Assembly: GCA_963816405.1 (NCBI GenBank)
Contig: CAWFKN010000002.1
Coordinates: 45,440-109,439 of the forward strand
Length of the DNA: 64,000 nucleotides
From: an uncultured Acidimicrobiaceae bacterium
GTDB taxonomy: Bacteria; Actinomycetota; Acidimicrobiia; Acidimicrobiales; RAAP-2
Reading direction: 5' to 3'
In this document: positions 1 to 64,000 of the stretch, piece after piece
How positions within the stretch are numbered: position 1 is the stretch's first letter
How the letters are laid out: each line of letters begins with the position of its first letter
The notes under the pieces: generated by a model
Databases searched by the model: none
Told to the model about the DNA's origin: nothing
The model's input: the letters and a program-made list of their open reading frames with translations, nothing else
Position numbers and translations under genes: made by a program

Positions 1-184
1 ACGGAGTGTAGGACTGGGTCCTTCGAGACGCCGGTCACCGGCGTGTACCGCTGCGGCGTCTCGACGGTCGCGCGAGAACTGCCAGCGATGGCCTGGCATT
101 GGCGGTCGGGGTCGCCGAGGAGCACGCGGCGCCGCGAGGATCCGATGGGCGTGGGGTGCGGGAACTCGGTAGGTTCCAGCCGCT

Positions 185-1477
185 ATGGCGCGACCCTCGG
201 AGCCGCGACCGTCCGGCGAGCGTCCCTCGGTGGAGCAGTCCCGGCTTCCGGCGTGGCGGCTGCTCGCCGTGGCGCCGCTTGTGATCGCCCTCCTGGCTGC
301 GGTGGCCGTCCTGCACTCCGAGCACTCGGCCGCAAGTGGCTACGCGAAGGGCCCGAGGGCGATCACGCACTTCGTCGGGACCGACTTCCGGCGCACCGAC
401 AACATCTCGGTCGCTCCCGACGGCCTGGCCTACGTGCTGCTGAACCAGGGCTCGTCGGTCAGCGAGATCGAGGCCTACGACGCCTCGGGGGCGCCTCGAT
501 GGACGAGGTCGTTCGTCGGCGACGCGAGCTACCCGTGGCTCGGTCCGGCCTCGACAAGCGGCGTCATCCTGTTCGGCCTGCATGGCCCTCACTCGATGAG
601 CGAGGTCACCACCGACGGCACGTTGCGCTGGACCACCACCGTGAAGGTGCAGGCCGACGAGCTCGATCCGTTCCTCGCCGAGGCACCCCAGGGCAACCTC
701 TATGCCGTGGCCATCGTGGGCCACGGCGAGCCCGCGACCGAGGCGAGCTCGACGCACGCCGTCGAGGAGCGCTTCGATGCGAGTGGCACGCTGCTCTGGC
801 GAGCTGCGGTGGACCTCGGGAGCCACGACCAGATCCTTGATGCAGAAGCCGGCCCTGACGGCTCGCTGTACGTCCTCACCCAGACGGCGTCACGAGGGCT
901 GAGCGGGCCACCGCCAGGGGACCTGCGACGTTTCGACGGCCGGGGGCACCTGGCGTGGGTGCACCCGATCCCGAGGAGCGATCCCTTCGTGGGCGAGTTC
1001 CCCGAGCAGCTGGGTGTCGCGCCGAACGGGACCGCGCTCGTCGTGAGCGAGCGACCCGCGACGGGCCAGTACGGCTTGCTCGCGATCTCCTCGCGGGGCA
1101 GGACCCTCTGGGGGTCGACGATGCGCTCGACGCCCGACGACCCGACGGAGCCGCCAGTCGTCGTCGCCCACGGCGACGGCGAGTTCATCGTCGCCGGATC
1201 CACCGAGGTCGCGCTGTCGCCACGGCCCGACGCGAGTGGCGAGTTCTTCCGCACCTTCATCGCCGACGTCGCCCAGTCGACGGGCCACGTCCGGTGGGTC
1301 ACCACCTTCAGTCCCGCGAACCTGAACGGCCTCTCCCCGGAGTCCGTCGCGCTCGCCGGGCATGCGGTCTACGTCGCCGAGGCCTCCGAGTCGGCGTTCG
1401 GCGACGTCTACGACGGCCCCGCGTCGGGACTGCTCGTCACGTTGCGCGTCGGCTCGGACGGCCGACAGAGCTGGTGA
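185..1477 (+). CDS. membrane-anchored or secreted beta-propeller-like repeat protein, function unknown
   Basis: Intact 430-aa ORF. N-terminal hydrophobic anchor (LLAVAPLVIALLAAVAVL). Recurring G.L.W / LYV strand-like motifs suggest PQQ/BamB-type propeller repeats. Confidence 0.55.
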   Translation: MARPSEPRPSGERPSVEQSRLPAWRLLAVAPLVIALLAAVAVLHSEHSAASGYAKGPRAITHFVGTDFRRTDNISVAPDGLAYVLLNQGSSVSEIEAYDASGAPRWTRSFVGDASYPWLGPASTSGVILFGLHGPHSMSEVTTDGTLRWTTTVKVQADELDPFLAEAPQGNLYAVAIVGHGEPATEASSTHAVEERFDASGTLLWRAAVDLGSHDQILDAEAGPDGSLYVLTQTASRGLSGPPPGDLRRFDGRGHLAWVHPIPRSDPFVGEFPEQLGVAPNGTALVVSERPATGQYGLLAISSRGRTLWGSTMRSTPDDPTEPPVVVAHGDGEFIVAGSTEVALSPRPDASGEFFRTFIADVAQSTGHVRWVTTFSPANLNGLSPESVALAGHAVYVAEASESAFGDVYDGPASGLLVTLRVGSDGRQSW

Positions 1478-1570
1478 GCCCGCGATCGGGATGGGCGGCA
1501 CGATGGCGCACGTGCCCGGTGCTGCGTCGAGGGCCACGTCGGACGAGCGATGCAGGGCATGCGATCCCGT

Positions 1571-1646
1571 TGGTGGAGGTGATGGGACTCGAACCCACGG
1601 CCTCTACATTGCGAACGTAGCGCTCTACCAGCTGAGCTACACCCCC
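1571..1646 (-). tRNA. tRNA-Ala (anticodon CGC)
   Basis: Reverse complement reads GGGGGTGTAGCTCAGCTGGTAGAGCGCTACGTTCGCAATGTAG...TTCGAGTCCCATCACCTCCACCA. It has a G3:U70 pair, the anticodon loop TTCGCAA and an encoded CCA. Confidence 0.93.
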
Positions 1647-1734
1647 GCGGGGGCCACGAGCCTATACCGCGGCGTCGCGCACGGACCGTGGCGGTCCGCC
1701 CGGTCAGTCAGCGTGCGACACGCTCAGGCCGACC

Positions 1735-4700
1735 TCACGGCGCCTCGTACTCGTAGGGGATCGCCGCCAGCGTGTTGGTGAACAGCTCGCCGGGCGAGTA
1801 GCCGTCGAGGAAGAGCGTGCCGGCGACGACCGTGCCGGCTGCGGCCGTCGGATGGATCGTGATCGGGATGCTGACGGTGGCCCCCGGTGCGACCAGTCTC
1901 GGCGCGAGCTTTGCCGCGTGCCCGTGCTTGAAGATCGCCTCCACGGCGTCGGCCACGGTCGAACTGGTCGCGGCGTCGAACGGTGCCATTGTCGCGTGCA
2001 CTGACACGATGGCGGTGCCGGAGGGCTCGCCGTTCGCCGGGTACGGCCCGATCTCGTCGGAGTCGACGTCCCAGAGCCCTGGTGGCACGCCGGTCGGTGG
2101 TGCGAAGGTCGCCGACGCGCTCGAGGTCGTGAGCGAGCCGACCAGGTACGGGTCGTCGCTCGTCGGCGAGAGCAAGGGGTCCCCGCTCTCGGGCAGCGCC
2201 TGGAAGGTCGCCGGCACCGACGAGAGCTGTGCGACCTCGATCGAGCTCGTGTCCGTCGGAATCGCGTACGCGTCGTACGCGTCGGGGAAGTGCTCCGTCG
2301 CCGACTCCCCGTAGTAGCTGGGGACCTGCACGGTCGTCGAGGAGTCGAGGCGCGGGTCCGGCGAGAGCCGCATCGGCGCGACGCCCTTGTTGTCGACGGT
2401 GAGCTCGGCGTGCTCGCCGGCTGCGGGGACCACCGTGGTGGGCGAGTCAGGCAGGTCGCTCGAGACCTTGACCTCGTTGAGGTCGACCGAGCCCGTGAAC
2501 GGGAACGACGTGCGCGTGCCCGCCCCGGGCGACCACCAGATCAGGCTCAGCGCCCAGGTGCCCGGTGCGGGGTCGGCCACGTAGAGGCTGAGGAACCGCG
2601 ATGTCGAGACGAGGGCGCCTGCAGCGCTCACGGTGGCGTTGTCGTCGATCGCCTGTGGGCTGCCCGCGGGGTCGGTGAGGATGCCCGTGAGCAGCTGGCC
2701 GTGGACCGGGTTCGTCGCCAGCGAGAGCCCGGCGTCGAGGTCGTGGGCGCCGGCCGGCACGGTGACCTCGTAGGTGTTGGTCTCGCCAGGCGCGCCGAAT
2801 CGGCCGTTGCCACCCGTCAGCTCGCCGCGGAAGGTCGCGCGGTTCGCGTGCAGCACGATCATCGTGCGCACGCTGACCGGGATCGAGGTGTGCTGGGCAC
2901 CCGACGAGATGACGACGGCGAGGTCCGAGTCCCCTGGCGACGACCCCAGTGCGAGGTGCAGCGACTCGCTGCTCGTCTCGCCCGGCGCGAGCGTGACGAG
3001 GCCAGGCCCGACCGTGCCCTCGGTGGCGAACCGCCACGCCGTGAGCGTCCACGGCACGAGGCCCCGGAAGCCGTCGCTGCGTGTCGTGAAGAAGACCCCG
3101 GTCCAGGTGCCCTGGACCGGGGTCGAGACCTCAGCGTCGGCGAAGCTGGCCTCGCCCTGGGGGAACGAGTAGGCCGCAAGGTCCCCGGTCGGCGTGAACA
3201 ACGAGAGCTCGACGGGTTCGTCCTGTGCGGCGAAGGCGGCCTGGAGCTGGATCCGCGCCGTCGCTCGCGCGACCTTGAGCGAGATGCGGTGCTCGAAGTA
3301 GCGCGTCCCGGTGCCGTCGGTGAAGCCGGTCTGCTTCGCACTCGAGGTGAACCGCACGGAGCCCGACGAGACCGACTTCGCCACGAGGGCCCGGGTCGAC
3401 ACCGTGACGTCGCGCGACGTGGTCGACGTGTTCGTGAGGTGAACCGTCGCGGACTGGACCGAGCCCGGTGCGCCGCTCAGGTCGAGCTGCGTCGTGTCCG
3501 ACACGATGCCGCCCGCTGGGCTCGCATCCGTCGTCGGCGCGAGGGACGTGGCGAGCCGCACCGCGGCGCCGACGTCGAGCAGCCCCGCCCCTTGCTCGTC
3601 GGCCGGCGCGTCGAGGTCCTTCGCGGTGCTCGTGAGGACCTCCATCACGGTCTGGGGGGTGGGGGCGTCCCCGCCGTGCGTCGCCTCGTACGCGCTGATG
3701 ACGTCGGCGGCTGCGCCGCTCGTGAGCGGCGCGGACTCGCTCGTCCCGCCGAACAGCTGCACGTTCTCACCGCCGCAGCCGACGAACTTGTTCGACGAGG
3801 AGCACAGGGACCAGTTGAGGTCGCCGGGAGCGACGAGGCTCACTGTCCTGCCGTCCTGGGCGAAGCCGCCCGAGGAGAGCCCGGAGATCTGGTTGTCGAC
3901 GTACCCTGCGCTGGCACGCAGCGCGTTGATCCCGCCAAACGTGGCCTGCGCGTAGGCGCGCAAGGTGGTGGTCGCGCCGACAGCCAGGACGTCAGGATCC
4001 GATGCGGGCGAGCCGATCGTGCTCGTCGGGCCCGCGTCCCCGGAGCTGACGACCACCGTGACGCCCGCGGCCACCGCGGCGTCGTCAGCCTGCTCGACGA
4101 TGTCGACGGACGTGGACGGGAAGTCGTAGAAGCCGAAGGACTCGTTGATCACACGGGCGCCCCTTGCGACCGCCTCGTTGATCGCCTGCACGATCACCGA
4201 CGCCACCGAGGCGTCCTCGGGGCCGAAGACGTCGAGCGCGAGCACCGACGCGCCGGGCGCGTCACCGACGATGCGCATGTCGCAGCCTGCGTGCAGCGGG
4301 TGCGTGCTGCCCACGTACTTCGAGAGGTCGTAGAGCTCATTGCCCTGCGCGGCGATCGACGAGACGTCCCCGAACGCCTCGGCACCGTCGGTCTCCTGGT
4401 TCGTGCCGCCGCCTCCGAAGTCCTCGAGCGTCGTCACGGGCGAGCCGGCCTTGGATGACGCCGACGCGTACGCCGCGTTGCGCTTGAGGTCGGGGTTGGA
4501 AGGGTCGACACCGTCGGCGAGCGTGGCGACGATGACCCCCGCGCCGTCGTAGCCGTCGGTGGCGCCGCCCGTCGCGTCGACGTTCGCGAGCGCTTCGGGG
4601 TCGAGCTCGGGCTTGGCTGCGGTGCCGCAGGGCGCGTGCGCCGCCGTCGCGTTGGCCACGACCCGAGCAGCGGGACGCAGCAGCGGGGTCACGGTCGGGC

Positions 4701-5076
4701 CGGGGACCGAGGAGTCGGCGTAGACATGGGCGACGAGCGGGTCCGACGCCAGCGCTCGCGCCTGTGCGGAGGTCAGCCGCATCGTGAGCTCGTCGGGCAC
4801 CAGAGCCCGCTCGAGGATCGGAGCACCCAGCCGGGCTGCGAGCCCGGCGACGGCCTCCTGGCTGACGGAGACGGCGGCGTGCGAGGCGCGCGCGGACTGC
4901 GCGACGATGCGGGGGCGCAAGAAGACGAGCATCGTGCGCGCGGGGCGCGACGAGCCTCCGTGGCGGTTCGGTGCGGAAGCGGCAGGAGCGGCGAGCATCC
5001 CGACGCACACGCAGACCGTGCCGAGCACTGCTGCCGTGCGCCGTCCGCCTCGGTGCCGCATCGGTCCCCTCGCCAC
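1735..5076 (-). CDS. large secreted S8/S53-family serine peptidase
   Basis: Intact 1113-aa ORF with an N-terminal signal-like segment. GGTSESAPLTSGAAADV matches the subtilase catalytic-Ser motif, and NESFG is a candidate oxyanion Asn. A long C-terminal extension follows. Confidence 0.8.
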   Translation of the reverse strand: MARGPMRHRGGRRTAAVLGTVCVCVGMLAAPAASAPNRHGGSSRPARTMLVFLRPRIVAQSARASHAAVSVSQEAVAGLAARLGAPILERALVPDELTMRLTSAQARALASDPLVAHVYADSSVPGPTVTPLLRPAARVVANATAAHAPCGTAAKPELDPEALANVDATGGATDGYDGAGVIVATLADGVDPSNPDLKRNAAYASASSKAGSPVTTLEDFGGGGTNQETDGAEAFGDVSSIAAQGNELYDLSKYVGSTHPLHAGCDMRIVGDAPGASVLALDVFGPEDASVASVIVQAINEAVARGARVINESFGFYDFPSTSVDIVEQADDAAVAAGVTVVVSSGDAGPTSTIGSPASDPDVLAVGATTTLRAYAQATFGGINALRASAGYVDNQISGLSSGGFAQDGRTVSLVAPGDLNWSLCSSSNKFVGCGGENVQLFGGTSESAPLTSGAAADVISAYEATHGGDAPTPQTVMEVLTSTAKDLDAPADEQGAGLLDVGAAVRLATSLAPTTDASPAGGIVSDTTQLDLSGAPGSVQSATVHLTNTSTTSRDVTVSTRALVAKSVSSGSVRFTSSAKQTGFTDGTGTRYFEHRISLKVARATARIQLQAAFAAQDEPVELSLFTPTGDLAAYSFPQGEASFADAEVSTPVQGTWTGVFFTTRSDGFRGLVPWTLTAWRFATEGTVGPGLVTLAPGETSSESLHLALGSSPGDSDLAVVISSGAQHTSIPVSVRTMIVLHANRATFRGELTGGNGRFGAPGETNTYEVTVPAGAHDLDAGLSLATNPVHGQLLTGILTDPAGSPQAIDDNATVSAAGALVSTSRFLSLYVADPAPGTWALSLIWWSPGAGTRTSFPFTGSVDLNEVKVSSDLPDSPTTVVPAAGEHAELTVDNKGVAPMRLSPDPRLDSSTTVQVPSYYGESATEHFPDAYDAYAIPTDTSSIEVAQLSSVPATFQALPESGDPLLSPTSDDPYLVGSLTTSSASATFAPPTGVPPGLWDVDSDEIGPYPANGEPSGTAIVSVHATMAPFDAATSSTVADAVEAIFKHGHAAKLAPRLVAPGATVSIPITIHPTAAAGTVVAGTLFLDGYSPGELFTNTLAAIPYEYEAP

Positions 5077-5240
5077 GCGTCCTTCGAGCGCGTGGGACGA
5101 CGCTACGCGACTCTCGCGGCTACCGGGCGTCGCACGTTGCAGGCATCACGAGCTGTGGCGACGTTGACGCACCGGCGGCTGCACGTCCCGGCGGGCGTGC
5201 GTGGGAACGCTCAGGTGCTACCAGGTTCGAGCTGGTGCGG

Positions 5241-5300
5241 CTCGGGAGGAGTCAGCTCGGGAGGAGTCAGCGCGGGAGGAGTCAGCGTAGGAGCGGTCAG
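5241..5300. repeat. 4 x 15-nt tandem repeat (c[tg]cgggaggagtcag) at the 3' end of the 5297..6184 gene
   Basis: Copies lie at 5241-55, 5256-70, 5271-85 and 5286-5300 (the last is degenerate). The last copy contains the gene's TGA. On the minus strand each copy carries a TGA in the same frame. Confidence 0.85.
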
Positions 5301-6184
5301 CGCGCGGCGGCGACGCGCTGCGAGCCCCAGTCCTCGTCCTCGTCGTAGCTGGGCTCGTCGAAGCGGTACGAGCGCTGGTCGGTGACCTGGACGACGGACC
5401 GCGCGACCGGCGTGATGCTCGCGAGGGCGTCGTTGCCGTACATGCCGACGCTCGAGGCGTAGTACATCAGCACGAGGTAGCCGAGCATCGCGACGACCGA
5501 GACGAGCGTCACGGCATAGAGCACGGCGATGTCGCTCACGATGCCGAGGAGGAGCGAGCCAACAATGGCGCCGCCCAGCCCGAGAAGGATCCGCCTGCGC
5601 CGCGAGCGCGCCTGGTCGGGCGTCATCGCGAGGCCGTCGTCCAGCTCGGCGAGCTCGGCGTCGTGGTAGGCGTCGTAGCGAGAGGTGCGAACGGCTCGAT
5701 GCGCGCGGGTCGGGGCATCGCGGCCGTCGCCGCGGGCCCACGGGTCGTCGTAGTCGGGGTCGTCCCTGAGGTCGTCGTCAGGCTGCCCGAAGGGGTCCAC
5801 GTGGCGGCCGTAGCGGTCCCCACGCTCCTCGTAGCGGTCGTCGTAGCGCATGGTCGACTCCTTCTCGCTCGCGCCCGTCGGGACCAGCACGAGCCTCGGG
5901 ACCCTCGCTGGCCCCACCTCGGCGTCCAACTCGGACCGTTGCACGTCCTGCCCACCCAGCCGGTACGCCGGTTCGACGAGCTTCGGACCGGAGTGCTCCA
6001 GCTTTCGGAGCTGTCGATGGAACGAGGCGATGGAGGTGCTCCGTTGGTGGTTCTTGAGCCACTTGACCACGCCCGGGGCCAAGAGGGCGACCCACAGGAA
6101 GAGGATGATCAGTGCTGGAACCACTGCTAGAGCCTCATCCCCCCTTGTTGCATTGGCGTGCAACGGTACCGAGGGAGACGTCAC
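5297..6184 (-). CDS. hypothetical membrane protein (N-terminal TM, acidic/Arg-rich central region, C-terminal TM pair)
   Basis: Intact 295-aa ORF. It has hydrophobic segments VVPALIILFLWVALLAPGVV and ILLGLGGAIVGSLLLGIV...VTLVSVVAMLGYLVLMYY, plus a low-complexity D/R/Y-rich middle. I recognise no family with confidence. Confidence 0.6.
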   Translation of the reverse strand: MTSPSVPLHANATRGDEALAVVPALIILFLWVALLAPGVVKWLKNHQRSTSIASFHRQLRKLEHSGPKLVEPAYRLGGQDVQRSELDAEVGPARVPRLVLVPTGASEKESTMRYDDRYEERGDRYGRHVDPFGQPDDDLRDDPDYDDPWARGDGRDAPTRAHRAVRTSRYDAYHDAELAELDDGLAMTPDQARSRRRRILLGLGGAIVGSLLLGIVSDIAVLYAVTLVSVVAMLGYLVLMYYASSVGMYGNDALASITPVARSVVQVTDQRSYRFDEPSYDEDEDWGSQRVAAAR

Positions 6185-6223
6185 AAGTGGTGGATTCCCA
6201 CGTGCGCGCCGCGTCGTCGCGGC

Positions 6224-6892
6224 TCACTCGTGCAGCCCGCACTCCTCCTTGTCGGAGTCGGACCATCGGCCTGCGCGACGTGACTCGCCGATCGCCACCG
6301 GACGGGTGACCGCGGCGCAGCCGATCGACGCATAGCCCTTCGCCCACAGCGGGTGCTCCTCGAGACCGTGCTCGCGCAGGTACCACGCGATGTCGTCGTC
6401 AGTCCACGTAGCCAGCGGGTTGCACTTGACGAGTCCGAACCGCTCGTCCCAGGAGACGACGGGGATCGAGGCGCGCGACGGGCCGTCGACGCGCTTGAGG
6501 GCGGTGAGCCACGCGTCGCGTCCCTCGAGGGCGTGCTCCAGTGGCACGACCTTGCGCAGCTCGCAGCACCGGTCGGTCCCGCACGGGTACGCGTCGGCCT
6601 CGGGGCCCGGAACCGTCGTCGTGAGGTTGACCGAGCGGGCCTCGCTCACCCGGCGCGCGAACTCCAGGGTCTCGGGGAAGTGCCCCAGTGTGTCGAGGAA
6701 GATCACCTCGATGCCGGGGTCCTGCGCGAGGGCGAGGTCGAGCAGCACGAGATCCTCGAACGAGCACGCCATCGCCACGTTGGCGGCGAACCGCCCGAGC
6801 GCCCAGGTGATGACCTCTGACGGGGCGGCCCGCTGGAGCGCGGCATCCGCCTCGTTGAGCTCCTCTCGGAGTGTGTCAGTGATGGCAATCAC
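6224..6892 (-). CDS. cysH: adenylylsulfate (APS)/PAPS reductase, Fe-S type
   Basis: C-terminal ECGLH motif, CC...C cysteines (RCCELRK, IGCAAV) and a PAPS_reduct-like core. The start is placed at GTG 6892 (VIAITDTL). The longer ORF up to 7015 is Arg-rich and unlikely to be real. Confidence 0.85.
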   Translation of the reverse strand: MIAITDTLREELNEADAALQRAAPSEVITWALGRFAANVAMACSFEDLVLLDLALAQDPGIEVIFLDTLGHFPETLEFARRVSEARSVNLTTTVPGPEADAYPCGTDRCCELRKVVPLEHALEGRDAWLTALKRVDGPSRASIPVVSWDERFGLVKCNPLATWTDDDIAWYLREHGLEEHPLWAKGYASIGCAAVTRPVAIGESRRAGRWSDSDKEECGLHE

Positions 6893-6990
6893 GTGCGTCG
6901 GCCTACAGGCGTTGGGGGCCCAGTGACTATAGTGACCTCCGCGGGAGCGACGACGGGCGGCCCTGCACGTCGTGGACCCGGGCCCCCCTG

Positions 6991-7917
6991 ATGACAGCCT
7001 CCTCCGCCGCACCACGAACCGAGAGGGTCGATCACCTCGACCTGCTCGAGTCCCACGCCATCTTCATCATCCGTGAGGTGGCCGCCGAGTGCGAGCGGCC
7101 GGTCCTGCTCTTCTCGGGCGGCAAGGACTCGGCCGTGCTGCTGCACCTCGCCGTCAAGGCCTTCGCGCCCGCGCTCCTTCCCTTCCCGGTCATGCACGTC
7201 GACACCGGGCACAACTTCGACGAGGTGATCGACTACCGGGACCGCCAGGCGTCAGCCGCGGGTGCGCGGCTCGTCATCGCCTCGGTCCAGGCGTCGATCG
7301 ACGCCGGCCGGGTGATGGACCCCGGTGACGGCCTCTCGCGCAACCGCATCCAGTCGACGACGCTGCTCGACGCGATCAACGAGCACCGCTTCGACGCCGC
7401 GTTCGGCGGGGCCCGTCGCGACGAGGACAAGGCGCGCGCCAAGGAGCGCGTGCTCAGCTTCCGCGACCGATTCGGTCGCTGGGACCCGCGACGCCAGCGC
7501 CCTGAGCTGTGGCAGCTCTACCAGGGGAAGGTGAACCCCGGCGAGCACCTGCGGGCGTTCCCGCTCTCGGACTGGACCGAGCTCGACATCTGGCAGTACA
7601 TCGAGCGCGAGCGGATCGAGCTGCCGTCGATCTACTTCGCCCACGAGCGCGACGTAGTGCTGCGTGACGGCATGCTGCTTGCGGTGTCGAAGTGGGTCTC
7701 CCCCGGCGGCGACGAGGTCGCGGAGCGCAAGATGGTCCGCTACCGCACCGTCGGCGACGCCACCTGCACGGGTGCGGTCGCCTCGGAGGCCACGACGGTC
7801 GCAGCGATCATCGAGGAGATCTCCGTCGCGAGGGTCTCTGAGCGCGGCGCGACGCGAGGCGACGACCGGTTCAGCGAGACCGCCATGGAGGACCGCAAGC
7901 GCGAGGGCTACTTCTAG
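6991..7917 (+). CDS. cysD: sulfate adenylyltransferase subunit 2
   Basis: Intact 308-aa ORF with [13 protein letters not shown] (PP-loop). It lies directly upstream of cysN and divergent from cysH. Confidence 0.92.
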
Positions 7918-7919
7918 CC

Positions 7920-9190
7920 ATGACGCGAGACGCAACTGTGATGGACCTCCTGCGCTTCGCGACGGTCGGCTCGGTCGACGACGGGAAGTCCACGCTGATC
8001 GGCCGGTTGCTCGTCGACACTCGTCAGCTCTTCGACGACCAGCTCGAGGCCGTCGCGCACGCCTCGGTGGCAAGGGGCGTCGGCGACCTCGACCTCTCCT
8101 TCGTGACCGACGGGCTGCGAGCGGAGCGCGAGCAGGGCATCACGATCGACGTCGCGTACCGCTACGCGGCGACCCCCACCCGCAAGTTCATCATCGCGGA
8201 CTGCCCGGGGCACGAGCAGTACACGCGCAACATGGCAACGGGTGCGTCGACCGCGGACCTCGCCCTCGTCGTGGTGGACGCGACGGCGGGGATGAAGGAG
8301 CAGACGCGACGGCACCTCTGCATCGCCGCGCTGCTCGGCGTGCGGCGCGTGGTCGTCGCGGCCAACAAGATGGACCTCGCCGAGTGGGCGAAGGACCCCT
8401 ACGACGCGATCGTGGCCGAGGTCGAGGCGCTGGCAGAGCGCCTCGGGATCGAGACGCCGCTCGTCGATCCCCGTCTCGGCGCTGCTCGGCGACTACGTGG
8501 TCGAGCCGTCAGAGGCTGCACCCTGGTACGACGGGCCGACCGTGCTCGGCGCACTCGAGGCGGCGCCCGCGGGTGGCTGGGCGGGCGAGGGCCGCGTCGG
8601 CGGCAGGCTCCCGGTCCAGTGGGTGCTGCGGCACCCGACGGGGCGGCGGACCTACGCCGGCATGGTCGACGGGGCGCAGATCGCCCCAGGCGACGAGGTC
8701 AAGCTGCTGCCCGAGGGCGTCACCACGAGGATCCGGCGTGTGGCGACCGCCGACGGCGACCTCGCCGTCGCCGGCGTCGGCCGGTGCGTGGACGTGGACC
8801 TCGAGGACGACACCCCCGCGGGCCGCGGCGACATGCTCGCGACCGCGCCGCTGCCCGACGTCACCGATCGCCTGACGGTCACGGTGTGCTGGTTCGGCGA
8901 GGAGCCGCTCACGGCGGGACAGCGCTTCCGCGTGAAGCACACGACCCGATCGACCGTGGGCTTCGTCGAGCACGTGGTGTCGAGGCTCGACGTGAACAAC
9001 CTGTCCCTCGGCCCCGCCGACACCCTCGACGCCAACGACATCGGGGTCATCATGCTCTCGACGGCCGACCCGCTCGTGGTCGACTCCTACACGGCCAACC
9101 GGATCACCGGCTAGCTTCGTGCTCGTCGACGAGCGGACGAACGCGACGCTCGCGGGCGCAATGGTGGGCAAGCCGACCTTCGCCAAGTAG
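7920..9190 (+). pseudogene. cysN: sulfate adenylyltransferase subunit 1 (GTPase), two 1-nt frame disruptions
   Basis: The N-terminus has [14 protein letters not shown] and DCPGHEQY in frame 0. The protein continues as [16 protein letters not shown] in the +1 frame from about 8467. A premature TAG at 9111-9113 (ggc-t-agc) is followed by the expected C-terminus [18 protein letters not shown] ending at TAG 9188-9190. Confidence 0.85.
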
Positions 9191-9244
9191 CCGGACCTTC
9201 CACGCCAGCGAAGCCCAGCGCGGACCTCCGAGCCAGCGGGCTGT

Positions 9245-9690
9245 CTACGCAGCGGGCCCGATCACCATCACGACCGCCGTCGCGACCAGCGCCAGCGCCG
9301 CGAGCTCGGTCGCCCGTGCGAGGCGCCGGGCGTCGGGCCTCGCGTCGGTTCCGGCAGCGAGCGAGGCCGCGATCGTCCGCTGCGCGGGGAACGCCACGCC
9401 CTCGAGCGCGGCTGCAGCGAGCACCCATCCCGTGAGACCCACCGACCACGAACCCGGTCGAGAACCCGTAGGCGCCGCGCGAGAGCGCGAGGAGCAGCAG
9501 AGCCCGCTGAGCGGGACCAGATGGACGACGCGCCCGGCGAGCTCAGGCCGCCCCGAGAACGTCGCTGCGCCGTCGGTGACAGCACGCCGCCCTTGCCAGA
9601 CCGCGACCGCGCTGCTGCGCAGCACGAGGATCACGACGAGCGCCGCGATCGCGAGCGAGCACGTGGGCCACGAGGACGAGTCGAACGCCC
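9245..9690 (-). CDS. possible small membrane protein (start unresolved)
   Basis: This is the tail of ORF 9245..10609, with hydrophobic stretches [12 protein letters not shown] and [17 protein letters not shown]. There is no clean start codon, and the region may itself contain indels. Confidence 0.3.
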
Positions 9691-9713
9691 TTGGTCGTCT
9701 GCGACCGCGGCGA

Positions 9714-10697
9714 TCACGCCGAGAGCAGCGAGTCGACCGCGGCGTAGGGGTCGAGCGTGCCTGCGGCGACGGCGTCGACCGCGCCGTCGAACCCGCCGGT
9801 CGCCGAGCGCTCGTCGACCGCCGCGGCGAGGCGGGCGGCGAGGAGCCGGCGGAGCACCGCGGCGGCTCGCTCGCGCCGCCGCACGCGCCCTGCCGGGCCC
9901 TCCAGGTGGGTGCGCAGCGCGTCCGACCGCGTCGAGGAGCTCGACGGTGCCCCGCGCCCTCGGTCGCCACGGCCTCGACGATCGGCGGGCGCCAGCCGTC
10001 GTCACGGCCCGTTGCCGAGATCGAGCATCTGGGCGAGGTCGCGGCGCCGCCTCTGCGGCCCCGGGGCGGTCCGCCTTGTTCACCACGAAGACGTCGGCGA
10101 TCTCGAGCAGCCCCGCCTTGGCCGCCTGCATGGCGTCGCCCCACCCGGGCGTGACGACGACCACGGTGGCGTCGGCGGTCGCGGCCACCTCGAGCTCGAC
10201 CTGGCCGACGCCGACGGTCTCGACGAGCACGAGGTCGAACCCCGCAGCGCCCAGGGCGGCGATCGCGTCGGGCACGGCGACCGACAGCCCCCCGAGGTGC
10301 CCTCGTGTCGCGAGCGAGCGGATGAACACGCGCTCGTCGAGCGCATGGTCCTGCATCCGGATGCGGTCCCCGAGGATGGCGCCGCCACTGAACGGCGACG
10401 TCGGGTCGACGCAGAGCACGCCGAGCTGGGCCACCGGTGCCGGACGCGCCATCTGGCACGAATCGCTCGAGCGACGCGGTGATGAGCCGGTCGGTGAGCG
10501 TCGACTTGCCCGCGCCGGGCGCGCCGGTGATGCCGATGGAGAACGCGGGCGGCGAGGTCCACGTACGCACCTGCGAGCGCGCGTGGCGCCGCTCGACGTC
10601 GTTCTCCACGACGCGTCAGCAGACGCGCGAGCGCGACGCGGTCGCCCCCGCGAGCCGCGTCGAGCAGTTGGCGGGGTCCCCGCGCGCGGCGCGTCAC
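9714..10697 (-). pseudogene. meaB: methylmalonyl-CoA mutase-associated GTPase MeaB/ArgK, multiply frameshifted
   Basis: The pieces are spread over three frames. They are LLDAARGGDRVALARLL, then IGITGAPGAGKSTL, then VDPTSPFSGGAILGDRIRM...LVETVGVGQ...VVNKAD, then ...[15 protein letters not shown]. The GTG start at 10697 overlaps the murA stop (GTGA). Confidence 0.8.
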
Positions 10698-11961
10698 ACG
10701 CGCTCCACGTCGGCGCCGAGCGACCGCAGCGTGCCCGCGAGGTCCTCGTAGCCACGGTCCACGTGCACGGCGTTCGCCGACCTCGGTCTCGCCGTCGGCC
10801 ACGAGCCCCGCGAGCACGAGCGCCGCGCCGGCGCGGACGTCCGTCGCGCGCACCTGGGCGCCCGTGAGCCGCTCGAGCCGCGGATGACCACGTGGTGGCC
10901 CTCGGTCGCGACCTCCGGCGCCGAGCTTGCGCGAGCTCGTCGACGTAGCGGAACCGCCCGTCGAAGAGGTTCTCGGTCACGACCGAGGTGCCGTCGGCGA
11001 CCGACAGCACCGAGACCAGCGAGCGGCTTGTAGTCCGTCGCCACCCCCGGGTACGGCAGCGTGGCCACGTCGCACGCGCGACGGGCGCGCGGGACCCTTC
11101 GCGGTCACGCCGCTCGTGGTCGACAGATCGCACCCGATCGTCGAGAGCTTGCGCAGGAGCGTCTCCATGTGCTCAGCGCGCGCGTCCGCGACGGCGACCT
11201 CGCCACCGGTGATCGCGGCGGCAGCGAGGTAGGTGGCCGCGACGACGCGGTCCGCCACGACGACGTGGTCCGCAGGGCGCAGCTGCTCGACGCCCTCGAT
11301 GACGAGCCGGGAGGTGCCGAGGCCGCTCACGGCCGCACCCATCTCGTTGAGGAGCGTGCAGAGGTCCTCGACCTCGGGCTCGCGCGCGGCATTGTCGAGC
11401 ACGGTCGTGCCCTCCGCGGTCACCGCCGCCATCAGGAGGTTGTCCGTGGCGGTGTGGCTCGGGTACTCGAGGGTGTGCCGCGCCCGCGGAGTCGCCCGGG
11501 CTCGCCCATCGTCGCCTCGATGACGCCGCCGCGCGACCCGCACGTCCGCCCCCATCGCGGTCAGCCCCTCGAGGTGGAAGTTCACCGGCCTCGTTCCGAA
11601 GTCGTCGCCGCCGGGCAGCGCGAGGCGTGCCTCGCCGCGCCGCGCGAGCAGCGGGCCGAGCACCACGATCGACGCGCGGAGCTGCTCCACGTGCTCGCGG
11701 GGGACCGTCGGACTCGAGCCGCGACGCCGACGGCACCCCGATCGACAGCGTGTGGTCGTCCGCCCAGTGCACCCGACAGCCGAGCTCGGCGAGCACCGCA
11801 CCCATCGTGTCCACGTCGGTGATACGTGGGACGTTGTGCAGCTGGTGCATGCCCTCGGCGAGCAGGCACGCGGCCATCTCCTTCAGCACTGCGTTCTTCG
11901 CGCCGTGCACGTGCACGGTCCCGTAGAGCGGTCCACCGCCGCGCACCACGAACCTGCTCAT
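10694..11961 (-). pseudogene. murA: UDP-N-acetylglucosamine 1-carboxyvinyltransferase, multiply frameshifted
   Basis: The N-terminus MSRFVVRGGGPLYGTVHVHGAKNAVLK, the middle LALPGGDDFGTRPVNFHLEGL...TATDNLLMAAV and the C-terminus VHVDRGYEDLAGTLRSLGADVERV lie in different frames. Confidence 0.85.
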
Positions 11962-12072
11962 CGGCCGAAGTATGGCCGCCACGACGCGGCAACCCAGCCG
12001 TTCGCGCGCGCAGGTGACCGGCGACGTTCGAGACCGAGAGCACCCCCTGCGACCCCAAAGTAAACTTCATCG

Positions 12073-13070
12073 ATGACCCCACTCCCCCAGCAGGCGCCCG
12101 ACCGCAACCTCGCCCTGGACCTCATCCGGGTGACCGAGGCTGCGGCGATGGCGTCGTCGAGGTTCATGGGCCGCGGGGACAAGAACGGGGCGGACGAGGC
12201 CGCAGTGAACGCGATGCGCACGGTCCTCGCCTCGGTGCCGATGGACGGCATGGTCGTGATCGGCGAGGGCGAGAAGGACGAGGCGCCGATGCTCTTCAAC
12301 GGGGAGCGGATCGGCGACGGCACCCCGCCACAGGTCGACATCGCGGTCGACCCGATCGAGGGCACGACGCTCGTCGCGAAGGGCCGGGGCGGCGCGCTCG
12401 CGGTCATCGCGCTCTCGGAGCGCGGCACGATGTTCGACCCGGGTCCGTGCGTCTACATGGAGAAGATCGCCGTCGGCCCGCGGGGTCGTGGGGCGATCTC
12501 CATCAAGAAGAGCCCGGCGGAGAACCTCGAGGCGCTCGCCGAGCAGCTCGAGCAGCCCGTACGCGACCTCATCGCGGTGATCTTGGAGCGTGACCGCCAC
12601 GACGCGCTCGTCGAGGAGGTGCGCGACGCGGGCGCGCGGGTCCGGCTGATCACCGACGGCGACGTCGCCGGGGCGATCTCGACGGCGTGGGCCGAGTCCG
12701 ACGGCGACATCCTCTTCGGCATCGGCGGCACGCCCGAGGGCGTGATCGCCGCCGCCGCGCTCAAGTGCCTCGGGGGCGAGATCCAGGGTCGCCTGTGGCC
12801 ACGCAACGACGACGAGCGGCGCGCGGCCGATCGGCGCTCGGCTACGACCTCGACAAGGTGCTCATGACCGACGACCTCGTCGGCGGCGACAACTGCTTCT
12901 TCTCGGCGACCGGCATCACCGATGGCGAGCTGCTTCGCGGCGTGCGGTTCCACGACCACGGCGCGACCACCCAGAGCCTCGTGATGCGCTCGCTGTCGGG
13001 GACCGTGCGCAAGGTCGACGGGTTCCACCGACTGGACAAGCTCCAGGAGATCAGCTCCGTCGCCTACTGA
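12073..13070 (+). pseudogene. glpX: class II fructose-1,6-bisphosphatase, one frameshift near 12825
   Basis: The GlpX-like sequence ([27 protein letters not shown]) runs in one frame up to ...DDERRAAD. It then continues as [15 protein letters not shown]...[14 protein letters not shown] in another frame. Confidence 0.85.
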
Positions 13071-13095
13071 GCGGCCCAGGCTCCCCTGCGGCCCG

Positions 13096-13148
13096 CTGGG
13101 CTGCTGGCTACTGGGCTGCTGGCTGCTGGCTACTGGGCTACTGGGCTG
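13096..13148. repeat. microsatellite-like block built from ctgggct(g/a) and ctggct units between glpX and atpC
   Basis: The block reads ctgggctgctggcta ctgggctgctggctgctggcta ctgggcta ctgggctg. It contains the inferred atpC stop (TAG, 13138-13140), and a second copy of gcccagtag follows. Confidence 0.75.
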
Positions 13149-13635
13149 CGGCGACGCCGGCGGCCTCGAGGCGGAGCTCCGCGCGGGCGAGCGCACGCTC
13201 GAGCGCGAGGCGCTCGATGCTCGGGGCGTCCTCGTCGTCGGCGGTGCCAGGGCAGTGATCGCCGCCTGGGCTGCGTCCCTCGCCGCCTGGGCACGTGCCG
13301 TGTCGATCACTGCGAGGGGCTCGGCGACGCCGGCGAGCAGCGTCACGCGCGTCGAGCGCTCCGTCGCGGTGGCGCCCTCCACGAGGCCGACCGCGGCACC
13401 GTCGTCGGTCGCGACCTGGACGAACCCGCCGTGCACGACGAACGAGGCGGAGGTCGTCGTCGACGAGGCTCGACGCGCACGACGCCTGCGACGACGTCGC
13501 CCACGAGCGCGGTGTGCCCGTTGAGCACGGTGAGGTCGCCCTCCGAGGTCCGCAGCACGACGCCCGCGGCCTCGCCGGCGAAGAGCAGCGACTCAGGTGT
13601 GAGGACCTCGACGCCGAAGCCCGACGCGTCGGCCA

Positions 13636-13636
<1 letters not shown>
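13138..13636 (-). pseudogene. atpC: F1 ATP synthase epsilon subunit, about 2 frameshifts
   Basis: VADASGFGVEVLTPESLLFAGEAAGVVLRTSEGDLTVLNGH, then FVQVATDDGAAV...VTLLAGVAEP..ID, then ...RLALERALARAELRLEAAGVAAAQ* lie in three frames. The GTG start shares one nt with the atpD stop. Confidence 0.75.
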
Positions 13637-15060
<1,424 letters not shown>

Positions 15061-15064
<4 letters not shown>

Positions 15065-15975
15065 GCATGCTCCTTTTCCTGTGCGCAGCGCCTCTGCGCC
15101 GCCCACGATCTCCATGATCTCGGTCGTGATCGAGTCCTGTCGGGCCCGGTTCACCATCGCGCGTGAGCGTGCGGGCCAGCTCGTCGGCGTTCTCCGTCGC
15201 CGCCGCCATCGCCCGCTGCTGGCTGGTGTGGAAGGCCGCGGCGCCCTCGAGCAGCGCGGTGAACAGCTCGGACTCGAGCGCTGCTGGCGCGAGCTCGGTC
15301 GAGCAGCTCCTCGACGTCCGGCTCGAACTCCGTGTAGCCCTTCGGCAGCGGTGGGCTCGGGCGTGGCCCGCCGACTCGTCGGGCTCTGGCAGCGGCAGGA
15401 GCTGACGCGTCTCGACGGCCTGGCTCGCCGCGGTGCGGAACCGCATCGACACGAGCAGGACCTGGTCGACCGAGCCGAGCGCGAACCCCGCGCCGGCGAC
15501 CTCGGCGACGTCGCGCGCGTCGGCGAAGGTCGGTCGGTCCGAGAAGCCCTGCAGGCTGTGGGCGACCTCGATGCCGCGGAACCTGAAGTAGGCCGTCGCC
15601 TTCTTGCCGACCGCGACGACGGCGACGGCCACGCCCGTGGCGCGAAGCCGCGACGACCTCCTGCTCGGCGGCGCGCAGCACCGACGAGTTGTAGGCGCCC
15701 GAGAGCCCACGGTCCCCGACGATGGCGACCACCAGGGCGCTGCGCGACGTGCTCGGGCGTCGCCGAGCAGCTTGGCGGCTGCGTCGGGGTCGCCGGCCGC
15801 GGCCTCGACGGATGAGCCGCGCCATGCCCTCGCGGTAGGGGCGGTTGGCGGCGATGCGGGTCTGGGCGCGGGCGATCTGGGACGCGGCGATGAGCTCCAT
15901 CGCCTTGGTGATCTTGCGCGTCGAGCGCACGCTCTTGATCCGCCGTCGGAGCTCGCGCTCCTTGCCGCCTGCCAC
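15061..15975 (-). pseudogene. atpG: F1 ATP synthase gamma subunit, multiply frameshifted
   Basis: The N-terminus [38 protein letters not shown], the middle [14 protein letters not shown]...[13 protein letters not shown] and the C-terminus [18 protein letters not shown] lie in different frames. The exact stop is uncertain; I assume a TGA overlapping the atpD ATG. Confidence 0.75.
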
Positions 15976-15985
15976 TGGTTCGGCC

Positions 15986-17512
15986 CTACTCGCCCGCGGC
16001 GTCGAAGCCCGAGCCGAAGGTCGTGAGCGCTGCGTCGAGGGCCGCGGTCTCGGGCAGCGTGCCCGTGTCGCGGATGTGCGCGAGCAGCTCCGGGTGCGAG
16101 GCGCGGAGGTACGCGAGCAGCTCGGTCTCGTAGCGGCGGACGTCGGCGACCGGCACGGCGTCGATCCAGCCCCTGGTCGCCGCGTAGATCACGACGACCT
16201 GCTCCTCGACGGGCACGGGCGCGTTGAGCGGCTGCTTGAGCAGCTCGGTCAGCCGGTAGCCGCGGTCGAGCTGGGCCTGGGAGGCCTTGTCGAGCTCTGA
16301 GCCGAACGTCGCGAAGCTCTCGAGGTCGCGGAACTGCGCGAGGTCGATCTTGAGCGTGCCGGCGACGGCCTGCATCGCCTTGATCTGGCGCCGCGCCGCC
16401 GACGCGCGAGACCGAGTTGCCGACGTCGATCGCCGGGCGCACGCCCGAGTAGAAGAGGTCGGACTGCAAGAACACCTGGCCGTCGGTGATCGAGATCACG
16501 TTGGTCGGGATGTACGCCGAGATGTCGCCCGCCTTGGTCTCGATGATCGGGAGCGCCGTGAGCGAGCCCGCCGCCGAGGGCGTCGGAGAGCTTGGCGGCG
16601 CGCTCGAGCAGGCGGCTGTGCAGGTAGAAGACGTCGCCGGGGTACGCCTCGCGGCCCGGCGGGCGCCGCAGCAGCAGCGAGATCTGGCGGTAGGCCTCGG
16701 CCTGCTTGGAGAGGTCGTCGTAGACGATCAGCGCGTGCTCGCCGTTCTCCATCCAGTGCTGGCCCATCGCGCACCCCGCGTAGGGGGCGAGGAACTTGTA
16801 CGGCGCGGGGTCCCCCGCAGACGCGAGGACGACGACGGTGTACTCGAAGGCGCCGGACTCCTCGAGGATCCGGACCGTCTGGGCGACCGAGCGAGTTCTT
16901 CTGGCCGACCGCGACGTAGATGCACTTCACGCCCTGGCCCTTCTGGTTCAGGATCGTGTCGATCGCGACGGTCGTCTTGCCGGTCTTGCGGTCACCGATG
17001 ATGAGCTCGCGCTGGCCGCGGCCGATCGGCGTCATCGAGTCGATCGCCTTGATGCCCGTCTGCAGGGGCTCGTGACACGGGCTGGCGGCCCGTGATGCCG
17101 GGCGCCTGGACCTCCATGCGGCGCGTGTGCGGTCGGACGCGATCGGGCCCTTGCCGTCGAGCGGCTCGCCGAGCGCGCTCACGACGCGCCCGAGCAGCTC
17201 GTCGCCGACGGGGATGGAGAGGATCCGGCCGGTCGCACGAACGACCTGCTCCTCCTCGATGCCGTCGACGCTGCCAAGGACGACCGCGCCGATCGGCTCC
17301 TCGTCGAGGTTCATGGCGAGGCCCACCGTGCCGTCCTCGAACTCCAGGAGCTCGTTGACCGCGACGCGAGGGAGCCCCGACACGCTCGCGATGCCGTCGC
17401 CGACCTCGATCACGCGCCCAACCTGCTCGGCGCCGACCTCGGGCGAGTACTCGTCGACGTGGCGCTTCAGCGCCTCGGTGATCTCGGTGGAGGTGATCGT
17501 CAACTCGGGCAT
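15986..17512 (-). pseudogene. atpA: F1 ATP synthase alpha subunit, at least 4 frameshifts
   Basis: The segments occupy three frames with repeated switches. In order they are MPELTITSTEITEALK...[120 protein letters not shown] and [13 protein letters not shown]. Confidence 0.88.
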
Positions 17513-18442
17513 CAGCCGGCTCCTTGCGTGTCGTTCGTGGTGTCGATGGCGCGCGTGGACCCGCGCTCCTTGGTGAGGTGCTCGCGGAACGCCTCGAGGC
17601 GCCCGCGGGCGGTCGCGTCGACGCGGACGTCGCCGACCTCGACGAGGACGCCGCCGAGCAGGTCGTCCTGGGTGTCGATCTCGAGCTCGACGGGTCGGCC
17701 GACAAGCGTGCGGAGCGAGACGGTCAGCCGCTCGCGCGTGGCGTCGTCGATCTCCCTCGCGGTCCAGACGCGTGCGACGCGCCAGCCGCGCTCGGCAGCG
17801 ACCACGTCGACCAGCCAGTCGAGCGTGCCGAGCAGGTCCCTCGGCCGCCCGCCGACGACGGCGTAGGTGGCGAGCCGCAGGGTGACCGGGTGGGCGCGAG
17901 CGCCGAGGAGGTCGTTCACGAGGTGCAGCCGCGTCGCCGTCGGCTGGTCGCGGTTCGTCAGCGCACGGCGCAGCGCAGGGCTGGACTGGATCGCTCGGGC
18001 CCAGTGGAAGAGGTCGTCCTCCACGCCGTCGAGGGTGGCGACGGGCACGTCCTCGAAGACCGCGGTGGCGTAGCCGCCGACGCGGCGCCGCGCGCCGAGG
18101 ACGGTCAGCGGGGGCTCCTCGAAGGTCCCGCCTTCGGCGGTGTCCCGTGCGCGCTGGGCCGCCTCGTTGAAGGCGGTCGGCACGTCAGGCGCCGGCGACG
18201 AGAACGCCGCGTAGGCCGCGATGCGCACCGCCGGTGCAGAGAGCTTGCCCTCGAGGAGGTCGGCGACGACGGCGCGGCGCGCCACGGGACGGATCGAGGG
18301 GTCCGTGAGCGCCGCGTGGAGCGCGGAGTCTGCGAGCGACGGTCATCTCGAGCGAGGTCAGCTCGTCGGCGACGCGTCGCTGCGCCGACGCGTCGAGCCC
18401 CACGAGCACCGCGGCCCCGTACCCCATGAGCGAGGAGTTCAT
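17512..18442 (-). pseudogene. atpH: F1 ATP synthase delta subunit (extended, about 310 aa), one frameshift near 18330
   Basis: The N-terminus MNSSLMGYGAAVLVGLDASAQRRVADELTSLE (ORF 18185..18442) continues in ORF 17512..18285. That ORF holds a complete OSCP-like domain (LRLATYAV...LLGGVLVEVGDVRVDATARGRL). The stop shares one nt with the atpA ATG. Confidence 0.8.
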
Positions 18443-18963
18443 TGAGGCTGTCCGGCGCCCTTCCGCGACTCCTCGTTGAGCGCGCTGATCGCCTGGTCGA
18501 TGAGCTCTCGGTGCGTCGACGCGTCGATCTCGCGGCCGACGATCTTGGCGACGACCTCGATCACCACCTCGCCGAGCCGCGACGCGGCCTCGTCGACGGC
18601 ACGCTGGCGCGCGACGGCGACGTCCGCCGCAGCGGCAGCGACGATCCTGTCGTACTCGGCCTGGGCCCTCGTCGCCGACTCGTCACGGAGCTGCTCGGCG
18701 GTCTGCTGGGCCATCGCCACGATCTCGCGCGCGTGCCCCCTCGCCTCGTCGAGCACCTGGTGGCGCTCGTCGTCGGCCGCCTCGGCCTCCTTGCGTGCGC
18801 GGTCCGCGCTCTCGAGGGAGCTGCGGATCTGCTCCTGGCGGTCCGCCATCGCCTTGTTGAGTGGCGGCAGCAGGTACTTGTAGAAGAGGAACACCAGGAT
18901 CAGCACGACGGCGAGCTCGACGAAGAACGTGCCGTTCGGGATCAGAAACAGGCTTGCGATCAT
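18439..18963 (-). CDS. atpF: Fo ATP synthase subunit b
   Basis: Intact 174 aa with one N-terminal TM helix followed by a long charged helix. It sits between atpE and atpH. Confidence 0.9.
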   Translation of the reverse strand: MIASLFLIPNGTFFVELAVVLILVFLFYKYLLPPLNKAMADRQEQIRSSLESADRARKEAEAADDERHQVLDEARGHAREIVAMAQQTAEQLRDESATRAQAEYDRIVAAAAADVAVARQRAVDEAASRLGEVVIEVVAKIVGREIDASTHRELIDQAISALNEESRKGAGQPQ

Positions 18964-19001
18964 TGTCTCAGGTGCTCCTCAGGTCCGTGGGAACGGTGGC
19001 T

Positions 19002-19265
19002 CTACTGCTTGGAGAAGACGTAGACGAACACGACCATGAACAGCAGGTTGATGAAGTACATGGCCTCCACCAGCCCGACCGTCAGGAAGAAGTACGTCCT
19101 CGCCTTCGACTCGACCTCTGGCTGACGGGCGATCGCCGCGATCGTCTGGGAGCCTGCGAGGCCGTCGCCGACCGCCGCGCCGATGGCGCCGCCGCCGAGG
19201 GCGAGCCCGCCGCCGACCAGAGCGCCCGCGCTGCGGATCGCCCCTTCCACCGTCTGTGATGCCAT
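19002..19265 (-). CDS. atpE: Fo ATP synthase subunit c
   Basis: An 87-aa hairpin protein with a Gly-rich helix 1 and the conserved carboxylate in GLVEAMYFI. Confidence 0.92.
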
Positions 19266-19290
19266 GTGAATTCCTTCCTTGGTTGTCGAG

Positions 19291-20043
19291 CTAGTGGTCT
19301 TGGGCAGTCGCCATGCCCAGGTACATGATCGTGAGCAGGGCGAAGATCAGCGCCTGGATGCCGCCGATGAGGATCGAGTCGAACGGCTTCCAGATCGCGG
19401 TCCACAGCCCGGTCAGCACGGCGCCGCCGATCGAGCCCAGGATCTGGTCGCCCACGACAGCGACGACGACGATCATGAGGCCGCCGGCGAAGAGGTTCCC
19501 GAAGAGCCGGAACGTCAGCGTGATGGGCTTCGTGATCTCCTCGATGACGTTGATCGGGGTCATGAGCGCGAAGGGCTTCGTGTAGTGCTTGAAGTAGCCC
19601 CGGACGCCGCGCGTGCGAACGGCGTAGTAGTGGCAGAGCACGAAGACCATGACGGCCATGGCCGCGGGCAGGTTCACGTCCGAGGTCGGTGCCGGCAGCA
19701 GCTCGTTGCTGACGCCGACCTGGAGGGTGGAGGGCAGGAACTCGATCCAGTTGCAGACCAGGATGAAGAAGAACAGCATGACCCCGAGCGGGACGAACCG
19801 CTCCCCCGCGTCGCCCATCGAGGAGCTCGTGAGGTCCCGGATCTGTTCGACCAGCGTCTCGAAGAACAGCTGGAGCTTGCCGGGCACGCCCGAGGTGGCG
19901 GTCGCGCGCATCCGGAAGCCGAGCCCGAGCACGATCGCCGCCGCGACGAGCGTGGCGAAGATCACGTAGGTGTCGAGCGTGAGCCCGAAGAGCGTGAAGG
20001 TCGGCTGGTCGCCAACCGTGATGTGGCCCACCGCCAGCGTCAC
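19291..20043 (-). CDS. atpB: Fo ATP synthase subunit a
   Basis: A 250-aa polytopic protein with the [13 protein letters not shown] motif (the essential Arg region). Confidence 0.92.
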
Positions 20044-20453
20044 CCCACGCCTCCTTGGGCGAGCATCGCCCGGACCACGTTCCCTACGAACGCGAGCTGG
20101 AAGAGCACCAGCCCGACAACGATACCGATCCCGAGCGGGGGCTCCACCACGACGAGGACGAGCACGACCGCGGTGATGACGGCAAGGCGCAGGATCGTCC
20201 GCGAGCCCACCATCCGCCGCAGCGCCTTGCGCGACGCGTCAGGGTCGACGTCCACGCGCGAGACCTGCCGGTCGATCGATCGGACGTTCAGGAAGCCGAT
20301 GGCGACACCCAGCGCGACGCCGCCCGCCGCGTAGGGCGGCGCGACGAGGATGGCGACGAGGAACCCTCCTGCACCGAGGATCACCGCCGACACGGTGAGC
20401 CGGCGCAGCAGCGACCGGAAGACGTCTGGCTCGAGGGCGCCAAGCACGTTCAC
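20040..20453 (-). CDS. atpI: ATP synthase protein I
   Basis: A 137-aa hydrophobic protein immediately upstream of atpB, with a 4-nt overlap. Confidence 0.7.
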   Translation of the reverse strand: MNVLGALEPDVFRSLLRRLTVSAVILGAGGFLVAILVAPPYAAGGVALGVAIGFLNVRSIDRQVSRVDVDPDASRKALRRMVGSRTILRLAVITAVVLVLVVVEPPLGIGIVVGLVLFQLAFVGNVVRAMLAQGGVG

Positions 20454-20460
20454 GGGCGCC

Positions 20461-20697
20461 TCACAGGTACCGCCGCACGAGCGCGACCGTCGTGGCCGTC
20501 GCGGCCACGCATCCGAGCACGAGCCCGATCACGAGGCACACCGGCGAGCTCTGGAGCTCGTCGTCCGCCCAGATGCCGAGCACGACGAACACCCCGATCG
20601 TGGCGGCGATGGTGGAGCCGAGCCCGAGGAACGCGGCGACGCCGGGGAGGTCTCGTGGGGGCGTCGACGGCTCGTGCTCGGGCGTCAAGGGCGGCAC
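20461..20697 (-). CDS. AtpZ/AtpI-family small membrane protein
   Basis: A 78-aa protein with two TM helices (AAFLGLGSTIAATIGVFVVLGIW, VCLVIGLVLGCVAATATTV). It is the first gene of the atp operon. Confidence 0.65.
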   Translation of the reverse strand: MPPLTPEHEPSTPPRDLPGVAAFLGLGSTIAATIGVFVVLGIWADDELQSSPVCLVIGLVLGCVAATATTVALVRRYL

Positions 20698-20766
20698 TGA
20701 CGGGAGGGATCACGGGGCTGCCTCAGGATCACGAGGCGGCTGATGGGCCGTCAGACACGGCAAAAA

Positions 20767-21927
20767 CTATTGCATCTCCCTGCGGGAACTGCCAATTGGC
20801 GGCGGGCCCTCGTCGACGGGCGCCTCATCAGCGGCGTTGCGCCTGAGGCCCGGGTGGAACCAGGTGTAGAGGGCCACGCCCATCGCCGGGACGGCGAACG
20901 GGATGAAGACGTTGACGCTGGTGTCGAAGACCGGGAAGAGCACCATGCCCGAGAGGAGCGCCGTCCACAGCCACAGGATCCCGACGGTGCGCCGGTGCCC
21001 GTGGCCGAGGCGGAGCAGCCGGTGGTGCACGTGGTCCTTGTCGGCGTTCTGGAAGCCCTTGCCCGAGGCGGTCCGACGGACGAACGCGAAGACCATGTCG
21101 ACGAGCGGGACGCCGAGGATGATGATCGGGATGAGCAGCGGGGCGAAGAAGAAGTACGTGACCCCGCTCGCAGGGTCCGAGTTGCCGCCGATCTCCATCG
21201 TGGCCGCACTCATGAGCACCCCCAACAGGAGCGCGCCGGCGTCGCCCATGAACAGCCGCGCAGGATGGAAGTTGGAGGGCAGGAACCCGAGGCAGATCCC
21301 GCACGTCGCGGCTGCGACCAGCGGGCCGATGTTCGTCGGCAAGAGGAGCCCCGCCTCCTCGAGCCGCAGCCCGTAGACGCACAGGGTGCCCGAGGCGATC
21401 GCCACGATCCCCGCGGCGAGCCCGTCGAGGCCGTCGATGAGGTTGATCGCGTTCGTGAGCGCGATCACCCACAGCGCGGTGATCAGCGGCAGGAAGCTCG
21501 AGCCGAGCGCGAGCAGCCCCTCGAAGGGGATCTTGAACCACAGCATCGTGACGCCGGCGAAGTACAGGACGCACGCAGCCAGCACCTGGCCGGCCATCTT
21601 CGCGGGCGCCGACATGTTGCGGTAGTCGTCGAGGAGCCCGACGCCCAGGATGACCGCGCACGCGAGCACGACGCCCATCACCTCGTAGTTCGAGACGAAC
21701 AGGTACCTGAGCGACGGGATGACGGCGGCCACCGCCACGGCGACGCACAACCCCGAGAACATCGCGACGCCACCGCCGTACGGGGTGATGCGCAGGTGCA
21801 CCGAGCGGTCGCTCGGCACGCTCACGTAGCCCACCTTGCGCGCGATCGCGCGCGCGGGACCGGCCAGCGCCGCCGTCGTCAACCCCGCGATCACCGCGAC
21901 GAGGGCGTACCAGCCGATCAGGTGCAT
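20767..21927 (-). CDS. wecA: polyprenyl-phosphate GlcNAc-1-phosphate transferase (MraY/WecA family)
   Basis: The real gene starts at MHLIGWY (ATG 21927) inside the longer ORF. Motifs are LLDDYRNMSAPAK, NAINLIDGLDGLAAG and FMGDAGALLLG. It holds the same position as rfe upstream of atp in mycobacteria. Confidence 0.88.
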   Translation of the reverse strand: MHLIGWYALVAVIAGLTTAALAGPARAIARKVGYVSVPSDRSVHLRITPYGGGVAMFSGLCVAVAVAAVIPSLRYLFVSNYEVMGVVLACAVILGVGLLDDYRNMSAPAKMAGQVLAACVLYFAGVTMLWFKIPFEGLLALGSSFLPLITALWVIALTNAINLIDGLDGLAAGIVAIASGTLCVYGLRLEEAGLLLPTNIGPLVAAATCGICLGFLPSNFHPARLFMGDAGALLLGVLMSAATMEIGGNSDPASGVTYFFFAPLLIPIIILGVPLVDMVFAFVRRTASGKGFQNADKDHVHHRLLRLGHGHRRTVGILWLWTALLSGMVLFPVFDTSVNVFIPFAVPAMGVALYTWFHPGLRRNAADEAPVDEGPPPIGSSRREMQ

Positions 21928-23234
21928 CAGGTGCCCTGCGCCGTGAGCGTCCTGTAGGGGTCGAAGGCCGAGCACAGCTCCCGGACCTCTGCTCGCACCT
22001 TGTCCTGCACGGCCTCGTCGGACCGCTCGCGCAGGGTGCGCGCGATCAGCGCGGCGATCCGCCGCATCTCGTCGGGGCCCATCCCTGCCGTCGTCTCCGC
22101 CGCGCTCCCGAGCCGAAGCCCCGACGTCACGAACGGGCTGCGCGGGTCGTCGGGGATCTGATTGCGGTTGAGCGTGATGCCAGCGAGGTCGAGGACCTCC
22201 TGTGCCATCTTGCCGGTCAGCTCGGCGTCGAAGTCGCGAAGGTCGAGGAGCAGCAGGTGGTTCTCGGTGCCACCCGTCACCGCGCGGAACCCCTCCTCGA
22301 CGAGCGCGCGGCCGAGGGCTTGGGCGTTCGACACGACGGCCGCGGCGTACTCGGCGAACGCCGGCGACTGGGCCTCCCTGAACGCGACGGCCTTCGCGGC
22401 AATCACGTGCTCGAGCGGTCCCCCTTGGAGTCCGGGGAACACCGCGGAGTCGATCGCCTTGGCGTGCTCGGCGCGGCACACGATCGCACCACCCCTCGGG
22501 CCTCGGAGCGTCTTGTGGGTCGTGAGCGTGACCACGTCGGCGTGGGGGACCGGGCTCGGGTGCACGCCGCCAGCGATGAGGCCCGCGACGTGCGCCATGT
22601 CGAACATCAACAGGGCGCCGACCTCGTCGGCGATCTCGCGGAAGGCCTCGGCCTCGATCACCCTCGGGTAGGCCGTCGCCCCGGCCACGATGAGTCGGGG
22701 GCGCTCGGCCTTGGCGCGGTCCCGCACCTGGTCGAAGTCGATCCGCTCGCCGGTACCGGGCCCGTCGACGTCGCGCGGCGTGACGCCGTAGTCGACGAAC
22801 CGCCAGAACCTCGACGTGATCGACGCCGGCGAGCCGTGCGTGAGGTGGCCGCCGTGGTCGAGGCGCATCGCGAGGATCGTGTCGCCCGGCTCGAGGAGCG
22901 CCTGGTAGGCCGCGAGGTTCGCATTCGCCCCCGCGTGCGGCTGCACGTTGGCGTGCTCGGCGCCGAAGAGGGTGGCGAGCCGCTCGCGGGCGAGGTCCTC
23001 GATCTCGTCGACCACGCGGTTGCCGCCGTAGTACCGGCGATGTGGATAGCCCTCCGAGTACTTGTTCGTGAGCACCGACCCGGTCGCCTCGAGGACCGCC
23101 GGCGAGGTGAAGTTCTCGCTCGCGATCAGCTGCAGCGTGCGCGTCTGGCGGTCGAGCTCCTCGGCAAGGAGCTCGGCAACCTCCGGATCGTCGCCGACGG
23201 ATTCGAACCTTGCGCTGCTCGTGGCTGCGTCCAC
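21927..23234 (-). CDS. glyA: serine hydroxymethyltransferase
   Basis: Intact 435 aa with [22 protein letters not shown] and [12 protein letters not shown] (PLP Lys). Confidence 0.95.
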
Positions 23235-23440
23235 GGTCCTCCTAGTCCTCGATGCCGGACGCGCCGCAGCGATGCCGCGCGGTGGCCGGGTTGGCGGTGA
23301 CGAGATGCGGGCAGGCTGCTCCCTCGGCGCGCACCACGACGGGTCGCGGCGCGCCTCGCTGGTCCGACGCGAGGTCGATCCGCATCGGGAGCACCCTACC
23401 GTTCGGCGTTCGTCGTACCGGGTCCGTCGTACACTTCGGC

Positions 23441-24952
23441 GTGCCGATCGACAAGCGAACGCCGGTCATCGTCGGCGTCGGCCAGGTCACGAGCCGACCC
23501 GACCCTGCTGACGCCGCCACGCAGACCGACCCGCTGTCGCTCATGGTTGGCGCGCTCGAGCTCGCCGCGGAGGACGCCACCGGCACCCCGGGCACGCACA
23601 GCTCCCTGCTCGGCCGGATCGACGAGCTGACCGCAATCCCCTCGTTCGTCTGGCATGTCGCGGATCCCGCCCGCTGTGTCGCCGAGGCGATGGGCATCAC
23701 GCCGCGCGCGACGCTCGCTGCGTCCGTCGGCGGGACGCTCCCCCAGCGCGTCGTGCTCGACGCGTCGACCCGGATCCTCGCCGGCGAACTCGACGTCGCC
23801 GTCGTCGTCGGCGCCGAGGCCATCAAGAGCCGGGACGTCGCGCGCAAGCGCGGCGAGCACAGCGAGCTGCCCGAGCAGGATCCCTCCGTCCCGCCTGCTC
23901 GCGAGGTGTTCGCCGTCCCCGACGCGCTCACCGACCACGAGCGCTCGTTGGGGCTCGCCCTCCCCGTCCACTCCTACGCCCTCTTCGAGCACGCTCGGCG
24001 TCGCGCGAGGGGCCTCACGCGCGAGGCGCACCTCGGCTCCCTCGGCGCGCTGGCCGCCCGCATGAGCGCGGTCGCCTCGAGGAACGAGCACGCGTGGCTG
24101 CGCACGCCGGTCTCGGCGCTCGAGGTGATCACGCCGTCGCCGGCGAACCGGCTCGTGTCCACCCCGTACACGAAGCTGCTCACCTCCAACGTGGTCGTCG
24201 ACATGGGTGCCGCGGTGATCGTGTGCTCGCTCGAGGCCGCGCGAGGCGCCGGTGTCCCCGAGGACCAGTTCGTCTTCCCCCAGCAGGGCGCCTGGGGCTA
24301 CGAGCAATGGCTGATCTCGAGGCGACGCGAGCTCTCGCAGTCACTCGCGATGCGGTGGTGCGCACGGGCGCTGTTTGGCGACGCGCCGCCGTCGCCCGAG
24401 GAGGCCTCGCTGCTCGAGCTCTACAGCTGCTTCCCGATCGCCGTCGAGATGGCGTGCGACGCGCTCGGGATCGATCCGCTGTCAGACCCGCGCCCGCCGA
24501 CGGTGACGGGCGGCATGACCTTCTTCGGTGGGCCGGGGAACAACTTCGCGACGCACTCGATCGCCACGATGGTGGGGCGGCTGCGCCGCGAGCCCGGTGC
24601 GATCGGCCTCGTCACGGCCCTCGGGTGGTACGCCTCGACCCACGTGTGGGCGACCTACTCGACGACGCCCCGTCCAGGCGGGCTCGTCGTCCACGACGTC
24701 CGCGCGTCCGTCGAGGCCGAGCCGCTCCGCGACGCCGACGACGGCTACGCGGGACCTGGTGACGTCGAGTCCTACACCGTCGGCGTCGACCGCGACGGCG
24801 CGCCGGCGCGGACGGTCGCCTCGGTGAGGACGCCGTCGGGTGCGCGACGACTCGTCGCCTCCGACGACGCGTCGCTCGCCGCCGAGGTGCTCGCGGCGGA
24901 CCCGCTCGGCGCCGAGGTCACCGTGTCGGACGGCTCCATCACCCTCGCCTGA
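23441..24952 (+). CDS. thiolase-like protein (annotated in relatives as acetyl-CoA acetyltransferase)
   Basis: The ORF 23252..24952 most plausibly starts at GTG 23441 ([16 protein letters not shown]). It has the thiolase fold signature [12 protein letters not shown]...[12 protein letters not shown] and a C-terminal OB-like tail. Confidence 0.7.
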
Positions 24953-25550
24953 GCGCCTCGAGGACCTCGGTCGTGAGCGCGCCAGCGCGCACCACCGCTG
25001 GCGTCGCCCCGCACAGGTCGAGCACCGTGGACACCTCGCCCGCACGCGCGCCGTCATCGAGGACCGCGTCGACCGTGCCATCCGAGAAGGTCGCCACGAC
25101 CTCGTCGGCGCTGGTCGACGGCGCGGCGCCGTGGAGGTTGGCCGACGTGACCGCGAGTGGGCCCGTGCGGTCGAGCAGGCGGCGGCACAGCGCGTCGTCG
25201 GGGACACGGAAGCCGATCCCTCGCGGCGCGTGGACCCGCTCGACGAGGTCGCGGGGTGCCGGCACCACGAGCGTCAGGGGCCCGGGCCAGAAAGCCTCCG
25301 CGAGGCGCTGGGCGGCCTGCGACCAGGTCAGGGCGAGGCTGCGCGCCGCAGCGGTGTCGGCCACGAGCACCGCGACGGGGACCGACGTCGGTCGCCGCTT
25401 CGCGGCGAAGAGCGCAGCGACGGCCGCGTCGCTCGTCGCGCAAGCTGCGAGGCCGTAGACGGTGTCGGTCGGCACGGCGACGACCGACCCGCCCGAGAGC
25501 AGCGCCGCCGCTGCGTCGAGCTCGGTCGGTGCGAGGCGGTGCAGCGTCAC
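24939..25550 (-). CDS. L-threonylcarbamoyladenylate synthase (Sua5/YrdC/TsaC family)
   Basis: VVAVPTDTVYGLAA, GPLTLVV and LAVTSANLHG. The GTG start at 25550 overlaps the prmC stop (GTGA). Confidence 0.85.
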   Translation of the reverse strand: MTLHRLAPTELDAAAALLSGGSVVAVPTDTVYGLAACATSDAAVAALFAAKRRPTSVPVAVLVADTAAARSLALTWSQAAQRLAEAFWPGPLTLVVPAPRDLVERVHAPRGIGFRVPDDALCRRLLDRTGPLAVTSANLHGAAPSTSADEVVATFSDGTVDAVLDDGARAGEVSTVLDLCGATPAVVRAGALTTEVLEALRRG

Positions 25551-26374
25551 GAGGGACGCGTCGCCGAGAGGAAGCGCGGGAGGCCAGCCAGGTCGTCGTG
25601 GTCGAGCGCGTCGACAAGCCCGACGTCGCGCGCGAGCTCGCGCACCGCGTCGCCGTGCGAGGCGGCGTGCTCGACCAGCAGCGTCCCGCCGGGTGCGAGC
25701 CACTCGACGGCTCCCGTGACGACGATCTCGATCGCAGCGAACCCCGCCACACCGTTGGCGCCGTCGTTCGCGACGAGCGCGAGCTGCGGCTCGAAGTCGA
25801 GCTCGGCAGCGAGGGACGATCGCTCCGTGCGCCGACGTAGGGGGGGTTCGAGCAGAGAGGTCGAACGCCCCGCGAAGCCTTGCGGGCAGCGCGTCGTACC
25901 AGGAGCCCGCGTGGAACGCCACGCCGTGGGCGCCCACCCTCGTCGCGTTCTCCTCGGCGAGCGCGAGCGCGCGGACCCGAGAGGTCCGTGGCGTGGACCT
26001 CGAGGGCGCGACCGAGACCGCTCGACTCGACGGCGAGGCTCAGCGCGATCGCCCCCGTGCCGCACCCGAGGTCACCGGCCACCTCGACGCGCCCGCCCTC
26101 GACCAGCCCCATCGCGATGCTCCACGAGCTGCTCGGTCTCGGGCCGCGGCACCAGCGCCCGCTCGTCGATCAGCAGGTCGAGGCCGCGGAACGGCCAGTG
26201 GCCGAGCACGTACTGGAGCGGCTCGCCCGCGACGCTCGACGTGACGCGAGCTCGAGCGCGACCGCGCGCCGTCTCGCGAGGGTCCACGTCGACGAGCTCC
26301 TCGAGCAGCCACGTGGCCTCCCGGCGCGACCCGAGGCTCGAGGCGAGCTCGTCGAGGAGGCCGTCAGCCGCCAC
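25547..26374 (-). pseudogene. prmC: release-factor glutamine N5-methyltransferase PrmC/HemK, multiply frameshifted
   Basis: The N-terminus [27 protein letters not shown]...[30 protein letters not shown], the middle DLGCGTGAIALSLA...SNPPYVG (NPPY) and the C-terminus FEPQLALVA...LAPGGTLLVEH lie in different frames. Confidence 0.82.
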
Positions 26375-27453
26375 GGCCCTCGTCGAGCTGGCGGGCTGCG
26401 CTTGTCGGCGATCAGCGCGTCGACGAAGTCGTCGAGGTCCCCGGCCATCACCGCGTCGAGCTTGTACAGCGTGAGGTTGATCCGGTGGTCGGTGACCCGG
26501 TTCTCCTTGAAGTTGTACGTCCGGATCTTCTCGCCGCGCCCTCCCCCGCCGACCTGGCGAGCGCCGCAGGTCGCCCGAGCTTCGGCGGCCTCCTCGTCCT
26601 GGGCGCGCTTGAGCAGCCGGCTGCGCAGGACGACCAGCGCCTTGGCGCGGTTCTGCAGCTGGCTCTTCTCGTCCTGCATCGACACGACGATGCCCGTCGG
26701 CAGGTGCGTGACGCGCACCGCCGAGTCCGTGGTGTTGACGCTCTGGCCGCCCGGCCCGCTCGATCGGTAGACGTCGACCTTCAGGTCGTTCGCGTCGATC
26801 TCGACGTCGACCTCCTCGGCCTCGGGGAGCACCGTGACGGTCGCCGACGAGGTGTGGATCCGGCCCTTGGCCTCGGTCACGGGCACCCGCTGGACGCGGT
26901 GCACGCCGCCCTCGTGCTCGAGGCGGGTCCAGGCGTCCTCGCCGGTGACCTTGAAGACCACCTCGTCGAGCCCGTCGCGCTCGCTTCGCCGCTCCTCGAG
27001 GACCTCGACCTGAAGCCGCGGGCGGCGGCGTAGCGCATGTACATCTCGTAGAGGTCGCGGGCGAAGAGGTTCGCCTCCTCGCCCCCCTCGGCACCGCGGA
27101 TCTCGACGAGGACGGCGCGTCCGGCGTTGGGGTCGATCGGGCAGCAGCAGCTGCTCGAGGTCGCTCGTCGAGCGCGGCGATGCGCGCCTCGAGGCCGCGC
27201 GGTCCGCCTCGAGCGAGGCCCGCTCCTCGCCGCTCGGCGTGCGGCCAGGAGCTCGTCGGCCGCCTCGACGTCGGCGCGTGCAGCACTCGAGAGCTCGCGC
27301 CAGGTGGTGACGAGCTCGGTCAGGTGGCGATGGCGCCGCGACAGGTCACGCAGCCGCGCGGGGTCGCGGGCGACGTCCGGGCGCCGACAGCGCCTCGGAG
27401 GTCTCGTCGAGTTCTGCTGCGAGCCGATCGAAGGACTCGTCCGGCGTCGCCAT
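26364..27453 (-). pseudogene. prfA: peptide chain release factor 1, multiply frameshifted
   Basis: The gene starts ATG 27453 (MATPDESFDRLAAELDETSEALSAP) and shifts frame at GCGCCCGGAC. The core ORF 26170..26961 carries [25 protein letters not shown] (GGQ). The inferred end is QLDEGRGG* at 26364. Confidence 0.85.
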
Positions 27454-27476
27454 CGCGTGGCGCTACGCGCCGGGGG

Positions 27477-27704
27477 TCAGCTCTTGGCGGCGCGGGTGGA
27501 CTTGCCCTTGGCGCCGTAGCGACGCTGGAAGCGCTCGACGCGGCCACCGGTGTCGACCAGCTTCTGCTTGCCGGTGAAGAACGGGTGGCACTCGTTGCAC
27601 AGCTCGACGTGCAGGTCGGGCTTCGTGGACCGCGTCGTGAACGTGTTGCCGCACGAGCAGCGAACGCTGGCCTCGACGTACTCGGGGTGGATGTCTGCCT
27701 TCAT
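27477..27704 (-). CDS. rpmE: 50S ribosomal protein L31 (Zn-ribbon type)
   Basis: An intact 75-aa ORF starting MKADIHPEY, with CSCG...[13 protein letters not shown]. Confidence 0.95.
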
Positions 27705-27744
27705 GGTGCTCCTTTGCGGACGTGCAGTGTAGCGGCGAGCGTCC

Positions 27745-29398
27745 TCAGGCGTTCGACGAGGGGCCCTTCGCGATCTCGGCGAGGAAGTCGTCGTTGGACC
27801 TCGTCGTCTTGATCTTGTCCATCAGCAGCTCCAGGCCCGCGGCACCCGTGCCGTCGTTCTGCGAGGCCGTTGAGGACCCGGCGGAGCTTCCAGACCTGCT
27901 GGAGCTGGCCCTTCTCGAAGAGCAGCTCCTCGTGGCGCGTCGAGCTCGCGTTCACGTCGATCGCCGGGTAGATCCGGCGCTCGGCGAGGCGGCGGTCGAG
28001 CCGCAGCTCCATGTTGCCGGTGCCCTTGAACTCCTCGAAGATCACCTCGTCCATCTTCGAGCCGGTCTCGACGAGCGCCGTCGCGAGGATCGTGAGCGAT
28101 CCGCCCTCCTCGATGTTCCTTGCGGCGCCGAAGAACTTCCTCGGCGGGTACAGCGCGCCCGAGTCGACACCGCCGGACATGATCGCGTCCCGTGGCGGGC
28201 TGCGAGAGGTTGTAGGCGCGGGCGAGCCTCGTGATGCCGTCGAGCAGGATCACCACGTCGCGCCCGAGCTCGACGAGCCGCTTCGCGCGCTCGATGGCGA
28301 GCTCGGCGACCTGGGTGTGCTCCTCGCTCGGCCGGTCGAACGTCGAGGCGACGACCTCGCCGCTTCACGCTGCGACGCATGTCGGTGACCTCCTCGGGGC
28401 GCTCCTCGACGAGCAGCACCATGAGGTGCATCTCGGGGTTGTTCTCCTCGATCGAGTGCGCGATGCGCTTGAGGATCGCGGTCTTGCCGGCCTTCGGCGG
28501 CGACACGATGAGGCCGCGCTGCCCCTTGCCGATCGGGCTCAGCAGGTCGACGATCCGCGCGGTCATGTTCCTTGTCGCCCTCGGACTCGAGCCGGAGCCG
28601 CTCGTCGGGGAACAGCGGTGTGAGGTCCTCGAAGCGACGCCTCGTCTTGGCCTCCTCGGGGTCGAGGCCCGAGACCGAGTCGATGCGCAGGAGCGCCGGG
28701 TACTTCTCGTTGCTCGCCGCCGGCCGGCACGCACCCTCGATGGAGTCGCCCTTGCGGAGGTAGAACCGCTTGGCCTGGCTGATCGAGACGTAGACATCCT
28801 TCGGCGACGGCAGGTACCCCACGGTGCGCACGAAGCCGTAGCCCTCGTCGCGCAGGTCGAGGAGTCCCCGGACCTCGACCAGCTCGCCGGTGTACGTCTG
28901 CTCCTGGGCGCCCTGCAAGTCGCGGTCGCTCCGTTCGCGGTCACGGCCGCGCCGCCTGCGGTTGTTCCTGCGGTTGGCCGGGTCGAACTGGCTCTGGCCT
29001 GGCTGACTCTGGCCGGGCTGGCTCTGGCCCGGCTGGCTCTGGCCGCTTGGCTGGCCCTGGGGCCTCGAGGTGCGCTGGCTCGTCCCGACGGCCTCGTCGG
29101 ACGAGTTCGTCGTCGTGGTGCTGGCGACCGCGACGCCGACGAGCTCGGCGTCGTCGTGTGGCGCGCCGTTCGAGATGGCTGTCGCTGCGGCGACCTTCTT
29201 GTCAGCACCCTCAGCGACGGTTGCGGTGCTCGCGGTGTCGGCGGCATCGACGCCTGCGGCGCCGAGGATGGCACCGATCAGGGTCGCCTTGCTCGCGCGC
29301 GCGCTGGTCTTGAGCTCCATCGCGTTCGCGATCGTCTGCAGCTCGACGCGCTCCTTGGTCTCTAGGAGGGACCGTTCCAACTGGGGACCGGACGTCAT
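27745..29398 (-). pseudogene. rho: transcription termination factor Rho with an actinobacterial N-terminal insertion, multiply frameshifted
   Basis: The start is ATG 29398 (MTSGPQLERSLLETKERVELQ). The pieces are the CSD-like part [14 protein letters not shown], Walker [12 protein letters not shown], ...[31 protein letters not shown] and the C-terminus [25 protein letters not shown]. They are spread over three frames. Confidence 0.88.
28986..29062. repeat. about 4.5 x 15-nt in-frame tandem repeat inside rho (encodes GQSQP repeats)
   Basis: Plus strand reads ...ggctctggcc tggctgactctggcc gggctggctctggcc cggctggctctggcc gcttggctggccctgg. It translates (minus strand) to [24 protein letters not shown]. 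Confidence 0.8.
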
Positions 29399-29758
29399 TC
29401 GTGTCCTCTCTCTCACCCTCCGGACAGACCGAAGGGGAACGCCACGTGCGCGTCGCACGCGGCACGAACCACCCATTTCCAAGGAGGAATGTGTCCCTGG
29501 GGCCAGCGGCTGCGCCGCAGGCGAGGTGGGATGGCAACATCCTAGCGGGTGCCCGCACCACCTGTCACATACCGCGTCAGTGCCCGCGAACCACGCGTCG
29601 CACTCCTGAGGTGACGAGGTTCGTCAGCGGACCTCCATCGGACATCTCGACGGCGCACCAGGACGACGTCCAGGACGACGACCAGGTCGACGCCCAGGAC
29701 GACCTCCAGGGCGCGGGCAGCGGGAGCTGCACCGCCATCGACCTCGTCGCAGCTCGGC

Positions 29759-30808
29759 TCAGCTGGCTCGGCCCTCCAAGATCGCCTCCACCAGCGCGGC
29801 GGCTCCCCCGTCGATCCTCGTCGGACGCCCGGCGTGCGCGGTCGCGGTCTCTGGGTCCTTCAGCCCGCTACCGGTGAGCACGCACACGACGAGTGATCCG
29901 GGCTCGACGCCGTCTCGGAGGAGCCCCGCGACGCCGGCAGCCGACGCCGGCTCGCAGAAGACCGACTCTTCGCGCGCGAGCAGCAGCCATGCCTCGATGA
30001 TGGCGTCGTCGGACACCGCACGGATGTGCCCCGAGGACGATGACGCCGCCTCGACGGCTCCCTCCCAGCTCGCCGGGTTGCCGATCCTGATCGCCGTCGC
30101 GATCGTCTCGGGGTGCTCGACTCGGTGTCCGAGGACGATCGGCGCCGCACCCTCGGCCTGGTAGCCGAAGAGCCTCGGCAGCGAGGTCGCGCGCTCGGCG
30201 TCGCGGTAGCGGCGGAAGCCTCGCCAGTAGGCGGTGATGTTGCCGGCGTTGCCGACGGGGAGGAAGAGGTGGTCGGGAGCACGACCGAGGTCGTCGACGA
30301 TCTCGTACGCCGCGGACGCCTGCCCGTCGATGCGATCAGGGTTGATCGAGTTGACGACGGTCACCGGCGCCAGGTCGGGAAGCGTCCGGACGAGCTCGAG
30401 CGCGTCGTCGAAGTTCCCGGGGACCTGAAGCACGCGTGCGCCGTGGACGAGCGCCTGGGCGAGCTTGCCGAGTGCCACCTTGCCCTCGGGGATCACGACG
30501 GCGCAGTCGATGCCCGCCCTCGCCGCATAGGCCGCCGCCGAGGCTGACGTGTTGCCGGTCGAGGCGCACACGACGGTCGTCGCGCCGCGCGCGACGGCCT
30601 TGGAGATGGCGACGGTCATGCCGCGGTCCTTGAAGCTCCCGGTGGGGTTCGCCCCCTCCACCTTCAGGTACACCTCGGCGTTCATGCGCCGCGACAGCCT
30701 TGGGGCGGCGAGCAGCGGGGTCGCGCCCTCGAGCAGGCTCACCGCGGTGACGTCGTCGGGGACGCCCACGAGCTCGCCGTAGCGGGCGATGACGCCGCCG
30801 TAGGCCAT
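29759..30808 (-). CDS. thrC: threonine synthase
   Basis: Intact 349 aa with [14 protein letters not shown] (PLP Lys) and [14 protein letters not shown]. Confidence 0.93.
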
Positions 30809-32115
30809 CAGGCCTCCCCTCCCTCGACGACGTGCAGCAGCGCGCCCACGTCCGTCACCGCATCGAGGTCGCGCAGCGCGGTGACGGTCGCCGCCATGGC
30901 CGATGCTGCCGCTCGGTGGGTCAGGAACACGAGACGTGCGTCATCGCCGAGGCCGACCTGCTCCATCGACTGGATCGAGACGCCGTGATGCCCGAAGACC
31001 GTGGCCACGGCGGCGAGCACGCCCGGCCGGTCGGCCACCTCGATGGCGAGGTAGAACGCGCTCTGGATGCCACCGGGCGCCTGGAGCTGCGTGCGACGGC
31101 TGATCGACGGCGGGCGCTCGCTCGTGGCGGCCACCCGGTTGCGCGCCGCGGCGACCAGGTCGCCGAGCACCGCCGACGCGGTCGGCGCGCCGCCGGCACC
31201 CTTGCCCTCGAGCATGAGCGGACCGGCGGCTGCGCCCTCGACGAAGATCGCGTTCGTCGCACCGTCGACCGCGGCGAGCGGATGGCCGATCGGCACCATC
31301 GTGGGGTGCACGCGGACCGTGACGCCGTCGACGCCGGTGCGCTCGGCGACCGCGAGCAGTCGCACGACGTGGCCCATCCTCGCAGCAGCCTCGATGTCCG
31401 CGGCCGTGATCCTCGAGATCCCCTCGCGTGGGACGTCCGCATCGGTCACCTCGAGGCCGAACGCGAGCGTCGACAGGATCGCTGCCTTCTGCGCGGCGTC
31501 GTGCCCATCCACGTCGGCAGAGGGGTCGCGCTCTGCGTAGCCAAGCGCGGTCGCCTCGGCGAGCACGTCCGCGTAGTCTCGGTGCTCCCTTGTCATCGTC
31601 GTGAGCACGTAGTTGGTCGTGCCGTTCACGATCCCGAGGAGCCGCTCGACGCGCTGCCCGGCGAGCGCGGTGCGCAGCACCCGGATGATCGGGATGGCCC
31701 CGGCGACGGCCGCCTCGTAGAAGAGGTCCACACCCTGGCCCGCCGCACGCTCGGTCAGGGCGCACAGCTGCGCAGCGACGAGCGCCTTGTTGGCCGTGAC
31801 GACCGAGGCGCCGGCATCGATCGCCTGGTGGACGAGCACCTCGACCTCACCCAGCCCGCCGATGAGCTCGACGACGATCGACGCGCCGGCGTCGCGGACG
31901 AGCCTGGTCGGGTCCGTCGTGAGCAGGCCCGCGTCGATGCCAGGTCGCTCGATCCCCTTGCGGGCCACCGCGATGCCGCAGAGCTCGAGTGGCGCGCCGA
32001 TCGCCTCGGCGAGCGCCTCGGCCGACGCCGGCTCGAGGAGCGCGCGGGCGACCTCGCCGCCGACGGTCCCACAGCCGAGGAGGGCCACGCGGATCGGCCC
32101 TGGCGGCTCACCCAT
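30808..32115 (-). CDS. hom: homoserine dehydrogenase (with C-terminal ACT domain)
   Basis: The start is placed at ATG 32115 ([20 protein letters not shown]). It carries the NAD-binding GxGxxG and the [10 protein letters not shown] motif. The ORF extension to 32271 is Arg-rich and unlikely to be real. Confidence 0.9.
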
Positions 32116-32117
32116 GG

Positions 32118-33413
32118 TCACGGGCACTCCAGCGCCTCGAGGTCCGAGGGCTGCTCGCGGCGGAGGACCTCGCGCGCGCGACCCTCGCGGACGAAGACGA
32201 CGGCGGGGCGTCCCACGCGGTTGTAGGTCGACGCCATCGAGTAGCCGTAGGCGCCGGTCACCGGCGTGCACAGTACGTCGCCGACGACGAGGTCGGTCGG
32301 GACCCGCGCATCGTCGACCAGGACGTCGCCGCTCTCACAGTGCTTGCCGACGACGCGCACGGCCCTGCGGCGCTGCGAGGACGTCGCACGCGGCAGGAAG
32401 GCCTCGTAGCCCGAGCCGTACAGGACCGGGCGTGGGTTGTCGCTCATCCCGCCGTCCACTGCGACGTAGGTTCGCACGCCCGGCAGCTCCTTGAGGGCGC
32501 CGACGGTGTACAACGTGACGCCGGCGCTGGCAACGATGGCGCGACCCGGCTCAGCCGTGATGCGGACGTGGGGCGACACGCCCGCCTCGGCGACCGCCGC
32601 ACGCACCGCCCTCCCCCACTCCGAGATGCTCGGCGCGACCTCTCCCGCCACGTAGGCGACGCCCAGCCCCCCTCCCACGCACAGCTCCTCGAGCCCGAGC
32701 GGCGAGAAGAACCTGGCGAGGATCGCGGCTGCCTGGGCGAGCGATCCGACGTCGAAGACCTGGCTCCCGATGTGCGCGTGGAGACCAGCCAGCGCGAGCC
32801 CGGGGGTCGACTCGATGCTCGCGAGCACCCTCGACGCCTCGCCGGACGCGATCGAGACGCCGAACTTCGTGTCCTCCTGCCCCGTCCGCACGAACTCGTG
32901 GGTGTGCGCCTCGACCCCGGGGGTCACCCGCAGGAGGACCGGCTGGCTCGACGAGCGCGATGACGTGAGCGCCGCGAGCCGAGCGAGGTCGTCGGGCCCG
33001 TCGACCACGATGCGGCCGACACCTGCGTCGAGGGCCAAACGGAGCTCGTCGAGTGACTTGTTGTTGCCGTGCAGGACGAGCCGCCCTGCAGGCACGCCGG
33101 CCGAGAGCGCACAGTGCAGCTCCCCCGCTGAGGCCACGTCCAAGCAGAGCCCGGCGCGGTGCGCGAGCGTCGCCATGGCACGACAGAGGAACGCCTTGGT
33201 CGCGTAGGCGACGCCGTCGTCGAACGCCGCGGACGCCTCTGTGCACCGCGCCTCGAGGTGCGCCTCGTCGTAGACGAAGAGCGGCGTCCCGAACTGCTTG
33301 GCCAGGGACACGAGGTCGCAGCCGCCAACTGACAGCGCCCCGTCAGCGGCGACGACCGCGGTGTCGGGCAGCAGCGTGCGGGCGACGGGTGCGGTGGACG
33401 GGCCGCTCCCCAT
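32118..33413 (-). CDS. lysA: diaminopimelate decarboxylase
   Basis: Intact 431 aa with YATKAF (PLP Lys region), GGGLGVAY and CESGD. Confidence 0.93.
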   Translation of the reverse strand: MGSGPSTAPVARTLLPDTAVVAADGALSVGGCDLVSLAKQFGTPLFVYDEAHLEARCTEASAAFDDGVAYATKAFLCRAMATLAHRAGLCLDVASAGELHCALSAGVPAGRLVLHGNNKSLDELRLALDAGVGRIVVDGPDDLARLAALTSSRSSSQPVLLRVTPGVEAHTHEFVRTGQEDTKFGVSIASGEASRVLASIESTPGLALAGLHAHIGSQVFDVGSLAQAAAILARFFSPLGLEELCVGGGLGVAYVAGEVAPSISEWGRAVRAAVAEAGVSPHVRITAEPGRAIVASAGVTLYTVGALKELPGVRTYVAVDGGMSDNPRPVLYGSGYEAFLPRATSSQRRRAVRVVGKHCESGDVLVDDARVPTDLVVGDVLCTPVTGAYGYSMASTYNRVGRPAVVFVREGRAREVLRREQPSDLEALECP

Positions 33414-33446
33414 CGCGACACCCTACGGTGAGCGCGCGTCCAGGGC

Positions 33447-35507
33447 CTATGCAGCTGGGCAGCCGTGCGAGGCCGCGAGGTGTGTCGCCGCGTCGAGCGC
33501 AGCCAGCTCGCCCCGCGTCGGCACCCGCTTCGCGAGCCGGACGAGCAACGGGGCGAGGCGACCGACGACGTAGCCATCGCCCGCGTAGGTGAAGTGCTGA
33601 CCATCGACCCAGCGCACGACCGTCGAGCCGATCGTCCTCGCGTAGCGGCCGTTCGGGCTGACCCATGCACCAAGGTCAACGACGCTGATGACACCTGGGA
33701 ACTGGCTCGCCACAGCCTCGAGCATCGCGTTGTACTCGTTCACCCGCGACGGCGCATCCTCAGGCCAGGGTTGGCCGTTCGCCTGCTCGCCCGTGTCGTA
33801 GTACGGCGTCGTGAGAAAGACGACGGGCCGCCCGGTGACCGAGAGCGTCGAGGCGAGCAGGAGCAGTCGGGCGTGCAGCGTGCAGTCGAACTGGGGATCG
33901 CCGACGTGCTGCCAGCGCCCGTCGAGGAGGTGGTCGACCACGTCGAGGCGGAACAGCATCATCGAGAGGTCGGCATGGCGGTCGCGAACGGTCTTGGACC
34001 ACCGGTAGGGCCATCCCTTGGGCGGGGCGACCTCGCAGTGCCCGGGCGAGTCGAACCGATAACCCTTCACGACCATCCACCCGCCGACGAGCGAGCACTC
34101 CGGGTTGCCGTTGACCGTGACGAAGACGTGTGCCGCTCGCATGACCGGGTTGTTGAGGCCGCCACCGAGCGTCTGGGCCATCGAGTCACCGACGAGCAGG
34201 ACCGTCGTCGTGGTCCCCGGCGGCGCTGCACGCACGGGGTTCCACCTCGCGATCCGGTCGGGGAACGGCACCGCCGCAGACGCCGTGCTCACCGAGAACG
34301 CGAGCACGCACACGAGCGCATAGGACGCGACGCCCGCGACGAGTCCGAACACGCCCTTGAGGAACCGCCGCTGCCGGATCGGCTGCTCGATGAGCACGTA
34401 GGACACCGCCGCCATGGCCACCGTCGCTGCGAGGCGCACGGCGAGGAGCGGCACGCCGAGCAGGCCAGTGTGCGCGTGGTCGATCCATAAGAAGAGCGGG
34501 AAGTGGTACAGGTAGATGCCGTACGAGATCCGCCCGATGTACGCCACTGGGCCGAGGGAGAGGGCCCGAGCTGACCAGCTGTCCTCCACGAGCACCGTCA
34601 GGGCGATTGCCGCGGCGACCACCGCCCCGAAGGCGACGTACCCGCCGCGGTACAACCCCGCACCCGTGCCGCTCACCGTGAGGAACGCCACGATCACGAG
34701 TGCCCACGCGACGAGGCCGAGCGCGTTGGCGAGCCCGCGTCTCGTTCGGGGGGCGCGGAGGAACGGCCTGTCACTGCCCGTGGTCGTGAGCAACAGGCAC
34801 GCCAGCGCCGCACCGAGGAGCATCGTCGTCGCATGCGTCTCGGTCGCGAAGTAGAGGCCGTTGATGCTCGCGCCCTGCTCGTAGCGCACCGCCGTGAAGA
34901 GGGCGCACCCGAGCGACCCGAGCACGCACAGGACTGCGATGTTCGTCCGCCGTCGGGTGAGCAGCCGGATCCCCACCAAGAGCAGCGGCCACACCAGGTA
35001 GAACTGCTCCTCGATCGCGAGCGACCACGTGTGCTGCAGCGGCGAGGGCGGGAGGCCCAGGCTGAAGTACGTCGAGTGGGCCGCGATGAGCGTCCAGTTG
35101 CCGACGTACGCCATCGTCCCGACGATCTGGCCGGGTAGGCCCGGCAGGCTGCCGTGCGGGACGCCGAGCTGCGAGTAGCACGCGACGAGCAGGACGAGCA
35201 CGACGAGGGCGGGGAGCAGCCGTCGTGCTCGACGCTCGTAGAACCGCCCGAACCTGAGTCGACCCGTCTTCTCGAGCTCGGTGAGCAGGAGCGAGGTGAT
35301 GAGGAAGCCCGACAGGACGAAGAAGACGTCGACGCCGAGGAAGCCGCCGCGCACGCCGGGGACACCCGCGTGGTACAGCACGACCCCCGCGACGGCAAGC
35401 GCTCGGATGCCGTCGAGCGCGCGCACGTGCCCGAGGGTGGGGCGCGTGGTGACGCCGCTGTCGCGCTCAACTGCCGTCGCCACAGCGCGAGGATAGGACC
35501 CGACCAT
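33447..35507 (-). CDS. acyltransferase family 3 membrane protein with C-terminal SGNH-like domain (OafA-type)
   Basis: Intact 686 aa. It starts with LDGIRALAVAGVVLYHAG, has about 10 TM segments, and ends with a soluble C-terminal domain (VLLVGDSMAQTLG). Confidence 0.8.
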   Translation of the reverse strand: MVGSYPRAVATAVERDSGVTTRPTLGHVRALDGIRALAVAGVVLYHAGVPGVRGGFLGVDVFFVLSGFLITSLLLTELEKTGRLRFGRFYERRARRLLPALVVLVLLVACYSQLGVPHGSLPGLPGQIVGTMAYVGNWTLIAAHSTYFSLGLPPSPLQHTWSLAIEEQFYLVWPLLLVGIRLLTRRRTNIAVLCVLGSLGCALFTAVRYEQGASINGLYFATETHATTMLLGAALACLLLTTTGSDRPFLRAPRTRRGLANALGLVAWALVIVAFLTVSGTGAGLYRGGYVAFGAVVAAAIALTVLVEDSWSARALSLGPVAYIGRISYGIYLYHFPLFLWIDHAHTGLLGVPLLAVRLAATVAMAAVSYVLIEQPIRQRRFLKGVFGLVAGVASYALVCVLAFSVSTASAAVPFPDRIARWNPVRAAPPGTTTTVLLVGDSMAQTLGGGLNNPVMRAAHVFVTVNGNPECSLVGGWMVVKGYRFDSPGHCEVAPPKGWPYRWSKTVRDRHADLSMMLFRLDVVDHLLDGRWQHVGDPQFDCTLHARLLLLASTLSVTGRPVVFLTTPYYDTGEQANGQPWPEDAPSRVNEYNAMLEAVASQFPGVISVVDLGAWVSPNGRYARTIGSTVVRWVDGQHFTYAGDGYVVGRLAPLLVRLAKRVPTRGELAALDAATHLAASHGCPAA

Positions 35508-35558
35508 CCGCGTCTCCGCTGAGGGCCACGGTGCGCGCCAAGTAGAATCTCCTGGTCC

Positions 35559-35633
35559 GCCTCCGTAGCTCAGCGGATAGAGCGCCGGCCTCCGGAGCCG
35601 GAAGCGCAGGTTCGAGTCCTGCCGGGGGCGCCA
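35559..35633 (+). tRNA. tRNA-Arg (anticodon CCG)
   Basis: GCCTCCGTAGCTCAGCGGATAGAGCGCCGGCCTCCGGAGCCGGAAGCGCAGGTTCGAGTCCTGCCGGGGGCGCCA. The anticodon loop is CTCCGGA and the CCA is encoded. Confidence 0.92.
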
Positions 35634-35849
35634 TTTGCACGATGATTCGATGTGTCATCTGCCCGCGACGTGCCCGAGTGGCCACCCGTCCTCGCGACAG
35701 GTGCACGTGCGGCGCATCTCGTTCCAATGTGGCCATGCAGCTACTAGCGGTCCGATACAAGGCCAACTCGGCGGCGATGTGCCAACCTTGTCGTGCCAGA
35801 GGCGTGCGGCACCTCGCCTCGCCTCGACCTGAAGGGCAGCAGCACCGTG

Positions 35850-36761
35850 ATGGACAAGTCCGACGAGATCGTGCGCGATCGCGCGCTGCTGATGGAGCTG
35901 GCCGAGCCGGCGGGCGAGCTGTTCGAGCGGCACCTGCAGTCGACGAAGACGTGGTACCCCTTCGAGGAGGTGCCGTGGGACAACGCAACGAACTTCTCGA
36001 AGGACGAGTGGGACGAGGGGGTCTACCCGCTCTCAGAGGGCGTGCGCAGCGCGCTGCTGGTGAACCTGCTGACCGAGGACAACCTGCCGTACTACACGCA
36101 CGCGCTGCTCAGCAACGTGCCGAAAGAGCACCCGCTGCACGACTGGGCCGGTCGATGGACCGCAGAGGAGTGGCGCCACTCCGCAGCGATCCGCGACTGG
36201 GTGCTCGCGACGAGGGCGCTGGACCCGTGGCGGCTGGAGGACGACCGTATGGTGCAGATGACCACGGGGCTCATCCCTGAGTCGAGCCTCATCTCTGACA
36301 CCCTCGCGTACGTCTCGCTCCAGGAGCTCGCGACGCAGGTCGCGCACCGCAACACTGGCCAGGCGCTCGACAAGACGCTGCGCGGCAAGAAGATCATGTC
36401 GCTCGTCGCCGGCGACGAGGGGCTGCACCACGCCTTCTATCGCGACCTCGCCGTGGCTGCGATCGAGCGCGAGCCCAACCTCATGCTCGTCGCGATCTCT
36501 CGACGGCTCCGCAGCTTCCGGATGCCGGGCCTCGGCATCCCAGGGTTCGAGGAGCACGAGCGAGTCATCGCCGCTGCGGGCATCTTCGACGCGTCGCAGT
36601 ACTTCAACCAGGTCGTGACCCCCACGTTGTCGGCGTGGCACCTCGACGAGATCGAAGGGCTCGACGACCAGGGATCCCGTGCGCGCGACCGGATCCGCCG
36701 GACCCTCGGGGCACTGAAGCGGATCGCGACGATCACCCAGCCCGAGCCAGTGGACGCCTGA
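35850..36761 (+). CDS. soluble di-iron acyl-ACP desaturase (DesA-like)
   Basis: The start is at ATG 35850 (MDKSDEIV). It shows NLLTEDNLPYY, WTAEEWRHSAAIRDW and ELATQVAHRNTG, with two EXXH di-iron motif regions. Confidence 0.85.
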   Translation: MDKSDEIVRDRALLMELAEPAGELFERHLQSTKTWYPFEEVPWDNATNFSKDEWDEGVYPLSEGVRSALLVNLLTEDNLPYYTHALLSNVPKEHPLHDWAGRWTAEEWRHSAAIRDWVLATRALDPWRLEDDRMVQMTTGLIPESSLISDTLAYVSLQELATQVAHRNTGQALDKTLRGKKIMSLVAGDEGLHHAFYRDLAVAAIEREPNLMLVAISRRLRSFRMPGLGIPGFEEHERVIAAAGIFDASQYFNQVVTPTLSAWHLDEIEGLDDQGSRARDRIRRTLGALKRIATITQPEPVDA

Positions 36762-36773
36762 GCCCTCCCCGAC

Positions 36774-38051
<1,278 letters not shown>

Positions 38052-38419
38052 GCTCACCTGATCACCGCCTGCGTCGCGTTGGGCAGGTGAACACGCCTGC
38101 CATGTCGTGGCCAATGTAGACCCACGTGCCGCCCAACCACTGGCACGATTCGCGAACGAAGTTCGTCAAGTCGTCGGGGCCTCGAGGCGACAACGGTGTC
38201 GGGCGACGCCAGGTGCACCGAGCCTCGGCACGACGTCCCGATGCGATCGTCGGCGTGGACCGGCACGTGGGCGTTGCCGCCGCTGGCACGAGACGGTCCC
38301 GCTGCGCACCCATGGGCCGCCGGCGTGCAGTCGCCCGAACCGACAAGCAGGTTGCACACGCCAGAAAGCACGCTGCTGCGCTCAAAGAGTGGGCACGTCC
38401 ATCGCCAGGCCGCGCTCGA

Positions 38420-38560
38420 GTGCCTCATGGTAGGTTCGCCCTGCAACAAGCACATAGGGCACCGATAGGGGAAGCCGGTCAAAGTCCGGCGCTGGTCCGC
38501 AACCGTGGGTGAGGCGTGGCATGCCACCTCTCACAAGTCGGGATACCGATCGATGTTCAG
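38420..38560 (+). promoter_or_regulatory. cobalamin (B12) riboswitch
   Basis: The core AGGGGAAGCCGGTCAAAGTCCGGCGCTGGTCCGCAACCGTG (38467-38507) matches the conserved GGGAA..GGTG.AA..CC...C.G..CCGC.AC.GT core. A B12-box-like AAGTCGGGATACC lies at 38535-38547, with a 5' GGTA that can pair with TACC. It sits about 100 nt upstream of the 38651 CDS. The boundaries are approximate. Confidence 0.8.
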
Positions 38561-38650
38561 GGAGTCCTCAACCGTCGAGATCGCGGCAGGGGCTCGGAGA
38601 TCCCATGCGGTGGGCTCCCCGGGTCATTGTCCCGGGAAAGAGAGTCCAGC

Positions 38651-39709
38651 ATGTCGAAGTACTTCTCACGAGTGGCCGCGTCGTTCCTCGCAGGAGGCCT
38701 TGCGGTCGCTGCGTTGGGCGTCGGCGGCGTCGCCGCTGCGAGCAGGCCGATCCCCCACCAGCGGGTGGCCAGTGCCAGCCCGGCGACGCTGCCGCAGACC
38801 AAGGCGGCGCACCGAGCGGCGGTGTGGCTCGCCTCGCAGATCGGTGCGGGAGGCTACGAGGGACCCTCGAGCAGTCCCGACCTGTCCGACACGACGATCG
38901 CGGTCCTCGCCCTCGTGGCGGCAGGCAACGAGCACGCCGTCGCCGAGCGAGCGCTGCGCTACCTCGAGGGCCATGTCGATGCCTACGTCACCGTGGACGG
39001 TGCAGACGGACCGGGACAGCTCGCCACCTTGATCCTGGATGCGCACGTCCTGCACGTGAACCCCCAGCACTTCGGGGGGACCAACCTCGTCACGAGGCTC
39101 CTCAAGACGGTGCGCACGAGGGGCGTCGACGCCGGTCTGTTCGGCGTGCAGGCCCCGACCTACAACGGCGCATTCCGACAGGGCCTCGCCCTAGCGGCGC
39201 TTGCCTCGGCCGGCGTCACGCAATCCGCGAAGGTCGGCACCGCCATCACCTGGCTCAAGCACCAGCAGTGCTCGAACGGCGGCTGGGAGGCGTACCGGTC
39301 CGTCTCGACGCCCTGCGCCCCGACAGACCCCAACACGTACACCGGCGCCGACACGAACTCGACCGCGCTCGCGATCGAGGGGTTGGAGGCGCAGCACGCA
39401 CACATGACCCGCAGTCCCCTCGGCTTCCTCAGCTCCCTGCAGTGGTCCGACGGCGGGTGGGGGTACTACGGCGGGAGCTCGGACCCGGACTCCACGGGCC
39501 TCGTGGTCCAGGCGCTGCTCGCCATGCACCAGTCGGTCTCAGCTGCCCGGTTCCAGAAGGGCACGCACGACCCGGTGACGTCGCTGCTCTCGTTCCAGCT
39601 GAAGGACGGGTCGCTCTACTTCCCCGAGCCCCCGGCGCCCAACACGCCGAGCGCGCTCGCCACCGAGCAGGCGCTTCCAGCGCTCGCGAAGAAGGCCTTC
39701 CCGTTCTGA
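38651..39709 (+). CDS. secreted prenyltransferase/terpene-cyclase-fold (alpha-alpha toroid) repeat protein
   Basis: The start is at ATG 38651, after an RBS-like gggaaagagag. It has a signal peptide (MSKYFSRVAASFLAGGLAVAALGVGGVAAA). Repeated Q/W motifs (QQCSNGGWEAY, LQWSDGGWGYYGG, FQLKDGSLYF) are typical of squalene-cyclase/prenyltransferase repeats. Confidence 0.75.
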   Translation: MSKYFSRVAASFLAGGLAVAALGVGGVAAASRPIPHQRVASASPATLPQTKAAHRAAVWLASQIGAGGYEGPSSSPDLSDTTIAVLALVAAGNEHAVAERALRYLEGHVDAYVTVDGADGPGQLATLILDAHVLHVNPQHFGGTNLVTRLLKTVRTRGVDAGLFGVQAPTYNGAFRQGLALAALASAGVTQSAKVGTAITWLKHQQCSNGGWEAYRSVSTPCAPTDPNTYTGADTNSTALAIEGLEAQHAHMTRSPLGFLSSLQWSDGGWGYYGGSSDPDSTGLVVQALLAMHQSVSAARFQKGTHDPVTSLLSFQLKDGSLYFPEPPAPNTPSALATEQALPALAKKAFPF

Positions 39710-39711
39710 CG

Positions 39712-40431
39712 GTGCGCCGCAACGCGTGGTTCGCCGCGAAGAGGTTGGTCGCGGCCGTGCTCGTCGCTGGTGCGGCGAGCACGGCCGTGGCGACGACCGG
39801 CGCCCTGCCGGCAGCCGCGATGGCGGGCCGTCGATCCGGGGCCGGGCTCGGGGAGCTTCCTTCTGGCCGGCTCGCCATGCGGGAGCTGGCGGTCGCCGTC
39901 GTGATCGACTTCGGCCCGACCGCAGGCATCAGTCCCACCGTGCTCATCAAGTGCCTGCACGTGCGTCCCGGAACGAACGGCACGGACGTCCTCGTCTCGG
40001 TCCTGCACGAGGTGCATGCAGCCGCCCCGACGTACAACGACTCAGGGCTCCTGTGCTCGATTGCCGGCTACCCCCACGACGGCTGCGGGACGTTCACCGC
40101 CTCGGGCTACGCCTACTGGTCCTACTGGCACGGTGGCACCTCATGGTCCTACGCGAACGTCGGCCCAGCGGAGTGGACGCTGCCGGACCTCGACGTCGAA
40201 GGATGGCGCTTCGAGCCCCATGGCCACGCAAGCCCAGCCGACCCACCCCCTACCGCTCCGTCGTCGCTCGCCGCGGCCTGCATGGCCCAGACGACCGGAT
40301 CGATCTCGGGCGTCGTGCAGCCCGCAGGCACGAGCAGCGAGACGGTGGTGCTGCTCGGGCTGGTCGGCCTGCTCGTCGTCGCGCTCGGAGTGGTCAGCGT
40401 CCTTCGGTGGCGGCGGCCCGCCGACGAGTGA
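39712..40431 (+). CDS. DUF4430-like extracellular protein with C-terminal membrane anchor
   Basis: A GTG start at 39712 lies 3 nt after the upstream stop, followed by a signal-like N-terminus. The domain reads VAVVIDFG...GTNGTDVL...YNDSGLLCSIAGYP...YWSYWHGGTSWSYANVG...VEGWRF. The C-terminus has a hydrophobic stretch plus RWRRP. Confidence 0.6.
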   Translation: MRRNAWFAAKRLVAAVLVAGAASTAVATTGALPAAAMAGRRSGAGLGELPSGRLAMRELAVAVVIDFGPTAGISPTVLIKCLHVRPGTNGTDVLVSVLHEVHAAAPTYNDSGLLCSIAGYPHDGCGTFTASGYAYWSYWHGGTSWSYANVGPAEWTLPDLDVEGWRFEPHGHASPADPPPTAPSSLAAACMAQTTGSISGVVQPAGTSSETVVLLGLVGLLVVALGVVSVLRWRRPADE

Positions 40432-41600
40432 GACGCCTCCTCCACAGCCGGCGCGACAGGTCGCTGCACCCAGCGGCCTGGTGGATCTGGGCAGCGGGCC
40501 TCGCCACTGCGGCCATCCAGACGACGAACCCGGTCATCCTCCTGCTGCTCGCAGCGGTCATCTGCTTCGTCGTCGCGGCACGACGGAGCAGCGAGGTGTG
40601 GTCGAGGTCGCTCCTGTTCTTCCTGCGCCTCGGGCTCATCGTGATCGCCCTGCGCGTCGTGATCACGATGCTCTTCGGCTACCGCATCGCAGGCCACACG
40701 ATCTTCACGATCCCACGCGTGCCCCTGCCGTCGTGGGCGGCCGGGGTGAGCATCGGTGGGCCCGTGACCGCCGAGATGGTGCTCCAGGGTCTGTGCGAGG
40801 GACTCCGGCTCGCGGTCGTCCTGCTCGCGTTCGGTGCCGCCAACTCGCTCGCGAGCCCCTACAGGCTGCTGCGGTGCCTGCCGGCGGTCCTCTACGAGAC
40901 CGGCGTCGCGGTCACCGTCGCCCTCGCCTACGCACCTGAGCTCGTGATGACGATCGCAAGCGTCCGCGAAGCGCGTCGGCTGCGAGGTCGACCCGTCCGG
41001 GGGTTCGCAGGGCTCCGAGGGCTCGCCGTGCCGGTCCTCGAAGGCGCGCTCGATCGCTCCCTCGAGCTCGCGTCGTCGATGGACAGTCGCGGCTACGGCC
41101 GGCGCGCGTCGGTACCCGCGTCTACGCGACGTTGGGGAGCCACGTGCACCTGCGTCGGGCTGCTGTTCGTGATGCTGGGGGTCTTCCAGGCCCTCAGCTC
41201 GACGTCGCAGTGGGTCGGTCCAGGCGCGCTCGTCGCCGGCGTCGGGCTGCTCGGCGTTGGGATCGTCCTGAGCGGTCGCCGCACGCGGCGCACGCGCTAC
41301 CGGCCCGACCTGTGGCGGCTCGCCGAGTGGGCGGTGACCTGCTCGGGCATCGCAGTGGTCGTGGCGTTCGCCGTCGCGGGGTCGAGGCAGGTGGCGGGCC
41401 TCCAGGTCGACTTCTATCCGCTCGCCTTCCCCACGGTCCCGCCGCTCTTGTGCGCCGTCGTGCTGGTCGGGCTCGTCCCGGCCGTGGTCGCACCGGTGCC
41501 CGCCTCCCCACGCGCACGCCGGGGCTCGGCTGCAGGCTCGGACGTGTCGTCGGATGGGCCGTACGGCGTGGGACCTGTCGCGGCGCTGGAGTCGCGATGA
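40428..41600 (+). CDS. ecfT: ECF transporter transmembrane (T) component, CbiQ/EcfT family
   Basis: The GTG start at 40428 overlaps the upstream stop (GTGA). The protein is polytopic and carries the conserved A-R-G coupling motifs (REARRLRG, ASSMDSRGYG). An extended C-terminal TM region follows. Confidence 0.78.
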   Translation: MRRLLHSRRDRSLHPAAWWIWAAGLATAAIQTTNPVILLLLAAVICFVVAARRSSEVWSRSLLFFLRLGLIVIALRVVITMLFGYRIAGHTIFTIPRVPLPSWAAGVSIGGPVTAEMVLQGLCEGLRLAVVLLAFGAANSLASPYRLLRCLPAVLYETGVAVTVALAYAPELVMTIASVREARRLRGRPVRGFAGLRGLAVPVLEGALDRSLELASSMDSRGYGRRASVPASTRRWGATCTCVGLLFVMLGVFQALSSTSQWVGPGALVAGVGLLGVGIVLSGRRTRRTRYRPDLWRLAEWAVTCSGIAVVVAFAVAGSRQVAGLQVDFYPLAFPTVPPLLCAVVLVGLVPAVVAPVPASPRARRGSAAGSDVSSDGPYGVGPVAALESR

Positions 41601-43237
41601 TCCGCTTCGAGCACGTCACGTTCACCTACGACGACGCCGCACCGCCGGTGCTCCACGACGTCGACCTGAACGTCGGCGAGGGGGAGCTGTGCCTCGTGGT
41701 GGGGACGACGGGATCGGGCAAGTCCACGTTCCTGCGCGCCATGAACGGGCTCGTCCCGCACGCGACGGGTGGCCGGCTCGCCGGCGACGTGGCCGTGGCA
41801 GGGCGCTCGACGCGGGACCACCTGCCTCGCGAGCTCGCCGACGTCGTCGGGCTCGTCGGCCAGAACCCCGCGGCGTCGTTCGTGTCCGACGTCGTGGAGG
41901 ACGAGCTCGCCTACACGATGGAGAACCTCGGCATCGCCCCCGCGGCGATGCGGCGCCGGGTCGAGGACACGCTCGACCTGCTCGGGCTGCACGAGCTGCG
42001 CCGGCGCCCACTGCGGACGCTCTCGGGCGGCCAGCAACAGCGCGTGGCCATCGGCGCGGTGCTCACCGCGTCGCCGAGGGTCCTCGTCCTCGACGAGCCC
42101 ACCTCGGCACTCGACCCCGCCGCGGCCGAGGAGGTTCTCGCGAGCCTCTCGCGCCTGGTCCACGACGTCGGCCTCACGGTCATCGTGGCCGAGCACCGCC
42201 TCGAGCGGGTGCTCCCCTTCGCAGACCGGGTGATCCTCGTGCCCGGCGCCGGCGGGCGCTTCGAGGACGGATCGCCGGATGCCGTGATCGCGGGCTCGCC
42301 CGTCGCCCCGCCGATCGTCGAGCTCGCCAAGGTCGCCGGCTGGCAGCCGATCCCGCTGTCCGTGCGCGACGCGCGTCGCCTCGCGGCTCCCCTCCGCGAG
42401 CGACTGTCGTCGCTGCGCACGCCGAGGGGAATGCCTGGGTCTGGGCGCACGACGTCCGCCAGCCCGGTTGCCGCCCGGCTGGTCCACGCGACGGTGTCGT
42501 ACCCCGGGTTCGACGCGCTGCACGAGGTGGACCTCTCGCTCGCCGCCGGCGAGGTCGTCGCGGTCATGGGCCGCAACGGCTCGGGGAAGTCGACCCTGCT
42601 CGCGCTCCTCGCCGGCGCGCGCGCGCCGAGCAGCGGCACCGCGAGGGTGGGTGACGAGGACCCGGCCCGCCTCACGTCGCGAGCGCTCGTGCGCGCGGTG
42701 GGTCTCGTGCCCCAGGACGCCCAGCTCCTCCTCTACGGCGAGACCGTCGCCGCCGAGTGCGAGACCGCGGACCGCGAGAAGGACCTGCCGGCCGGCACCA
42801 CGTCGGCGGTGCTCGACCGGCTCGTCAGCGGCGTGCCGCGCGACCACCACCCGCGCGACGTGTCCGAGGGCCAGCGGCTCGCGCTCGCCATGGCCGTCGT
42901 GCTCTCGCACGCACCTCGCGTCGTGCTCCTCGACGAGCCGACGCGCGGCCTCGACTACCCGGGCAAGAAGCGCCTCGAGGCGACCTTGCGCACGCTCGCC
43001 GACGACGGTGCCGCCGTCGTGGTCGCCACCCACGACGTCGAGCTGGTGGCCAGCGTCGCTGACCGCGCCGTCCTGCTGGCCGACGGCGAGGTCGTGGCCG
43101 ACGGCCCGGCGCGCGAGGTCGTGTGCCATTCGCCGGTCTTCGCGCCCCAGGTGGCGAAGGTCCTCGCACCAGAGCCGTGGCTCACGGTCGACGAGGTCCG
43201 CGAGGCGCTGGCGGTCGAGCACGAGGGCGCGACATGA
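41597..43237 (+). CDS. fused duplicated ECF/ABC ATPase (EcfA1-EcfA2-like)
   Basis: Intact 546 aa from ATG 41597 (ATGA overlap). It has two Walker A motifs (GTTGSGKST, GRNGSGKST), LSGGQQQRV plus a degenerate second signature VSEGQRLA, and two Walker B motifs (VLVLDEPT, VVLLDEPT). Confidence 0.9.
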   Translation: MIRFEHVTFTYDDAAPPVLHDVDLNVGEGELCLVVGTTGSGKSTFLRAMNGLVPHATGGRLAGDVAVAGRSTRDHLPRELADVVGLVGQNPAASFVSDVVEDELAYTMENLGIAPAAMRRRVEDTLDLLGLHELRRRPLRTLSGGQQQRVAIGAVLTASPRVLVLDEPTSALDPAAAEEVLASLSRLVHDVGLTVIVAEHRLERVLPFADRVILVPGAGGRFEDGSPDAVIAGSPVAPPIVELAKVAGWQPIPLSVRDARRLAAPLRERLSSLRTPRGMPGSGRTTSASPVAARLVHATVSYPGFDALHEVDLSLAAGEVVAVMGRNGSGKSTLLALLAGARAPSSGTARVGDEDPARLTSRALVRAVGLVPQDAQLLLYGETVAAECETADREKDLPAGTTSAVLDRLVSGVPRDHHPRDVSEGQRLALAMAVVLSHAPRVVLLDEPTRGLDYPGKKRLEATLRTLADDGAAVVVATHDVELVASVADRAVLLADGEVVADGPAREVVCHSPVFAPQVAKVLAPEPWLTVDEVREALAVEHEGAT

Positions 43238-44183
43238 CCGGCGCGCCATCCCGCGCCCCGAGGGCTCGCCTGTGCGACGGGCCGGCGCGCGCGCGACCGC
43301 CGTGCGGCTCCGGCCGCGCGCGTCGGTGCTCCTCGCAGGCGCCTCGGTGCTCGGCGTCGTGGCGTTCGGCTGGCCGTTCCTCATGGCACGCGAGCTCGGG
43401 CGCGAACCTCGCGCACGCCACGGACGCGCCCTGGATCTTCGTGGCGCTCCTCCCGATCCTCCTCGCGATCGTGCTCGGCGAGATCGCCGAGGGGTCCCTC
43501 GACGCAAAGGCGGTCGCCCTCCTCGGGATCCTGGCGCCGTGCGGCGCCGCACTGCGGGTGCCGAGCCCGGGCGTCGGCGGGGTTCGAGCCGGTGTTCTTC
43601 CTGCTCATCCCCGCCGGGCGGGTGTTCGGTCGCGGCTTCGGCTTCGTGCTTGGCGCGCTCACGCATCTTCGCCTCGTCGCTCATCACCGGCGGCGTCGGG
43701 CCGTGGCTGCCGTTCCAGATGCTCGGCGCGGCGTGGATGGGCTTCGGCGCGGGGTGTCTTCCACCTGCCACAGGGCGAGCGCGAGCTCTCGTGCTCGCGG
43801 CCTACACTGCCGTCGCCTGCGTGATCTACGGCGCGCTCCTCAACCTGTGGTTCTGGCCCTTCGGCGCGGGGACGATGACGTCGTACTCGTACGTGCCCGG
43901 CGGCGGCGTCCTCGAGAACCTCCACCGCTTCTTCTTCTTCGACCTCACGACGTCCCTCGGCTTCGATCTCCCGCGGGCGGCCACGAACGCGATCCTGGTC
44001 CTCGTGCTCGGCCGCCCCGTCCTCGCCGCGCTGCGGCGCGCGGCGCGTCGCGCCGTCTTCGAGCCCGTCGTGCACCTCGAGTCGCGACCCGACGTTGCGG
44101 GGGGCACGGTCCCGGCGCACACGGTCCCGGCGCACACGGTCCCGACAGACGGGCCCGAGGGCGCCTCCCCCTCAGCGGGCTGA
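43234..44183 (+). pseudogene. ECF S-component-like polytopic membrane protein, at least 4 frameshifts
   Basis: The ATG at 43234 overlaps the ATPase stop (ATGA). Hydrophobic segments follow each other in different frames. In order they are SVLLAGASVLGVVAFGWPFLMARELG, DAPWIFVALLPILLAIVLGEIAEGSLDAKAVALLGILAPCGAALR, FEPVFFLLIPAGRVFGRGFGFVLGAL and FASSLITGGVGPWLPFQMLGAAWMGFGAG...LNLWFWPFG. Confidence 0.6.
44103..44147. repeat. 3 x 15-nt in-frame tandem repeat near the 3' end of the S-like gene
   Basis: ggcacggtcccggcg / cacacggtcccggcg / cacacggtcccgaca, encoding TVPAHTVPAHTVP. Confidence 0.85.
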
Positions 44184-44975
44184 CGTGGCGCGACGCGCGG
44201 TGCTGCTCGGGGCCGACGCGTCGCCCGACGCGCGGTGTGCCGCTCGCAGACGACGGCGGTAGGCGACGTCGAACTCGTCGAACCGCGCGCGCAGGAGCGG
44301 ACCGGGCCAGTCCCCCGGAAGGATCTCCGCCGGGAGCAGCGGGTCGCGCTGGAGGTGCCGCAGCACCTCGGCGTCGCACTCGAAGCCCTCGGCGAGCGCG
44401 CGGGGGCCGTCGAGCGTCATGTTCTCGAGCACGCGGCACAGGTGCGTCGCACGACGTGCCCAGCCCTCGAGATCGAACGCGATCGCGGCGAGCCGGGCCG
44501 GCTCGGCCTGTGGGCGCGCGAGGAACGTCGTGGTCGCAGCCGCCGTGGGCCCGTCGAGGGCGAGCTCGAGGTTGGCCGGCCGCACCCACGTCCCGTCGCG
44601 CAGCTCGCCGAGGCGCGCCCTGCGCAGCTCGTGGCGCCGGGCGCGCCGCGTCGCGGGGGTGTCGCCGGCAGCGGTCACGACCACCACGTGCCACTCCCCC
44701 GAGAACGGTCCCGTGGCCGCCGACCTCGACACCGTGAGGCGGCCCGAGCGCTCGAGCAGCCGTCCGCCGAGGCGGTAGCGGCCCTGGCCGTCGGCGACCA
44801 CCTCCCCACGGGCAGCCATCCTCGAGAGCGCGACCCGGGCTCGGTTCTCGTTGATCCCGAAGAGCGCCGCCACGCGGACCAGCCTGCGGACCTCGAGGGT
44901 CGGCGGGGACTCGCCGAGCAGCGCGCTCGCGAGAACGCTCCTCGCCGCGAGCGGTCTCTTACGATCTTGATCCAG
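44172..44975 (-). CDS. PaaX-family transcriptional regulator (start codon uncertain)
   Basis: This is the C-terminal part of the long ORF 44172..47072. The sequence is RPLAARSVLASALLGESPPTLEVRRLVRVAALFGINENRARVALSRMAARGEV...GTWVRPANL. There is no in-frame ATG, GTG or TTG nearby. The candidates are CTG 44975 or ATC 44984. Confidence 0.7.
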   Translation of the reverse strand: MDQDRKRPLAARSVLASALLGESPPTLEVRRLVRVAALFGINENRARVALSRMAARGEVVADGQGRYRLGGRLLERSGRLTVSRSAATGPFSGEWHVVVVTAAGDTPATRRARRHELRRARLGELRDGTWVRPANLELALDGPTAAATTTFLARPQAEPARLAAIAFDLEGWARRATHLCRVLENMTLDGPRALAEGFECDAEVLRHLQRDPLLPAEILPGDWPGPLLRARFDEFDVAYRRRLRAAHRASGDASAPSSTARRATSAR

Positions 44976-45014
44976 ACGTTCGATTTCTGTAAGATAGCGG
45001 GCGTGGTGGCGACG

Positions 45015-45959
45015 ATGGTGCCGACGGAGGCCGCGCGGCCCGACGTGCTGCCGACGGACCGCCTCTCGGCGACGGGGATGGCCCTGCCCGAGCTGCGCGC
45101 GAAGTACCGCACGATCGCCGACGCGCGCAATGTCGTGAGCGTCGCTGGTCTCTGGCTCGCCACGGCGCTGATCGTCGAGCTGGGCGTGCGGGTCGGGAAC
45201 CTCTGGCTCACGCTCGCTTGCTTCGTCGCGATGGGCCCCATCCATGCACGGTTCGCGATCCTCATGCACGAGGCCGCGCACAAGCTCCTCTTCACCGCGA
45301 AGCGGTGGAACGACTGGGTCGGCACGTGGCTGCTCGCCTACCCCGCCATGGTCCCGATCTCGATCTATCGTCGCAGCCACTTCGCGCACCACCGCGAGGA
45401 GTTCGGCCCCGACGAGCCGGACATCGCCTTCTACTCGGGCTACCCCGGCCGCCCCCGCGACCTGGTCCGTCGTCTTGCGCGCGACGCCGTCGGCATCTCG
45501 GGCTACAAGAACTTCAAGGTCCTCGTGCTCGCGACCCGCTCGAAGCAGGGCCGCACCGTCGCGGTCCCGATCCTCGCGGTGCAGGTCGTCCTCTTCGCCG
45601 CGATGTGGGCGGCGACCGGCGCGTGGTGGGCCTATCCGCTCTTCTGGTGGCTGAGCTGGATGACCCAGTGGCGCGTCCTCAACCGTCTGCGCGCGATCGC
45701 CGAGCACGGCGGGATGACCCGGAGCCGCGACCGCCGCGTCACCACGCACTGCGTCCGGCAGTCCTGGATCGCCCGGCTGTGGTTCGTCCCCTACAACACG
45801 GGCTGGCACCTCGCGCACCACGTCGACATGGGCGTGCCGTGGCGCCACCTGCCCGCGTTCCACGCCGAGCTCAAGGCTGCGGGCTACGTCACCGACGAGC
45901 TCACCTACCCGAGCTACTTCGCGCTGTGGCGCGCGGCGTGCTCGGCGCGCGCCGCCTGA
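45015..45959 (+). CDS. membrane fatty-acid desaturase family protein
   Basis: The start is ATG 45015 (or GTG 45003). His boxes are HEAAHK, HFAHHRE and HLAHHVD. It is divergent from the PaaX-like gene. Confidence 0.82.
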   Translation: MVPTEAARPDVLPTDRLSATGMALPELRAKYRTIADARNVVSVAGLWLATALIVELGVRVGNLWLTLACFVAMGPIHARFAILMHEAAHKLLFTAKRWNDWVGTWLLAYPAMVPISIYRRSHFAHHREEFGPDEPDIAFYSGYPGRPRDLVRRLARDAVGISGYKNFKVLVLATRSKQGRTVAVPILAVQVVLFAAMWAATGAWWAYPLFWWLSWMTQWRVLNRLRAIAEHGGMTRSRDRRVTTHCVRQSWIARLWFVPYNTGWHLAHHVDMGVPWRHLPAFHAELKAAGYVTDELTYPSYFALWRAACSARAA

Positions 45960-46153
45960 TCCGCACGCCGAGCCAGCCGGCCATCGCGCGGGCGGATCCT
46001 CCTGTCCTGCACGCCACCTTCGCCGACCTCGGTACCACCGCTCGCGACGAGCTGGATGGGCCGAGTCAGGGCTCGGGCACCCACAGAGCTGCGACACATC
46101 GGCGCCACGGCCACACGTGAGGAGGGGCGACGAGCGGGTCAGCCGATCCGGCG

Positions 46154-46939
46154 TCAGACCGACGTCATCCCGCCGTCGACGGCGACGGCGGCACCGGTGA
46201 GACCCGACGCCAGCTCCGAGCACAGCCACGCGATGAGCGCGGCGGGCTCGGCGGGCTCGAGGAGCCGGCCGATCGGCTGGTGCGCGGCGAGCTCCTCCCC
46301 CGACGAGAGGCCGTAGAGGGCCGCGGACGCCTCCAACATGGCCGTGCGCGTCGAGCCCGGGCAGATCGCGTTGACCGTGATGCCGGTGGTCGCGAGGTCC
46401 GCGGCCATCCCCCGCACGAGGCCGACGACGGCGTGCTTGGCGGCCGTGTACGCCGAGAGGTGCAGGAGCCCGACGCTCGACGCCGCCGACGAGATCGCGA
46501 CGAGGCGACCGTGCCGGGGCGCCGGGGCCTCGAGCAGCGCGGGCACCACGGCGCTGAACAGGCGACGCACCCCGTCGAGGTTCACCGACATGACGGCCTC
46601 GAACGCGGCGTCGGAGGTCTCCCACATCGGCGTGCCGCCGGCGATCACCCCGGCCGCGGCGACGGCAGCGTCGACGCCGCCGAACTGCGCGAGTGCGGTC
46701 TCGACGGCGAGCGCCATGTCCTCGGCGCTGCGGGCGTCCCCGACGAGCCCGAGGACGCGCCCGGGGTGTCGGGCGACGACGGCGTCGAGGTCCGCCGGGG
46801 TGGCCATCGGGTAGTCGACCCCCTCGACGTCCCGGCAGCGGTCGACGGCGAGCACGTGCCAGCCGTCGGCGACCAGGGCGTCGACGGTCGCCGCTCCGAT
46901 GCCGCGTGCGGCCCCGGTCACGAGCGCGACGCGGCTCAC
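46154..46939 (-). CDS. mycofactocin-coupled-type SDR family oxidoreductase
   Basis: Intact 261 aa with ALVTGAARGIGAATV and VLAVDRC....Y.MATPADL, as in the mycofactocin-associated SDR subfamily. The GTG start overlaps the mftE stop (GTGA). Confidence 0.8.
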   Translation of the reverse strand: MSRVALVTGAARGIGAATVDALVADGWHVLAVDRCRDVEGVDYPMATPADLDAVVARHPGRVLGLVGDARSAEDMALAVETALAQFGGVDAAVAAAGVIAGGTPMWETSDAAFEAVMSVNLDGVRRLFSAVVPALLEAPAPRHGRLVAISSAASSVGLLHLSAYTAAKHAVVGLVRGMAADLATTGITVNAICPGSTRTAMLEASAALYGLSSGEELAAHQPIGRLLEPAEPAALIAWLCSELASGLTGAAVAVDGGMTSV

Positions 46940-47625
46940 GCAGCCACCGGGAAGGCCGCGCCGACGGCGTGGACCAGGTCGTCGACGAGCGCATCGAGCA
47001 CTGCGTGCCCCTCGTCGGCGGAGGCATCGGTCGGATCGCCGAGCACGCCGGTCGGCGACACCGCGGCGACACCTGAGCGGCGCAGCTCTGCGAGGAGCTC
47101 GACCAACGGTGTCACGACGCCGACCACCAGCTCATTGTGCCGTACCAGGTCCTCGGCGAGGGCGAGCACCAGCGAGGTCTCGGTCCGGCCGGCGTGCGCG
47201 TCGCCGCCCCTGACGGCGGCTGCGAAGACCAGAACGTCGTCGCCGTCGTGGCGCGCGGTGCGCTCGACGGCGGCCAGCGCGTCGCGGTTGCCACCGTGCG
47301 CCGAGACGAAGACCACCCCCCTCGTCCAGCTGCGCGCGGAGCGGACCAGCTCGGTCAGGTAGGCCGCGAGCGCGTCGGTGCCGACCGACAGCGTCCCCGC
47401 GAACCCCGCGTGCTCCCCGCTCGCCCCCACGCCGACGAGGGGTGCGACCACGACGTCGCCGCGCTGCTCGCAGAGCCGTGCACAGAGCGCGGCGGCGACC
47501 AGCGCGTCGGTCGCGAGCGGCAGGTGCGGGCCGTGCTGCTCGCACGAGCCGAGCGGCACGGCGAGGACGATCCCCCCGTCGCGCGCGCCGGCCTCGGAGC
47601 TCGTGAGCGACCCGAGGTCGCTCAC
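46936..47625 (-). CDS. mftE: mycofactocin precursor peptidase MftE (creatininase family)
   Basis: AVPLGSCEQHGPHLPLATD...GEHAGFAGTLS...FVSAHGGN. The start is set at GTG 47625, which overlaps the etfB-like stop (GTGA). Confidence 0.82.
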   Translation of the reverse strand: MSDLGSLTSSEAGARDGGIVLAVPLGSCEQHGPHLPLATDALVAAALCARLCEQRGDVVVAPLVGVGASGEHAGFAGTLSVGTDALAAYLTELVRSARSWTRGVVFVSAHGGNRDALAAVERTARHDGDDVLVFAAAVRGGDAHAGRTETSLVLALAEDLVRHNELVVGVVTPLVELLAELRRSGVAAVSPTGVLGDPTDASADEGHAVLDALVDDLVHAVGAAFPVAA

Positions 47626-48497
47626 CGCAGGCCCCAGCGCGAGAGGCGGTCGAGGATCGCCTCGGCCGCGGCATCGGGATCGCACCGCAGCAGCTCGGGA
47701 GGATCACGGTGCTGGCGGGTCCCGACGACCTCGATCGCGCGCGCGACGGCGTCGCGTGCCTGCGGCGAGGCGAGGTCGCTCGGCCGAGGCCGGAAGGGGC
47801 CGATGCGCGTCCCAGGCGGATCACCCCGGTGGTCTGCGGCGCCCGCGCCGACCCGCACGACCTCGACGCGCCGGGGCTCGCGGGCCGTGGCGAGGACCGC
47901 GGCGAGCGACGCGCGAGCCGGCACGCCGGCGGTCGACGCCACCGACAGCACGCACGGCGGGTCGACCACGATCCGCTCGCGTCGACCGCCGTCGACGCGA
48001 CGCGTCCCCTCGATCCTCCCCTCGCGCACGGTGACGTCGCGCAGCGAGAGCGCCTGGGGCACGGCGAGCTCGCCGGCGAGGAATCCCGGGACCGTCCCAG
48101 ATCCGCGGTCGCCCGACGCGTCGCCGCAGACGACGACGGACGCCGCGCCAACGAGCCCCGCGAGGGCCGACGCCACCGCGTTGCTCCCAAGCTGGTCGTC
48201 GGGGCCGCCGCCGACGGCCTGGTCGGCGCCGACCGCGAGGCGCACCGCGCGCGCCGCGCCCTCTGCGAGCACGCCGGCCAGCACGCTGTCGGCGCTCGGA
48301 GCTGCGACCGAGAGGACGCCGAAGGCCGTCCCGAGCTCGGCGGCAACCACGGCGCCCACCGCGCACGCCGCGGCATCGGCGGGCGTGCGGACGAGGTGCC
48401 GGATGTCGCAGTGCACCGCACCCGTCAGCCAGTCCACCTCGAGCACCGGTGCGACGGGCTTGATCGCGACCCAGACGCCGACGTCGATGTCAGCCAC
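47622..48497 (-). CDS. etfB: electron transfer flavoprotein beta-subunit-like protein
   Basis: Intact 291 aa with an EtfB-like layout (VAIKPV..., VVVCGDASGDRGSGTVPGFLAGELAVPQ, RRVDGGRRERI). The GTG start overlaps fixX by 8 nt. Confidence 0.72.
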   Translation of the reverse strand: MADIDVGVWVAIKPVAPVLEVDWLTGAVHCDIRHLVRTPADAAACAVGAVVAAELGTAFGVLSVAAPSADSVLAGVLAEGAARAVRLAVGADQAVGGGPDDQLGSNAVASALAGLVGAASVVVCGDASGDRGSGTVPGFLAGELAVPQALSLRDVTVREGRIEGTRRVDGGRRERIVVDPPCVLSVASTAGVPARASLAAVLATAREPRRVEVVRVGAGAADHRGDPPGTRIGPFRPRPSDLASPQARDAVARAIEVVGTRQHRDPPELLRCDPDAAAEAILDRLSRWGLR

Positions 48498-48789
48498 GCC
48501 GGACGATCACCCCCTTGCCGCCCTCCGGGTAGCGCCAGGTGATCGCCCCGCCCTCGTCACAGGCGAGGTAGCACGAGCCGCATTCGAAGCACTGCTCGTA
48601 GTTGAAGAGCACGCCACCTGAGGAGAGCTCGACGAACAGGCCGGCGGGGCACACCGACACGCACGCCCTCGTCGTGCACCCCTCGCACGCGTCACCGTCG
48701 ACGACGATGTGGGCGCTGGCGGCGACGTCGAACGTCGCGGTCGCCATGCGGTCCTCGAAGTCGATCGCGTCGTAGCGGTCCTGGTTCAT
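48490..48789 (-). CDS. fixX: FixX-type ferredoxin-like protein
   Basis: 99 aa from ATG 48789, with CEGCTTRACVSVCPAG...CFECGSCYLAC. There is an ATGA overlap with the fixC stop. Confidence 0.85.
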   Translation of the reverse strand: MNQDRYDAIDFEDRMATATFDVAASAHIVVDGDACEGCTTRACVSVCPAGLFVELSSGGVLFNYEQCFECGSCYLACDEGGAITWRYPEGGKGVIVRRG

Positions 48790-50084
48790 CGGAACAGCCT
48801 CGCGGTGGCGAGGAGGTTCGCGAGCAGCGGGCGCAGCCGGACCTTGCGGGCGCGGAGGGTGACGCGGAGCGTCCGCAGCAGCCCGGGCTTGGGGCGGGGG
48901 TTGACGACGGTGAAGAACGACTCGGCGACGTCGCAGACGAGCCCAGGCTGCACGGACTGGGCGAACTCCGAGAACACCACGTCCGGTGCGCGTCGGAGGC
49001 GGCGATGGTCCTTCAGCACGAAGCCCTCCTCGAGGAGCCCGCGGTAGTGCTCGTGGGCGCCACCGACGCCGCCGGGCCGACCACGAGCGAGCACCGCGGC
49101 GCGGGCCGCGGCCTGGCCGGCCGCCATCGCGAAGTTCACGCCCTCGAGCCACACCCCGGCGGCGAGCGTCATCGACGCGGCGTCCCCGGCGACGACGATG
49201 CCGGGCGCCCCGAGCGTCGGCATCGCGTCGTAGCCGCCCTCGGGGATGAGGTGCGCGGCGTACTCGACGAGCGAGGCACCCCGCACGAGCGGCTCGATCG
49301 AGGGATGCGCCTTGAGGTCAGCGAGGACCTCCTCGGGCCGGCGCCTCGCCTCGGCCAGGTCGTCGAGCTTGAGCACGCAGCCGATCGCGAGCGTGTCGAG
49401 GTTCGTGTAGAGGAACCCGCCGCCCCGGATCGCACCGGTCGCACCGAGCATCTCGATGTCGCAGCCCTCTGTCCCTGAGAGGCCGAACCTCGACTCGAGC
49501 TCTCCGCGGTCGAGCGCCAGCACCTCTTTCACCCCGAGCGTCATGTGGTGGCGCGAGAACGACGGGTAGAGCCCGGCCTCGCGCGCAAGGAACGAGTTGA
49601 CGCCGTCGCAGGCGACGACGAGGCCGCACTCGAGCGCGCCGTCGGGTCGGTCCGTCGTGACGCCCGCCACGCGACCCGCGTCGCGCAGGAGCCCTGTGAC
49701 CGTCGTCGAGGTGACGAGCGTCGCGCCCGCCGCGACCGCCTCGTCGGCGAGCCACTGGTCGAACGCCGAGCGGTAGGCGGTCACCCCGTTGTACGGGGGC
49801 TCGCCCCATGCCCTCGCGCGCACGTCCACGCTCACGGACTGCGTCGGCGTCATGAGCATCGTCGAGCGCCGCGTCACGAACCGCTGGATCGGTGCGCGCT
49901 CCCACCAGCGCGGCAGCACCGAGTCGAGCACCCTCGGGTAGATCACGCCGCCGTAGACGTTCTTCGAGCCCGGGAACGGCCCGCGCTCGACGAGGCACGT
50001 GGCGACGCCCGCCCTCGCGAGCTCGAGCGCGGCGATCGACCCCGCGGGACCGGCACCGACCACCACGACGTCGAACGTCGTCAT
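48786..50084 (-). CDS. fixC: FixC-type FAD-dependent oxidoreductase (ETF-quinone oxidoreductase-like)
   Basis: 432 aa from ATG 50084, starting MTTFDVVVVGAGPAGSIAALELA...KNVYGGVIY. There is an ATGA overlap with the etfA stop. Confidence 0.85.
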   Translation of the reverse strand: MTTFDVVVVGAGPAGSIAALELARAGVATCLVERGPFPGSKNVYGGVIYPRVLDSVLPRWWERAPIQRFVTRRSTMLMTPTQSVSVDVRARAWGEPPYNGVTAYRSAFDQWLADEAVAAGATLVTSTTVTGLLRDAGRVAGVTTDRPDGALECGLVVACDGVNSFLAREAGLYPSFSRHHMTLGVKEVLALDRGELESRFGLSGTEGCDIEMLGATGAIRGGGFLYTNLDTLAIGCVLKLDDLAEARRRPEEVLADLKAHPSIEPLVRGASLVEYAAHLIPEGGYDAMPTLGAPGIVVAGDAASMTLAAGVWLEGVNFAMAAGQAAARAAVLARGRPGGVGGAHEHYRGLLEEGFVLKDHRRLRRAPDVVFSEFAQSVQPGLVCDVAESFFTVVNPRPKPGLLRTLRVTLRARKVRLRPLLANLLATARLFR

Positions 50085-50998
50085 GGCGCCGCCTCGCCCA
50101 GCCGCCGGACGAGGGCGTCGAGCGTCCCGGCCGCGTCGGCGACGACCGCGAGGTCGGCCATCGCCATCATCGGGCACGCCGCGTCGGTGTTCACCGCGAC
50201 GATCCGTCGTGGCGCACCGAGTCCCGCGGTGTGCTGGACCGCCCCAGAGATGCCGAACGCGAGGTAGAGGGTGGGATCCACGGCGACGCCGGTCGTCCCG
50301 ATCTGTCGCTCGTGGCCGACGATGCCGCGGTCGGCGACCGGCCGCGTCGCGCCGAGTGAGGCGCCGAGCGCGGTGGCGACCTCGCCGAGCACGGCGAACT
50401 CGTCCGCGCCGCCGAGCCCCACCCCGCCCGCGACGATGCGGTCGGCGTCGGCGAGGTCGAGCTCGCCGGGGTCGGCATCTTCGACCGCGACCACGTCGGC
50501 GTCCCGCAGGGAGCCGGAGCGGTCCGGCGCGCGGTCCACCGTGCGGACTTCTGCGACCGCGTCGCCGACGACGTGGCCCGGCGGGGACGCGAACGGGAGC
50601 AGCGTGGCGACGAAGGCATGGCTGACGGGCACCGTGACCGACGCCGCCCCGTCGTGGCGCGTCATCACCACCTCGTCGGGAGCGACCGCCGTGCACCCTG
50701 CGAAGCACGGCCGCGACATCGCGTGCGCGAGCCGGGCGAGGAGGTCGCGGCCGTCGGGCGCACCGGGCAGCACGACGTGCGGCTCGTCGACGAGCAGCGC
50801 CGCGAGGCCCTCTGCCCAACGTGCCGGTGCGAAGGGCCCGGCCTCCCAGGCGGTCGCCTCGAGCACCGGGGTGCGGATCGACGCCACGGCGGCCCTCGTG
50901 CCCTCGCCGACCACGAGCACGCGACCGGCGCACTCGCGCACCACGGCGTCCGCGCCCGCGGGGAGTCGACCGTCACGCACGGGGACGACCGCGATCAC
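50081..50998 (-). CDS. etfA: electron transfer flavoprotein alpha-subunit-like protein
   Basis: Intact 305 aa. The C-terminal FAD domain reads GATRPVADRGIVGHERQIGTTGVAVDPTLYLAFGISGAVQH. The GTG start overlaps the upstream stop (GTGA). Confidence 0.85.
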   Translation of the reverse strand: MIAVVPVRDGRLPAGADAVVRECAGRVLVVGEGTRAAVASIRTPVLEATAWEAGPFAPARWAEGLAALLVDEPHVVLPGAPDGRDLLARLAHAMSRPCFAGCTAVAPDEVVMTRHDGAASVTVPVSHAFVATLLPFASPPGHVVGDAVAEVRTVDRAPDRSGSLRDADVVAVEDADPGELDLADADRIVAGGVGLGGADEFAVLGEVATALGASLGATRPVADRGIVGHERQIGTTGVAVDPTLYLAFGISGAVQHTAGLGAPRRIVAVNTDAACPMMAMADLAVVADAAGTLDALVRRLGEAAP

Positions 50999-52956
50999 AG
51001 GCTCCTCCCGACGCGCTCGCCATCGAGCACCGCGGCGTGCGCCCGTCGCGGTGCGCGCGCGTCACCGATCACGTGCACGGCGTGCCCCGCGGCTCGCAGC
51101 GAGCCGGCGAGCGTGTCCTCGGGCAGCGCGGGCAGCGCGAGGACGACGCAGTCGACGCTGCGGGCGCCCGCCTCGCCCGTGAGGAGGTGCTGGGTCGCGA
51201 CACCACCTGGCACGAGTGCGGTGACCATCGTCGACGTCGTCTGGACGATGCCCTTGTCGCGCGCCCGCACGCAGAACTGCTCCAGGTCGAGCGTCACGCC
51301 GAGATCCTGTCCGACGACGAGCGCGGGGCTCGCGATCTCGACGCGGTGCCCCCGATCGGCGAGGAGCTCCGCGACCGAGGTCCCCTGGTGGAAGCCCAGC
51401 TCGTCGACCACGAGCACGTCGGCGCCCGGGACCTCGGCACCCCGCAGGACGTCAGTCACGTCGAGGAGCACGGGTGCGCCCTCGGGCCGGTCCCCTGCCC
51501 ACCATGGGGCGGCCGGCCGCGACCCGGTGGCGACGACGACGACCTCGGCGGCGTACGACTCGACGGCGGCCAGGTCGGCGGCGACGCCGGTCGCGACCTC
51601 GACCCCGAGCACGCGGAGCTCCCCCGCGAGGTTGCGGACGAGGTCACCGAACTCGGCGCGTCCGGGCACCCGCGCGGCGAGGGCGACCTGCCCTCCGACC
51701 TCGTCGTCGCGCTCGAGCACCACGACCTCGTGGCCACGCGACGCCGCGGTCACCGCGACCTGGAGCCCTGCCGGCCCCGCGCCGACGACCACCACCCTGC
51801 GACGTCGCGTCGGCGCGGCCACGGCGGCCTGCGCCTCCCTGCCGGAGCGCGGGCTCTCGATGCACCCGAGCCACCGGTTGAGTCCCATCCGACCGACGCA
51901 CTCCTGGTTGCACGACAGGCACAGCCGGATGGCCTCTCCGTGCCCCGACCGCGCCTTGCGCGCGAAGTCGGCGTCGGCAATCTGGCCGCGGACGATGCCG
52001 ACCAGGTCGCAGTGGCCCTCGGTCAGCGCTCGGTCCGCCTGGATGGGGTCCTTGAACCGCCCGACGCCGATCACCGGGAGCGCCACACGTCGGCGGATGG
52101 CCGCGGGGATGTACAGCGCGTACCCGGGCCGCACGGCCATCGACGCCTCGATCGCGAACAGGGACGCCGTCGCGGTGCCGATCGACGTGTTGAGGTAGTC
52201 GACGGCACCGGTCGTCTCGACCATCGCCGCGACCTCGACGGCCTCGTCGATCGTCGTCCCGTCCTCGATGAGCTCGTCGCCGCACAGCCGCACGCCGAGC
52301 GCGCGGTCCGGTCCGATCGCCGTGCGCACCTCGGTGACGAGCGTGAGGAGGAGGCGCGCGCGATTCGCCAGCGTCCCGCCCCACTCGTCGTCACGATGGT
52401 TCGTCGCCCCCGACAGGAACGCGCGGACGATCGAGGAGTGCGAGCACTGCAGCTCGACGCCGTCGAAGCCCCCCTCGACGCAGCGCGCGGCCACGTCCAC
52501 GTAGCCCTCGACGATCGCGCGCAGCTCCCGCTCGTCCACCGCCTTCGGGACCTCGCGGAACAGCGGGTCCGGGACCGCCGACGGCGCCCAGACCGCCAGC
52601 CGCGAGTACATGGACGACGCCTGGCCGCCGTTGTGGTTCAGCTGGGCAAGGATCGGCGTGCCGTGGGCGTGCACTGCGTCGGTAATGCGTCGGTACCCGG
52701 GGAGCACCTTCGGACTGAAGCCGTGGATGAGCTTCTCGTAGGGCCAGTCCGTCGGGTGCGTCGAGTGCTCCTCGGTGATGATGAGCCCCGCGCCGCCGCG
52801 CGCGCGGGCTGCGTAGTACGCCGCATGCTGGGCCGAGGGCAGCCCGCGCTCCGCGTAGTTGGTCAGGTGCGCCGAGAAGACGATCCGGTTCGTGAGGTGC
52901 AGCGGGCCGAGCGAGATCGGGGTGAACAGCAGCTCGTGGCGGTGCGGCCTCGTCAT
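50995..52956 (-). CDS. FadH/OYE-family flavoenzyme (OYE TIM barrel + 4Fe-4S + FAD/NAD(P) domain), mycofactocin-system type
   Basis: Intact 653 aa with an OYE-like N-terminus (NRIVFSAHLTN), the Cys cluster CLSCNQECVGR...C and VVVVGAGPAGLQVA. There is an ATGA overlap with the upstream paralogue. Confidence 0.82.
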   Translation of the reverse strand: MTRPHRHELLFTPISLGPLHLTNRIVFSAHLTNYAERGLPSAQHAAYYAARARGGAGLIITEEHSTHPTDWPYEKLIHGFSPKVLPGYRRITDAVHAHGTPILAQLNHNGGQASSMYSRLAVWAPSAVPDPLFREVPKAVDERELRAIVEGYVDVAARCVEGGFDGVELQCSHSSIVRAFLSGATNHRDDEWGGTLANRARLLLTLVTEVRTAIGPDRALGVRLCGDELIEDGTTIDEAVEVAAMVETTGAVDYLNTSIGTATASLFAIEASMAVRPGYALYIPAAIRRRVALPVIGVGRFKDPIQADRALTEGHCDLVGIVRGQIADADFARKARSGHGEAIRLCLSCNQECVGRMGLNRWLGCIESPRSGREAQAAVAAPTRRRRVVVVGAGPAGLQVAVTAASRGHEVVVLERDDEVGGQVALAARVPGRAEFGDLVRNLAGELRVLGVEVATGVAADLAAVESYAAEVVVVATGSRPAAPWWAGDRPEGAPVLLDVTDVLRGAEVPGADVLVVDELGFHQGTSVAELLADRGHRVEIASPALVVGQDLGVTLDLEQFCVRARDKGIVQTTSTMVTALVPGGVATQHLLTGEAGARSVDCVVLALPALPEDTLAGSLRAAGHAVHVIGDARAPRRAHAAVLDGERVGRSL

Positions 52957-54893
52957 CGACGCTCCTCTCGCGCGCCGACCGCGGCGCGTCGTGCCTCGAG
53001 CATCGCCATCAGGATCCCGCGCGGCGCGACCGCGTCGCCGATGGCGGTCGCGTCACGCCACGGGCTCGCCGCGGGCAGCCGGTGCCCGGCGTCCACGCAG
53101 GTGTCGGCGTCGAGCGAGGCGGCCTCGCCGGTGAAGCGGTCCTCGAGGAGCACCTGGCCCGAGCCGATGGCGACGGCGGCGGCGTGGTGCACCACCGTGA
53201 CGCCCGCACGGGCGAGTCGCTCGTTGGCTGCGACCAGGTCGCCGGTGAGCGACAGCTGCGAGCCCACGACGACGTCGGGGGTCACGAGCGTCACCGCGGC
53301 GCCCCGCGCGGCGGCGAGCTCGGCGACGCCGACGCCGACCGGCCCGCCCACGGTGTCGAGCACGACCACGCGACCGGCCAGCGGGGAGCCCTGCGCGGCG
53401 GCAAGGGCGTCGAGGCGGGTGACAGAGCCGTCGTCGCCCCCGCGCATCGCGAGCGGCGTCGCGACGCCACCGGTCGCGGCGATCACGACGGCGGTTCCGG
53501 CGAGCTCACCGTCACTCGGCTCGCGACCGGTGACGACCGTGACGCCCTCGGCGCCGACCTCGGCCTCGAGCCAGTCGCACAGCGCCGCGAGGCGCTCGCG
53601 ACCGGGGAGGCGCGCCGCGGTGCGCAGCGTGCCGCCGAGCCCCACGTCCCGCTCGACCACGGTGACGCGATGGCCCCGACGCGCGAGGAGCCGCGCGGCC
53701 TCAAGCCCCGCGATCCCGCCGCCCACGACGAGCGCGGCACCGGCGGTCCCGGGCGCCTCGGGCTCGTCGCCGTCGACGTCGAGGTGCCCGTCGGTCGTCT
53801 CGTGGCCCGCGACCGGGTTCACGCAGCACGACACGATCGGGTTCCTCGGGTCGCGCACCGTGCAGTGCTGGTTGCACAGCAGGCACGGCCGGATCCGGGC
53901 CGCGCGCCCCGTTGCGAGCTTGCGGCAGAGGTCGGGGTCTGCGATCTGGGCCCGCGTCATCTCGACGAGGGCGACGCCGTCACCGAGGGCCCGCTCGGCG
54001 ACCGCGACGTCGGCGATCGAGCCCTGCGCGCACACGAGCGCGGTGCACCCGGCCGAGGCCAGCGCCGCAGCGACGACGCGGGTCGCCTCGGCGTTGCAGC
54101 CCTGGGGATGGTGCGCGTCGGGCTGGGTGGCCGCCTCCGAGTAGATCGACCCGCGCACGATGCAGACGTAGTCGACGTCGTGGGCCACCTCGGCGAGGAT
54201 GCGCGCGGCCTCCCCCGGCGTGATGCCCGCCCACGGGGCGAGCTCGTCGGCGCAGAATCGCAGCCCGAGCACCCCGTTGCCGAGCGCCCCGCGGACCTCT
54301 GCGAGCACCTCGCGCACGAGCCGCGCGCGGTCGCCGCCGTAGGCGTCGTCCCGGAGGTTCGTGAGGCCCGAGCAGAACTGGCGGAGCAGGCTGTGCTGCC
54401 CGGCGTTGAGCTCCACGCCGTCGCAGCCGCTCGCTCGAGCCAGGGACGCCGCGGCGGCGAAGCCGGTGACGAGGGCGTCGATCTCCTCGCGGCCCATGAC
54501 CAGGGGCTGCTCGCGCGTCATCACGTTCGCGACGAGCGACGGCGCCCACAGCACGTCCTGGCTCCATGACGTCGAGCCCTGCATGCCGGCATGGCCGAGC
54601 CCCGCGAGCACGAGCGTGCCGTGGGGATGGCAGGCGGCCGCGGTCGCGGCCCATCCTGGCGCGCACACCGAGGCGAGTGGTGCTCGCTCGTAGGGCCAGT
54701 CGCTCGGGTGCACCGAGGCGACCTCGGCCACGACGATCCCGCACCCGCCGCGCGCGCGACGCCCGTAGTAGGCGGCGTGACGCGCCGAGATGGCCCGGTC
54801 GTCGCCAAGGTTCGTCACGTGGGGCCCGAACAGCACCCGATTCGGCGCGGTCGCCGCCCCGATCGCGACGGCATCGAGCAGCGGCGACGTCAC
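52953..54893 (-). CDS. FadH/OYE-family flavoenzyme, second paralogue
   Basis: Intact 646 aa with NRVLFGPHVTN, CLLCNQHCTVRDPRNPIVSCCVNP and LVVGGGIAGLEAA. The GTG start overlaps the mftC stop (GTGA). Confidence 0.82.
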   Translation of the reverse strand: MTSPLLDAVAIGAATAPNRVLFGPHVTNLGDDRAISARHAAYYGRRARGGCGIVVAEVASVHPSDWPYERAPLASVCAPGWAATAAACHPHGTLVLAGLGHAGMQGSTSWSQDVLWAPSLVANVMTREQPLVMGREEIDALVTGFAAAASLARASGCDGVELNAGQHSLLRQFCSGLTNLRDDAYGGDRARLVREVLAEVRGALGNGVLGLRFCADELAPWAGITPGEAARILAEVAHDVDYVCIVRGSIYSEAATQPDAHHPQGCNAEATRVVAAALASAGCTALVCAQGSIADVAVAERALGDGVALVEMTRAQIADPDLCRKLATGRAARIRPCLLCNQHCTVRDPRNPIVSCCVNPVAGHETTDGHLDVDGDEPEAPGTAGAALVVGGGIAGLEAARLLARRGHRVTVVERDVGLGGTLRTAARLPGRERLAALCDWLEAEVGAEGVTVVTGREPSDGELAGTAVVIAATGGVATPLAMRGGDDGSVTRLDALAAAQGSPLAGRVVVLDTVGGPVGVGVAELAAARGAAVTLVTPDVVVGSQLSLTGDLVAANERLARAGVTVVHHAAAVAIGSGQVLLEDRFTGEAASLDADTCVDAGHRLPAASPWRDATAIGDAVAPRGILMAMLEARRAAVGAREERR

Positions 54894-55990
54894 GGCGCGA
54901 CGGGCGCCACCACGAGGGAGTGGTCAGGCGCGCTGCGCGGCCGCAGCAGCACCGGCGCGCCGTCGCCGTGGCCCTTCACGCACTCGGGGTCCGGGCCGTC
55001 GAGCTCCATCCCCGTGAAGAACTTCGCCGCCATGCACCCGCCTCGGCACGCGTCATAGGCGCCACAGGTCCGGCACGCGCCGCCGCTGCTCGGCTCGCGC
55101 AGCGCGGCAAAGGTCGGCGCATCGCGCCAGACGGCGCCGAAGCCACCGTCGTGGCGGATCGACCCCGCCCGGAACTGCTCGTGGATCGCGAACGGGCAGG
55201 CGTAGACGTCGCCGATCGGGTCGACGAGGCAGACGACCCGGCCCGCCCCGCACAGGTTGACGCCCTCGAGGGGGGCACCGAGCGCGGAGAGGTGGAAGAA
55301 CGAGTCCCCGGTGAGCGTGTCAGGGTGGTCGCACAGCCACGCGTACAGCTCGCGGTTCTGCGCAGCCGTCGGGCGCAACCGGTCCCAGCTCGCAACGCCG
55401 CGGCCGGAGGGCCGAAGCCTGGTGAGGCGCAGCTGGGCCCCGAATCGAGCGGCCAGCGATCTGAAGTCGTCGAGCTGCTCGACGTTCTCGCGGGTCACGA
55501 CGACCGAGACCTTGAAGGCTCCGAACCCGGCGCCGCTGAGGGCGGCCATCGCGCCGAGCGCCGCGTCGTAGGAGCCCACGCCGCGGACCGAGTCGTTCAC
55601 CTCGGCGGTCGCCCCGTCGATCGACACCTGGACGTCGACGTAGTCCATCGCCGCGAGCCGGGCGGCGCGGCGTGCGTCGATGCGCGTGCCGTTGGTCGAG
55701 AACTTGACCCCGACCCGCCGGGACACGGCGTGCTCCAGCAGCTCGAAGAAGTCGCCACGGATCGTCGGCTCGCCCCCGCCCACGTTGACGTAGAACACCT
55801 GGAGGTCCGCGAGCTCGTCGATGAACTCGACTGCCTCGGCCGTGGTCAGCTCGTCGGGGTCACGGCGGCCCGACGAGCTGAGGCAGTGCACGCAGGCGAG
55901 GTTGCACGCCCAGGTGAGCTCCCAGGTGAGGCAGATCGGCGCGGACAGGCCGAGCTCGAGGCGGTCGCGCAGCGAGGCGTCAGCGGCCAT
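54890..55990 (-). CDS. mftC: mycofactocin radical SAM maturase
   Basis: Intact 366 aa with CNLACVHC (CxxxCxxC) and a SPASM C-terminus (CGAGRVVCLVDPIGDVYACPF...CRTCGAYDACRGGC). It lies immediately downstream of mftA and mftB. Confidence 0.92.
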   Translation of the reverse strand: MAADASLRDRLELGLSAPICLTWELTWACNLACVHCLSSSGRRDPDELTTAEAVEFIDELADLQVFYVNVGGGEPTIRGDFFELLEHAVSRRVGVKFSTNGTRIDARRAARLAAMDYVDVQVSIDGATAEVNDSVRGVGSYDAALGAMAALSGAGFGAFKVSVVVTRENVEQLDDFRSLAARFGAQLRLTRLRPSGRGVASWDRLRPTAAQNRELYAWLCDHPDTLTGDSFFHLSALGAPLEGVNLCGAGRVVCLVDPIGDVYACPFAIHEQFRAGSIRHDGGFGAVWRDAPTFAALREPSSGGACRTCGAYDACRGGCMAAKFFTGMELDGPDPECVKGHGDGAPVLLRPRSAPDHSLVVAPVAP

Positions 55991-56291
55991 CGACGACCCC
56001 GGACTCGCTGAGCCGCCCGATCGCGGCCACGATCGCGTCGACCTCCTGGTCCGTCACGTGCGCCCGCGCTGCGGCGCGCGGCGAGTCGTGGTGCTCGAGG
56101 TCGCGCAGCACCGCGACGAGCTCGTCGGACTTCACGAAGACGAGGCGCCGCGTGTCGTAGTGGTACGCGAGCGCACCAAATGGCTCAGGGCGCAGCGCCA
56201 CCTGGGGATGGAGCCGGGCCGGGACGTCGGGATCGAACGCCCGGGGCGCCTGATCGGGCGCCACGCGATCAGTAGACGCCGCAGAGCCCAT
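55980..56291 (-). CDS. mftB: mycofactocin precursor chaperone MftB (RRE/PqqD-like)
   Basis: RLHPQVALRPEPFGALAYHYDTRRLVFVKSDELVAVL. An ATG at 56291 would overlap mftA by 23 nt. An in-frame GTG at 56264 is an alternative start. Confidence 0.88.
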   Translation of the reverse strand: MGSAASTDRVAPDQAPRAFDPDVPARLHPQVALRPEPFGALAYHYDTRRLVFVKSDELVAVLRDLEHHDSPRAAARAHVTDQEVDAIVAAIGRLSESGVVDGR

Positions 56292-56379
56292 CGATCGAGA
56301 CCTCCTCGACCAGCAGCTCGGTGGCGGGCTCGTCGTCGTGCTCGACGGCGTCCTCGTGCTCGATCGTCCGCTCAGTCAT
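56269..56379 (-). CDS. mftA: mycofactocin precursor peptide
   Basis: I translated this by hand, because at 36 aa it is absent from the supplied ORF track. The sequence is MTERTIEHEDAVEHDDEPATELLVEEVSIDGLCGVY*. The acidic leader plus C-terminal IDG-x-CGVY is the MftA hallmark. Confidence 0.9.
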   Translation of the reverse strand: MTERTIEHEDAVEHDDEPATELLVEEVSIDGLCGVY

Positions 56380-56459
56380 TCGACGCCTCCAATGGGTGGG
56401 GCGGCCATTCTGCCGCCTGCGCAGGGGTGGCCCGCGCGGTCGCCGTGCCAGACTCGCCC

Positions 56460-57927
56460 ATGGCCCCAGCAGCGCTCGAGGCCGTTCGCGATGAGACGCC
56501 GCGGGGCGTGCTCGCCGCTGGGACCCGCTTGCGCCGCGATGCCTCGTTCGAGTGGGTCGCCGACACCCTCGTCGCGGGCGGCTCGCCGTGGCGCCTCGTC
56601 CGCCTCAGCGACCAGGGCGCGCGCCTCGTCGGTGCCTGGCTCGCTGGCGAGCCCGTGGCCGCCGACCCCATGTCCGGCGCGCTGGCCCGACGGCTCGTCG
56701 ACGCCGGCATCGTGCACCCCGCACACGACCCGCGCAGCCCCGACCCCGGCGAGGTCGACGTGGTCGTGCCCGTCCGTGACGACCCGGCTGGACTCGACAC
56801 GCTGCTCCGCGTGCTCTCGCGGACCCCGTCCCTGCGGGTGACCGTCGTCGACGACGGCTCCGCCGACGAAGGCGCGATCGCCCGCATCGCACGTGCGAAC
56901 GACGCCACCCTCGTGCGCCACGAGGTGCCGCTCGGACCCGCCGCCGCCCGCAATGCTGGGAGCTCGAGCACGACCGCGCCGCTCGTCGCGTTCCTCGACG
57001 CCGACGTCGTGCCCGAGCCCGACTGGCTCGACGAGCTCGTCGGGTACTTCGCGGACGCCGAGGTCGGCGCGGTCGCGCCACGGCTGCGCGGACCCCTGGG
57101 CGACTCGATCCGCGAGCGCTTTGAGGTCGCCGCCTCCCCACTCGACCTCGGGGACCAGCGCGGAGTCGTCCGGCCCGGCGCCGCAGTCCCCTTCGTGCCC
57201 TCCGCGGCGCTGGTCGTGCGACGACGCGCCCTGGGCGACGGGTTCGACGAGGACCTCCGCGTCGGCGAGGACGTCGACTTCGTCTGGCGGCTCGTCGCAG
57301 AGGGCTGGCAGGTCCGCTACGAGCCCTCGGTCGTCGTGACCCACGCGGCCCGACCGACGTGGCGCGGGTGGGTCGCCCAGCGGTTCTCCTACGGCCTGTC
57401 CGCCGCACCGCTCGAGGCGCGCCACGGCGACGCGGCCGCCCCGCTGCGAGCGGACCCTCGCGTCCTCGCGCACCGTCGGGCTGCTCCTCTTCGGACGGCC
57501 GCGCGCGGCCGTCGGCCTCCTCAGCTGGTCGGCGGCATCGCTCTCGCGCCAGCTCGAGGGCGTGGCGGTGCGAGGCGGCAGCGAGGCCGCGGCGCGCCAG
57601 CTGGCCGCGCGAGGCACCGCGCTCGCCGCACCCGGGCTCGCACGGGGCGCGTTCCGCTCCTACGGCCCCGTGCTCCTCGTCGCGGCGGCCGCCATCTCGC
57701 CGCTACGCCGACCCGTCGCGACGCTCGCGGTCGCGGCGACCGCAGCGAGGTGGTGGCGTGCGGGTCGACCGACCCCCTCGCTCGCCTTCGCTGGGCTCAG
57801 CCTCGCCGACGACCTCGTCTACGGCGCCGGCGTCCTCACCGGGGCCGTGCGCGCACGGCGGACGGGCGCGCTGCGCCCCCGGCTGCGGCCCGCGGCCTCG
57901 GTGGTCGCGCCGATCAGTCGAACTTGA
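56460..57927 (+). pseudogene. mftF: mycofactocin-system glycosyltransferase MftF, one frameshift near 57445
   Basis: The GT2 core is VVVPVRDD...VVDDGSAD...FLDADVVP...VGEDVDFVWR. After ...APLEARHGDAAAPLRA the protein continues in the +1 frame (TLASSRTVGLLLFGRP...LADDLVYGAGVLTGAV). It is divergent from mftA. An alternative start is GTG 56427. Confidence 0.82.
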
Positions 57928-59065
57928 CCACGCCGCGGACGTTCTTGCCCGACTCGACGTCGTCGTAGCCCTGCTGGACCTCGTCGAGCGTGTACTCCTT
58001 GGTGATCAGCTCGTCGACCTTCAGCTGGCCCATCCGGTACAGCTCGAGCAGCCGCGGGATCTGGAGGCGCGGGTTGGCCGAGCCGAAGATGCAGCCCATG
58101 AGGTTCTTGTTGTAGAGGGTGAAGGTCCCGAGATCGAGCGAGACGTCCTTCTGGCCCTGCGGGGCGATCGCGACGACGACGATCCGCCCGTCCTTGCCCG
58201 CTGCCTCGACGGCCGGCCCGATGAGGTCGCCGGTCATCAGCCCCGGCGTGAGGATGACCGCGTCGGCGAGGCGGCCCCTCGTCAGCTCCGCGGCGAGGAA
58301 CGTCGCCTCGAGGAGGTTGGACGCGCCATGGGTCGCGCCGATCTTCTTGGCCCGCTCGATCTTGGACTCGAGCAGGTCGACCGCGATGATCACCTCGGCT
58401 CCAGCGATCCGTGCGCCCTGGATCGCGCCTGAGCCCACGCCACCGCAGCCGACCACGATCACGCAGTCGCCCGGCTGCACGCGCGCACGGTCGACGGCGG
58501 CGCCGAAGCCCGTCGACAGCCCGCAGCTGATGAGCGCGGCGGCACGGAGGTTCACGCCCGTGTCGATCTTCACGAGCGACGCCTCGCTCACGACCATCCG
58601 CTCGGCGAAGGTGCCGAGCTGGCACATCCGGTTGAGCACCTCGTCACCGAGGTGGTGTCGCCACGTGCCGTCCGAGACCATGGGGCCCGCGACGATCGTG
58701 GTGCCGAGGTCGCAGATGTACGAGCGCCCCGACACGCACCACTGGCACTTGCCGCAGGACGGGATGAACGACGCCGCCACCGAGTCCCCGACGGCGAACC
58801 CCTTGACGTCCTCTCCGACCGCCTCGACGATGCCGGCGCCCTCGTGGCCGCCGATGGCCGGGTACATCGAGCCATGGGGCGTGAGCATCTCGAGGATCTC
58901 GGTCGGCAGCCCGAAGTCACCGCTGCGCAGGTGCTCGTCGGAGTGGCAGAGGCCCGCGTAGGCCATCTTCACCTGGACCTCGCTGGCGGCCGGCGGATCG
59001 ATCTCGATCTCCTCGGTCTTCCACGGCTCCTTGGCACCGCCCACAATCGACGCCCTCACCTGCAT
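57914..59065 (-). CDS. Zn-dependent alcohol dehydrogenase, NDMA-dependent/mycofactocin-associated type
   Basis: Intact 383 aa with GLCHSDEH, GHEGAGIVEAVG, the structural Zn Cys cluster CGKCQWCVSGRSYIC and GCGGVG. It sits next to the mft genes. Confidence 0.8.
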   Translation of the reverse strand: MQVRASIVGGAKEPWKTEEIEIDPPAASEVQVKMAYAGLCHSDEHLRSGDFGLPTEILEMLTPHGSMYPAIGGHEGAGIVEAVGEDVKGFAVGDSVAASFIPSCGKCQWCVSGRSYICDLGTTIVAGPMVSDGTWRHHLGDEVLNRMCQLGTFAERMVVSEASLVKIDTGVNLRAAALISCGLSTGFGAAVDRARVQPGDCVIVVGCGGVGSGAIQGARIAGAEVIIAVDLLESKIERAKKIGATHGASNLLEATFLAAELTRGRLADAVILTPGLMTGDLIGPAVEAAGKDGRIVVVAIAPQGQKDVSLDLGTFTLYNKNLMGCIFGSANPRLQIPRLLELYRMGQLKVDELITKEYTLDEVQQGYDDVESGKNVRGVVKFD

Positions 59066-59114
59066 GGCACCCCTCCCAGACGACCCCAGGGTCGGTCCCC
59101 CGGAGGACCGAAGG

Positions 59115-60830
59115 CTACATCCGCTGCGGGGCGACGATCCCGAGCAGCGAGAGCCCGAGCGACAGCGTGCTCGCGGTCACCTCGCACAGCGCGAGTCGGC
59201 TCTCTCGCGTCGCCTCGTCCGGCGCGTGCAGCACCGGGCAGTGCTCGTAGAAGGCGGTGAACGTCTGGGCGAGCCCGTGCAGGTACGTGCAGAGGCGGTT
59301 GGGCGCCAGCAGCTCGAGCGTCGTGTCGAGCGCCTCGGGGAACCGTGCCAGCTCGAGGGCGAGCGTGCGCTCCTCGCGCTGCGCGAGCACCACCGACGCG
59401 TCGGCTGCGCCCGCTCGGCCCACGCGGCGGAAGATGGAGTGGATGCGCGCGTGGGCGTAGCAGAGATACGGCGCGGTGTCGCCGTCGAAGGCGAGCATGC
59501 GGTCCCAGTCGAAGACGTAGTCACGCAGCCGCTCGGTCGACAGGTCGGCGTACTTCACCGCGCCGATGCCCAGCTCCTCGGCGAGGATCTGGCGCTGGTC
59601 GGGCGGATACTCGCTGCGCTCGTCGAGAGCAGCGCCGGCGCGCAGGATCGCCTCGTCGAGCAGGTCGACCAGCTTGAGCGACACGCCCGAGCGGCTCTTC
59701 AGCATCTTGTGGTCGCTGCCGAGCACGTTGCCGAACGCGACGTGGACGAGCTCGGTGCCCTCGGGGATCCAGCCTGCGGCCCTCGCGACCGCGAACACCA
59801 TCTCGAGGTGCTGGGACTGCGGCGCGCCCACCACGTAGTAGAGCCGGTCGCAGCCGAGCGGGCCGACGCGGTCTCGGACCGCTGCGAGGTCCGTCGCCGC
59901 GTAGCCGTAGCCCCCGTCGCTCTTGCGCACGATGAGCGGGAGGGGCTGGCCCTCGCGGTTGGTGAAGCCCTCGGGGAACGCGCACAGCGCCCCGTCGCTC
60001 TCGATCAGCAGCCCGACGCGGTCGAGCTCGTCGACGACGTCGTCCAGCATCGGGTCGTACCAGGACTCGCCGACCACGTCGCCGGGTTGCAGCGTGACGT
60101 CGAGCAGCCGGTACACGCGCTCGAAGTACGCGACAGACTCGTCGACGAGGACACGCCAGAGCCGCAGCGTCTCGACGTCGCCTCCCTGCAGCGCGACGAC
60201 GCGCGATCGCGCCCGGTCCGCGAACGCCGCATCGTCGTCGAACTTTTGCCTTGCGGCCCGATAGAACCCGTCGAGGTCGCCGACGGAGAGCTCCTCGGCC
60301 GCGGCGGCCTCGCCGAGGTCGTCCAGGTGCTCGATCAGCATCCCGAAGGGCGTGCCCCAGTCGCCCACGTGGTTCCTCGCGATGACCTCGTGGCCGAAGA
60401 ACCGCAGCAGCCGGGCGAGGGCGTCCCCGATGACCGTGCTGCGAAGGTGCCCGACGTGCATCTCCTTGGCGACGTTCGGGTGCGAGTAGTCGAGCGCGAT
60501 CCGGTGCGGCGTCGCCGCCGTCGCGACACCGAGGCGCGGGTCGCCGCGCAACGACGTGACCGCCTCGGTGAGCAGGCCGTCGTCGAGCGTGAGGTTCAGG
60601 AAGCCCGAGCCCGCGATCTCGGCGGTGGCGAGCCCGGCGAGGTCCGCGTGCGCGAGGACGTCCGCCGCGACGTCGCGTGGTGGCCGTCCGAGGCGCTTGG
60701 CGAGCGCCATCACGCCGTTCGCCTGGTAGTCCGCGTGCCCGGACTGGTGCACCACGGGGTCCGCCCCCGGCTCGAGGGCGTCGAAGGCCGGCTGGAGTCC
60801 GGCGCGCAGCCTGGCCTCGAGGGTCGTCAC
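59115..60830 (-). CDS. argS: arginine--tRNA ligase
   Basis: [17 protein letters not shown] (HIGH), KMLKSRSG (KMSKS-like) and a DALR anticodon-binding C-terminus. The start is set at GTG 60830 (VTTLEARL), and the ORF upstream of it is Arg-rich. Confidence 0.9.
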
Positions 60831-60844
60831 GGGCGCGTGGTGGC

Positions 60845-61063
60845 TCAGGTCGAGGCGCACACGCCGCCGCAGCAGCCGGCACCGGCGCCGCACATCGGTG
60901 CCGGACCCGGCGCCGAGCCGAGCGTCGCGAAGACGGGGAGGAGCCGTGCGACGTCGTCGTGGCCACGACCGCACGCTGCGGGCGCATCGGCGTCACGCAT
61001 CGGTCGTCGCTCCTCGAAGCGCTCGTCGCACGTGCGGCACCGGAACTCGTAGATCGGCATCAC
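60845..61063 (-). CDS. FmdB-family zinc-ribbon protein
   Basis: [16 protein letters not shown]...C..GH, with a Gly/Cys-rich tail. 72 aa. Confidence 0.8.
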
Positions 61064-61132
61064 GGCCTCCCGGCCTCGATCCTACCGAGCACGGCTGTGA
61101 TGGCGAGTCGGCGCGCACGGCAGACTGTGTGC

Positions 61133-63811
61133 ATGCCCTCCCCCCAATCCAACTCCTTCGACGCCCGCACGACGATGCAAGTCGGCGACCGCGAGATCAC
61201 GATCTTCGCGCTCGACGCTCCCGGCCTCGAGCAGTTCGCCGTCGCCTCGCTCCCCTACTCGATCAAGGTGCTCCTCGAGAACGTGCTGCGCCACGAGGAC
61301 GGCAACAAGGTGACGACCTCGCACGTCGAGGCGGTGGCGCGCTGGGGGGACCGCGAGCCCGCCCACGGCACCGACCGCGAGCTGGCGTTCAACCCCGAGC
61401 GGGTCCTCATGCAGGACCTCACGGGCGTGCCTGCGGTCGTCGACCTCGCGGGGATGCGCGACGCGATCATCACGCTCGGCGGCTCGCCCTCGTCGATCAA
61501 CCCGCTCGTCCCCGTCGACCTCGTGATCGACCACTCGGTCATCATCGAGCGCAGCGGGACGGCCGCCTCATTCGGGGAGAACGTCTCGATCGAGTACGAG
61601 CGCAACGCCGAGCGCTACCGCTTCCTCAAGTGGGCGCAGGGGACGTTCGCGAACTTCCGGGTCGTCCCCCCGGGCACGGGCATCTGCCACCAGGTCAACC
61701 TCGAGTACCTCGCAGGCGTCGTCTTCGAGCGCGACGGCGTGGCGTTCCCCGACACGCTCGTGGGCATCGATTCGCACACGACCATGGTGAACGGCCTCGG
61801 CGTCGTCGGGTGGGGGGTGGGCGGCATCGAGGCGGAGGCCGCGATCCTCGGCCAGCCCATCCCGATGCTGGTGCCGCCCGTCGTCGGGCTGCGCCTCACC
61901 GGCAGGACCAACGAGGGCGTGACCTCGACCGACGTCGTGCTCACGATCACCGAGCTCCTGCGTCGCCACGGCGTCGTGGACAAGTTCGTGGAGGGCTTCG
62001 GCCCGGGCGTCGCGGCGCTGTCGCTCGAGACGCGCGCCACGATCGGCAACATGTCCCCGGAGTACGGCTCGACGTGCACGGTGTTCCCGATCGACGAGGT
62101 GACCCTGGACTACCTGCGGTTCACCGGGCGCTCGGCCGAGCAGGTGGCGCTCGTCGAGGCGTACGCGCGGCGCCAGGGGCTGTGGCACGACCCCTCCGCG
62201 CCCGAGCCGAGCTACTCGGAGATCGCCGAGCTCGACCTCTCGACGGTCGAGCCCTCGCTCGCGGGGCCCTCGCGGCCCCAGGACCGCGTCAGCCTCACGA
62301 CGCTCCCGACCGCCTCGCGCGAGGCCCTCGGCCGCGAGCCCGCCGAGGTCGCGGCGAGCGGCGCGTCGACGTCGCTGCGCGACCTCGACGTGGTCATCGC
62401 GGCGATCACGAGCTGCACCAACACGTCGAACCCCGCGGTGATGGTCGCTGCCGGGCTCGTCGCCAAGCACGCCCTCGAGCGCGGGCTGACGGTCAAGCCG
62501 TGGGTGAAGACCTCGCTCGCGCCCGGCTCGAGGGTCGTCATCGACTACCTCGAGCGCGCCGAGCTGCTCGAGCCCCTGGCTGAGCTGGGCTTCTACCTGG
62601 CCGGCTACGGCTGCACGACCTGCATCGGCAACTCGGGGCCGCTGCTCGACGGCGTCTCGGACGCCGTGGTCGCCGGCGGGCTCTCCGTCGCCGCGGTGCT
62701 CTCGGGCAACCGGAACTTCGAGAGCCGGATCCACCCCGACGTCCGGCAGAACTACCTCGCCTCTCCCCCGCTCGTCGTGGCCTACGCCCTCGCCGGGACC
62801 GTCGCGATCGACCTGTCCACCGAGCCGATCGGGACGGGCGGCGACGGCGCGCCCGTCTACCTCCGCGACCTGTGGCCGAGCGACGCCGAGGTCGCCGAGG
62901 CGGTCCGTTCCTCGCTCAGCACCGCGCAGTTCCTGGACCGCTACGCCGAGGTCTTCACCGGGGGCGCGCGCTGGGACGCCGTCGAGGCGCCGCAGGGAGC
63001 GACCTACGCGTGGGACCCGGCGTCCACCTACGAGCTGCGGCCACCGTTCTTCGACGGGATCACCGCCGAGCCGCCACCCGTGACCGACGTCACCGGCGCG
63101 CGCGTCCTCATCTGGGTCGGCGACTCGGTGACGACGGACCACATCTCGCCGGCCGGTGCGATCCGACCCGGCGTGCCAGCAGGCAAGTACCTCATCGAGC
63201 ATGGCGTCGCGACCGAGGACTTCAACACCTACGGGACTCGGCGCGGCAACCACGAGATCATGGCGCGCGGCACCTTCGCGAACCTGCGGATCAAGAACAA
63301 GCTGCTGCCGGGCACCGAAGGCGGGGTCACGAGGAAGTTCCCGTCCGGCGAGGAGACGACCGTCTTCGACGCGTCCGAGGCCTACCGAGCCGAGGGCACC
63401 CCGCTGCTCGCGATCGCGGGCAAGGAGTACGGGACCGGGTCGAGCCGCGACTGGGCCGCCAAGGGGCCGCTGCTGCTCGGGGTCCGCGCCGTGCTCGCCG
63501 AGAGCTACGAGCGGATCCACCGGTCCAACCTGATCGGCATGGGGATCGCCGCGCTGCAGTTCCAGCCCGGCGACACGCTCGAGTCCCTCGGGCTCGACGG
63601 CACCGAGACCTACGACGTCGTCGGGCTCGAGGCCCTCAACGAAGGCCAGCTGCCGAAGACCGTGTCGGTCCGCGCACGCCGCGAGGACGGCACGAACCTC
63701 GAGTTCGACGCGCGGCTGCGCATCGACACCGAGACCGAGGCCGACTACTTCCGCAACGGCGGGGTGCTCAACTACGTGTTGCGCTCGCTCACGGCCACCG
63801 GGGCTCACTGA
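61133..63811 (+). CDS. acnA: aconitate hydratase A
   Basis: The start is at ATG 61133 ([11 protein letters not shown]), giving an intact 892 aa. It carries [23 protein letters not shown] and [10 protein letters not shown] (Fe-S Cys ligands). Confidence 0.95.
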
Positions 63812-63844
63812 GTCGGGGCTCACTGAGTCGGGGCTCAGGCGGTC
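63800..63844. repeat. 3 x 15-nt tandem repeat spanning the stops of convergent acnA and the PIG-L gene
   Basis: ggggctcactgagtc / ggggctcactgagtc / ggggctcaggcggtc. Copies 1 and 2 each carry a plus-strand in-frame TGA, the first being the acnA stop. The minus strand also shows three in-frame TGAs at 15-nt spacing. Confidence 0.85.
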
Positions 63845-64000
63845 ACGACCACCTTGAAGGCCTCGGCGAGCCGCCCCTTGGGCAGCCCGGCCGACTTCGC
63901 GATCATCGCGCCCCACTCGCGCAGCATCGGGTCGAGCCGCTCGCCGTCGCCGACCTGGCTCTTGTGGCACTGGAGCGCCTCGATCTTCTTGTCGATCGTC
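63835..64000 (-). CDS. PIG-L/LmbE-family deacetylase, C-terminal fragment (gene continues beyond the window)
   Basis: Hand translation gives ...TIDKKIEALQCHKSQVGDGERLDPMLREWGAMIAKSAGLPKGRLAEAFKVVVTA*. The AL.CH.SQ motif is typical of the family. Confidence 0.6.
   Translation of the reverse strand, partial: TIDKKIEALQCHKSQVGDGERLDPMLREWGAMIAKSAGLPKGRLAEAFKVVVTA

Follow-up and report, generated by a model that had tools for sequence, protein, structure and literature searches.

A cobalamin riboswitch-linked ECF transporter operon of Acidimicrobiia with a candidate cell-surface corrinoid capture module

Introduction

The eukaryotic cobalamin carriers transcobalamin, intrinsic factor, and haptocorrin combine an alpha6/alpha6 barrel with a C-terminal beta-grasp domain. 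Bacterial proteins that join an alpha/alpha toroid to an SLBB beta-grasp domain and are encoded with CbiQ/CbiO genes were described by Burroughs, Balaji, Iyer, and Aravind in 2007 and predicted to be B12 scavengers, the defining feature of the transcobalamin-like SLBB clade being a hairpin insert that contacts B12 (PMC1796856). In Lactobacillus sakei, the operon lsa1836-1840 encodes an S component, a fused double ATPase, EcfT, and, as separate genes, the exported transcobalamin-beta-like protein Lsa1839 and the exported transcobalamin-alpha-like toroid Lsa1840 (Verplaetse et al., bioRxiv 10.1101/864751). These authors proposed that the alpha/beta pair catches a ligand extracellularly and passes it to the ECF transporter, and deletion of the operon, tested for heme uptake, lowered it. 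ECF-CbrT of Lactobacillus delbrueckii is described as an ECF-type cobalamin importer (Santos et al. 2018, PMC5997447), which is also the type of transporter proposed here. In acI Actinobacteria, ECF modules located behind riboswitches are predicted B12 transporters. CbrT genes are associated with B12 riboswitches in many genomes, and CbrT uses a shared ECF module, is not known to rely on an extracytoplasmic binding protein, and is a small S component of ~190 aa, whereas the ECF module considered below is dedicated and its S-like protein has ~270-300 aa. Riboswitch-controlled B12 loci with extra surface proteins, similar in this respect to the present system, also occur in Bacteroides, where B12 is bound by the lipoproteins BtuG and BtuH before it reaches the membrane transporter (PMC6143338, PMC8941943). 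The folds of these lipoproteins are unrelated to those found here, BtuH carrying a C-terminal B12-binding domain. BtuG is a beta-propeller, and the setting of both is a Gram-negative outer membrane with delivery to the TonB-dependent BtuB rather than to an ECF importer.

Here, we describe a five-gene operon from an uncultured Acidimicrobiaceae bacterium (contig CAWFKN010000002.1), located in the 64,000-nucleotide stretch that was analyzed as a whole (the window, to which all coordinates refer). It resembles lsa1836-1840 in having five genes, separate alpha-like and beta-like proteins, a fused ATPase, EcfT, and an S or S-like component, but the L. sakei operon belongs to a Firmicute, has the reversed gene order, and gave a heme phenotype. 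In addition, the operon here has a riboswitch, unreported in the L. sakei paper (bioRxiv 10.1101/864751), an S-like protein of larger size, and a C-terminal transmembrane anchor with a Pro-rich stalk.

Results and Discussion

The five genes lie on the same strand downstream of a cobalamin riboswitch aptamer (RF00174, 38415-38568, +), as the first-pass annotation had claimed. The element scores 37.8 bits with cmscan (E 5e-6; gathering score, 31.5 bits) and 90.9 bits with the lineage-specific model R1, and its conserved core, including the B12 box, occupies 38458-38549. The genes encode a secreted, SCO2321-like alpha/alpha-toroid protein (gene 1, 38651-39709, +, 352 aa), a membrane-anchored SCO2322-family protein (gene 2, 39712-40431, +, 239 aa), the CbiQ-family T component EcfT (gene 3, 40428-41600, +, 390 aa), a fused EcfA-EcfA' double ATPase (gene 4, 41597-43237, +, 546 aa), and a frameshifted, S-component-like polytopic membrane protein (gene 5, 43234-44183, +, ~300 aa when intact). 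The GTG start of gene 2 lies 2 nt past the stop of gene 1, the GTG start of gene 3 overlaps the stop of gene 2 (GTGA, 40428), and the ATG start of gene 4 overlaps the stop of gene 3 (ATGA, 41597). These overlaps and a further ATGA at 43234 can be read directly in the sequence. Translational coupling of gene 5 is uncertain, however, because translation from the ATG at 43234 would miss the frame of its conserved first transmembrane segment (TM1), which is the frame of an alternative GTG at 43272. An independent Logan assembly reproduces genes 1-3 exactly.

Gene neighborhood and riboswitch co-occurrence were surveyed across 80 species-representative loci. A riboswitch was found upstream of the operon in each of the 70 related loci whose upstream DNA is present, the remaining 10 being truncated by a contig end, and its core lies 110-230 nt 5' of the first gene in all 70. 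The order toroid-SCO2322-EcfT-ATPase-S is kept in 47 loci and the order SCO2322-EcfT-ATPase-S in 18, with the toroid gene opening the operon in 50 loci. No toroid gene was found within 7 kb in 20 of the 70 riboswitch-controlled operons, and the SCO2322 beta-grasp protein is therefore the constant partner. Over about 70 species, the riboswitch is strictly associated with the SCO2322 gene and the ECF genes, and this arrangement is widespread in Acidimicrobiia.

This constant partner, encoded by gene 2, has an N-terminal hydrophobic signal or transmembrane segment, a beta-grasp domain (approximately residues 59-171), a linker that is Pro-rich here and Pro/Thr-rich in relatives, and a C-terminal transmembrane helix followed by RWRR, in agreement with its earlier description as exported and C-terminally anchored. 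The proposed resemblance to DUF4430 stands at the level of predicted fold but not of sequence. DUF4430 (PF14478) was matched by 0 of 120 SCO2322 family members, even at E ≤ 5, which rules out a DUF4430 identity by sequence, and the protein instead belongs to a family of its own (PF28005 "SCO2322" in precomputed Pfam matches; NCBIfam NF040672, 73 bits against a cut-off of 85). Similarity of SCO2322 to the transcobalamin beta domain or DUF4430 was not detectable by sequence comparison (hhalign E 0.64), and a SCO2322 profile search of PDB sequences did not recover transcobalamin, intrinsic factor, or 3u7z; the L. sakei beta protein, in contrast, is transcobalamin/DUF4430-like by HHpred. The AlphaFold model, with a core above pLDDT 90, gave a different picture. 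In Foldseek searches, its top 19 PDB matches were exclusively the beta domains of transcobalamin, haptocorrin, and intrinsic factor and the DUF4430 structure 3u7z, at modest E-values of 5e-4 to 1e-2 and with a TM score of 0.69 over the 105 residues of the transcobalamin beta domain, and generic ubiquitin-like beta-grasps trailed at E ≥ 0.026. Moreover, two strands that follow the helix in the model (E114-117 and E127-129) occupy the hairpin insert site of the transcobalamin-like SLBB clade, and the most conserved SCO2322 motif, SGLLCxIxGYPxxGCG, falls within this stretch. The predicted structure thus supports, indirectly, the assignment of gene 2 specifically to the transcobalamin beta-domain/DUF4430 fold.

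The product of gene 1 fits its earlier description as a signal-peptide alpha/alpha toroid with cyclase repeats. It has a signal-like segment at the N-terminus, matches SQHop_cyclase_C (PF13243; 28.4 bits against a cut-off of 26.1), and scores 171 bits with NCBIfam NF053823, under the cut-off of 300; its AlphaFold model (pLDDT 90.6) is a toroid of 12-13 helices with repeats of the squalene-hopene-cyclase (SHC) type. In Foldseek searches with this model, SHC scored a TM of 0.61 and the transcobalamin alpha domain a TM of 0.51 at rank 39, outranked by terpene cyclases, AprG, and glycoside hydrolases. Class II terpene cyclases are its best structural matches, and SQHop_cyclase_C is matched by 115 of 115 relatives, whereas Cobalamin_bind (PF01122) gave weak matches in 7 of the 115. 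The cyclase matches would suit a catalytically active gene 1 product (terpene cyclase, prenyltransferase, or glycosidase) whose place in the operon is unrelated to ligand capture, but we consider this extremely improbable. The general-acid motif DxDD of the cyclases is lost: D374-V-D-D of SHC aligns with D234-T-N236-S, in which N236 is invariant, and the gene 1 toroid looks catalytically dead. In addition, the protein is a single toroid domain of ~300 residues, its signal peptide and the two invariant cysteines of its family are typical of exported proteins, no isoprenoid-pathway genes were found adjacent to it, it is under B12 riboswitch control, and it is fused to an SCO2322 domain elsewhere.

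The transporter genes proper include EcfT and a fused double ATPase as originally annotated. Gene 3 matches CbiQ/EcfT (PF02361; 28.4 bits against a cut-off of 25) and keeps its position among related loci, and gene 4 contains two ABC_tran domains (173 bits) and scores ~295 bits with both TIGR04520 and TIGR04521, slightly below the equivalog cut-offs. The annotation of gene 5 as an S-like membrane protein is borne out by its relatives, although not by a single intact frame. ECF_trnsprt (PF12822) is matched by 13 of 46 members of the family alignment (best E, 2.3e-8), and the orthologue in locus L085 carries this domain; the protein is bigger than classical S components, and Pfam recognizes only some of its relatives. 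Comparison by three-frame translation, tblastn, and DNA alignment with an intact 304-aa homologue (locus L001) located single-base insertions near 43385, 43576, and 43665, and the conserved protein is spread over three frames in four profile matches (43263-43388, 43384-43587, 43571-43666, and 43650-44087). Three indels inside 280 bp, with genes 1-4 intact, could indicate a decaying pseudogene locus in which the frameshifts are real and transport is consequently lost, but this is unlikely. The shifted frames are still highly similar to intact homologues, so that the change must be either very recent or artefactual, and the three insertions sum to +3. Furthermore, the EcfT, ATPase, and S genes are frameshifted differently in L001 and L002, two assemblies of one closely related genome, a pattern expected of error-prone long-read assemblies, and long-read assembly error is most likely the cause here.

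We consider it probable, though by a limited measure, that these genes form a riboswitch-repressed, dedicated (group I) ECF operon for corrinoid uptake with its own cell-surface capture module. The transcobalamin-like module postulated by the first-pass annotation draws indirect support from the predicted gene 2 fold, the toroid fold of gene 1 with its lost cyclase acid, the riboswitch linkage, and fusions of toroid and SCO2322 domains. The fusion protein P0243 (676 aa), found in two independent assemblies, carries its toroid and SCO2322 domains in transcobalamin order from N- to C-terminus, preceded by a signal peptide and followed by a stalk and a transmembrane anchor. A riboswitch lies upstream of its gene, and CbiQ, a double ATPase, and an S component with PF12822 lie downstream. 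The toroid, however, is structurally nearer to SHC than to transcobalamin, and since it is absent from 20 of 70 operons, a two-protein sandwich cannot be obligatory. It is conceivable, if doubtful, that the SCO2322 beta-grasp acts by itself outside the cell, as receptor or hand-over factor of a corrinoid ECF importer, with the toroid an optional component that has a role such as cell-wall or polysaccharide tethering, alternative corrinoid binding, or protection and is not half of a sandwich. Besides the toroid-less operons and the closeness of the toroid to cyclases and glycosidases, this would account for the extra Ig-like domains (TIG, He_PIG, and Big_3_5), typical of surface-tethered proteins, on many toroid homologues, and the human transcobalamin beta domain has been crystallized on its own with bound cyanocobalamin (PDB 5np4). 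Against it stand the transcobalamin order of the fusions, the first position of the toroid gene in so many loci, and two loci (L036 and L042) in which the toroid and SCO2322 genes form a pair under a riboswitch without ECF genes, suggesting a joint unit; toroid genes may also sit elsewhere in the toroid-less genomes.

A cargo other than a complete corrinoid, whether a tetrapyrrole such as heme, in line with the proposal for Lsa1836-1840, or cobalt or a B12 precursor, appears quite improbable. The heme phenotype of the analogous L. sakei deletion would be consistent with it, cobalt transporters are also found under B12 riboswitches, and a search of PDB sequences gave no CbrT-like match for the S-like protein, leaving it without detectable similarity to a characterized B12 S component. 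However, the presence of a cobalamin riboswitch in 70 of 70 loci points to B12 economy rather than to iron or heme, the beta-grasp specifically matches cobalamin-carrier domains, and no CbiM/CbiN-type cobalt S components were found.

The first-pass annotation had regarded this gene combination as uncharacterized, but the concept is already known from the 2007 prediction (PMC1796856) and the genetic study of L. sakei (bioRxiv 10.1101/864751), and the system here is an actinobacterial variant. It shares with the proteins of Burroughs et al. a secreted or surface-anchored beta-grasp with hairpin insert, a fused or adjacent alpha/alpha toroid, and CbiQ/CbiO-like genes, but the actinobacterial SCO2322 family is undescribed in that survey and has its own models. 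The present analysis adds the strict linkage to a riboswitch and the variants that lack the toroid. Unlike the eukaryotic carriers, the domains are divided between two genes, show no significant sequence similarity to them, and belong to a membrane-anchored system that would feed a prokaryotic ECF importer, where the carriers serve receptor-mediated endocytosis. For corrinoid uptake with surface capture, we infer that the riboswitch, whose aptamer is evident, would permit expression at low intracellular levels of coenzyme B12. The gene 2 beta-grasp would then be held at the membrane by its C-terminal anchor on the Pro-rich stalk, and the gene 1 toroid would be secreted. Together, the two may capture an extracellular corrinoid, possibly in a transcobalamin-style alpha/beta sandwich, and hand it to the polytopic, S-component-like gene 5 protein, through which EcfT and the EcfAA' ATPase would power import by the mechanism known for ECF transporters. 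In this scheme, the beta-grasp protein would be an obligatory accessory of the importer and the toroid a frequent but dispensable partner.

Riboswitch and operon structure

The cobalamin riboswitch that the first-pass annotation placed 5' of the five-gene operon was recovered by Rfam (RF00174, 38415-38568 on the forward strand, 37.8 bits against a gathering score of 31.5), with the match running the full length of the model (1-189) and constituting the sole non-tRNA Rfam match in the window. It ends 82 nt before gene 1, and the five genes all run in the same direction. Scans for intrinsic terminators and promoters found none, and folding of the leader placed a hairpin across the region immediately 5' of the start codon, with an uninformative z-score of -1.0. 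On the forward strand, gene 1 (38651-39709, 352 aa, ATG start) encodes a secreted alpha/alpha toroid and is followed by gene 2 (39712-40431, 239 aa), which begins at a GTG 2 nt past the gene 1 stop and encodes an SCO2322-family protein. Gene 3 (40428-41600, 390 aa, GTGA overlap) encodes EcfT, and Pfam recognizes it as a CbiQ/EcfT T component (PF02361, 28.4 bits, cut-off 25). Gene 4 (41597-43237, 546 aa, ATGA overlap) encodes a fused double ATPase with two ABC_tran domains (173 bits in Pfam) that falls just under the equivalog cut-offs of the ECF ATPase models TIGR04520 (295.9 against 315) and TIGR04521 (294 against 330). Gene 5, with an ATGA at 43234 and an end at 44183 on the same strand, encodes an S-component-like membrane protein that would be about 300 aa long if intact. 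Genes 3 and 4 supply the T component and the two ATPase domains of a dedicated (group I) ECF transporter. Genes 1-3 are identical in an independent Logan assembly. The operon as originally described is only partly confirmed, because gene 5 is broken and the DUF4430 assignment of gene 2 was matched by fold only.

Three-frame translation of gene 5 revealed conserved transmembrane-like segments spread over all three frames, and comparison with an intact 304-aa homologue at a syntenic locus of a related genome (L001) located single-base insertions near 43385, 43576, and 43665. The family profile correspondingly matches in four pieces (43263-43388, 43384-43587, 43571-43666, and 43650-44087). Such a broken frame could mark the locus as a pseudogene, but an assembly error is the more likely explanation judging from the sequence, because the shifted frames still encode highly conserved sequence, because the three insertions total +3, and because L001 and L002, two assemblies of a closely related genome, differ in the frameshifts of their EcfT, ATPase, and S-component genes. 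Together, the differing frameshifts of L001 and L002 and the insertions in gene 5 suggest that the window may derive from an error-prone long-read metagenome assembly; a look-up of the exact gene 4 ATPase product found no independent assembly spanning gene 5. The overlaps behind the proposed translational coupling are present at 40428 (GTGA) and 41597 (ATGA), but coupling is uncertain for gene 5, because its ATG at 43234 does not share a frame with the conserved first transmembrane segment, whereas a GTG at 43272 does.

Neither the window copy of gene 5 nor a spliced reconstruction matched Pfam, and NCBIfam and PDB sequence searches with the S-like protein gave no significant match. The intact L001 orthologue has a weak match to PF07155 (E 0.003), and the ECF S component family PF12822 is recognized in 13 of 46 orthologues (best E 2.3e-8), with the orthologue at locus L085 also annotated as PF12822. 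The C-terminal tail of the window copy contains a 15-nt tandem repeat (44106-44140, encoding TVPAH-TVPAH-TVP) that is absent from the L001 homologue.

Around the operon, a PaaX-like transcriptional regulator ORF (44172 to about 45000, reverse strand) is convergent with the operon end, and a fatty-acid-desaturase-like ORF lies at about 44900-45959 on the forward strand; a very long ORF at 44172-47072 is probably an artefact of high G+C content. Directly upstream of the riboswitch is a glutamate dehydrogenase gene (36774-38114, reverse strand), a neighbourhood also present in L001. By eye from translations, this gene was identified along with an ATP synthase operon (13636-20238) and a thrC/hom/lysA-like block (29759-35654), both on the reverse strand, and no B12 biosynthesis genes or B12-dependent enzymes were recognized within the window. 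Two tRNA genes lie at 1574-1646 (reverse) and 35559-35630 (forward). At 54890-56375 (reverse strand), an ORF of radical SAM/SPASM appearance and its small neighbour resemble, by eye, a mycofactocin-type maturase pair.

The exported proteins

Gene 2 had been described as DUF4430-like, a domain that forms the C-terminal part of TCN proteins (PMC4350170). This description is right for the predicted fold but is not demonstrable by sequence: none of 120 family members matched PF14478 (DUF4430) even at E<=5, and an hhalign comparison of the SCO2322 family with the beta domain of human transcobalamin yielded an E of 0.64. By sequence, gene 2 scores 73.3 bits against NCBIfam NF040672 'SCO2322 family' (cut-off 85) and has no match in a Pfam copy that lacks PF28005, while P0001, a database protein identical to the gene 2 product, and all homologues have a precomputed assignment to PF28005 'SCO2322'. 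An AlphaFold model built from 120 homologues has a core with pLDDT >90 (residues ~60-200) and the predicted element order E59-66, E77-84, H90-100, E114-117 and E127-129 as an insert, E132-140, and E161-171. The best 19 Foldseek matches of this model in the PDB (probability 1.0, E 5e-4 to 1e-2) consist solely of the beta domains of transcobalamin, haptocorrin, and intrinsic factor together with the DUF4430 structure 3u7z, and generic ubiquitin-like beta-grasps rank below them (E>=0.026). Against the transcobalamin beta domain, the TM score is 0.69 over 105 residues. The predicted fold is thus that of a transcobalamin beta domain, and as modelled it has the beta-grasp with post-helix hairpin insert that characterizes the transcobalamin-like SLBB clade of Burroughs et al. 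(2007). The top-conserved motif of the SCO2322 family, SGLLCxIxGYPxxGCG with two invariant cysteines, sits in the strands of this insert. A profile search of PDB sequences with the gene 2 family returned nothing but weak, odd matches to PsaF of photosystem I (gene 2 residues ~106-121, shared Y-x-(E/N)-S-G-L-L-C-x-x-D-G-x-P, E 1.4e-3), a motif resemblance that is probably due to chance.

For the toroid encoded by gene 1, the structural comparison with transcobalamin, made on monomers, was less specific. Pfam detects SQHop_cyclase_C (28.4 bits, cut-off 26.1), PF13243 matches all 115 gene 1 relatives, in keeping with a barrel of the squalene-hopene cyclase type with QW-type repeats, and NCBIfam NF053823 (SCO2321 family membrane protein) matches over part of the profile at 171 bits, below the equivalog cut-off of 300, which makes gene 1 a relative rather than an equivalog of the SCO2321 family. 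The model is an alpha/alpha barrel of 12-13 helices (pLDDT 90.6), and its top Foldseek matches are class II terpene cyclases (8paj, TM 0.61; 1sqc, E 3.7e-6; drimenyl diphosphate synthase), followed by AprG and glycoside hydrolases; the transcobalamin alpha domain comes only at rank 39 (E 5.5e-4, TM 0.51). The predicted fold agrees with a transcobalamin-alpha-like role without singling it out.

The ranking of terpene cyclases raises the alternative that the toroid is an enzyme. However, gene 1 forms a single barrel as opposed to the two of squalene-hopene cyclase (SHC), and in a profile alignment whose register is left somewhat ambiguous by the repeats, the SHC motif D374-V-D376-D377 aligns with D234-T-N236-S237. 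Both D234 and N236 are invariant across 115 family sequences, placing Asn at the general-acid position. The intact active site that would have spoken for a cyclase is accordingly lacking, as the catalytic DxDD appears from the alignment to have been lost, and we rejected gene 1 as an active terpene cyclase. The protein is also predicted to be exported and has two invariant cysteines, and weak matches to PF01122 (Cobalamin_bind) occur in 7 of the 115 relatives (best E 9.7e-4), with none in the window protein itself. From the invariant Asn, the export, the cysteines, and these weak matches, an enzymatic role for the toroid is unlikely.

Distribution and gene layouts

Scanning species-representative genomes with an SCO2322 profile recovered 80 loci, nearly all in Acidimicrobiales MAGs, whose gene content was read from six-frame ORFs with HMM and phmmer searches. 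When 10 of these loci were tested against Rfam, 8 had a confirmed riboswitch, and a lineage-specific covariance model built from the Rfam matches in related loci gave exactly one match per locus, always on the coding strand and 110-230 nt upstream of the first gene, in 70 of the 80 loci. All 10 loci lacking a match are cut by a contig end no more than ~540 nt 5' of the first gene detected. At three loci (L005, 5587-5678; L022, 5554-5646; L085, 3805-3896), the riboswitch is missed at the RF00174 gathering score and detected by the lineage-specific model at 78-87 bits, and standard annotation would under-call this sequence variant.

The most common layout, found in 47 loci plus 1 that is cut, is riboswitch-toroid-SCO2322-EcfT-ATPase-S. 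In a further 18 loci, plus 2 that are cut, the riboswitch lies immediately 5' of the SCO2322 gene, followed by EcfT, ATPase, and S genes, and a toroid is absent within 7 kb (L034, L038, L039, L044, L050-L053, L057, L059-L064, L067, L070, L072, L078, and L080). The SCO2322 protein of L050, the one toroid-less case inspected, has a long Thr/Pro-rich stalk followed by a C-terminal membrane anchor. Two loci (L036, 5188-7861; L042, 5181-7846) contain the riboswitch and the toroid-SCO2322 pair without downstream ECF genes, so that the pair is a stand-alone B12-regulated unit there; in L036, the SCO2322 protein has a similar Pro/Thr/Ser-rich stalk and the toroid bears an Ig-like domain. Thus, it is the beta-grasp protein that consistently accompanies the ECF module; the toroid, though frequent, is optional.

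A profile search of 1.84 billion cluster representatives returned 3,508 SCO2322-family clusters at 50% identity (E<=1e-3). Among the top matches is P0243, a database protein of 676 aa consisting of a signal peptide, a toroid, a ~40-residue linker, an SCO2322 domain, a Thr-rich stalk, and a transmembrane anchor; P0264 is a second example of such a fusion. P0243 is encoded in two independent assemblies (L085, 3998-6028; L086, 5808-7838), in both of which it is followed by CbiQ, a double ATPase, and a PF12822 S component, and a riboswitch core that does not reach Rfam's own threshold lies 5' of it. The fusion was detected solely with the toroid HMM built in this analysis; ten long SCO2322 representatives scanned with Pfam had no matches. 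The order of the fused domains, toroid and then SCO2322, is that of transcobalamin, and the fusion is the strongest indirect evidence that the proteins encoded by genes 1 and 2 act together.

Discussion

The operon described here, with its B12-riboswitch linkage and ECF parts, very probably encodes a B12-regulated ECF importer. Under low B12, the operon would be expressed, and a membrane-anchored beta-grasp protein, usually together with a secreted toroid, would bind a corrinoid at the cell surface and hand it to the S-like protein, with EcfT and EcfAA' driving import. The confidence that can be placed in the parts of this model differs. A corrinoid is the likely substrate; heme, cobalt, or a precursor is a rival, and deletion of an analogous operon in L. 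sakei lowered heme uptake (bioRxiv 10.1101/864751), while the riboswitch in the family studied here is of the cobalamin class. We lean slightly towards binding of the corrinoid by the exported proteins themselves, which carry export signals and, in gene 2, a membrane anchor. That the two proteins close on the ligand as a two-domain sandwich, in the style of transcobalamin, is a more tentative proposal, as the beta-grasp alone may serve as the receptor. The toroid-less loci fit this rival, and the fused proteins fit joint action. It is conceivable, at a similarly tentative level, that the toroid and SCO2322 proteins are very divergent true homologues of the transcobalamin domains, forming a high-affinity surface 'split transcobalamin' that feeds an unusually large S component. 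Riboswitch linkage, the predicted fold of gene 2, and the fusion speak for the original interpretation of these genes as a capture system, but the toroid is optional and is nearer to terpene cyclases than to transcobalamin.

The first-pass annotation regarded this gene combination as uncharacterized, yet the idea has been published. Burroughs et al. (2007; PMC1796856) defined the SLBB superfamily and drew attention to bacterial SLBB domains of the transcobalamin-like type that are fused N- or C-terminally to alpha/alpha toroids and come with signal peptides and anchors. These are encoded in operons alongside CbiO-like and CbiQ-like genes, mostly in organisms missing key enzymes of B12 biosynthesis, which led the authors to infer B12 scavenging. 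In L. sakei, an operon (lsa1836-1840) encodes an S component, a fused ATPase, EcfT, and the separate exported proteins Lsa1839 (beta-like) and Lsa1840 (alpha-like), and the same capture-and-hand-over model was put forward for it (bioRxiv 10.1101/864751). ECF modules behind riboswitches have also been published as predicted B12 transporters in acI Actinobacteria. Therefore, the present proposal is a rediscovery of a published prediction in a divergent, unannotated actinobacterial family. A literature search on SCO2321-SCO2325 or the actinobacterial SCO2322 operon family found no study, and the operon was not mentioned in the riboswitch and B12 literature examined. What is new is that a structural model assigns SCO2322 a fold, that the riboswitch linkage is strict, that variants occur without the toroid or without ECF genes, and that the two domains are found fused. 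The principle itself is not new, as the concept is in print and so is a Firmicute analogue.

How Gram-positive and actinobacterial lineages take up B12 is poorly understood, and the genome-based prediction of B12 consumers is acknowledged to be weak (bioRxiv 10.64898/2026.09.01.748612). The operon family, whose members are currently labelled only 'SCO2322 family protein' or 'prenyltransferase/squalene oxidase repeat protein', is large and strictly riboswitch-linked, which makes it a clean, testable candidate, and with its wide distribution it is well suited to a first biochemical test of whether bacteria capture B12 in transcobalamin-like fashion for an ECF transporter. Corrinoid binding by the surface proteins would be the first biochemical proof of the bacterial transcobalamin-like scavengers predicted in 2007, would be evidence that extracytoplasmic capture proteins can serve ECF transporters, and would allow B12 auxotrophy and scavenging to be annotated better in genomes of Acidimicrobiia and of the Streptomyces type. 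Should the split-transcobalamin reading prove true, ECF transporters, which are defined as lacking an extracytoplasmic binding protein, would gain a widespread subclass that has one, the system would be a main route by which Actinomycetota of soil and peat take up B12, and the finding would bear on the bacterial origin of the B12 carriers of animals.

Follow-up and report, generated by a model that had tools for sequence, protein, structure and literature searches.

The window, a 64-kb stretch of DNA from an uncultured Acidimicrobiia bacterium, contains a tightly packed operon of eleven genes on the minus strand (46154-56379). All ORFs, from mftA at 56379 to an SDR gene at 46154, were found where an earlier sequence-only reading had placed them (Table 1). 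As that reading had also claimed, frameshifts are lacking: the 10.2 kb are free of in-frame stops and frame breaks, and GC3 lies between 0.86 and 0.94 in the coding frames. The proposed span was thus borne out, but two neighbours just outside it had gone unmentioned, namely a divergent, frameshifted mftF upstream of mftA and, adjoining mftF, a gene for an Rxyl_3153-type ADH, a member of a mycofactocin-linked nicotinoprotein family. The ADH gene occupies the equivalent position at two related loci, L002 and L034, with 89% identity.

Table 1. Features of the mycofactocin locus (positions within the window; scores are given against model cut-offs where available)
Feature	Coordinates	Strand	Evidence
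GC-rich 9-bp hairpin over SDR stop codon	46142..46163	-	MFE and centroid folds
SDR oxidoreductase, mycofactocin-coupled, last operon gene	46154..46939	-	TIGR04504 SDR_subfam_2, 343 bits vs 250
mftE, creatininase-family peptidase releasing AHDP	46936..47625	-	TIGR03964, 254 bits vs 172
etfB, mycofactocin-associated ETF beta subunit (EtfB/FixA type)	47622..48497	-	TIGR04503 best match
fixX, ferredoxin-like, two 4Fe-4S cluster motifs	48490..48789	-	7KOE_D match
fixC, ETF-quinone oxidoreductase-type FAD protein	48786..50084	-	7KOE_C match
etfA, mycofactocin-associated ETF alpha subunit (EtfA/FixB type)	50081..50998	-	NF038209, 316 bits vs 240
OYE_2, mycofactocin-system FadH/OYE family oxidoreductase 2	50995..52956	-	TIGR03997, 920 bits vs 793
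OYE_1, mycofactocin-system FadH/OYE family oxidoreductase 1	52953..54893	-	TIGR03996, 707 bits vs 628
mftC, radical SAM/SPASM maturase	54890..55990	-	TIGR03962, 593 bits vs 265
mftB, precursor-binding chaperone	55980..56291	-	TIGR03967, 85.8 bits vs 33
mftA, mycofactocin precursor peptide	56269..56379	-	TIGR03969, 40.8 bits vs 25
mftA-mftF divergent intergenic region, 80 bp	56380..56459	.	presumed promoter region
mftF, mycofactocin glycosyltransferase	56460..57927	+	TIGR03965 match in two frames
Rxyl_3153-type (NDMA-dependent) Zn alcohol dehydrogenase	57914..59065	-	TIGR03989, 473 bits vs 440

The junction analysis recovered every overlap that had been claimed: 4-nt GTGA/ATGA overlaps at 54890, 52953, 50995, 50081, 48786, 47622 and 46936, 8 nt between fixX and etfB (48490-48497), and 11 nt between mftB and mftC (55980-55990). 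Stop/start overlaps are frequent in high-GC operons, and therefore their mere presence is statistically unsurprising. However, the series -11, -4, -4, -4, -4, -4, -8, -4, -4 also occurs at the orthologous loci L034 and L002, whose operon products have 56-89% amino-acid identity, and this conservation shows that the overlaps are real. The chosen start codons are supported by the same series, by HMM alignments that open at most 10 residues (1-10) from the proposed N-termini for all genes except mftB, and by recorded proteins: nine operon products (all but MftA and MftB) and the adjacent ADH have identical starts among the called proteins of one 517,478-bp NCBI/ENA contig. The start of mftB is ambiguous. 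With the ATG at 56291, which is preceded by a GAGGAGG Shine-Dalgarno motif at a distance of 7 nt, mftB overlaps mftA by 23 nt; with the GTG at 56264, a gap of 4 nt would separate the two genes. In the long ORF, the HMM match opens at residue 21. A GGAGG Shine-Dalgarno motif also lies 5’ of mftA.

The overlaps suggest that the eleven genes are transcribed together, most likely from a single promoter 5’ of mftA that drives one translationally coupled mRNA. Within the divergent intergenic region, which contains no inverted repeat, CAGAATGGCCGC is conserved about 28 nt 5’ of the mftA ATG in an alignment with L034. Consensus scans, which say little at 75% GC, found neither a sigma-70 promoter nor a terminator, and the search of the window for an mftR-like gene was negative. 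The hairpin over the SDR stop codon is a possible transcript end; it has no U tract, and the structure of the surrounding region is not above that of shuffled sequence (z = +1.17).

The assignment of the genes to mycofactocin families held for eight of the eleven, which scored above the mycofactocin-specific NCBIfam cut-offs (mftA, mftB, mftC, mftE, OYE_1, OYE_2, etfA and the SDR gene); EtfB stayed below its cut-off, and there is no specific model for FixC and FixX. MftA has 36 aa, ends with IDGLCGVY, and also matches Pfam PF23709 (43.1). Pfam domains were found in MftC (Radical_SAM and SPASM) and MftE (Creatininase). Together, these genes would encode the maturation of mycofactocin up to AHDP, with MftA as precursor, MftB as chaperone, MftC as radical-SAM decarboxylase/cyclase, and MftE as peptidase.

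In comparison with the canonical order mftABCDEF, mftE is indeed displaced, but the difference goes beyond displacement in that mftD is missing from the 64-kb window. An MftD homologue was likewise not found within 10 kb of etfA in the best 80 of at least 492 related loci, using a probe that had been validated with 731 bits against TIGR03966. MftD is needed to form the redox-active keto-amide of mycofactocin. In addition, mftF carries a +1 frameshift caused by a 1-nt insertion at about position 57471. Matches to the TIGR03965 profile are split over two frames, one covering profile positions 14-315 (310 bits) and the other 341-466, and tblastn with the intact MftF of L034 aligned to 56460-57470 in frame 3 and to 57403-57924 in frame 1. 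The lack of mftD and the broken mftF could mean that the system is decaying and that functional mycofactocin is not made. We regard this as the least probable of the alternatives, as the eleven operon ORFs with their high GC3 are intact, the catalytic motifs are conserved, and relatives with an intact mftF also lack mftD in the neighbourhood. Furthermore, no second split gene was present among the window genes examined, and therefore the single indel in mftF may be an assembly error.

To determine how widespread the gene order is, as the sequence-only reading had proposed, relatives of EtfA were collected from GTDB species genomes, yielding at least 492 loci. The exact order with identical overlaps was found in two MAGs. 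The best 80 of these loci all belong to Acidimicrobiia, including three mislabelled as Bifidobacterium breve. Within this set, etfA-fixC-fixX-etfB was colinear in 66 of the 66 loci with enough sequence, etfB followed fixX in 69 of 80 loci (those in which all four genes were detected), and mftE, mftF and OYE_2 were present nearby in 49, 51 and 49 of the 80 loci, respectively. The order with a displaced mftE was confirmed, but it did not arise by a one-off insertion of seven genes; it represents the standard mycofactocin architecture of Acidimicrobiia. The layout is thus normal for the lineage and known to the NCBI family models, not exceptional.

The redox genes might nevertheless be mere neighbours, brought in by operon shuffling and serving an unrelated enoyl/acyl-CoA or amine catabolism that feeds ETF, with no tie to mycofactocin. 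In many Ilumatobacteraceae loci, the housekeeping genes purE, purK and DedA lie between OYE_2 and etfA, and a transporter/TetR pair lies between etfB and mftE, and thus the blocks can be transcribed apart. FixC and FixX, moreover, match generic models only. However, we consider shuffling very improbable: in most of the best 80 loci, from several families, the ETF block lies beside mftE/mftF or mftC, and in the window, L002 and L034 the redox genes overlap mft genes on both sides. In addition, OYE_1, OYE_2, EtfA and EtfB each have a curated HMM specific to mycofactocin systems, and three of these four were passed.

OYE_1 is composed of an FMN domain, a 4Fe-4S cysteine motif, an FAD/ADP-binding domain, and a third domain. 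In both OYE_1 and OYE_2 the glycine motif GxGxxG, which binds NADPH in FadH, is missing from the third domain, as in trimethylamine dehydrogenase (TMADH) and histamine dehydrogenase. This domain can be aligned over its full length with histamine dehydrogenase and NCR, neither of which uses NAD(P)H there; for OYE_2, the alignment did not extend to the FadH NADPH domain. The PDB matches of OYE_2 were FadH, NCR, histamine dehydrogenase and TMADH, and its Fe-S motif was invariant in an alignment of 13 orthologues. For TMADH, a homologue of both proteins, a structure of the complex with ETF is available (PDB 1O94). Against a role as dehydrogenases stands that most of the OYE/FadH/NCR/BaiCD relatives reduce C=C bonds.

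Because OYE_1 lies directly 3’ of mftC, in the slot that mftD has in canonical clusters, it could be a non-homologous replacement of MftD, i.e. an FMN/Fe-S amine dehydrogenase that converts AHDP to premycofactocin by oxidative deamination and delivers the electrons via ETF and FixCX. OYE_1 followed mftC in eight loci, seven of them with a junction of at most 150 nt, its best PDB match is histamine dehydrogenase (6DE6), an oxidative amine deaminase, and ETF is the acceptor of the TMADH family. Together with the lack of MftD homologues described above, these observations favour a replacement, and MftD was already noted not to be universal (Haft 2011, PMC3023750). Nevertheless, it seems quite unlikely, as the similarity of OYE_1 to FadH (1PS9) is nearly as high as that to histamine dehydrogenase, three of its four Fe-S cysteines have been lost in the IMCC26207 clade, and mftD may be located elsewhere in the genome. 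The cysteine to which FMN is covalently attached in TMADH and histamine dehydrogenase is missing from OYE_1 and OYE_2. Furthermore, Rhodococcus and Frankia have members of the OYE_1 family alongside MftD.

EtfA contains the Pfam domain ETF_alpha and matched CarE, 4KPU_A, 1EFP_A and 7KOE_B. FixC and FixX had their best PDB matches in EtfC and EtfX of Thermotoga maritima: FixC matched 7KOE_C (FixC/EtfC) with an E value of 1.7e-68, compared with 5e-17 for ETF-QO 2GMH, and FixX matched 7KOE_D with 3e-13. The T. maritima proteins are menaquinone-reducing subunits (PMC10734219). The best NCBIfam matches of FixC (PRK10015 and PRK10157) and of FixX (PRK15449, 47.6 bits) remained under their cut-offs; the FixX translation shows two Cys motifs. 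EtfB is highly divergent; its top match, mft_etfB (TIGR04503), reached 153 bits, below the cut-off of 200. Its AlphaFold model had a pLDDT of 82.9, and the top 21 PDB fold matches were all ETF beta chains (21/21). The model thus confirms the ETF-beta fold, and the assignment of EtfB as an ETF beta subunit rests on conserved synteny and this fold. NCBI already names homologues, including a beta subunit, “mycofactocin-associated electron transfer flavoprotein”.

We propose that the operon combines mycofactocin biosynthesis with a dedicated route from mycofactocin via ETF and FixCX to menaquinone, a reading about evenly balanced between being right and wrong. Mycofactocin would be reduced by nicotinoprotein dehydrogenases, i.e. 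the mycofactocin-dependent SDR and the ADH, whose gene flanks the operon together with mftF. OYE_1, OYE_2 or both (FMN/[4Fe-4S]/FAD-or-ADP) would then re-oxidise mycofactocinol at their FMN site, and the electrons would pass via the 4Fe-4S cluster to the FAD of the EtfA/EtfB heterodimer, as in trimethylamine dehydrogenase-ETF. From ETF, they would reach the two FixX clusters, the FixC FAD and finally menaquinone, FixC/FixX acting as a membrane-associated ETF:quinone oxidoreductase. With potentials near -255 mV for premycofactocin and -74 mV for menaquinone, this route would run downhill. The missing mftD, the frameshifted mftF and the EtfB score under the curated cut-off count against it, as does the lack of a cysteine for covalent FMN in OYE_1 and OYE_2. 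We infer the partnership of the OYE proteins with ETF, the quinone link and the direction of electron flow, which the sequence leaves unconstrained.

Indeed, those characterised FixABCX/EtfABCX complexes that are most closely related oxidise NADH and bifurcate its electrons, and E. coli FixABCX and YdiQRST presumably supply reductases. Alternatively, ETF-FixCX could be a bifurcating (or reverse-running) complex of this type, oxidising NADH or mycofactocinol at a bifurcating FAD. One electron would go to menaquinone. The other, at low potential, would be used by the OYE/FadH-type enzymes as reductases of mycofactocin or of an enoyl-type substrate, or would be passed to MftC and its radical-SAM cluster. 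The T. maritima complex to which FixC and FixX are most similar is bifurcating, as are the top PDB matches of EtfA, CarE and A. fermentans EtfA. Among the solved or curated proteins nearest to OYE_1 and OYE_2 are reductases that draw electrons from partner proteins or NADPH, namely FadH, 2-naphthoyl-CoA reductase, BaiCD and bilirubin reductase. From (-74 + x)/2 = -255 mV, x is about -436 mV, and bifurcation from mycofactocinol would thus be energetically just possible. However, non-bifurcating ETFs (Paracoccus, human) score nearly as well as bifurcating ones, the operon contains no gene for a ferredoxin or flavodoxin acceptor, and EtfB is too divergent for its dinucleotide and NADH sites to be read from sequence, its G(R/K)Q..D.D..Q.G stretch being GDASGDRGSGTV. 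The aerobic lifestyle of those members of the lineage that have been cultured also counts against bifurcation. Taken together, we judge it unlikely, although more probable than a replacement of MftD.

The proposed route to menaquinone would fulfil the role that MftG, a GMC flavoprotein, has in mycobacteria. Rhodococcus possesses MftG as well as members of the OYE_1 and OYE_2 families, and therefore the two proteins are not simple MftG substitutes. A validated probe detected no GMC/MftG-type gene, neither in the window nor at up to 10 kb from etfA in the best 80 of at least 492 relatives. In agreement, four of four Acidimicrobiia genomes in a published MftC/MftG table contain MftC and lack MftG (PMC11778925, supplementary file 2). 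Overall, 25% of genomes with MftC lack MftG, and how these cope was left open (PMC11778925); the operon is a candidate for passing mycofactocin electrons to respiration in such bacteria.

The eleven genes running from mftA to the gene for a mycofactocin-coupled SDR were found as consecutive ORFs on the minus strand, with GC3 values of 0.86-0.94 and without any frame break, in a window of 70-76% GC. Their order is mftA-mftB-mftC-OYE_1-OYE_2-etfA-fixC-fixX-etfB-mftE-SDR, in which OYE_1 and OYE_2 denote the mycofactocin-system FadH/OYE family oxidoreductases 1 and 2. The sequence-only reading had described these genes as joined by short overlaps, and ORF and junction analysis recovered genes and overlaps exactly as described. 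In addition to seven junctions with four nucleotide overlaps, fixX and etfB overlap by 8 nt and mftB and mftC by 11 nt. The only ambiguous junction was that of mftA and mftB: with the ATG at 56291 as the mftB start, which a good Shine-Dalgarno motif precedes, the two genes overlap by 23 nt, and with the GTG at 56264 they are 4 nt apart. The start codons are supported by three observations. The HMM alignments extended to the proposed N-termini, with the exception of mftB, for which the match to the long ORF began at residue 21. For nine operon genes (not mftA and mftB) and the ADH gene beside mftF, the called proteins of a single 517,478-bp NCBI/ENA contig had identical starts. The lengths of the overlaps were identical in two orthologous loci despite protein identities of only 56-89%.

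Positions of the operon and its neighbours in the window, and scores of the encoded proteins against NCBIfam models (bits, curated cut-off in brackets)
Feature	Position	Strand	Model	Score	Remarks
Operon, mftA to SDR gene	46154-56379	minus
4-nt overlaps, GTGA or ATGA	54890, 52953, 50995, 50081, 48786, 47622, 46936	minus
MftA		minus	TIGR03969	40.8 (25)	C-terminus IDGLCGVY
MftB		minus	TIGR03967	85.8 (33)	adjoins MftA
MftC		minus	TIGR03962	593 (265)	radical SAM/SPASM maturase; CxxxCxxC and SPASM cysteines present
OYE_1		minus	mycofact_OYE_1	707 (628)
OYE_2		minus	mycofact_OYE_2	920 (793)
ETF alpha		minus	NF038209	316 (240)
EtfB		minus	TIGR04503	153 (200)	mycofactocin-associated ETF beta model; best match, below cut-off
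MftE		minus	TIGR03964	254 (172)	peptidase
SDR		minus	TIGR04504	343 (250)	mycofactocin-coupled, SDR_subfam_2
Divergent mftA-mftF spacer	56380-56459			80 bp
mftF	56460-57927	plus	TIGR03965	310 (280)	N-terminal part; model match split between two frames
ADH	57914-59065	minus	TIGR03989	473 (440)	Rxyl_3153-type Zn alcohol dehydrogenase
Overlap of mftF and ADH 3' ends	57914-57927			14 nt, convergent; mftF stop 57927
Desaturase-like and PaaX-like genes	44172-45959			directly downstream of operon
Same-strand run of membrane and transport genes	38513-44183	plus

A promoter and terminator scan of both strands returned no match, a result that is uninformative at 75% GC and no proof of a single transcript. 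The spacer between the SDR and desaturase genes folded into one local hairpin, and the region was no more stable than shuffled sequence. The mftA-mftF spacer was searched for an operator, and an inverted repeat was absent. The element CAGAATGGCCGC, about 28 nt 5' of the mftA start codon, is conserved between this spacer and that of L034 (positions 4520-4600), which, like L002, is an orthologous locus among the related loci from GTDB species genomes (L002-L081). It is a candidate -10 region.

The gene assignments of the sequence-only reading held: eight genes, encoding MftA, MftB, MftC, MftE, OYE_1, OYE_2, ETF alpha and the SDR of subfamily 2, passed the cut-offs of mycofactocin-specific models. 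EtfB had no Pfam match, and its best PDB sequence match had an E value of 1e-7, i.e. it is very divergent. However divergent, its AlphaFold model, built from 33 homologues, reached a pLDDT of 82.9, its top 21 PDB fold matches were all ETF beta chains, and its gene is syntenic with the family members. We accept EtfB as a probable divergent ETF beta subunit on the strength of its fold and synteny. For FixC and FixX, mycofactocin-specific models do not exist. The best solved relative of FixC was Thermotoga maritima EtfC (7KOE_C, E 1.7e-68) and that of FixX was EtfX (E 3e-13), followed by mammalian ETF-QO. Together with a FixC homologous to EtfC and a FixX containing two 4Fe-4S motifs, the four-subunit FixABCX/EtfABCX set is complete. 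The subunits are the same as in the T. maritima complex (7KOE) and in FixABCX of Azotobacter vinelandii, namely ETF alpha, ETF beta, the FAD quinone reductase FixC, and FixX with two 4Fe-4S clusters, but here the order is alpha-C-X-beta and the genes form part of an operon for cofactor biosynthesis. Bifurcating and non-bifurcating ETFs scored alike in the PDB sequence and fold matches, EtfB has a strongly altered nucleotide-site motif and, in a further difference from the two known complexes, neither a bifurcating FAD nor the use of NADH can be inferred from the sequence.

Both OYE proteins passed their mycofactocin-specific models within the mft cluster. They belong to the three-domain FMN/4Fe-4S family that includes FadH, 2-naphthoyl-CoA reductase, histamine dehydrogenase and trimethylamine dehydrogenase (TMADH). 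The Cys-x2-Cys-x3-Cys...Cys motif and the GxGxxG motif of the dinucleotide fold in domain 2 are kept in both. The 4Fe-4S cysteines of OYE_2, within the motif RLCLSCNQECVGRMGLNRWLGCIE, were invariant in 13 of 13 aligned orthologues, and in OYE_1 of the clade of isolate IMCC26207 (L070, L058, L072) three of the four cysteines were lost (RPCTLSNQRSQ...). Domain 3 is without the glycine-rich NADPH motif of FadH and reads DELGFHQG in OYE_2 and DTVGGPVG in OYE_1; it aligned throughout with histamine dehydrogenase and NCR, and the alignment broke at the NADPH domain of FadH. The two proteins thus resemble TMADH of Methylophilus methylotrophus and histamine dehydrogenase in their FMN, 4Fe-4S and ADP/FAD domains, in a third domain that also lacks the dinucleotide glycine motif, and in an ETF that is encoded next door. 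Overall, their similarity to FadH and 2-naphthoyl-CoA reductase was equal to or above that to TMADH and histamine dehydrogenase. They differ from TMADH at the position of Cys30 (motif V-P-H-C), which forms the 6-S-cysteinyl FMN: the cysteine is absent, and H-x-T-N stands in place of H-C in all orthologues (PHVTN in OYE_1, AHLTN in OYE_2). Enzymes of this family pass electrons to or from partner proteins; TMADH was solved in complex with its ETF (PDB 1O94).

A conserved ORF of about 150 amino acids, Pfam-negative and with a hydrophobic C-terminus, adjoins OYE_2 in L070 (7399-7854, plus strand) and was present at the equivalent site in L058, L061, L072, L056, L047, L040 and L044. Wherever both OYE genes are found in that clade, the ORF separates them; the window lacks it.

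Mycofactocin biology is known almost wholly from mycobacteria. Acidimicrobiia are abundant in soil and freshwater. Like the canonical mycobacterial cluster mftR-mftABCDEF-mftG (M. tuberculosis Rv0691c-Rv0697; M. smegmatis), the window encodes homologues of MftA (with the GVY end), MftB, MftC, MftE and MftF that pass the equivalog models, and a mycofactocin-coupled SDR and an Rxyl_3153-type ADH adjoin. In contrast to that cluster, mftD, mftG and the TetR-type mftR were not found in the window, mftE has moved to the distal end, mftF is frameshifted and transcribed divergently, and six additional redox genes (OYE_1, OYE_2, etfA, fixC, fixX and etfB) are located between mftC and mftE. With a validated GMC probe, no GMC-family (MftG-type) gene was detected in the 64-kb window or within reach in the 80 related loci, and no TetR-like gene of the mftR type was present among the window genes examined. 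MftG and MftR are accessory parts of mycofactocin clusters and not universal.

The SDR and ADH belong to nicotinoprotein families for which mycofactocin is the external electron acceptor (Haft 2011, PMC3023750), and therefore some route must re-oxidise the cofactor. In mycobacteria, the GMC flavoprotein MftG re-oxidises mycofactocinol and passes the electrons to respiration (Graca et al., eLife 2025, PMC11778925). The same study noted that 25% of the genomes with MftC are without MftG and called the alternative an open question; all four Acidimicrobiia in its co-occurrence table (two Aquihabitans, Iamia and Ilumatobacter coccineus) are MftC-positive and MftG-negative. Because the cofactor needs re-oxidation and these Acidimicrobiia have MftC without MftG, we prefer the hypothesis that the OYE/ETF/FixCX module substitutes for MftG in this class. 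Its proposed role, re-oxidation of mycofactocinol into the respiratory chain, would be that of MftG, whereas the module has no homology to MftG and consists of several proteins that would form a flavin/Fe-S chain with an ETF:quinone oxidoreductase as its last member. In the simplest chain, electrons would pass from the FMN site of OYE_1 or OYE_2 via its 4Fe-4S cluster to the FAD of the ETF, and from there via the FixX clusters and the FixC FAD to menaquinone. This chain is the simplest because the ETF and the ETF:quinone oxidoreductase are encoded immediately downstream of the OYE genes. It is an inference that goes beyond the gene content, gene order, coupling signals and conservation established for the locus. 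Acidimicrobiia are thus among the MftG-less carriers of mftC, their mft genes are physically joined to those for two FMN/Fe-S flavoenzymes and for a chain of ETF and ETF:quinone oxidoreductase, and the locus is a concrete candidate for an alternative route from mycofactocin to quinone.

The opposite electron flow or a bifurcating mode of the module is also allowed, and we rank it below the substitution of MftG. FixC and FixX are homologous to subunits of the bifurcating T. maritima complex (PMC10734219), and many OYE/FadH relatives are reductases. In a more elaborate version, OYE_1/OYE_2-EtfAB-FixCX would carry out a mycofactocin-driven bifurcation: mycofactocinol would be oxidised, one electron would go to menaquinone, and the other would be raised to a ferredoxin-like potential that powers OYE/FadH-type reductases or MftC. 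This would also make MftG, and possibly MftD, dispensable, and we regard it as improbable. The potential of mycofactocinol is about -255 mV.

The pre-mycofactocin synthase MftD was searched for with a validated probe (731 bits against TIGR03966); the best tblastn match in the 64-kb window had an E value of 0.94, and a homologue was found in 0 of the 80 related Acidimicrobiia loci (L002-L081) within 10 kb of the mft-ETF genes. The gap ORFs of an Ilumatobacteraceae locus (L018) were considered as hidden mftD or mftG genes and rejected, as they were purE, purK, a DedA-family gene, an acetyltransferase, a TetR regulator, or wrong-frame ORFs. Given that mftD is absent beside these clusters, one may ask what enzyme produces the redox-active keto-amide here. 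OYE_1 might replace MftD, as it occupies the mftD slot and resembles amine dehydrogenases; we rank this, too, below a role of the module in place of MftG.

Comparison with the intact orthologue in L034 placed a single extra base in mftF at about 57471 (...CTC GCG [C] ACC GTC...). The gene is intact in L034 and L002, and among the three orthologous loci compared it is frameshifted only in the window. The indel could be a true lesion, which would make mftF a pseudogene, or a fault of the assembly. Widespread indel errors were considered and rejected: the remaining pairs of overlapping ORFs in the window proved to be ordinary neighbours (atpB, glyA, hom, lysA and ECF transporter genes), so that this indel is isolated. 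The mycofactocin system might instead be decaying, a reading that ranks below the MftG substitution.

For the survey of relatives, one genome per GTDB species was scanned with an EtfA alignment; the GTDB representatives obtained did not include the genome of the window itself. At least 492 loci were obtained, and the best 80 were all from Acidimicrobiia (Ilumatobacteraceae, Microthrixaceae, Acidimicrobiales and isolate IMCC26207). Among these best 80 of at least 492 loci, etfA-fixC-fixX-etfB was colinear in all 66 that extended at least 3.5 kb beyond the etfA start, and mftE was a neighbour in 49, mftF in 51 and OYE_2 in 49. The order mftA-mftB-mftC-OYE_1-OYE_2 was found wherever the contigs of the relatives extended far enough upstream. 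L034 reproduces the order and overlaps of the window exactly, down to an mftF that diverges from the operon, the ADH gene, and argS and the desaturase/PaaX-like genes at the flanks. L002 matches where it is readable, with mftA and mftB hidden by an assembly gap, and L014 is nearly the same. That the mycofactocin and redox genes are associated fortuitously might be proposed; we place this below a function of the module as MftG substitute.

The layout is therefore not a singular rearrangement but a lineage-wide architecture already captured in databases. Acidimicrobiia clusters with the mycofactocin-associated ETF (NF038209, TIGR04503, TIGR03996, TIGR03997), e.g. those of Actinobacteria bacterium IMCC26207, Ilumatobacter and Microthrixaceae MAGs, have the same gene set and share the core order mftABC-OYE_1-OYE_2-etfA-fixC-fixX-etfB-mftE. 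In most of these relatives, however, mftF directly follows mftE and no SDR gene is found there, and in many, unrelated genes (as in Ilumatobacteraceae) or gaps separate the blocks, whereas the version in the window is the most compact form. The association of mycofactocin and ETF genes is already known from NCBIfam models and PGAP product names, and one homologue carries the NCBI product name 'mycofactocin-associated electron transfer flavoprotein beta subunit'. In the literature searchable here, no paper was found that treats mycofactocin together with ETF, FixC, FixX, old yellow enzyme or Acidimicrobiia. The locus is thus a clean and compact exemplar and a source of hypotheses, not the discovery of a new system; its remaining interest lies in the ETF/OYE module as a candidate MftG-independent exit for mycofactocin electrons, the absence of mftD near these clusters and the frameshifted mftF.

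Three MAG records titled 'Bifidobacterium breve' (CAMDAT01, CAMDLX01 and CAMCZG01; loci L058, L061 and L066) contain mycofactocin/ETF clusters of the Acidimicrobiia type, almost identical to that of IMCC26207, and their taxonomic labels look wrong.

The remaining genes of the window are housekeeping genes (argS, acnA, the atp operon, glyA, hom, lysA, thrC and gdh). The pair downstream of the operon consists of a gene resembling membrane fatty-acid desaturases and, divergent from it, a gene for a PaaX-like regulator. It also lies beside the cluster in L002 and L034 (in both at about 14.9-16.6 kb) and L081 (7613-9426), and the desaturase only in L069 (6635-7615). The PaaX-like regulator may control the operon in place of MftR. 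The plus-strand run comprises genes for a secreted protein resembling prenyltransferase/squalene-cyclase repeats, a small membrane protein, a transmembrane component of the ECF type, an ABC ATPase present in duplicate and one more membrane protein. The last of these, the only member of the run probed there, is conserved in L002 and L034.

Follow-up and report, generated by a model that had tools for sequence, protein, structure and literature searches.

A conserved OYE-ETF-FixCX block inside a mycofactocin operon as a candidate link to the respiratory quinone pool

The EtfABCX complex of Thermotoga maritima is described as menaquinone-reducing (PMC10734219), and in mycobacterial mycofactocin (mft) systems re-oxidation is assigned to MftG. 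According to PMC11778925, about 25% of the genomes with mftC are without mftG, and what takes over from MftG in them is left open there; the three Acidimicrobiia rows consulted in its table are all mftC-positive and mftG-negative. The NCBIfam models NF038209 and TIGR04503, together with TIGR03996 and TIGR03997, already tie particular ETF and OYE subfamilies to mft genes, and the first two are named as mycofactocin-associated, as an earlier note on this DNA had mentioned. These models assign no function, and our search found no publications on mycofactocin-associated ETF subunits.

We analyzed a 64-kb window, the whole stretch of DNA under study, which is part of a 517-kb contig. Eleven genes share the minus strand and, read in the direction of transcription (high to low coordinates), have the order mftA-B-C-OYE1-OYE2-etfA-fixC-fixX-etfB-mftE-SDR (Table 1). 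Stop and start codons overlap by 4-11 nt at each junction from mftB through the SDR gene (10 consecutive genes), including the OYE2 stop with the etfA start and the etfB stop with the GTG start of mftE; this run, ETF/FixCX genes included, is translationally coupled and forms one operon. All four genes that the earlier note had placed at 47622-50998 were identified there on the minus strand, in A-C-X-B order, and the TIGR profiles identified the flanking genes, so that the block does lie between mftC with the two OYE genes upstream and mftE downstream. The SDR is a likely source of reduced mycofactocin, and the NDMA-dependent alcohol dehydrogenase is a nicotinoprotein partner of the cofactor. 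The divergently transcribed mftF is split by a frameshift near 57403-57470; its TIGR03965 match covers only profile positions 14-317 of 467, and tblastn with the MftF of another locus (L003) recovered it in two frames.

Table 1. Genes of the mycofactocin cluster and its neighbors, with the support for each assignment
Gene	Product	Coordinates	Strand	Support
SDR	mycofactocin-coupled SDR, subfamily 2	46154..46939	-	TIGR04504, 343 bits
mftE	peptidase	46936..47625	-	TIGR03964, 253 bits
etfB	divergent ETF beta subunit, 291 aa	47622..48497	-	TIGR04503, family profile, AlphaFold/Foldseek
fixX	ferredoxin-like protein, 99 aa	48490..48789	-	7KOE_D
fixC	ETF:quinone oxidoreductase-like FAD protein, 432 aa, ATG start	48786..50084	-	7KOE_C
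etfA	ETF alpha subunit, 305 aa	50081..50998	-	NF038209, PF00766
OYE2	mycofactocin system FadH/OYE family oxidoreductase 2	50995..52956	-	TIGR03997, 920 bits (cutoff 793)
OYE1	mycofactocin system FadH/OYE family oxidoreductase 1	52953..54893	-	TIGR03996, 707 bits (cutoff 628)
mftC	radical SAM maturase	54890..55990	-	TIGR03962, 593 bits
mftB	peptide chaperone	55980..56291	-	TIGR03967, 85.8 bits (cutoff 33)
mftA	mycofactocin precursor peptide, 36 aa	56269..56379	-	ORF listing; C-terminus SIDGLCGVY
mftF	glycosyltransferase, divergently transcribed	56460..57924	+	TIGR03965 and tblastn
ADH	NDMA-dependent (Rxyl_3153 family) Zn alcohol dehydrogenase	57914..59065	-	TIGR03989, 473 bits (cutoff 440)

We propose that the six genes OYE1-OYE2-etfA-fixC-fixX-etfB may constitute a dedicated respiratory off-ramp of the mycofactocin system, a reading to which we give about an even chance. 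In this route, two nicotinoprotein dehydrogenases encoded next to the cluster, the SDR and the NDMA-type ADH, would reduce mycofactocin, and OYE1 and/or OYE2 would oxidize C3 of the mycofactocin core on FMN, acting on the alcohol of mycofactocinol, which is MftG's task, and/or on the precursor AHDP at its amine, which is MftD's. Electrons would leave the OYE [4Fe-4S] cluster for the FAD of the dedicated ETF, the OYEs having no NAD(P)H site, and would continue by way of both FixX [4Fe-4S] clusters and the FAD of membrane-associated FixC to menaquinone. Inferred here from gene content and homology are which substrates OYE1 and OYE2 use, which way the electrons run, that OYE and ETF make contact, and that the quinone is the terminal acceptor. 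Given potentials of -255 mV for PMFT/PMFTH2 (mycofactocinol) and -74 mV for menaquinone, as quoted in PMC11778925, flow in this direction would be downhill.

EtfA matches the NCBIfam model for the "mycofactocin-associated ETF alpha subunit" (NF038209) with 316 bits, above its cutoff of 240, and Pfam ETF_alpha (PF00766) with 99 bits; its FAD-binding domain is intact. EtfB aligns over its full length with the corresponding beta-subunit model TIGR04503 (E = 8e-45), its 153 bits lying below the cutoff of 200, and the Pfam search with this protein gave no match. Its family profile matches ETF beta chains of the PDB (4KPU_B, E = 2e-24), and ETF beta subunits make up all of the top 21 Foldseek matches to its AlphaFold model (pLDDT 82.9). 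The window EtfB is a member of a divergent Acidimicrobiales sub-branch; it is extended at the C-terminus by about 30-40 residues, and the R-A-x-L of its recognition loop is largely conserved.

The closest solved relatives of FixC and FixX are the corresponding chains of T. maritima EtfABCX (7KOE_C, E = 1.7e-68; 7KOE_D, E = 3e-13), and by sequence both are close relatives of the menaquinone-reducing Thermotoga EtfCX. FixC also matches PRK10015 (292 bits) and PRK10157 (277 bits), each under its cutoff, and weakly PF21162 (ETFQO_UQ-bd); FixX matches PRK15449 (47.5 bits, under cutoff). Eight cysteines of FixX, arranged as CxxCx4Cx3CP and CxxCxxCx3C, probably bind two [4Fe-4S] clusters.

Both OYE paralogues combine an FMN barrel with a four-cysteine [4Fe-4S] motif and a GxGxxG dinucleotide domain. 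Their third domain has no NAD(P)H motif: where FadH has the NADPH motif GCGGIG, the motif alignment places D-x-[VLI]-G. The dinucleotide GxGxxG is kept in 26/26 OYE1 and 51/51 OYE2 orthologues, and the Fe-S cysteines in nearly all. For OYE1, histamine dehydrogenase (6DE6) is the best PDB match, in an alignment that covers residues 5-607 and takes in the third domain, whereas the FadH alignment ends ahead of that domain. OYE2 matches FadH, NCR, histamine dehydrogenase, and trimethylamine dehydrogenase (TMADH); the last appears in the same match lists and has been crystallized with its acceptor ETF (1O94). The C-terminal 234 aa of OYE2 have histamine dehydrogenase (3K30) as best match, with VVVYDDDHYYLG of that enzyme lined up with VLVVDELGFHQG of OYE2. 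Two features count against the oxidizing role proposed above: over its whole length OYE2 scores highest with the reductases FadH and NCR, and the cysteine that forms 6-S-cysteinyl-FMN in TMADH and histamine dehydrogenase is missing from both paralogues.

Conservation of the block was assessed in 80 species-representative genomes with the divergent EtfB, from Acidimicrobiia, Amycolatopsis, and Streptomyces. Of 65 loci, 64 have etfA, fixC, and fixX upstream of etfB, and the order A-C-X-B recurs in 63/64 assessable loci of different species, which is far beyond chance. OYE2 stands immediately upstream of etfA in 57/61 loci, and mftE and mftF are present in 58/63 and 56/63 loci of this ETF-type set, respectively. 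A divergent low-GC lineage retains OYE-etfA-fixC-fixX-etfB as well, and in Ilumatobacteraceae mftE and mftF accompany OYE2-ETF-FixCX, with mftBC and OYE1 located elsewhere. The ETF/FixCX genes are a conserved, translationally coupled component of one type of mft cluster. In 20 of the 21 ETF-type loci that include mftBC, MftA ends in SIDGMCGVY, so its core peptide is canonical.

A phmmer search of all ORFs of at least 60 aa in the window with E. coli BetA gave no GMC or MftG-like match, as the earlier note had stated, and no MftD-like (FMN_dh) gene was found in the window. Likewise, none of the 80 ETF-type loci has an MftG-like or MftD-like ORF within 10 kb. As controls in other mft clusters, the BetA query scores 143-291 bits with the most evident MftG-like genes (L090, L099, L119, and L123), and the MftD query 182-214 bits with clear MftD genes. 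MftG occurs in cis in 0/50 full 20-kb ETF loci versus 3/8 classical MftD-type loci (Fisher p = 0.002). In 30 informative mft loci sampled irrespective of type, anchored solely on the MftA C-terminus, 12 have MftD, 8 have OYE, 10 have neither, and none has both (Fisher p = 0.01). The gene immediately 3' of mftC is MftD or OYE1 according to cluster type, and ETF or FixC was never seen in the MftD loci of this sample. Since about a third of these loci have neither MftD nor OYE beside mftC, mftD may sit elsewhere in the genome.

The usual slot of mftD holds the OYE-ETF-FixCX block here, which the earlier note overlooked, together with the missing mftD, when it read the module as an MftG-type route alone; the module may stand in for both enzymes or for MftD alone. 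Its broader suggestion, that the module re-oxidizes mycofactocin or the OYE enzymes and delivers electrons to menaquinone, agrees with the conserved and coupled genes, the lack of mftG in cis, the FixCX homology, and the downhill potentials. It needs further amending. Many mftG-less genomes, such as most Amycolatopsis in the eLife table (PMC11778925), are absent from the ETF-type matches and so seem to be without the module, which therefore is not the sole MftG substitute; and substrate oxidation likely falls to the two OYE paralogues rather than to the ETF. With these amendments, in bacteria with mft clusters that lack both mftD and mftG, the module probably links mycofactocin to the respiratory quinone pool, as judged from gene content.

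A point against an OYE-fed ETF is that every characterized ETF linked to FixCX or EtfCX oxidizes NADH and bifurcates, so that the ETF here might draw on NADH and not on the OYEs. EtfAB would then oxidize NADH at a second FAD in EtfB, sending one electron through FixCX to menaquinone and the low-potential one to the OYE [4Fe-4S] cluster, with the OYEs in the role of reductases, whose substrate could for instance be mycofactocin or a compound that is hard to reduce. We consider this arrangement unlikely, although the reductases heading the whole-length OYE2 matches would suit it, and bifurcating ETFs provide the best PDB matches of EtfA (CarE and Acidaminococcus fermentans EtfA) and lead both the EtfB profile list (4KPU_B) and its fold matches (7KOE_A). 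The margins over non-bifurcating ETFs are narrow (98 versus 90 bits and 90 versus 76 bits), PDB alpha chains as a whole match EtfA at 62-98 bits, and the ETF here is equidistant from the two classes. EtfA R114, aligned with the Arg adjoining the bifurcating FAD, is nearly invariant, but human ETF also has an Arg at this position. The nucleotide loop of EtfB (CGDASGDRGSGTVP) is unlike both classes, and an NADH-driven complex leaves unexplained why the module occurs exactly where mftD and mftG are missing.

That exclusion could also mean that the module substitutes for MftD alone, an OYE paralogue deaminating AHDP oxidatively without O2 and passing the electrons to ETF-FixCX while something else in the genome re-oxidizes mycofactocinol. 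OYE1 does occupy the post-mftC position that MftD has in classical clusters, never with both present; amine dehydrogenases (histamine dehydrogenase and TMADH) are among the nearest structural relatives; and the step from AHDP to PMFT is still required because the MftA core is canonical. A chain of six genes, including a dedicated quinone reductase, would nevertheless be heavy for a low-flux biosynthetic step, there are two OYE paralogues, and the Ilumatobacteraceae pattern, with OYE2-ETF-FixCX apart from mftBC and OYE1, suggests a separate OYE2-ETF role; we regard a purely biosynthetic function as improbable. Substrates are highly diverse across the OYE/FadH/TMADH family, and dehydrogenase genes are commonly attracted to mft clusters (Haft 2011, PMC3023750), so the block might instead be a catabolic unit merely co-localized with mft, in which the OYEs act on an unrelated amine, enoate, or acyl-CoA, mycofactocin is not their substrate, and ETF-FixCX is the respiratory link. 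The block, however, lies inside the cluster, between biosynthetic mftC and mftE and not at its edge, is translationally coupled to these neighbors, is retained there in about 60 species and a second divergent lineage, and excludes mftD, all of which makes simple co-localization very unlikely.

Compared with known systems, the off-ramp proposed here has the same four protein types as the EtfABCX/FixABCX complexes of T. maritima (7KOE), Pyrobaculum, and Azotobacter vinelandii (ETF alpha, ETF beta, FixC, and a two-cluster FixX), with a respiratory quinone likewise presumed as acceptor. Its gene order is A-C-X-B and not ABCX, its ETF subunits form a separate deep branch, it adds as likely donors two Fe-S flavoproteins of the OYE type that lack an NAD(P)H site, and it is embedded in a cofactor biosynthesis operon. 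Among its components, EtfA, OYE1, and OYE2 clear the NCBIfam cutoffs for mycofactocin-associated families and EtfB falls short; FixC and FixX stand outside any such model, each, like EtfB, scoring under the curated cutoff of its nearest NCBIfam model. The general logic, flavoprotein dehydrogenase to ETF to Fe-S/FAD quinone reductase, is that of mitochondrial and bacterial ETF with ETF-QO, the latter being one polypeptide that includes an Fe-S domain, whereas here its function is divided between FixC and FixX.

The OYEs share with TMADH of Methylophilus methylotrophus and with histamine dehydrogenase the architecture of FMN barrel, [4Fe-4S] cluster, and ADP/FAD-type domain, followed by a third domain that lacks an NAD(P)H motif. 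TMADH gives its substrate electrons to a dedicated ETF, and both enzymes act on amines, a class to which AHDP also belongs; the mft OYEs differ in lacking the Cys for 6-S-cysteinyl-FMN, and overall identity is low. We know of no FixCX alongside TMADH. MftD, of the FMN-dependent alpha-hydroxy-acid oxidase family, has the same operon position immediately 3' of mftC, and its chemistry, C3 oxidation of the AHDP core, could plausibly be carried out by an FMN enzyme from the OYE/amine dehydrogenase family. MftD uses O2 as electron acceptor; its fold is unrelated to that of the OYEs, which would hand their electrons to the ETF. Finally, the GMC flavoenzyme MftG of M. smegmatis is also mft-encoded and has the same proposed job, re-oxidation of mycofactocinol into respiration (PMC11778925). 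MftG is a single, unrelated protein, mutually exclusive in cis with the OYE/ETF module, whereas the module would do this job with six proteins in series, among them an explicit quinone reductase.

Our analysis placed the electron transfer flavoprotein (ETF) genes within the mycofactocin (mft) operon, and both the gene annotation and the junction overlaps agree with the earlier note in setting them between mftC and the OYE genes (OYE1 and OYE2, the 'mycofactocin system FadH/OYE' oxidoreductases) on one side and mftE on the other. Real genes in this 72% GC DNA were chosen by third-position GC, and eleven of them form a minus-strand run in the order mftA-mftB-mftC-OYE1-OYE2-etfA-fixC-fixX-etfB-mftE-mycofactocin-coupled SDR. 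All junctions from mftB to the SDR gene overlap by 4-11 nt, the start of etfA being overlapped by the stop of OYE2, and mftA encodes a 36 amino acid peptide with the C-terminus SIDGLCGVY. The mftF gene is divergent from the operon, and next to it lies a gene for an NDMA-type nicotinoprotein alcohol dehydrogenase.

Coordinates of the operon genes, their neighbours and selected comparison loci
Feature	Sequence	Position	Strand	Remark
OYE1	window	52953-54893	-	TIGR03996
OYE2	window	50995-52956	-	TIGR03997
etfA	window	50081-50998	-	ETF alpha
fixC	window	48786-50084	-	
fixX	window	48490-48789	-	two-motif ferredoxin
etfB	window	47622-48497	-	ETF beta
mftF	window	56460-57924	+	split by frameshift
mftF, homologue residues 66-403	window	56460-57470	+	first frame
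mftF, homologue residues 383-554	window	57403-57924	+	different frame
SCO2321/SCO2322-family membrane proteins, then duplicated ECF-type ABC ATPase	window	38627-43237	+	
PaaX-like regulator ORF	window	44172-~44990	-	just beyond the SDR end of the operon
GntB-like (arginine hydroxylase-like) ORF	window	~45000-45959	+	stop-to-stop ORF overlaps the PaaX-like one
Five partial housekeeping ORFs	window	10977-11690, 12073-12867, 15018-15632, 26170-26961, 28250-29380		EPSP synthase, GlpX, ATP synthase gamma, RF-1, Rho
mftC, single OYE2-like gene, etfA-fixC-fixX-etfB-mftF	metagenome locus L157	3257-10384		
fixC-fixX-etfB-mftE-mftF upstream of mftA and mftB	comparison locus L128	3-5833		same parts rearranged

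The identity of the gene quartet, its coordinates and its A-C-X-B order, all read earlier from the DNA, were borne out by NCBIfam, Pfam, PDB and fold matches. EtfA scored 316 bits with NF038209 ('mycofactocin-associated ETF alpha'; cutoff 240), the alignment covering residues 1-300 of 305, and its FAD-binding domain is intact (PF00766, 99 bits). EtfB had no match in Pfam and scored below the TIGR04503 cutoff (153 vs. 200 bits), yet it aligned to this model with E=8e-45 across residues 8-288 of 291; it sits in a sub-branch of 48-60% identity and shares about 40% identity with a sequence that NCBI names with the TIGR04503 family. The EtfB homologue profile matched PDB ETF beta chains (E=2e-24), and the top 21 Foldseek matches of its AlphaFold model (pLDDT 82.9) were all ETF beta subunits, with a fold match to 7KOE_A. 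The closest solved relatives of FixC and FixX are chain C of the Thermotoga maritima EtfABCX complex (7KOE_C; E=1.7e-68, aligned 3-402) and EtfABCX chain D (7KOE_D; E=3e-13), respectively. Both proteins fall under the cutoffs of the corresponding NCBIfam models (277 vs. 610 for FixC), which are E. coli-centred. FixX harbors eight Cys residues in two four-Cys ferredoxin motifs (CxxCx4Cx3CP and CxxCxxCx3C).

The mftF gene is split by a frameshift, the two parts of a close homologue aligning in different frames, and five housekeeping ORFs of the window have partial Pfam coverage. These partial ORFs make indel errors in the assembly probable, so that the break in mftF may be artefactual instead of marking a pseudogene. 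An artefact or pseudogene reading of the four ETF/Fix genes was rejected, given their homologue-like lengths and third-position GC of 0.90-0.94. Beyond the SDR end of the operon we observed the PaaX-like and GntB-like ORFs, and no TetR-type MftR was seen near the mft cluster of the window. A scan of the operon for promoters and terminators found none, such a scan being uninformative in 73% GC DNA. The membrane protein and ABC ATPase genes form an actinobacterial conserved unit that is unrelated to the ETF module, and the remaining genes have housekeeping roles, among them the ATP synthase operon, glyA, thrC, hom and argS.

This module occurs commonly: in a set of 1.84 billion representatives, the EtfB family accounts for 358 clusters (50% identity, E<=1e-30). 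Homologues of EtfB proved sufficiently specific for use as anchors in locus finding. By scanning one genome per GTDB species we found 113 loci, of which 80 were retrieved with flanks of up to 10 kb and their six-frame ORFs searched with the window proteins; the denominators below are the assessable loci. Carriers among the 80 loci belong to the Acidimicrobiia (Acidimicrobiaceae as well as Ilumatobacteraceae and Microthrixaceae, two families abundant in the environment), to six Amycolatopsis and to two Streptomyces, and the closest EtfB proteins among the species representatives share 53-57% identity with that of the window. Across these loci too the ETF genes lie inside the mft gene cluster. 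The etfA, fixC and fixX genes were found upstream of etfB in 64/65 loci, in the A-C-X-B order in 63/64; OYE2 is immediately upstream of etfA in 57 of 61, and mftE and mftF are present in 58 and 56 of 63 loci, respectively. Within 10 kb upstream, OYE1 was found in 26/48 loci and mftC in 22/48. In Ilumatobacteraceae (L012, L013, L021, L022, L036-L039 and others) the unit OYE2-etfA-fixC-fixX-etfB-mftE-mftF stands alone, with no mftA, mftB, mftC or OYE1 within 10 kb, indicating that the cluster is split there into a 'maturase + OYE1' part and an 'OYE2 + ETF' part. Three metagenome loci of 53-56% GC (L157, L162 and L185) carry a version with a single OYE2-like gene, and the presence of the module in this divergent lower-GC lineage suggests that its age or mobility exceeds that of the Acidimicrobiia/Amycolatopsis group. 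One further locus (L128) has the same parts rearranged. The ten largest clusters of unassigned neighbour ORFs in the 80 loci included no MftD, MftG or obviously redox-related protein, and consist of sugar kinases, glycosidases, thiolases, CoA ligases or unknowns.

The earlier note reported no GMC oxidoreductase in the window, and our searches agree: phmmer with E. coli BetA found no MftG-like match in window ORFs of at least 60 amino acids or in the 80 loci. A second absence had been passed over, as E. coli LldD found no MftD-like match in the same set, and the FMN_dh signature SNHG[AG]RQ is absent from the window and the 80 loci. As a type-agnostic control, metagenome contigs were scanned for the back-translated MftA C-terminus (IDGxCGVY + stop), yielding 120 loci in which MftD scores 182-214 bits with LldD and the clearest MftG-like genes score 143-291 bits with BetA; since the queries work there, the zero matches are true negatives. 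Among the 30 informative control loci, with at least 1.2 kb beyond mftC, MftD is present in 12 and OYE in 8, both together in none and neither in 10 (Fisher p=0.01 for MftD/OYE exclusion). The gene immediately 3' of mftC is MftD or OYE1 in these two cluster types, and ETF/FixC genes were never found in the MftD loci of the control sample. The anti-correlation between ETF and mftG that the earlier note raised is also seen in cis, MftG occurring in 3/8 MftD loci with enough flank vs. 0/50 full-length ETF loci (p=0.002). All 21 ETF-type clusters with mftA have a canonical MftA core, so the same AHDP intermediate is expected and the job of MftD must be done by something. The loci with neither gene (L114, L123, L200 and seven other metagenome loci) make up about a third of the sample, some with three tandem SDR genes after mftC; mft cluster diversity is wider than the MftD and OYE types compared here.

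The PDB relatives of OYE1 and OYE2 are FadH (2,4-dienoyl-CoA reductase), 2-naphthoyl-CoA reductase, histamine dehydrogenase and trimethylamine dehydrogenase. The motifs of OYE1 (26 orthologues) and OYE2 (51 orthologues) were aligned to those of E. coli FadH. Both families have the N-terminal FMN barrel (PF00724) and retain the first GxGxxG, and the [4Fe-4S] motif CxxCxxxC...C is present in the window proteins and nearly all orthologues. The NADPH-site motif GCGGIG of FadH is replaced by DTVGGPVG in OYE1 and DELGFHQG in OYE2, which align with DDDHYYLG of histamine dehydrogenase. The latter is also the best match of the C-terminal 234 residues of OYE2, with 'VVVYDDDHYYLGGVVAELLAQKGYEVSIVTP' of histamine dehydrogenase aligned to 'VLVVDELGFHQGTSVAELLADRGHRVEIASP' there, and its alignment with OYE1 covers residues 5-607, whereas that of OYE1 with FadH ends before the third domain. 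The Cys residue for 6-S-cysteinyl-FMN is missing (PHV in OYE1 and AHL in OYE2 vs. PHC in histamine dehydrogenase). The kept Fe-S cysteines and lost NADPH motif make the OYEs Fe-S flavoproteins with no obvious pyridine-nucleotide site. Trimethylamine dehydrogenase, of the same family, has ETF as its acceptor and was co-crystallised with it (1O94); from these sequence features and the back-to-back OYE and ETF genes, the OYE enzymes are likely donors of the ETF. In two Amycolatopsis loci (L006 and L009) the second Cys of the [4Fe-4S] motif of OYE1 is Ser (CVLSNQKC), and the Fe-S cluster of OYE1 may be altered or lost in this genus.

Anatomy, conservation and mutual exclusion establish that the six genes are a genuine and conserved variation on the ETF/ETF-quinone-oxidoreductase theme, set in an mft operon with neither mftD nor mftG. 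In the most economical reading, for which we infer substrates, direction of flow and acceptor, neighbouring nicotinoprotein dehydrogenases would reduce mycofactocin; OYE1 and/or OYE2 would act at C3, oxidising the alcohol of mycofactocinol and/or the amine of AHDP; electrons would exit via the Fe-S cluster to the ETF, with FixX and FixC as the next carriers on the way to menaquinone. Going by the potentials that PMC11778925 quotes (-255 mV at the start and -74 mV at the end), such a path would be downhill. The proposal of the earlier note, that ETF/FixCX re-oxidises mycofactocin or the OYE enzymes in the role of MftG, is plausible and partly supported, by the conserved module and the absence of mftG in cis, and needs widening to take in the OYEs as the probable donors and a possible substitution for MftD. 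OYE1 is tightly linked to mftC and OYE2 to etfA, from which one may speculate that the two enzymes divide the work, OYE1 serving maturation and OYE2 recycling. In the most far-reaching reading, which we consider rather improbable, the OYE pair would replace both MftD and MftG, providing one O2-independent AHDP dehydrogenase that would generate the redox-active keto-amide, one mycofactocinol dehydrogenase and a private ETF-FixCX branch to menaquinone. In a bolder extension, electrons from mycofactocinol would be bifurcated by the ETF, to menaquinone and to an acceptor of low potential.

The same genes could be read in other ways. Every ETF so far characterised with a FixCX/EtfCX partner depends on NADH and bifurcates, and the ETF here might accordingly oxidise NADH and feed OYEs acting as reductases; in PDB sequence scores, family profile and AlphaFold/Foldseek comparisons it is equidistant from bifurcating and non-bifurcating ETFs. 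The module might also stand in for MftD only. That it might be an unrelated catabolic unit is at odds with its location between mftC and mftE, its translational coupling and its mutual exclusion with mftD.

Mycofactocin is a recently characterised redox cofactor whose route to the respiratory chain has been solved only in mycobacteria, through MftG, and there only up to the direct acceptor. The MftG paper (2025, PMC11778925) found that about 25% of mftC genomes have no MftG and called its replacement an open question. The cluster type described here is a concrete candidate for this MftG-less quarter, and since every component is a recognisable protein, the question is testable with purified proteins; the last link of the candidate chain is homologous to a menaquinone reductase whose structure has been characterised. 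This cluster type may, in addition, hold a substitute for the maturation enzyme MftD that works without oxygen. If both enzymes were replaced, Acidimicrobiia and some other actinobacteria would make and recycle mycofactocin by a fully respiratory, oxygen-independent route.

In the accessible part of the table in PMC11778925, whose MftG models are TIGR03970, NF038216 and NF038217, three entries are mftC-positive and mftG-negative: Ilumatobacter coccineus, Iamia sp. and Aquihabitans sp. G128. Ilumatobacter and Aquihabitans are placed in the Acidimicrobiia by taxonomy look-up. Iamia is a member of this class as well, and these rows match the taxonomic home of the module, a concordance at class level only, as none of the isolate species from our survey appears in that part of the table. 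Most Amycolatopsis there have no MftG (PMC11778925), and set against six Amycolatopsis species with the module, this suggests that it is one solution among several. That MftD is not universal was noted by Haft 2011 (PMC3023750). The mft-ETF association is already familiar to database curators and not new: as the earlier note said of family databases, NCBIfam has models for the ETF subunits, as well as for both OYE families, and the name that NCBI gives to a close relative is 'mycofactocin-associated electron transfer flavoprotein alpha subunit [Acidimicrobiales]'. No paper in the searchable literature connected mycofactocin to ETF, FixC, FadH or OYE genes, the sole match for mycofactocin and 'old yellow enzyme' being unrelated.

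Compared with known systems, the module resembles FixABCX/EtfABCX in having an ETF alpha with its FAD domain, an ETF beta, FixC and a two-motif FixX, and differs from it in gene order, which is fixA-fixB-fixC-fixX there and etfA-fixC-fixX-etfB here. The OYEs share the FMN barrel, the four-Cys motif and a third domain without the NAD(P)H GxGxxG with trimethylamine and histamine dehydrogenases, but not the Cys for 6-S-cysteinyl-FMN. With MftG the resemblance would be one of functional analogy only, as the module contains no GMC-type sequence. As for the classical mftABCDEF cluster, mftA, B, C, E and F were all found in the window, with an MftA core ending in GVY, and the difference lies in mftD, which the window cluster lacks.
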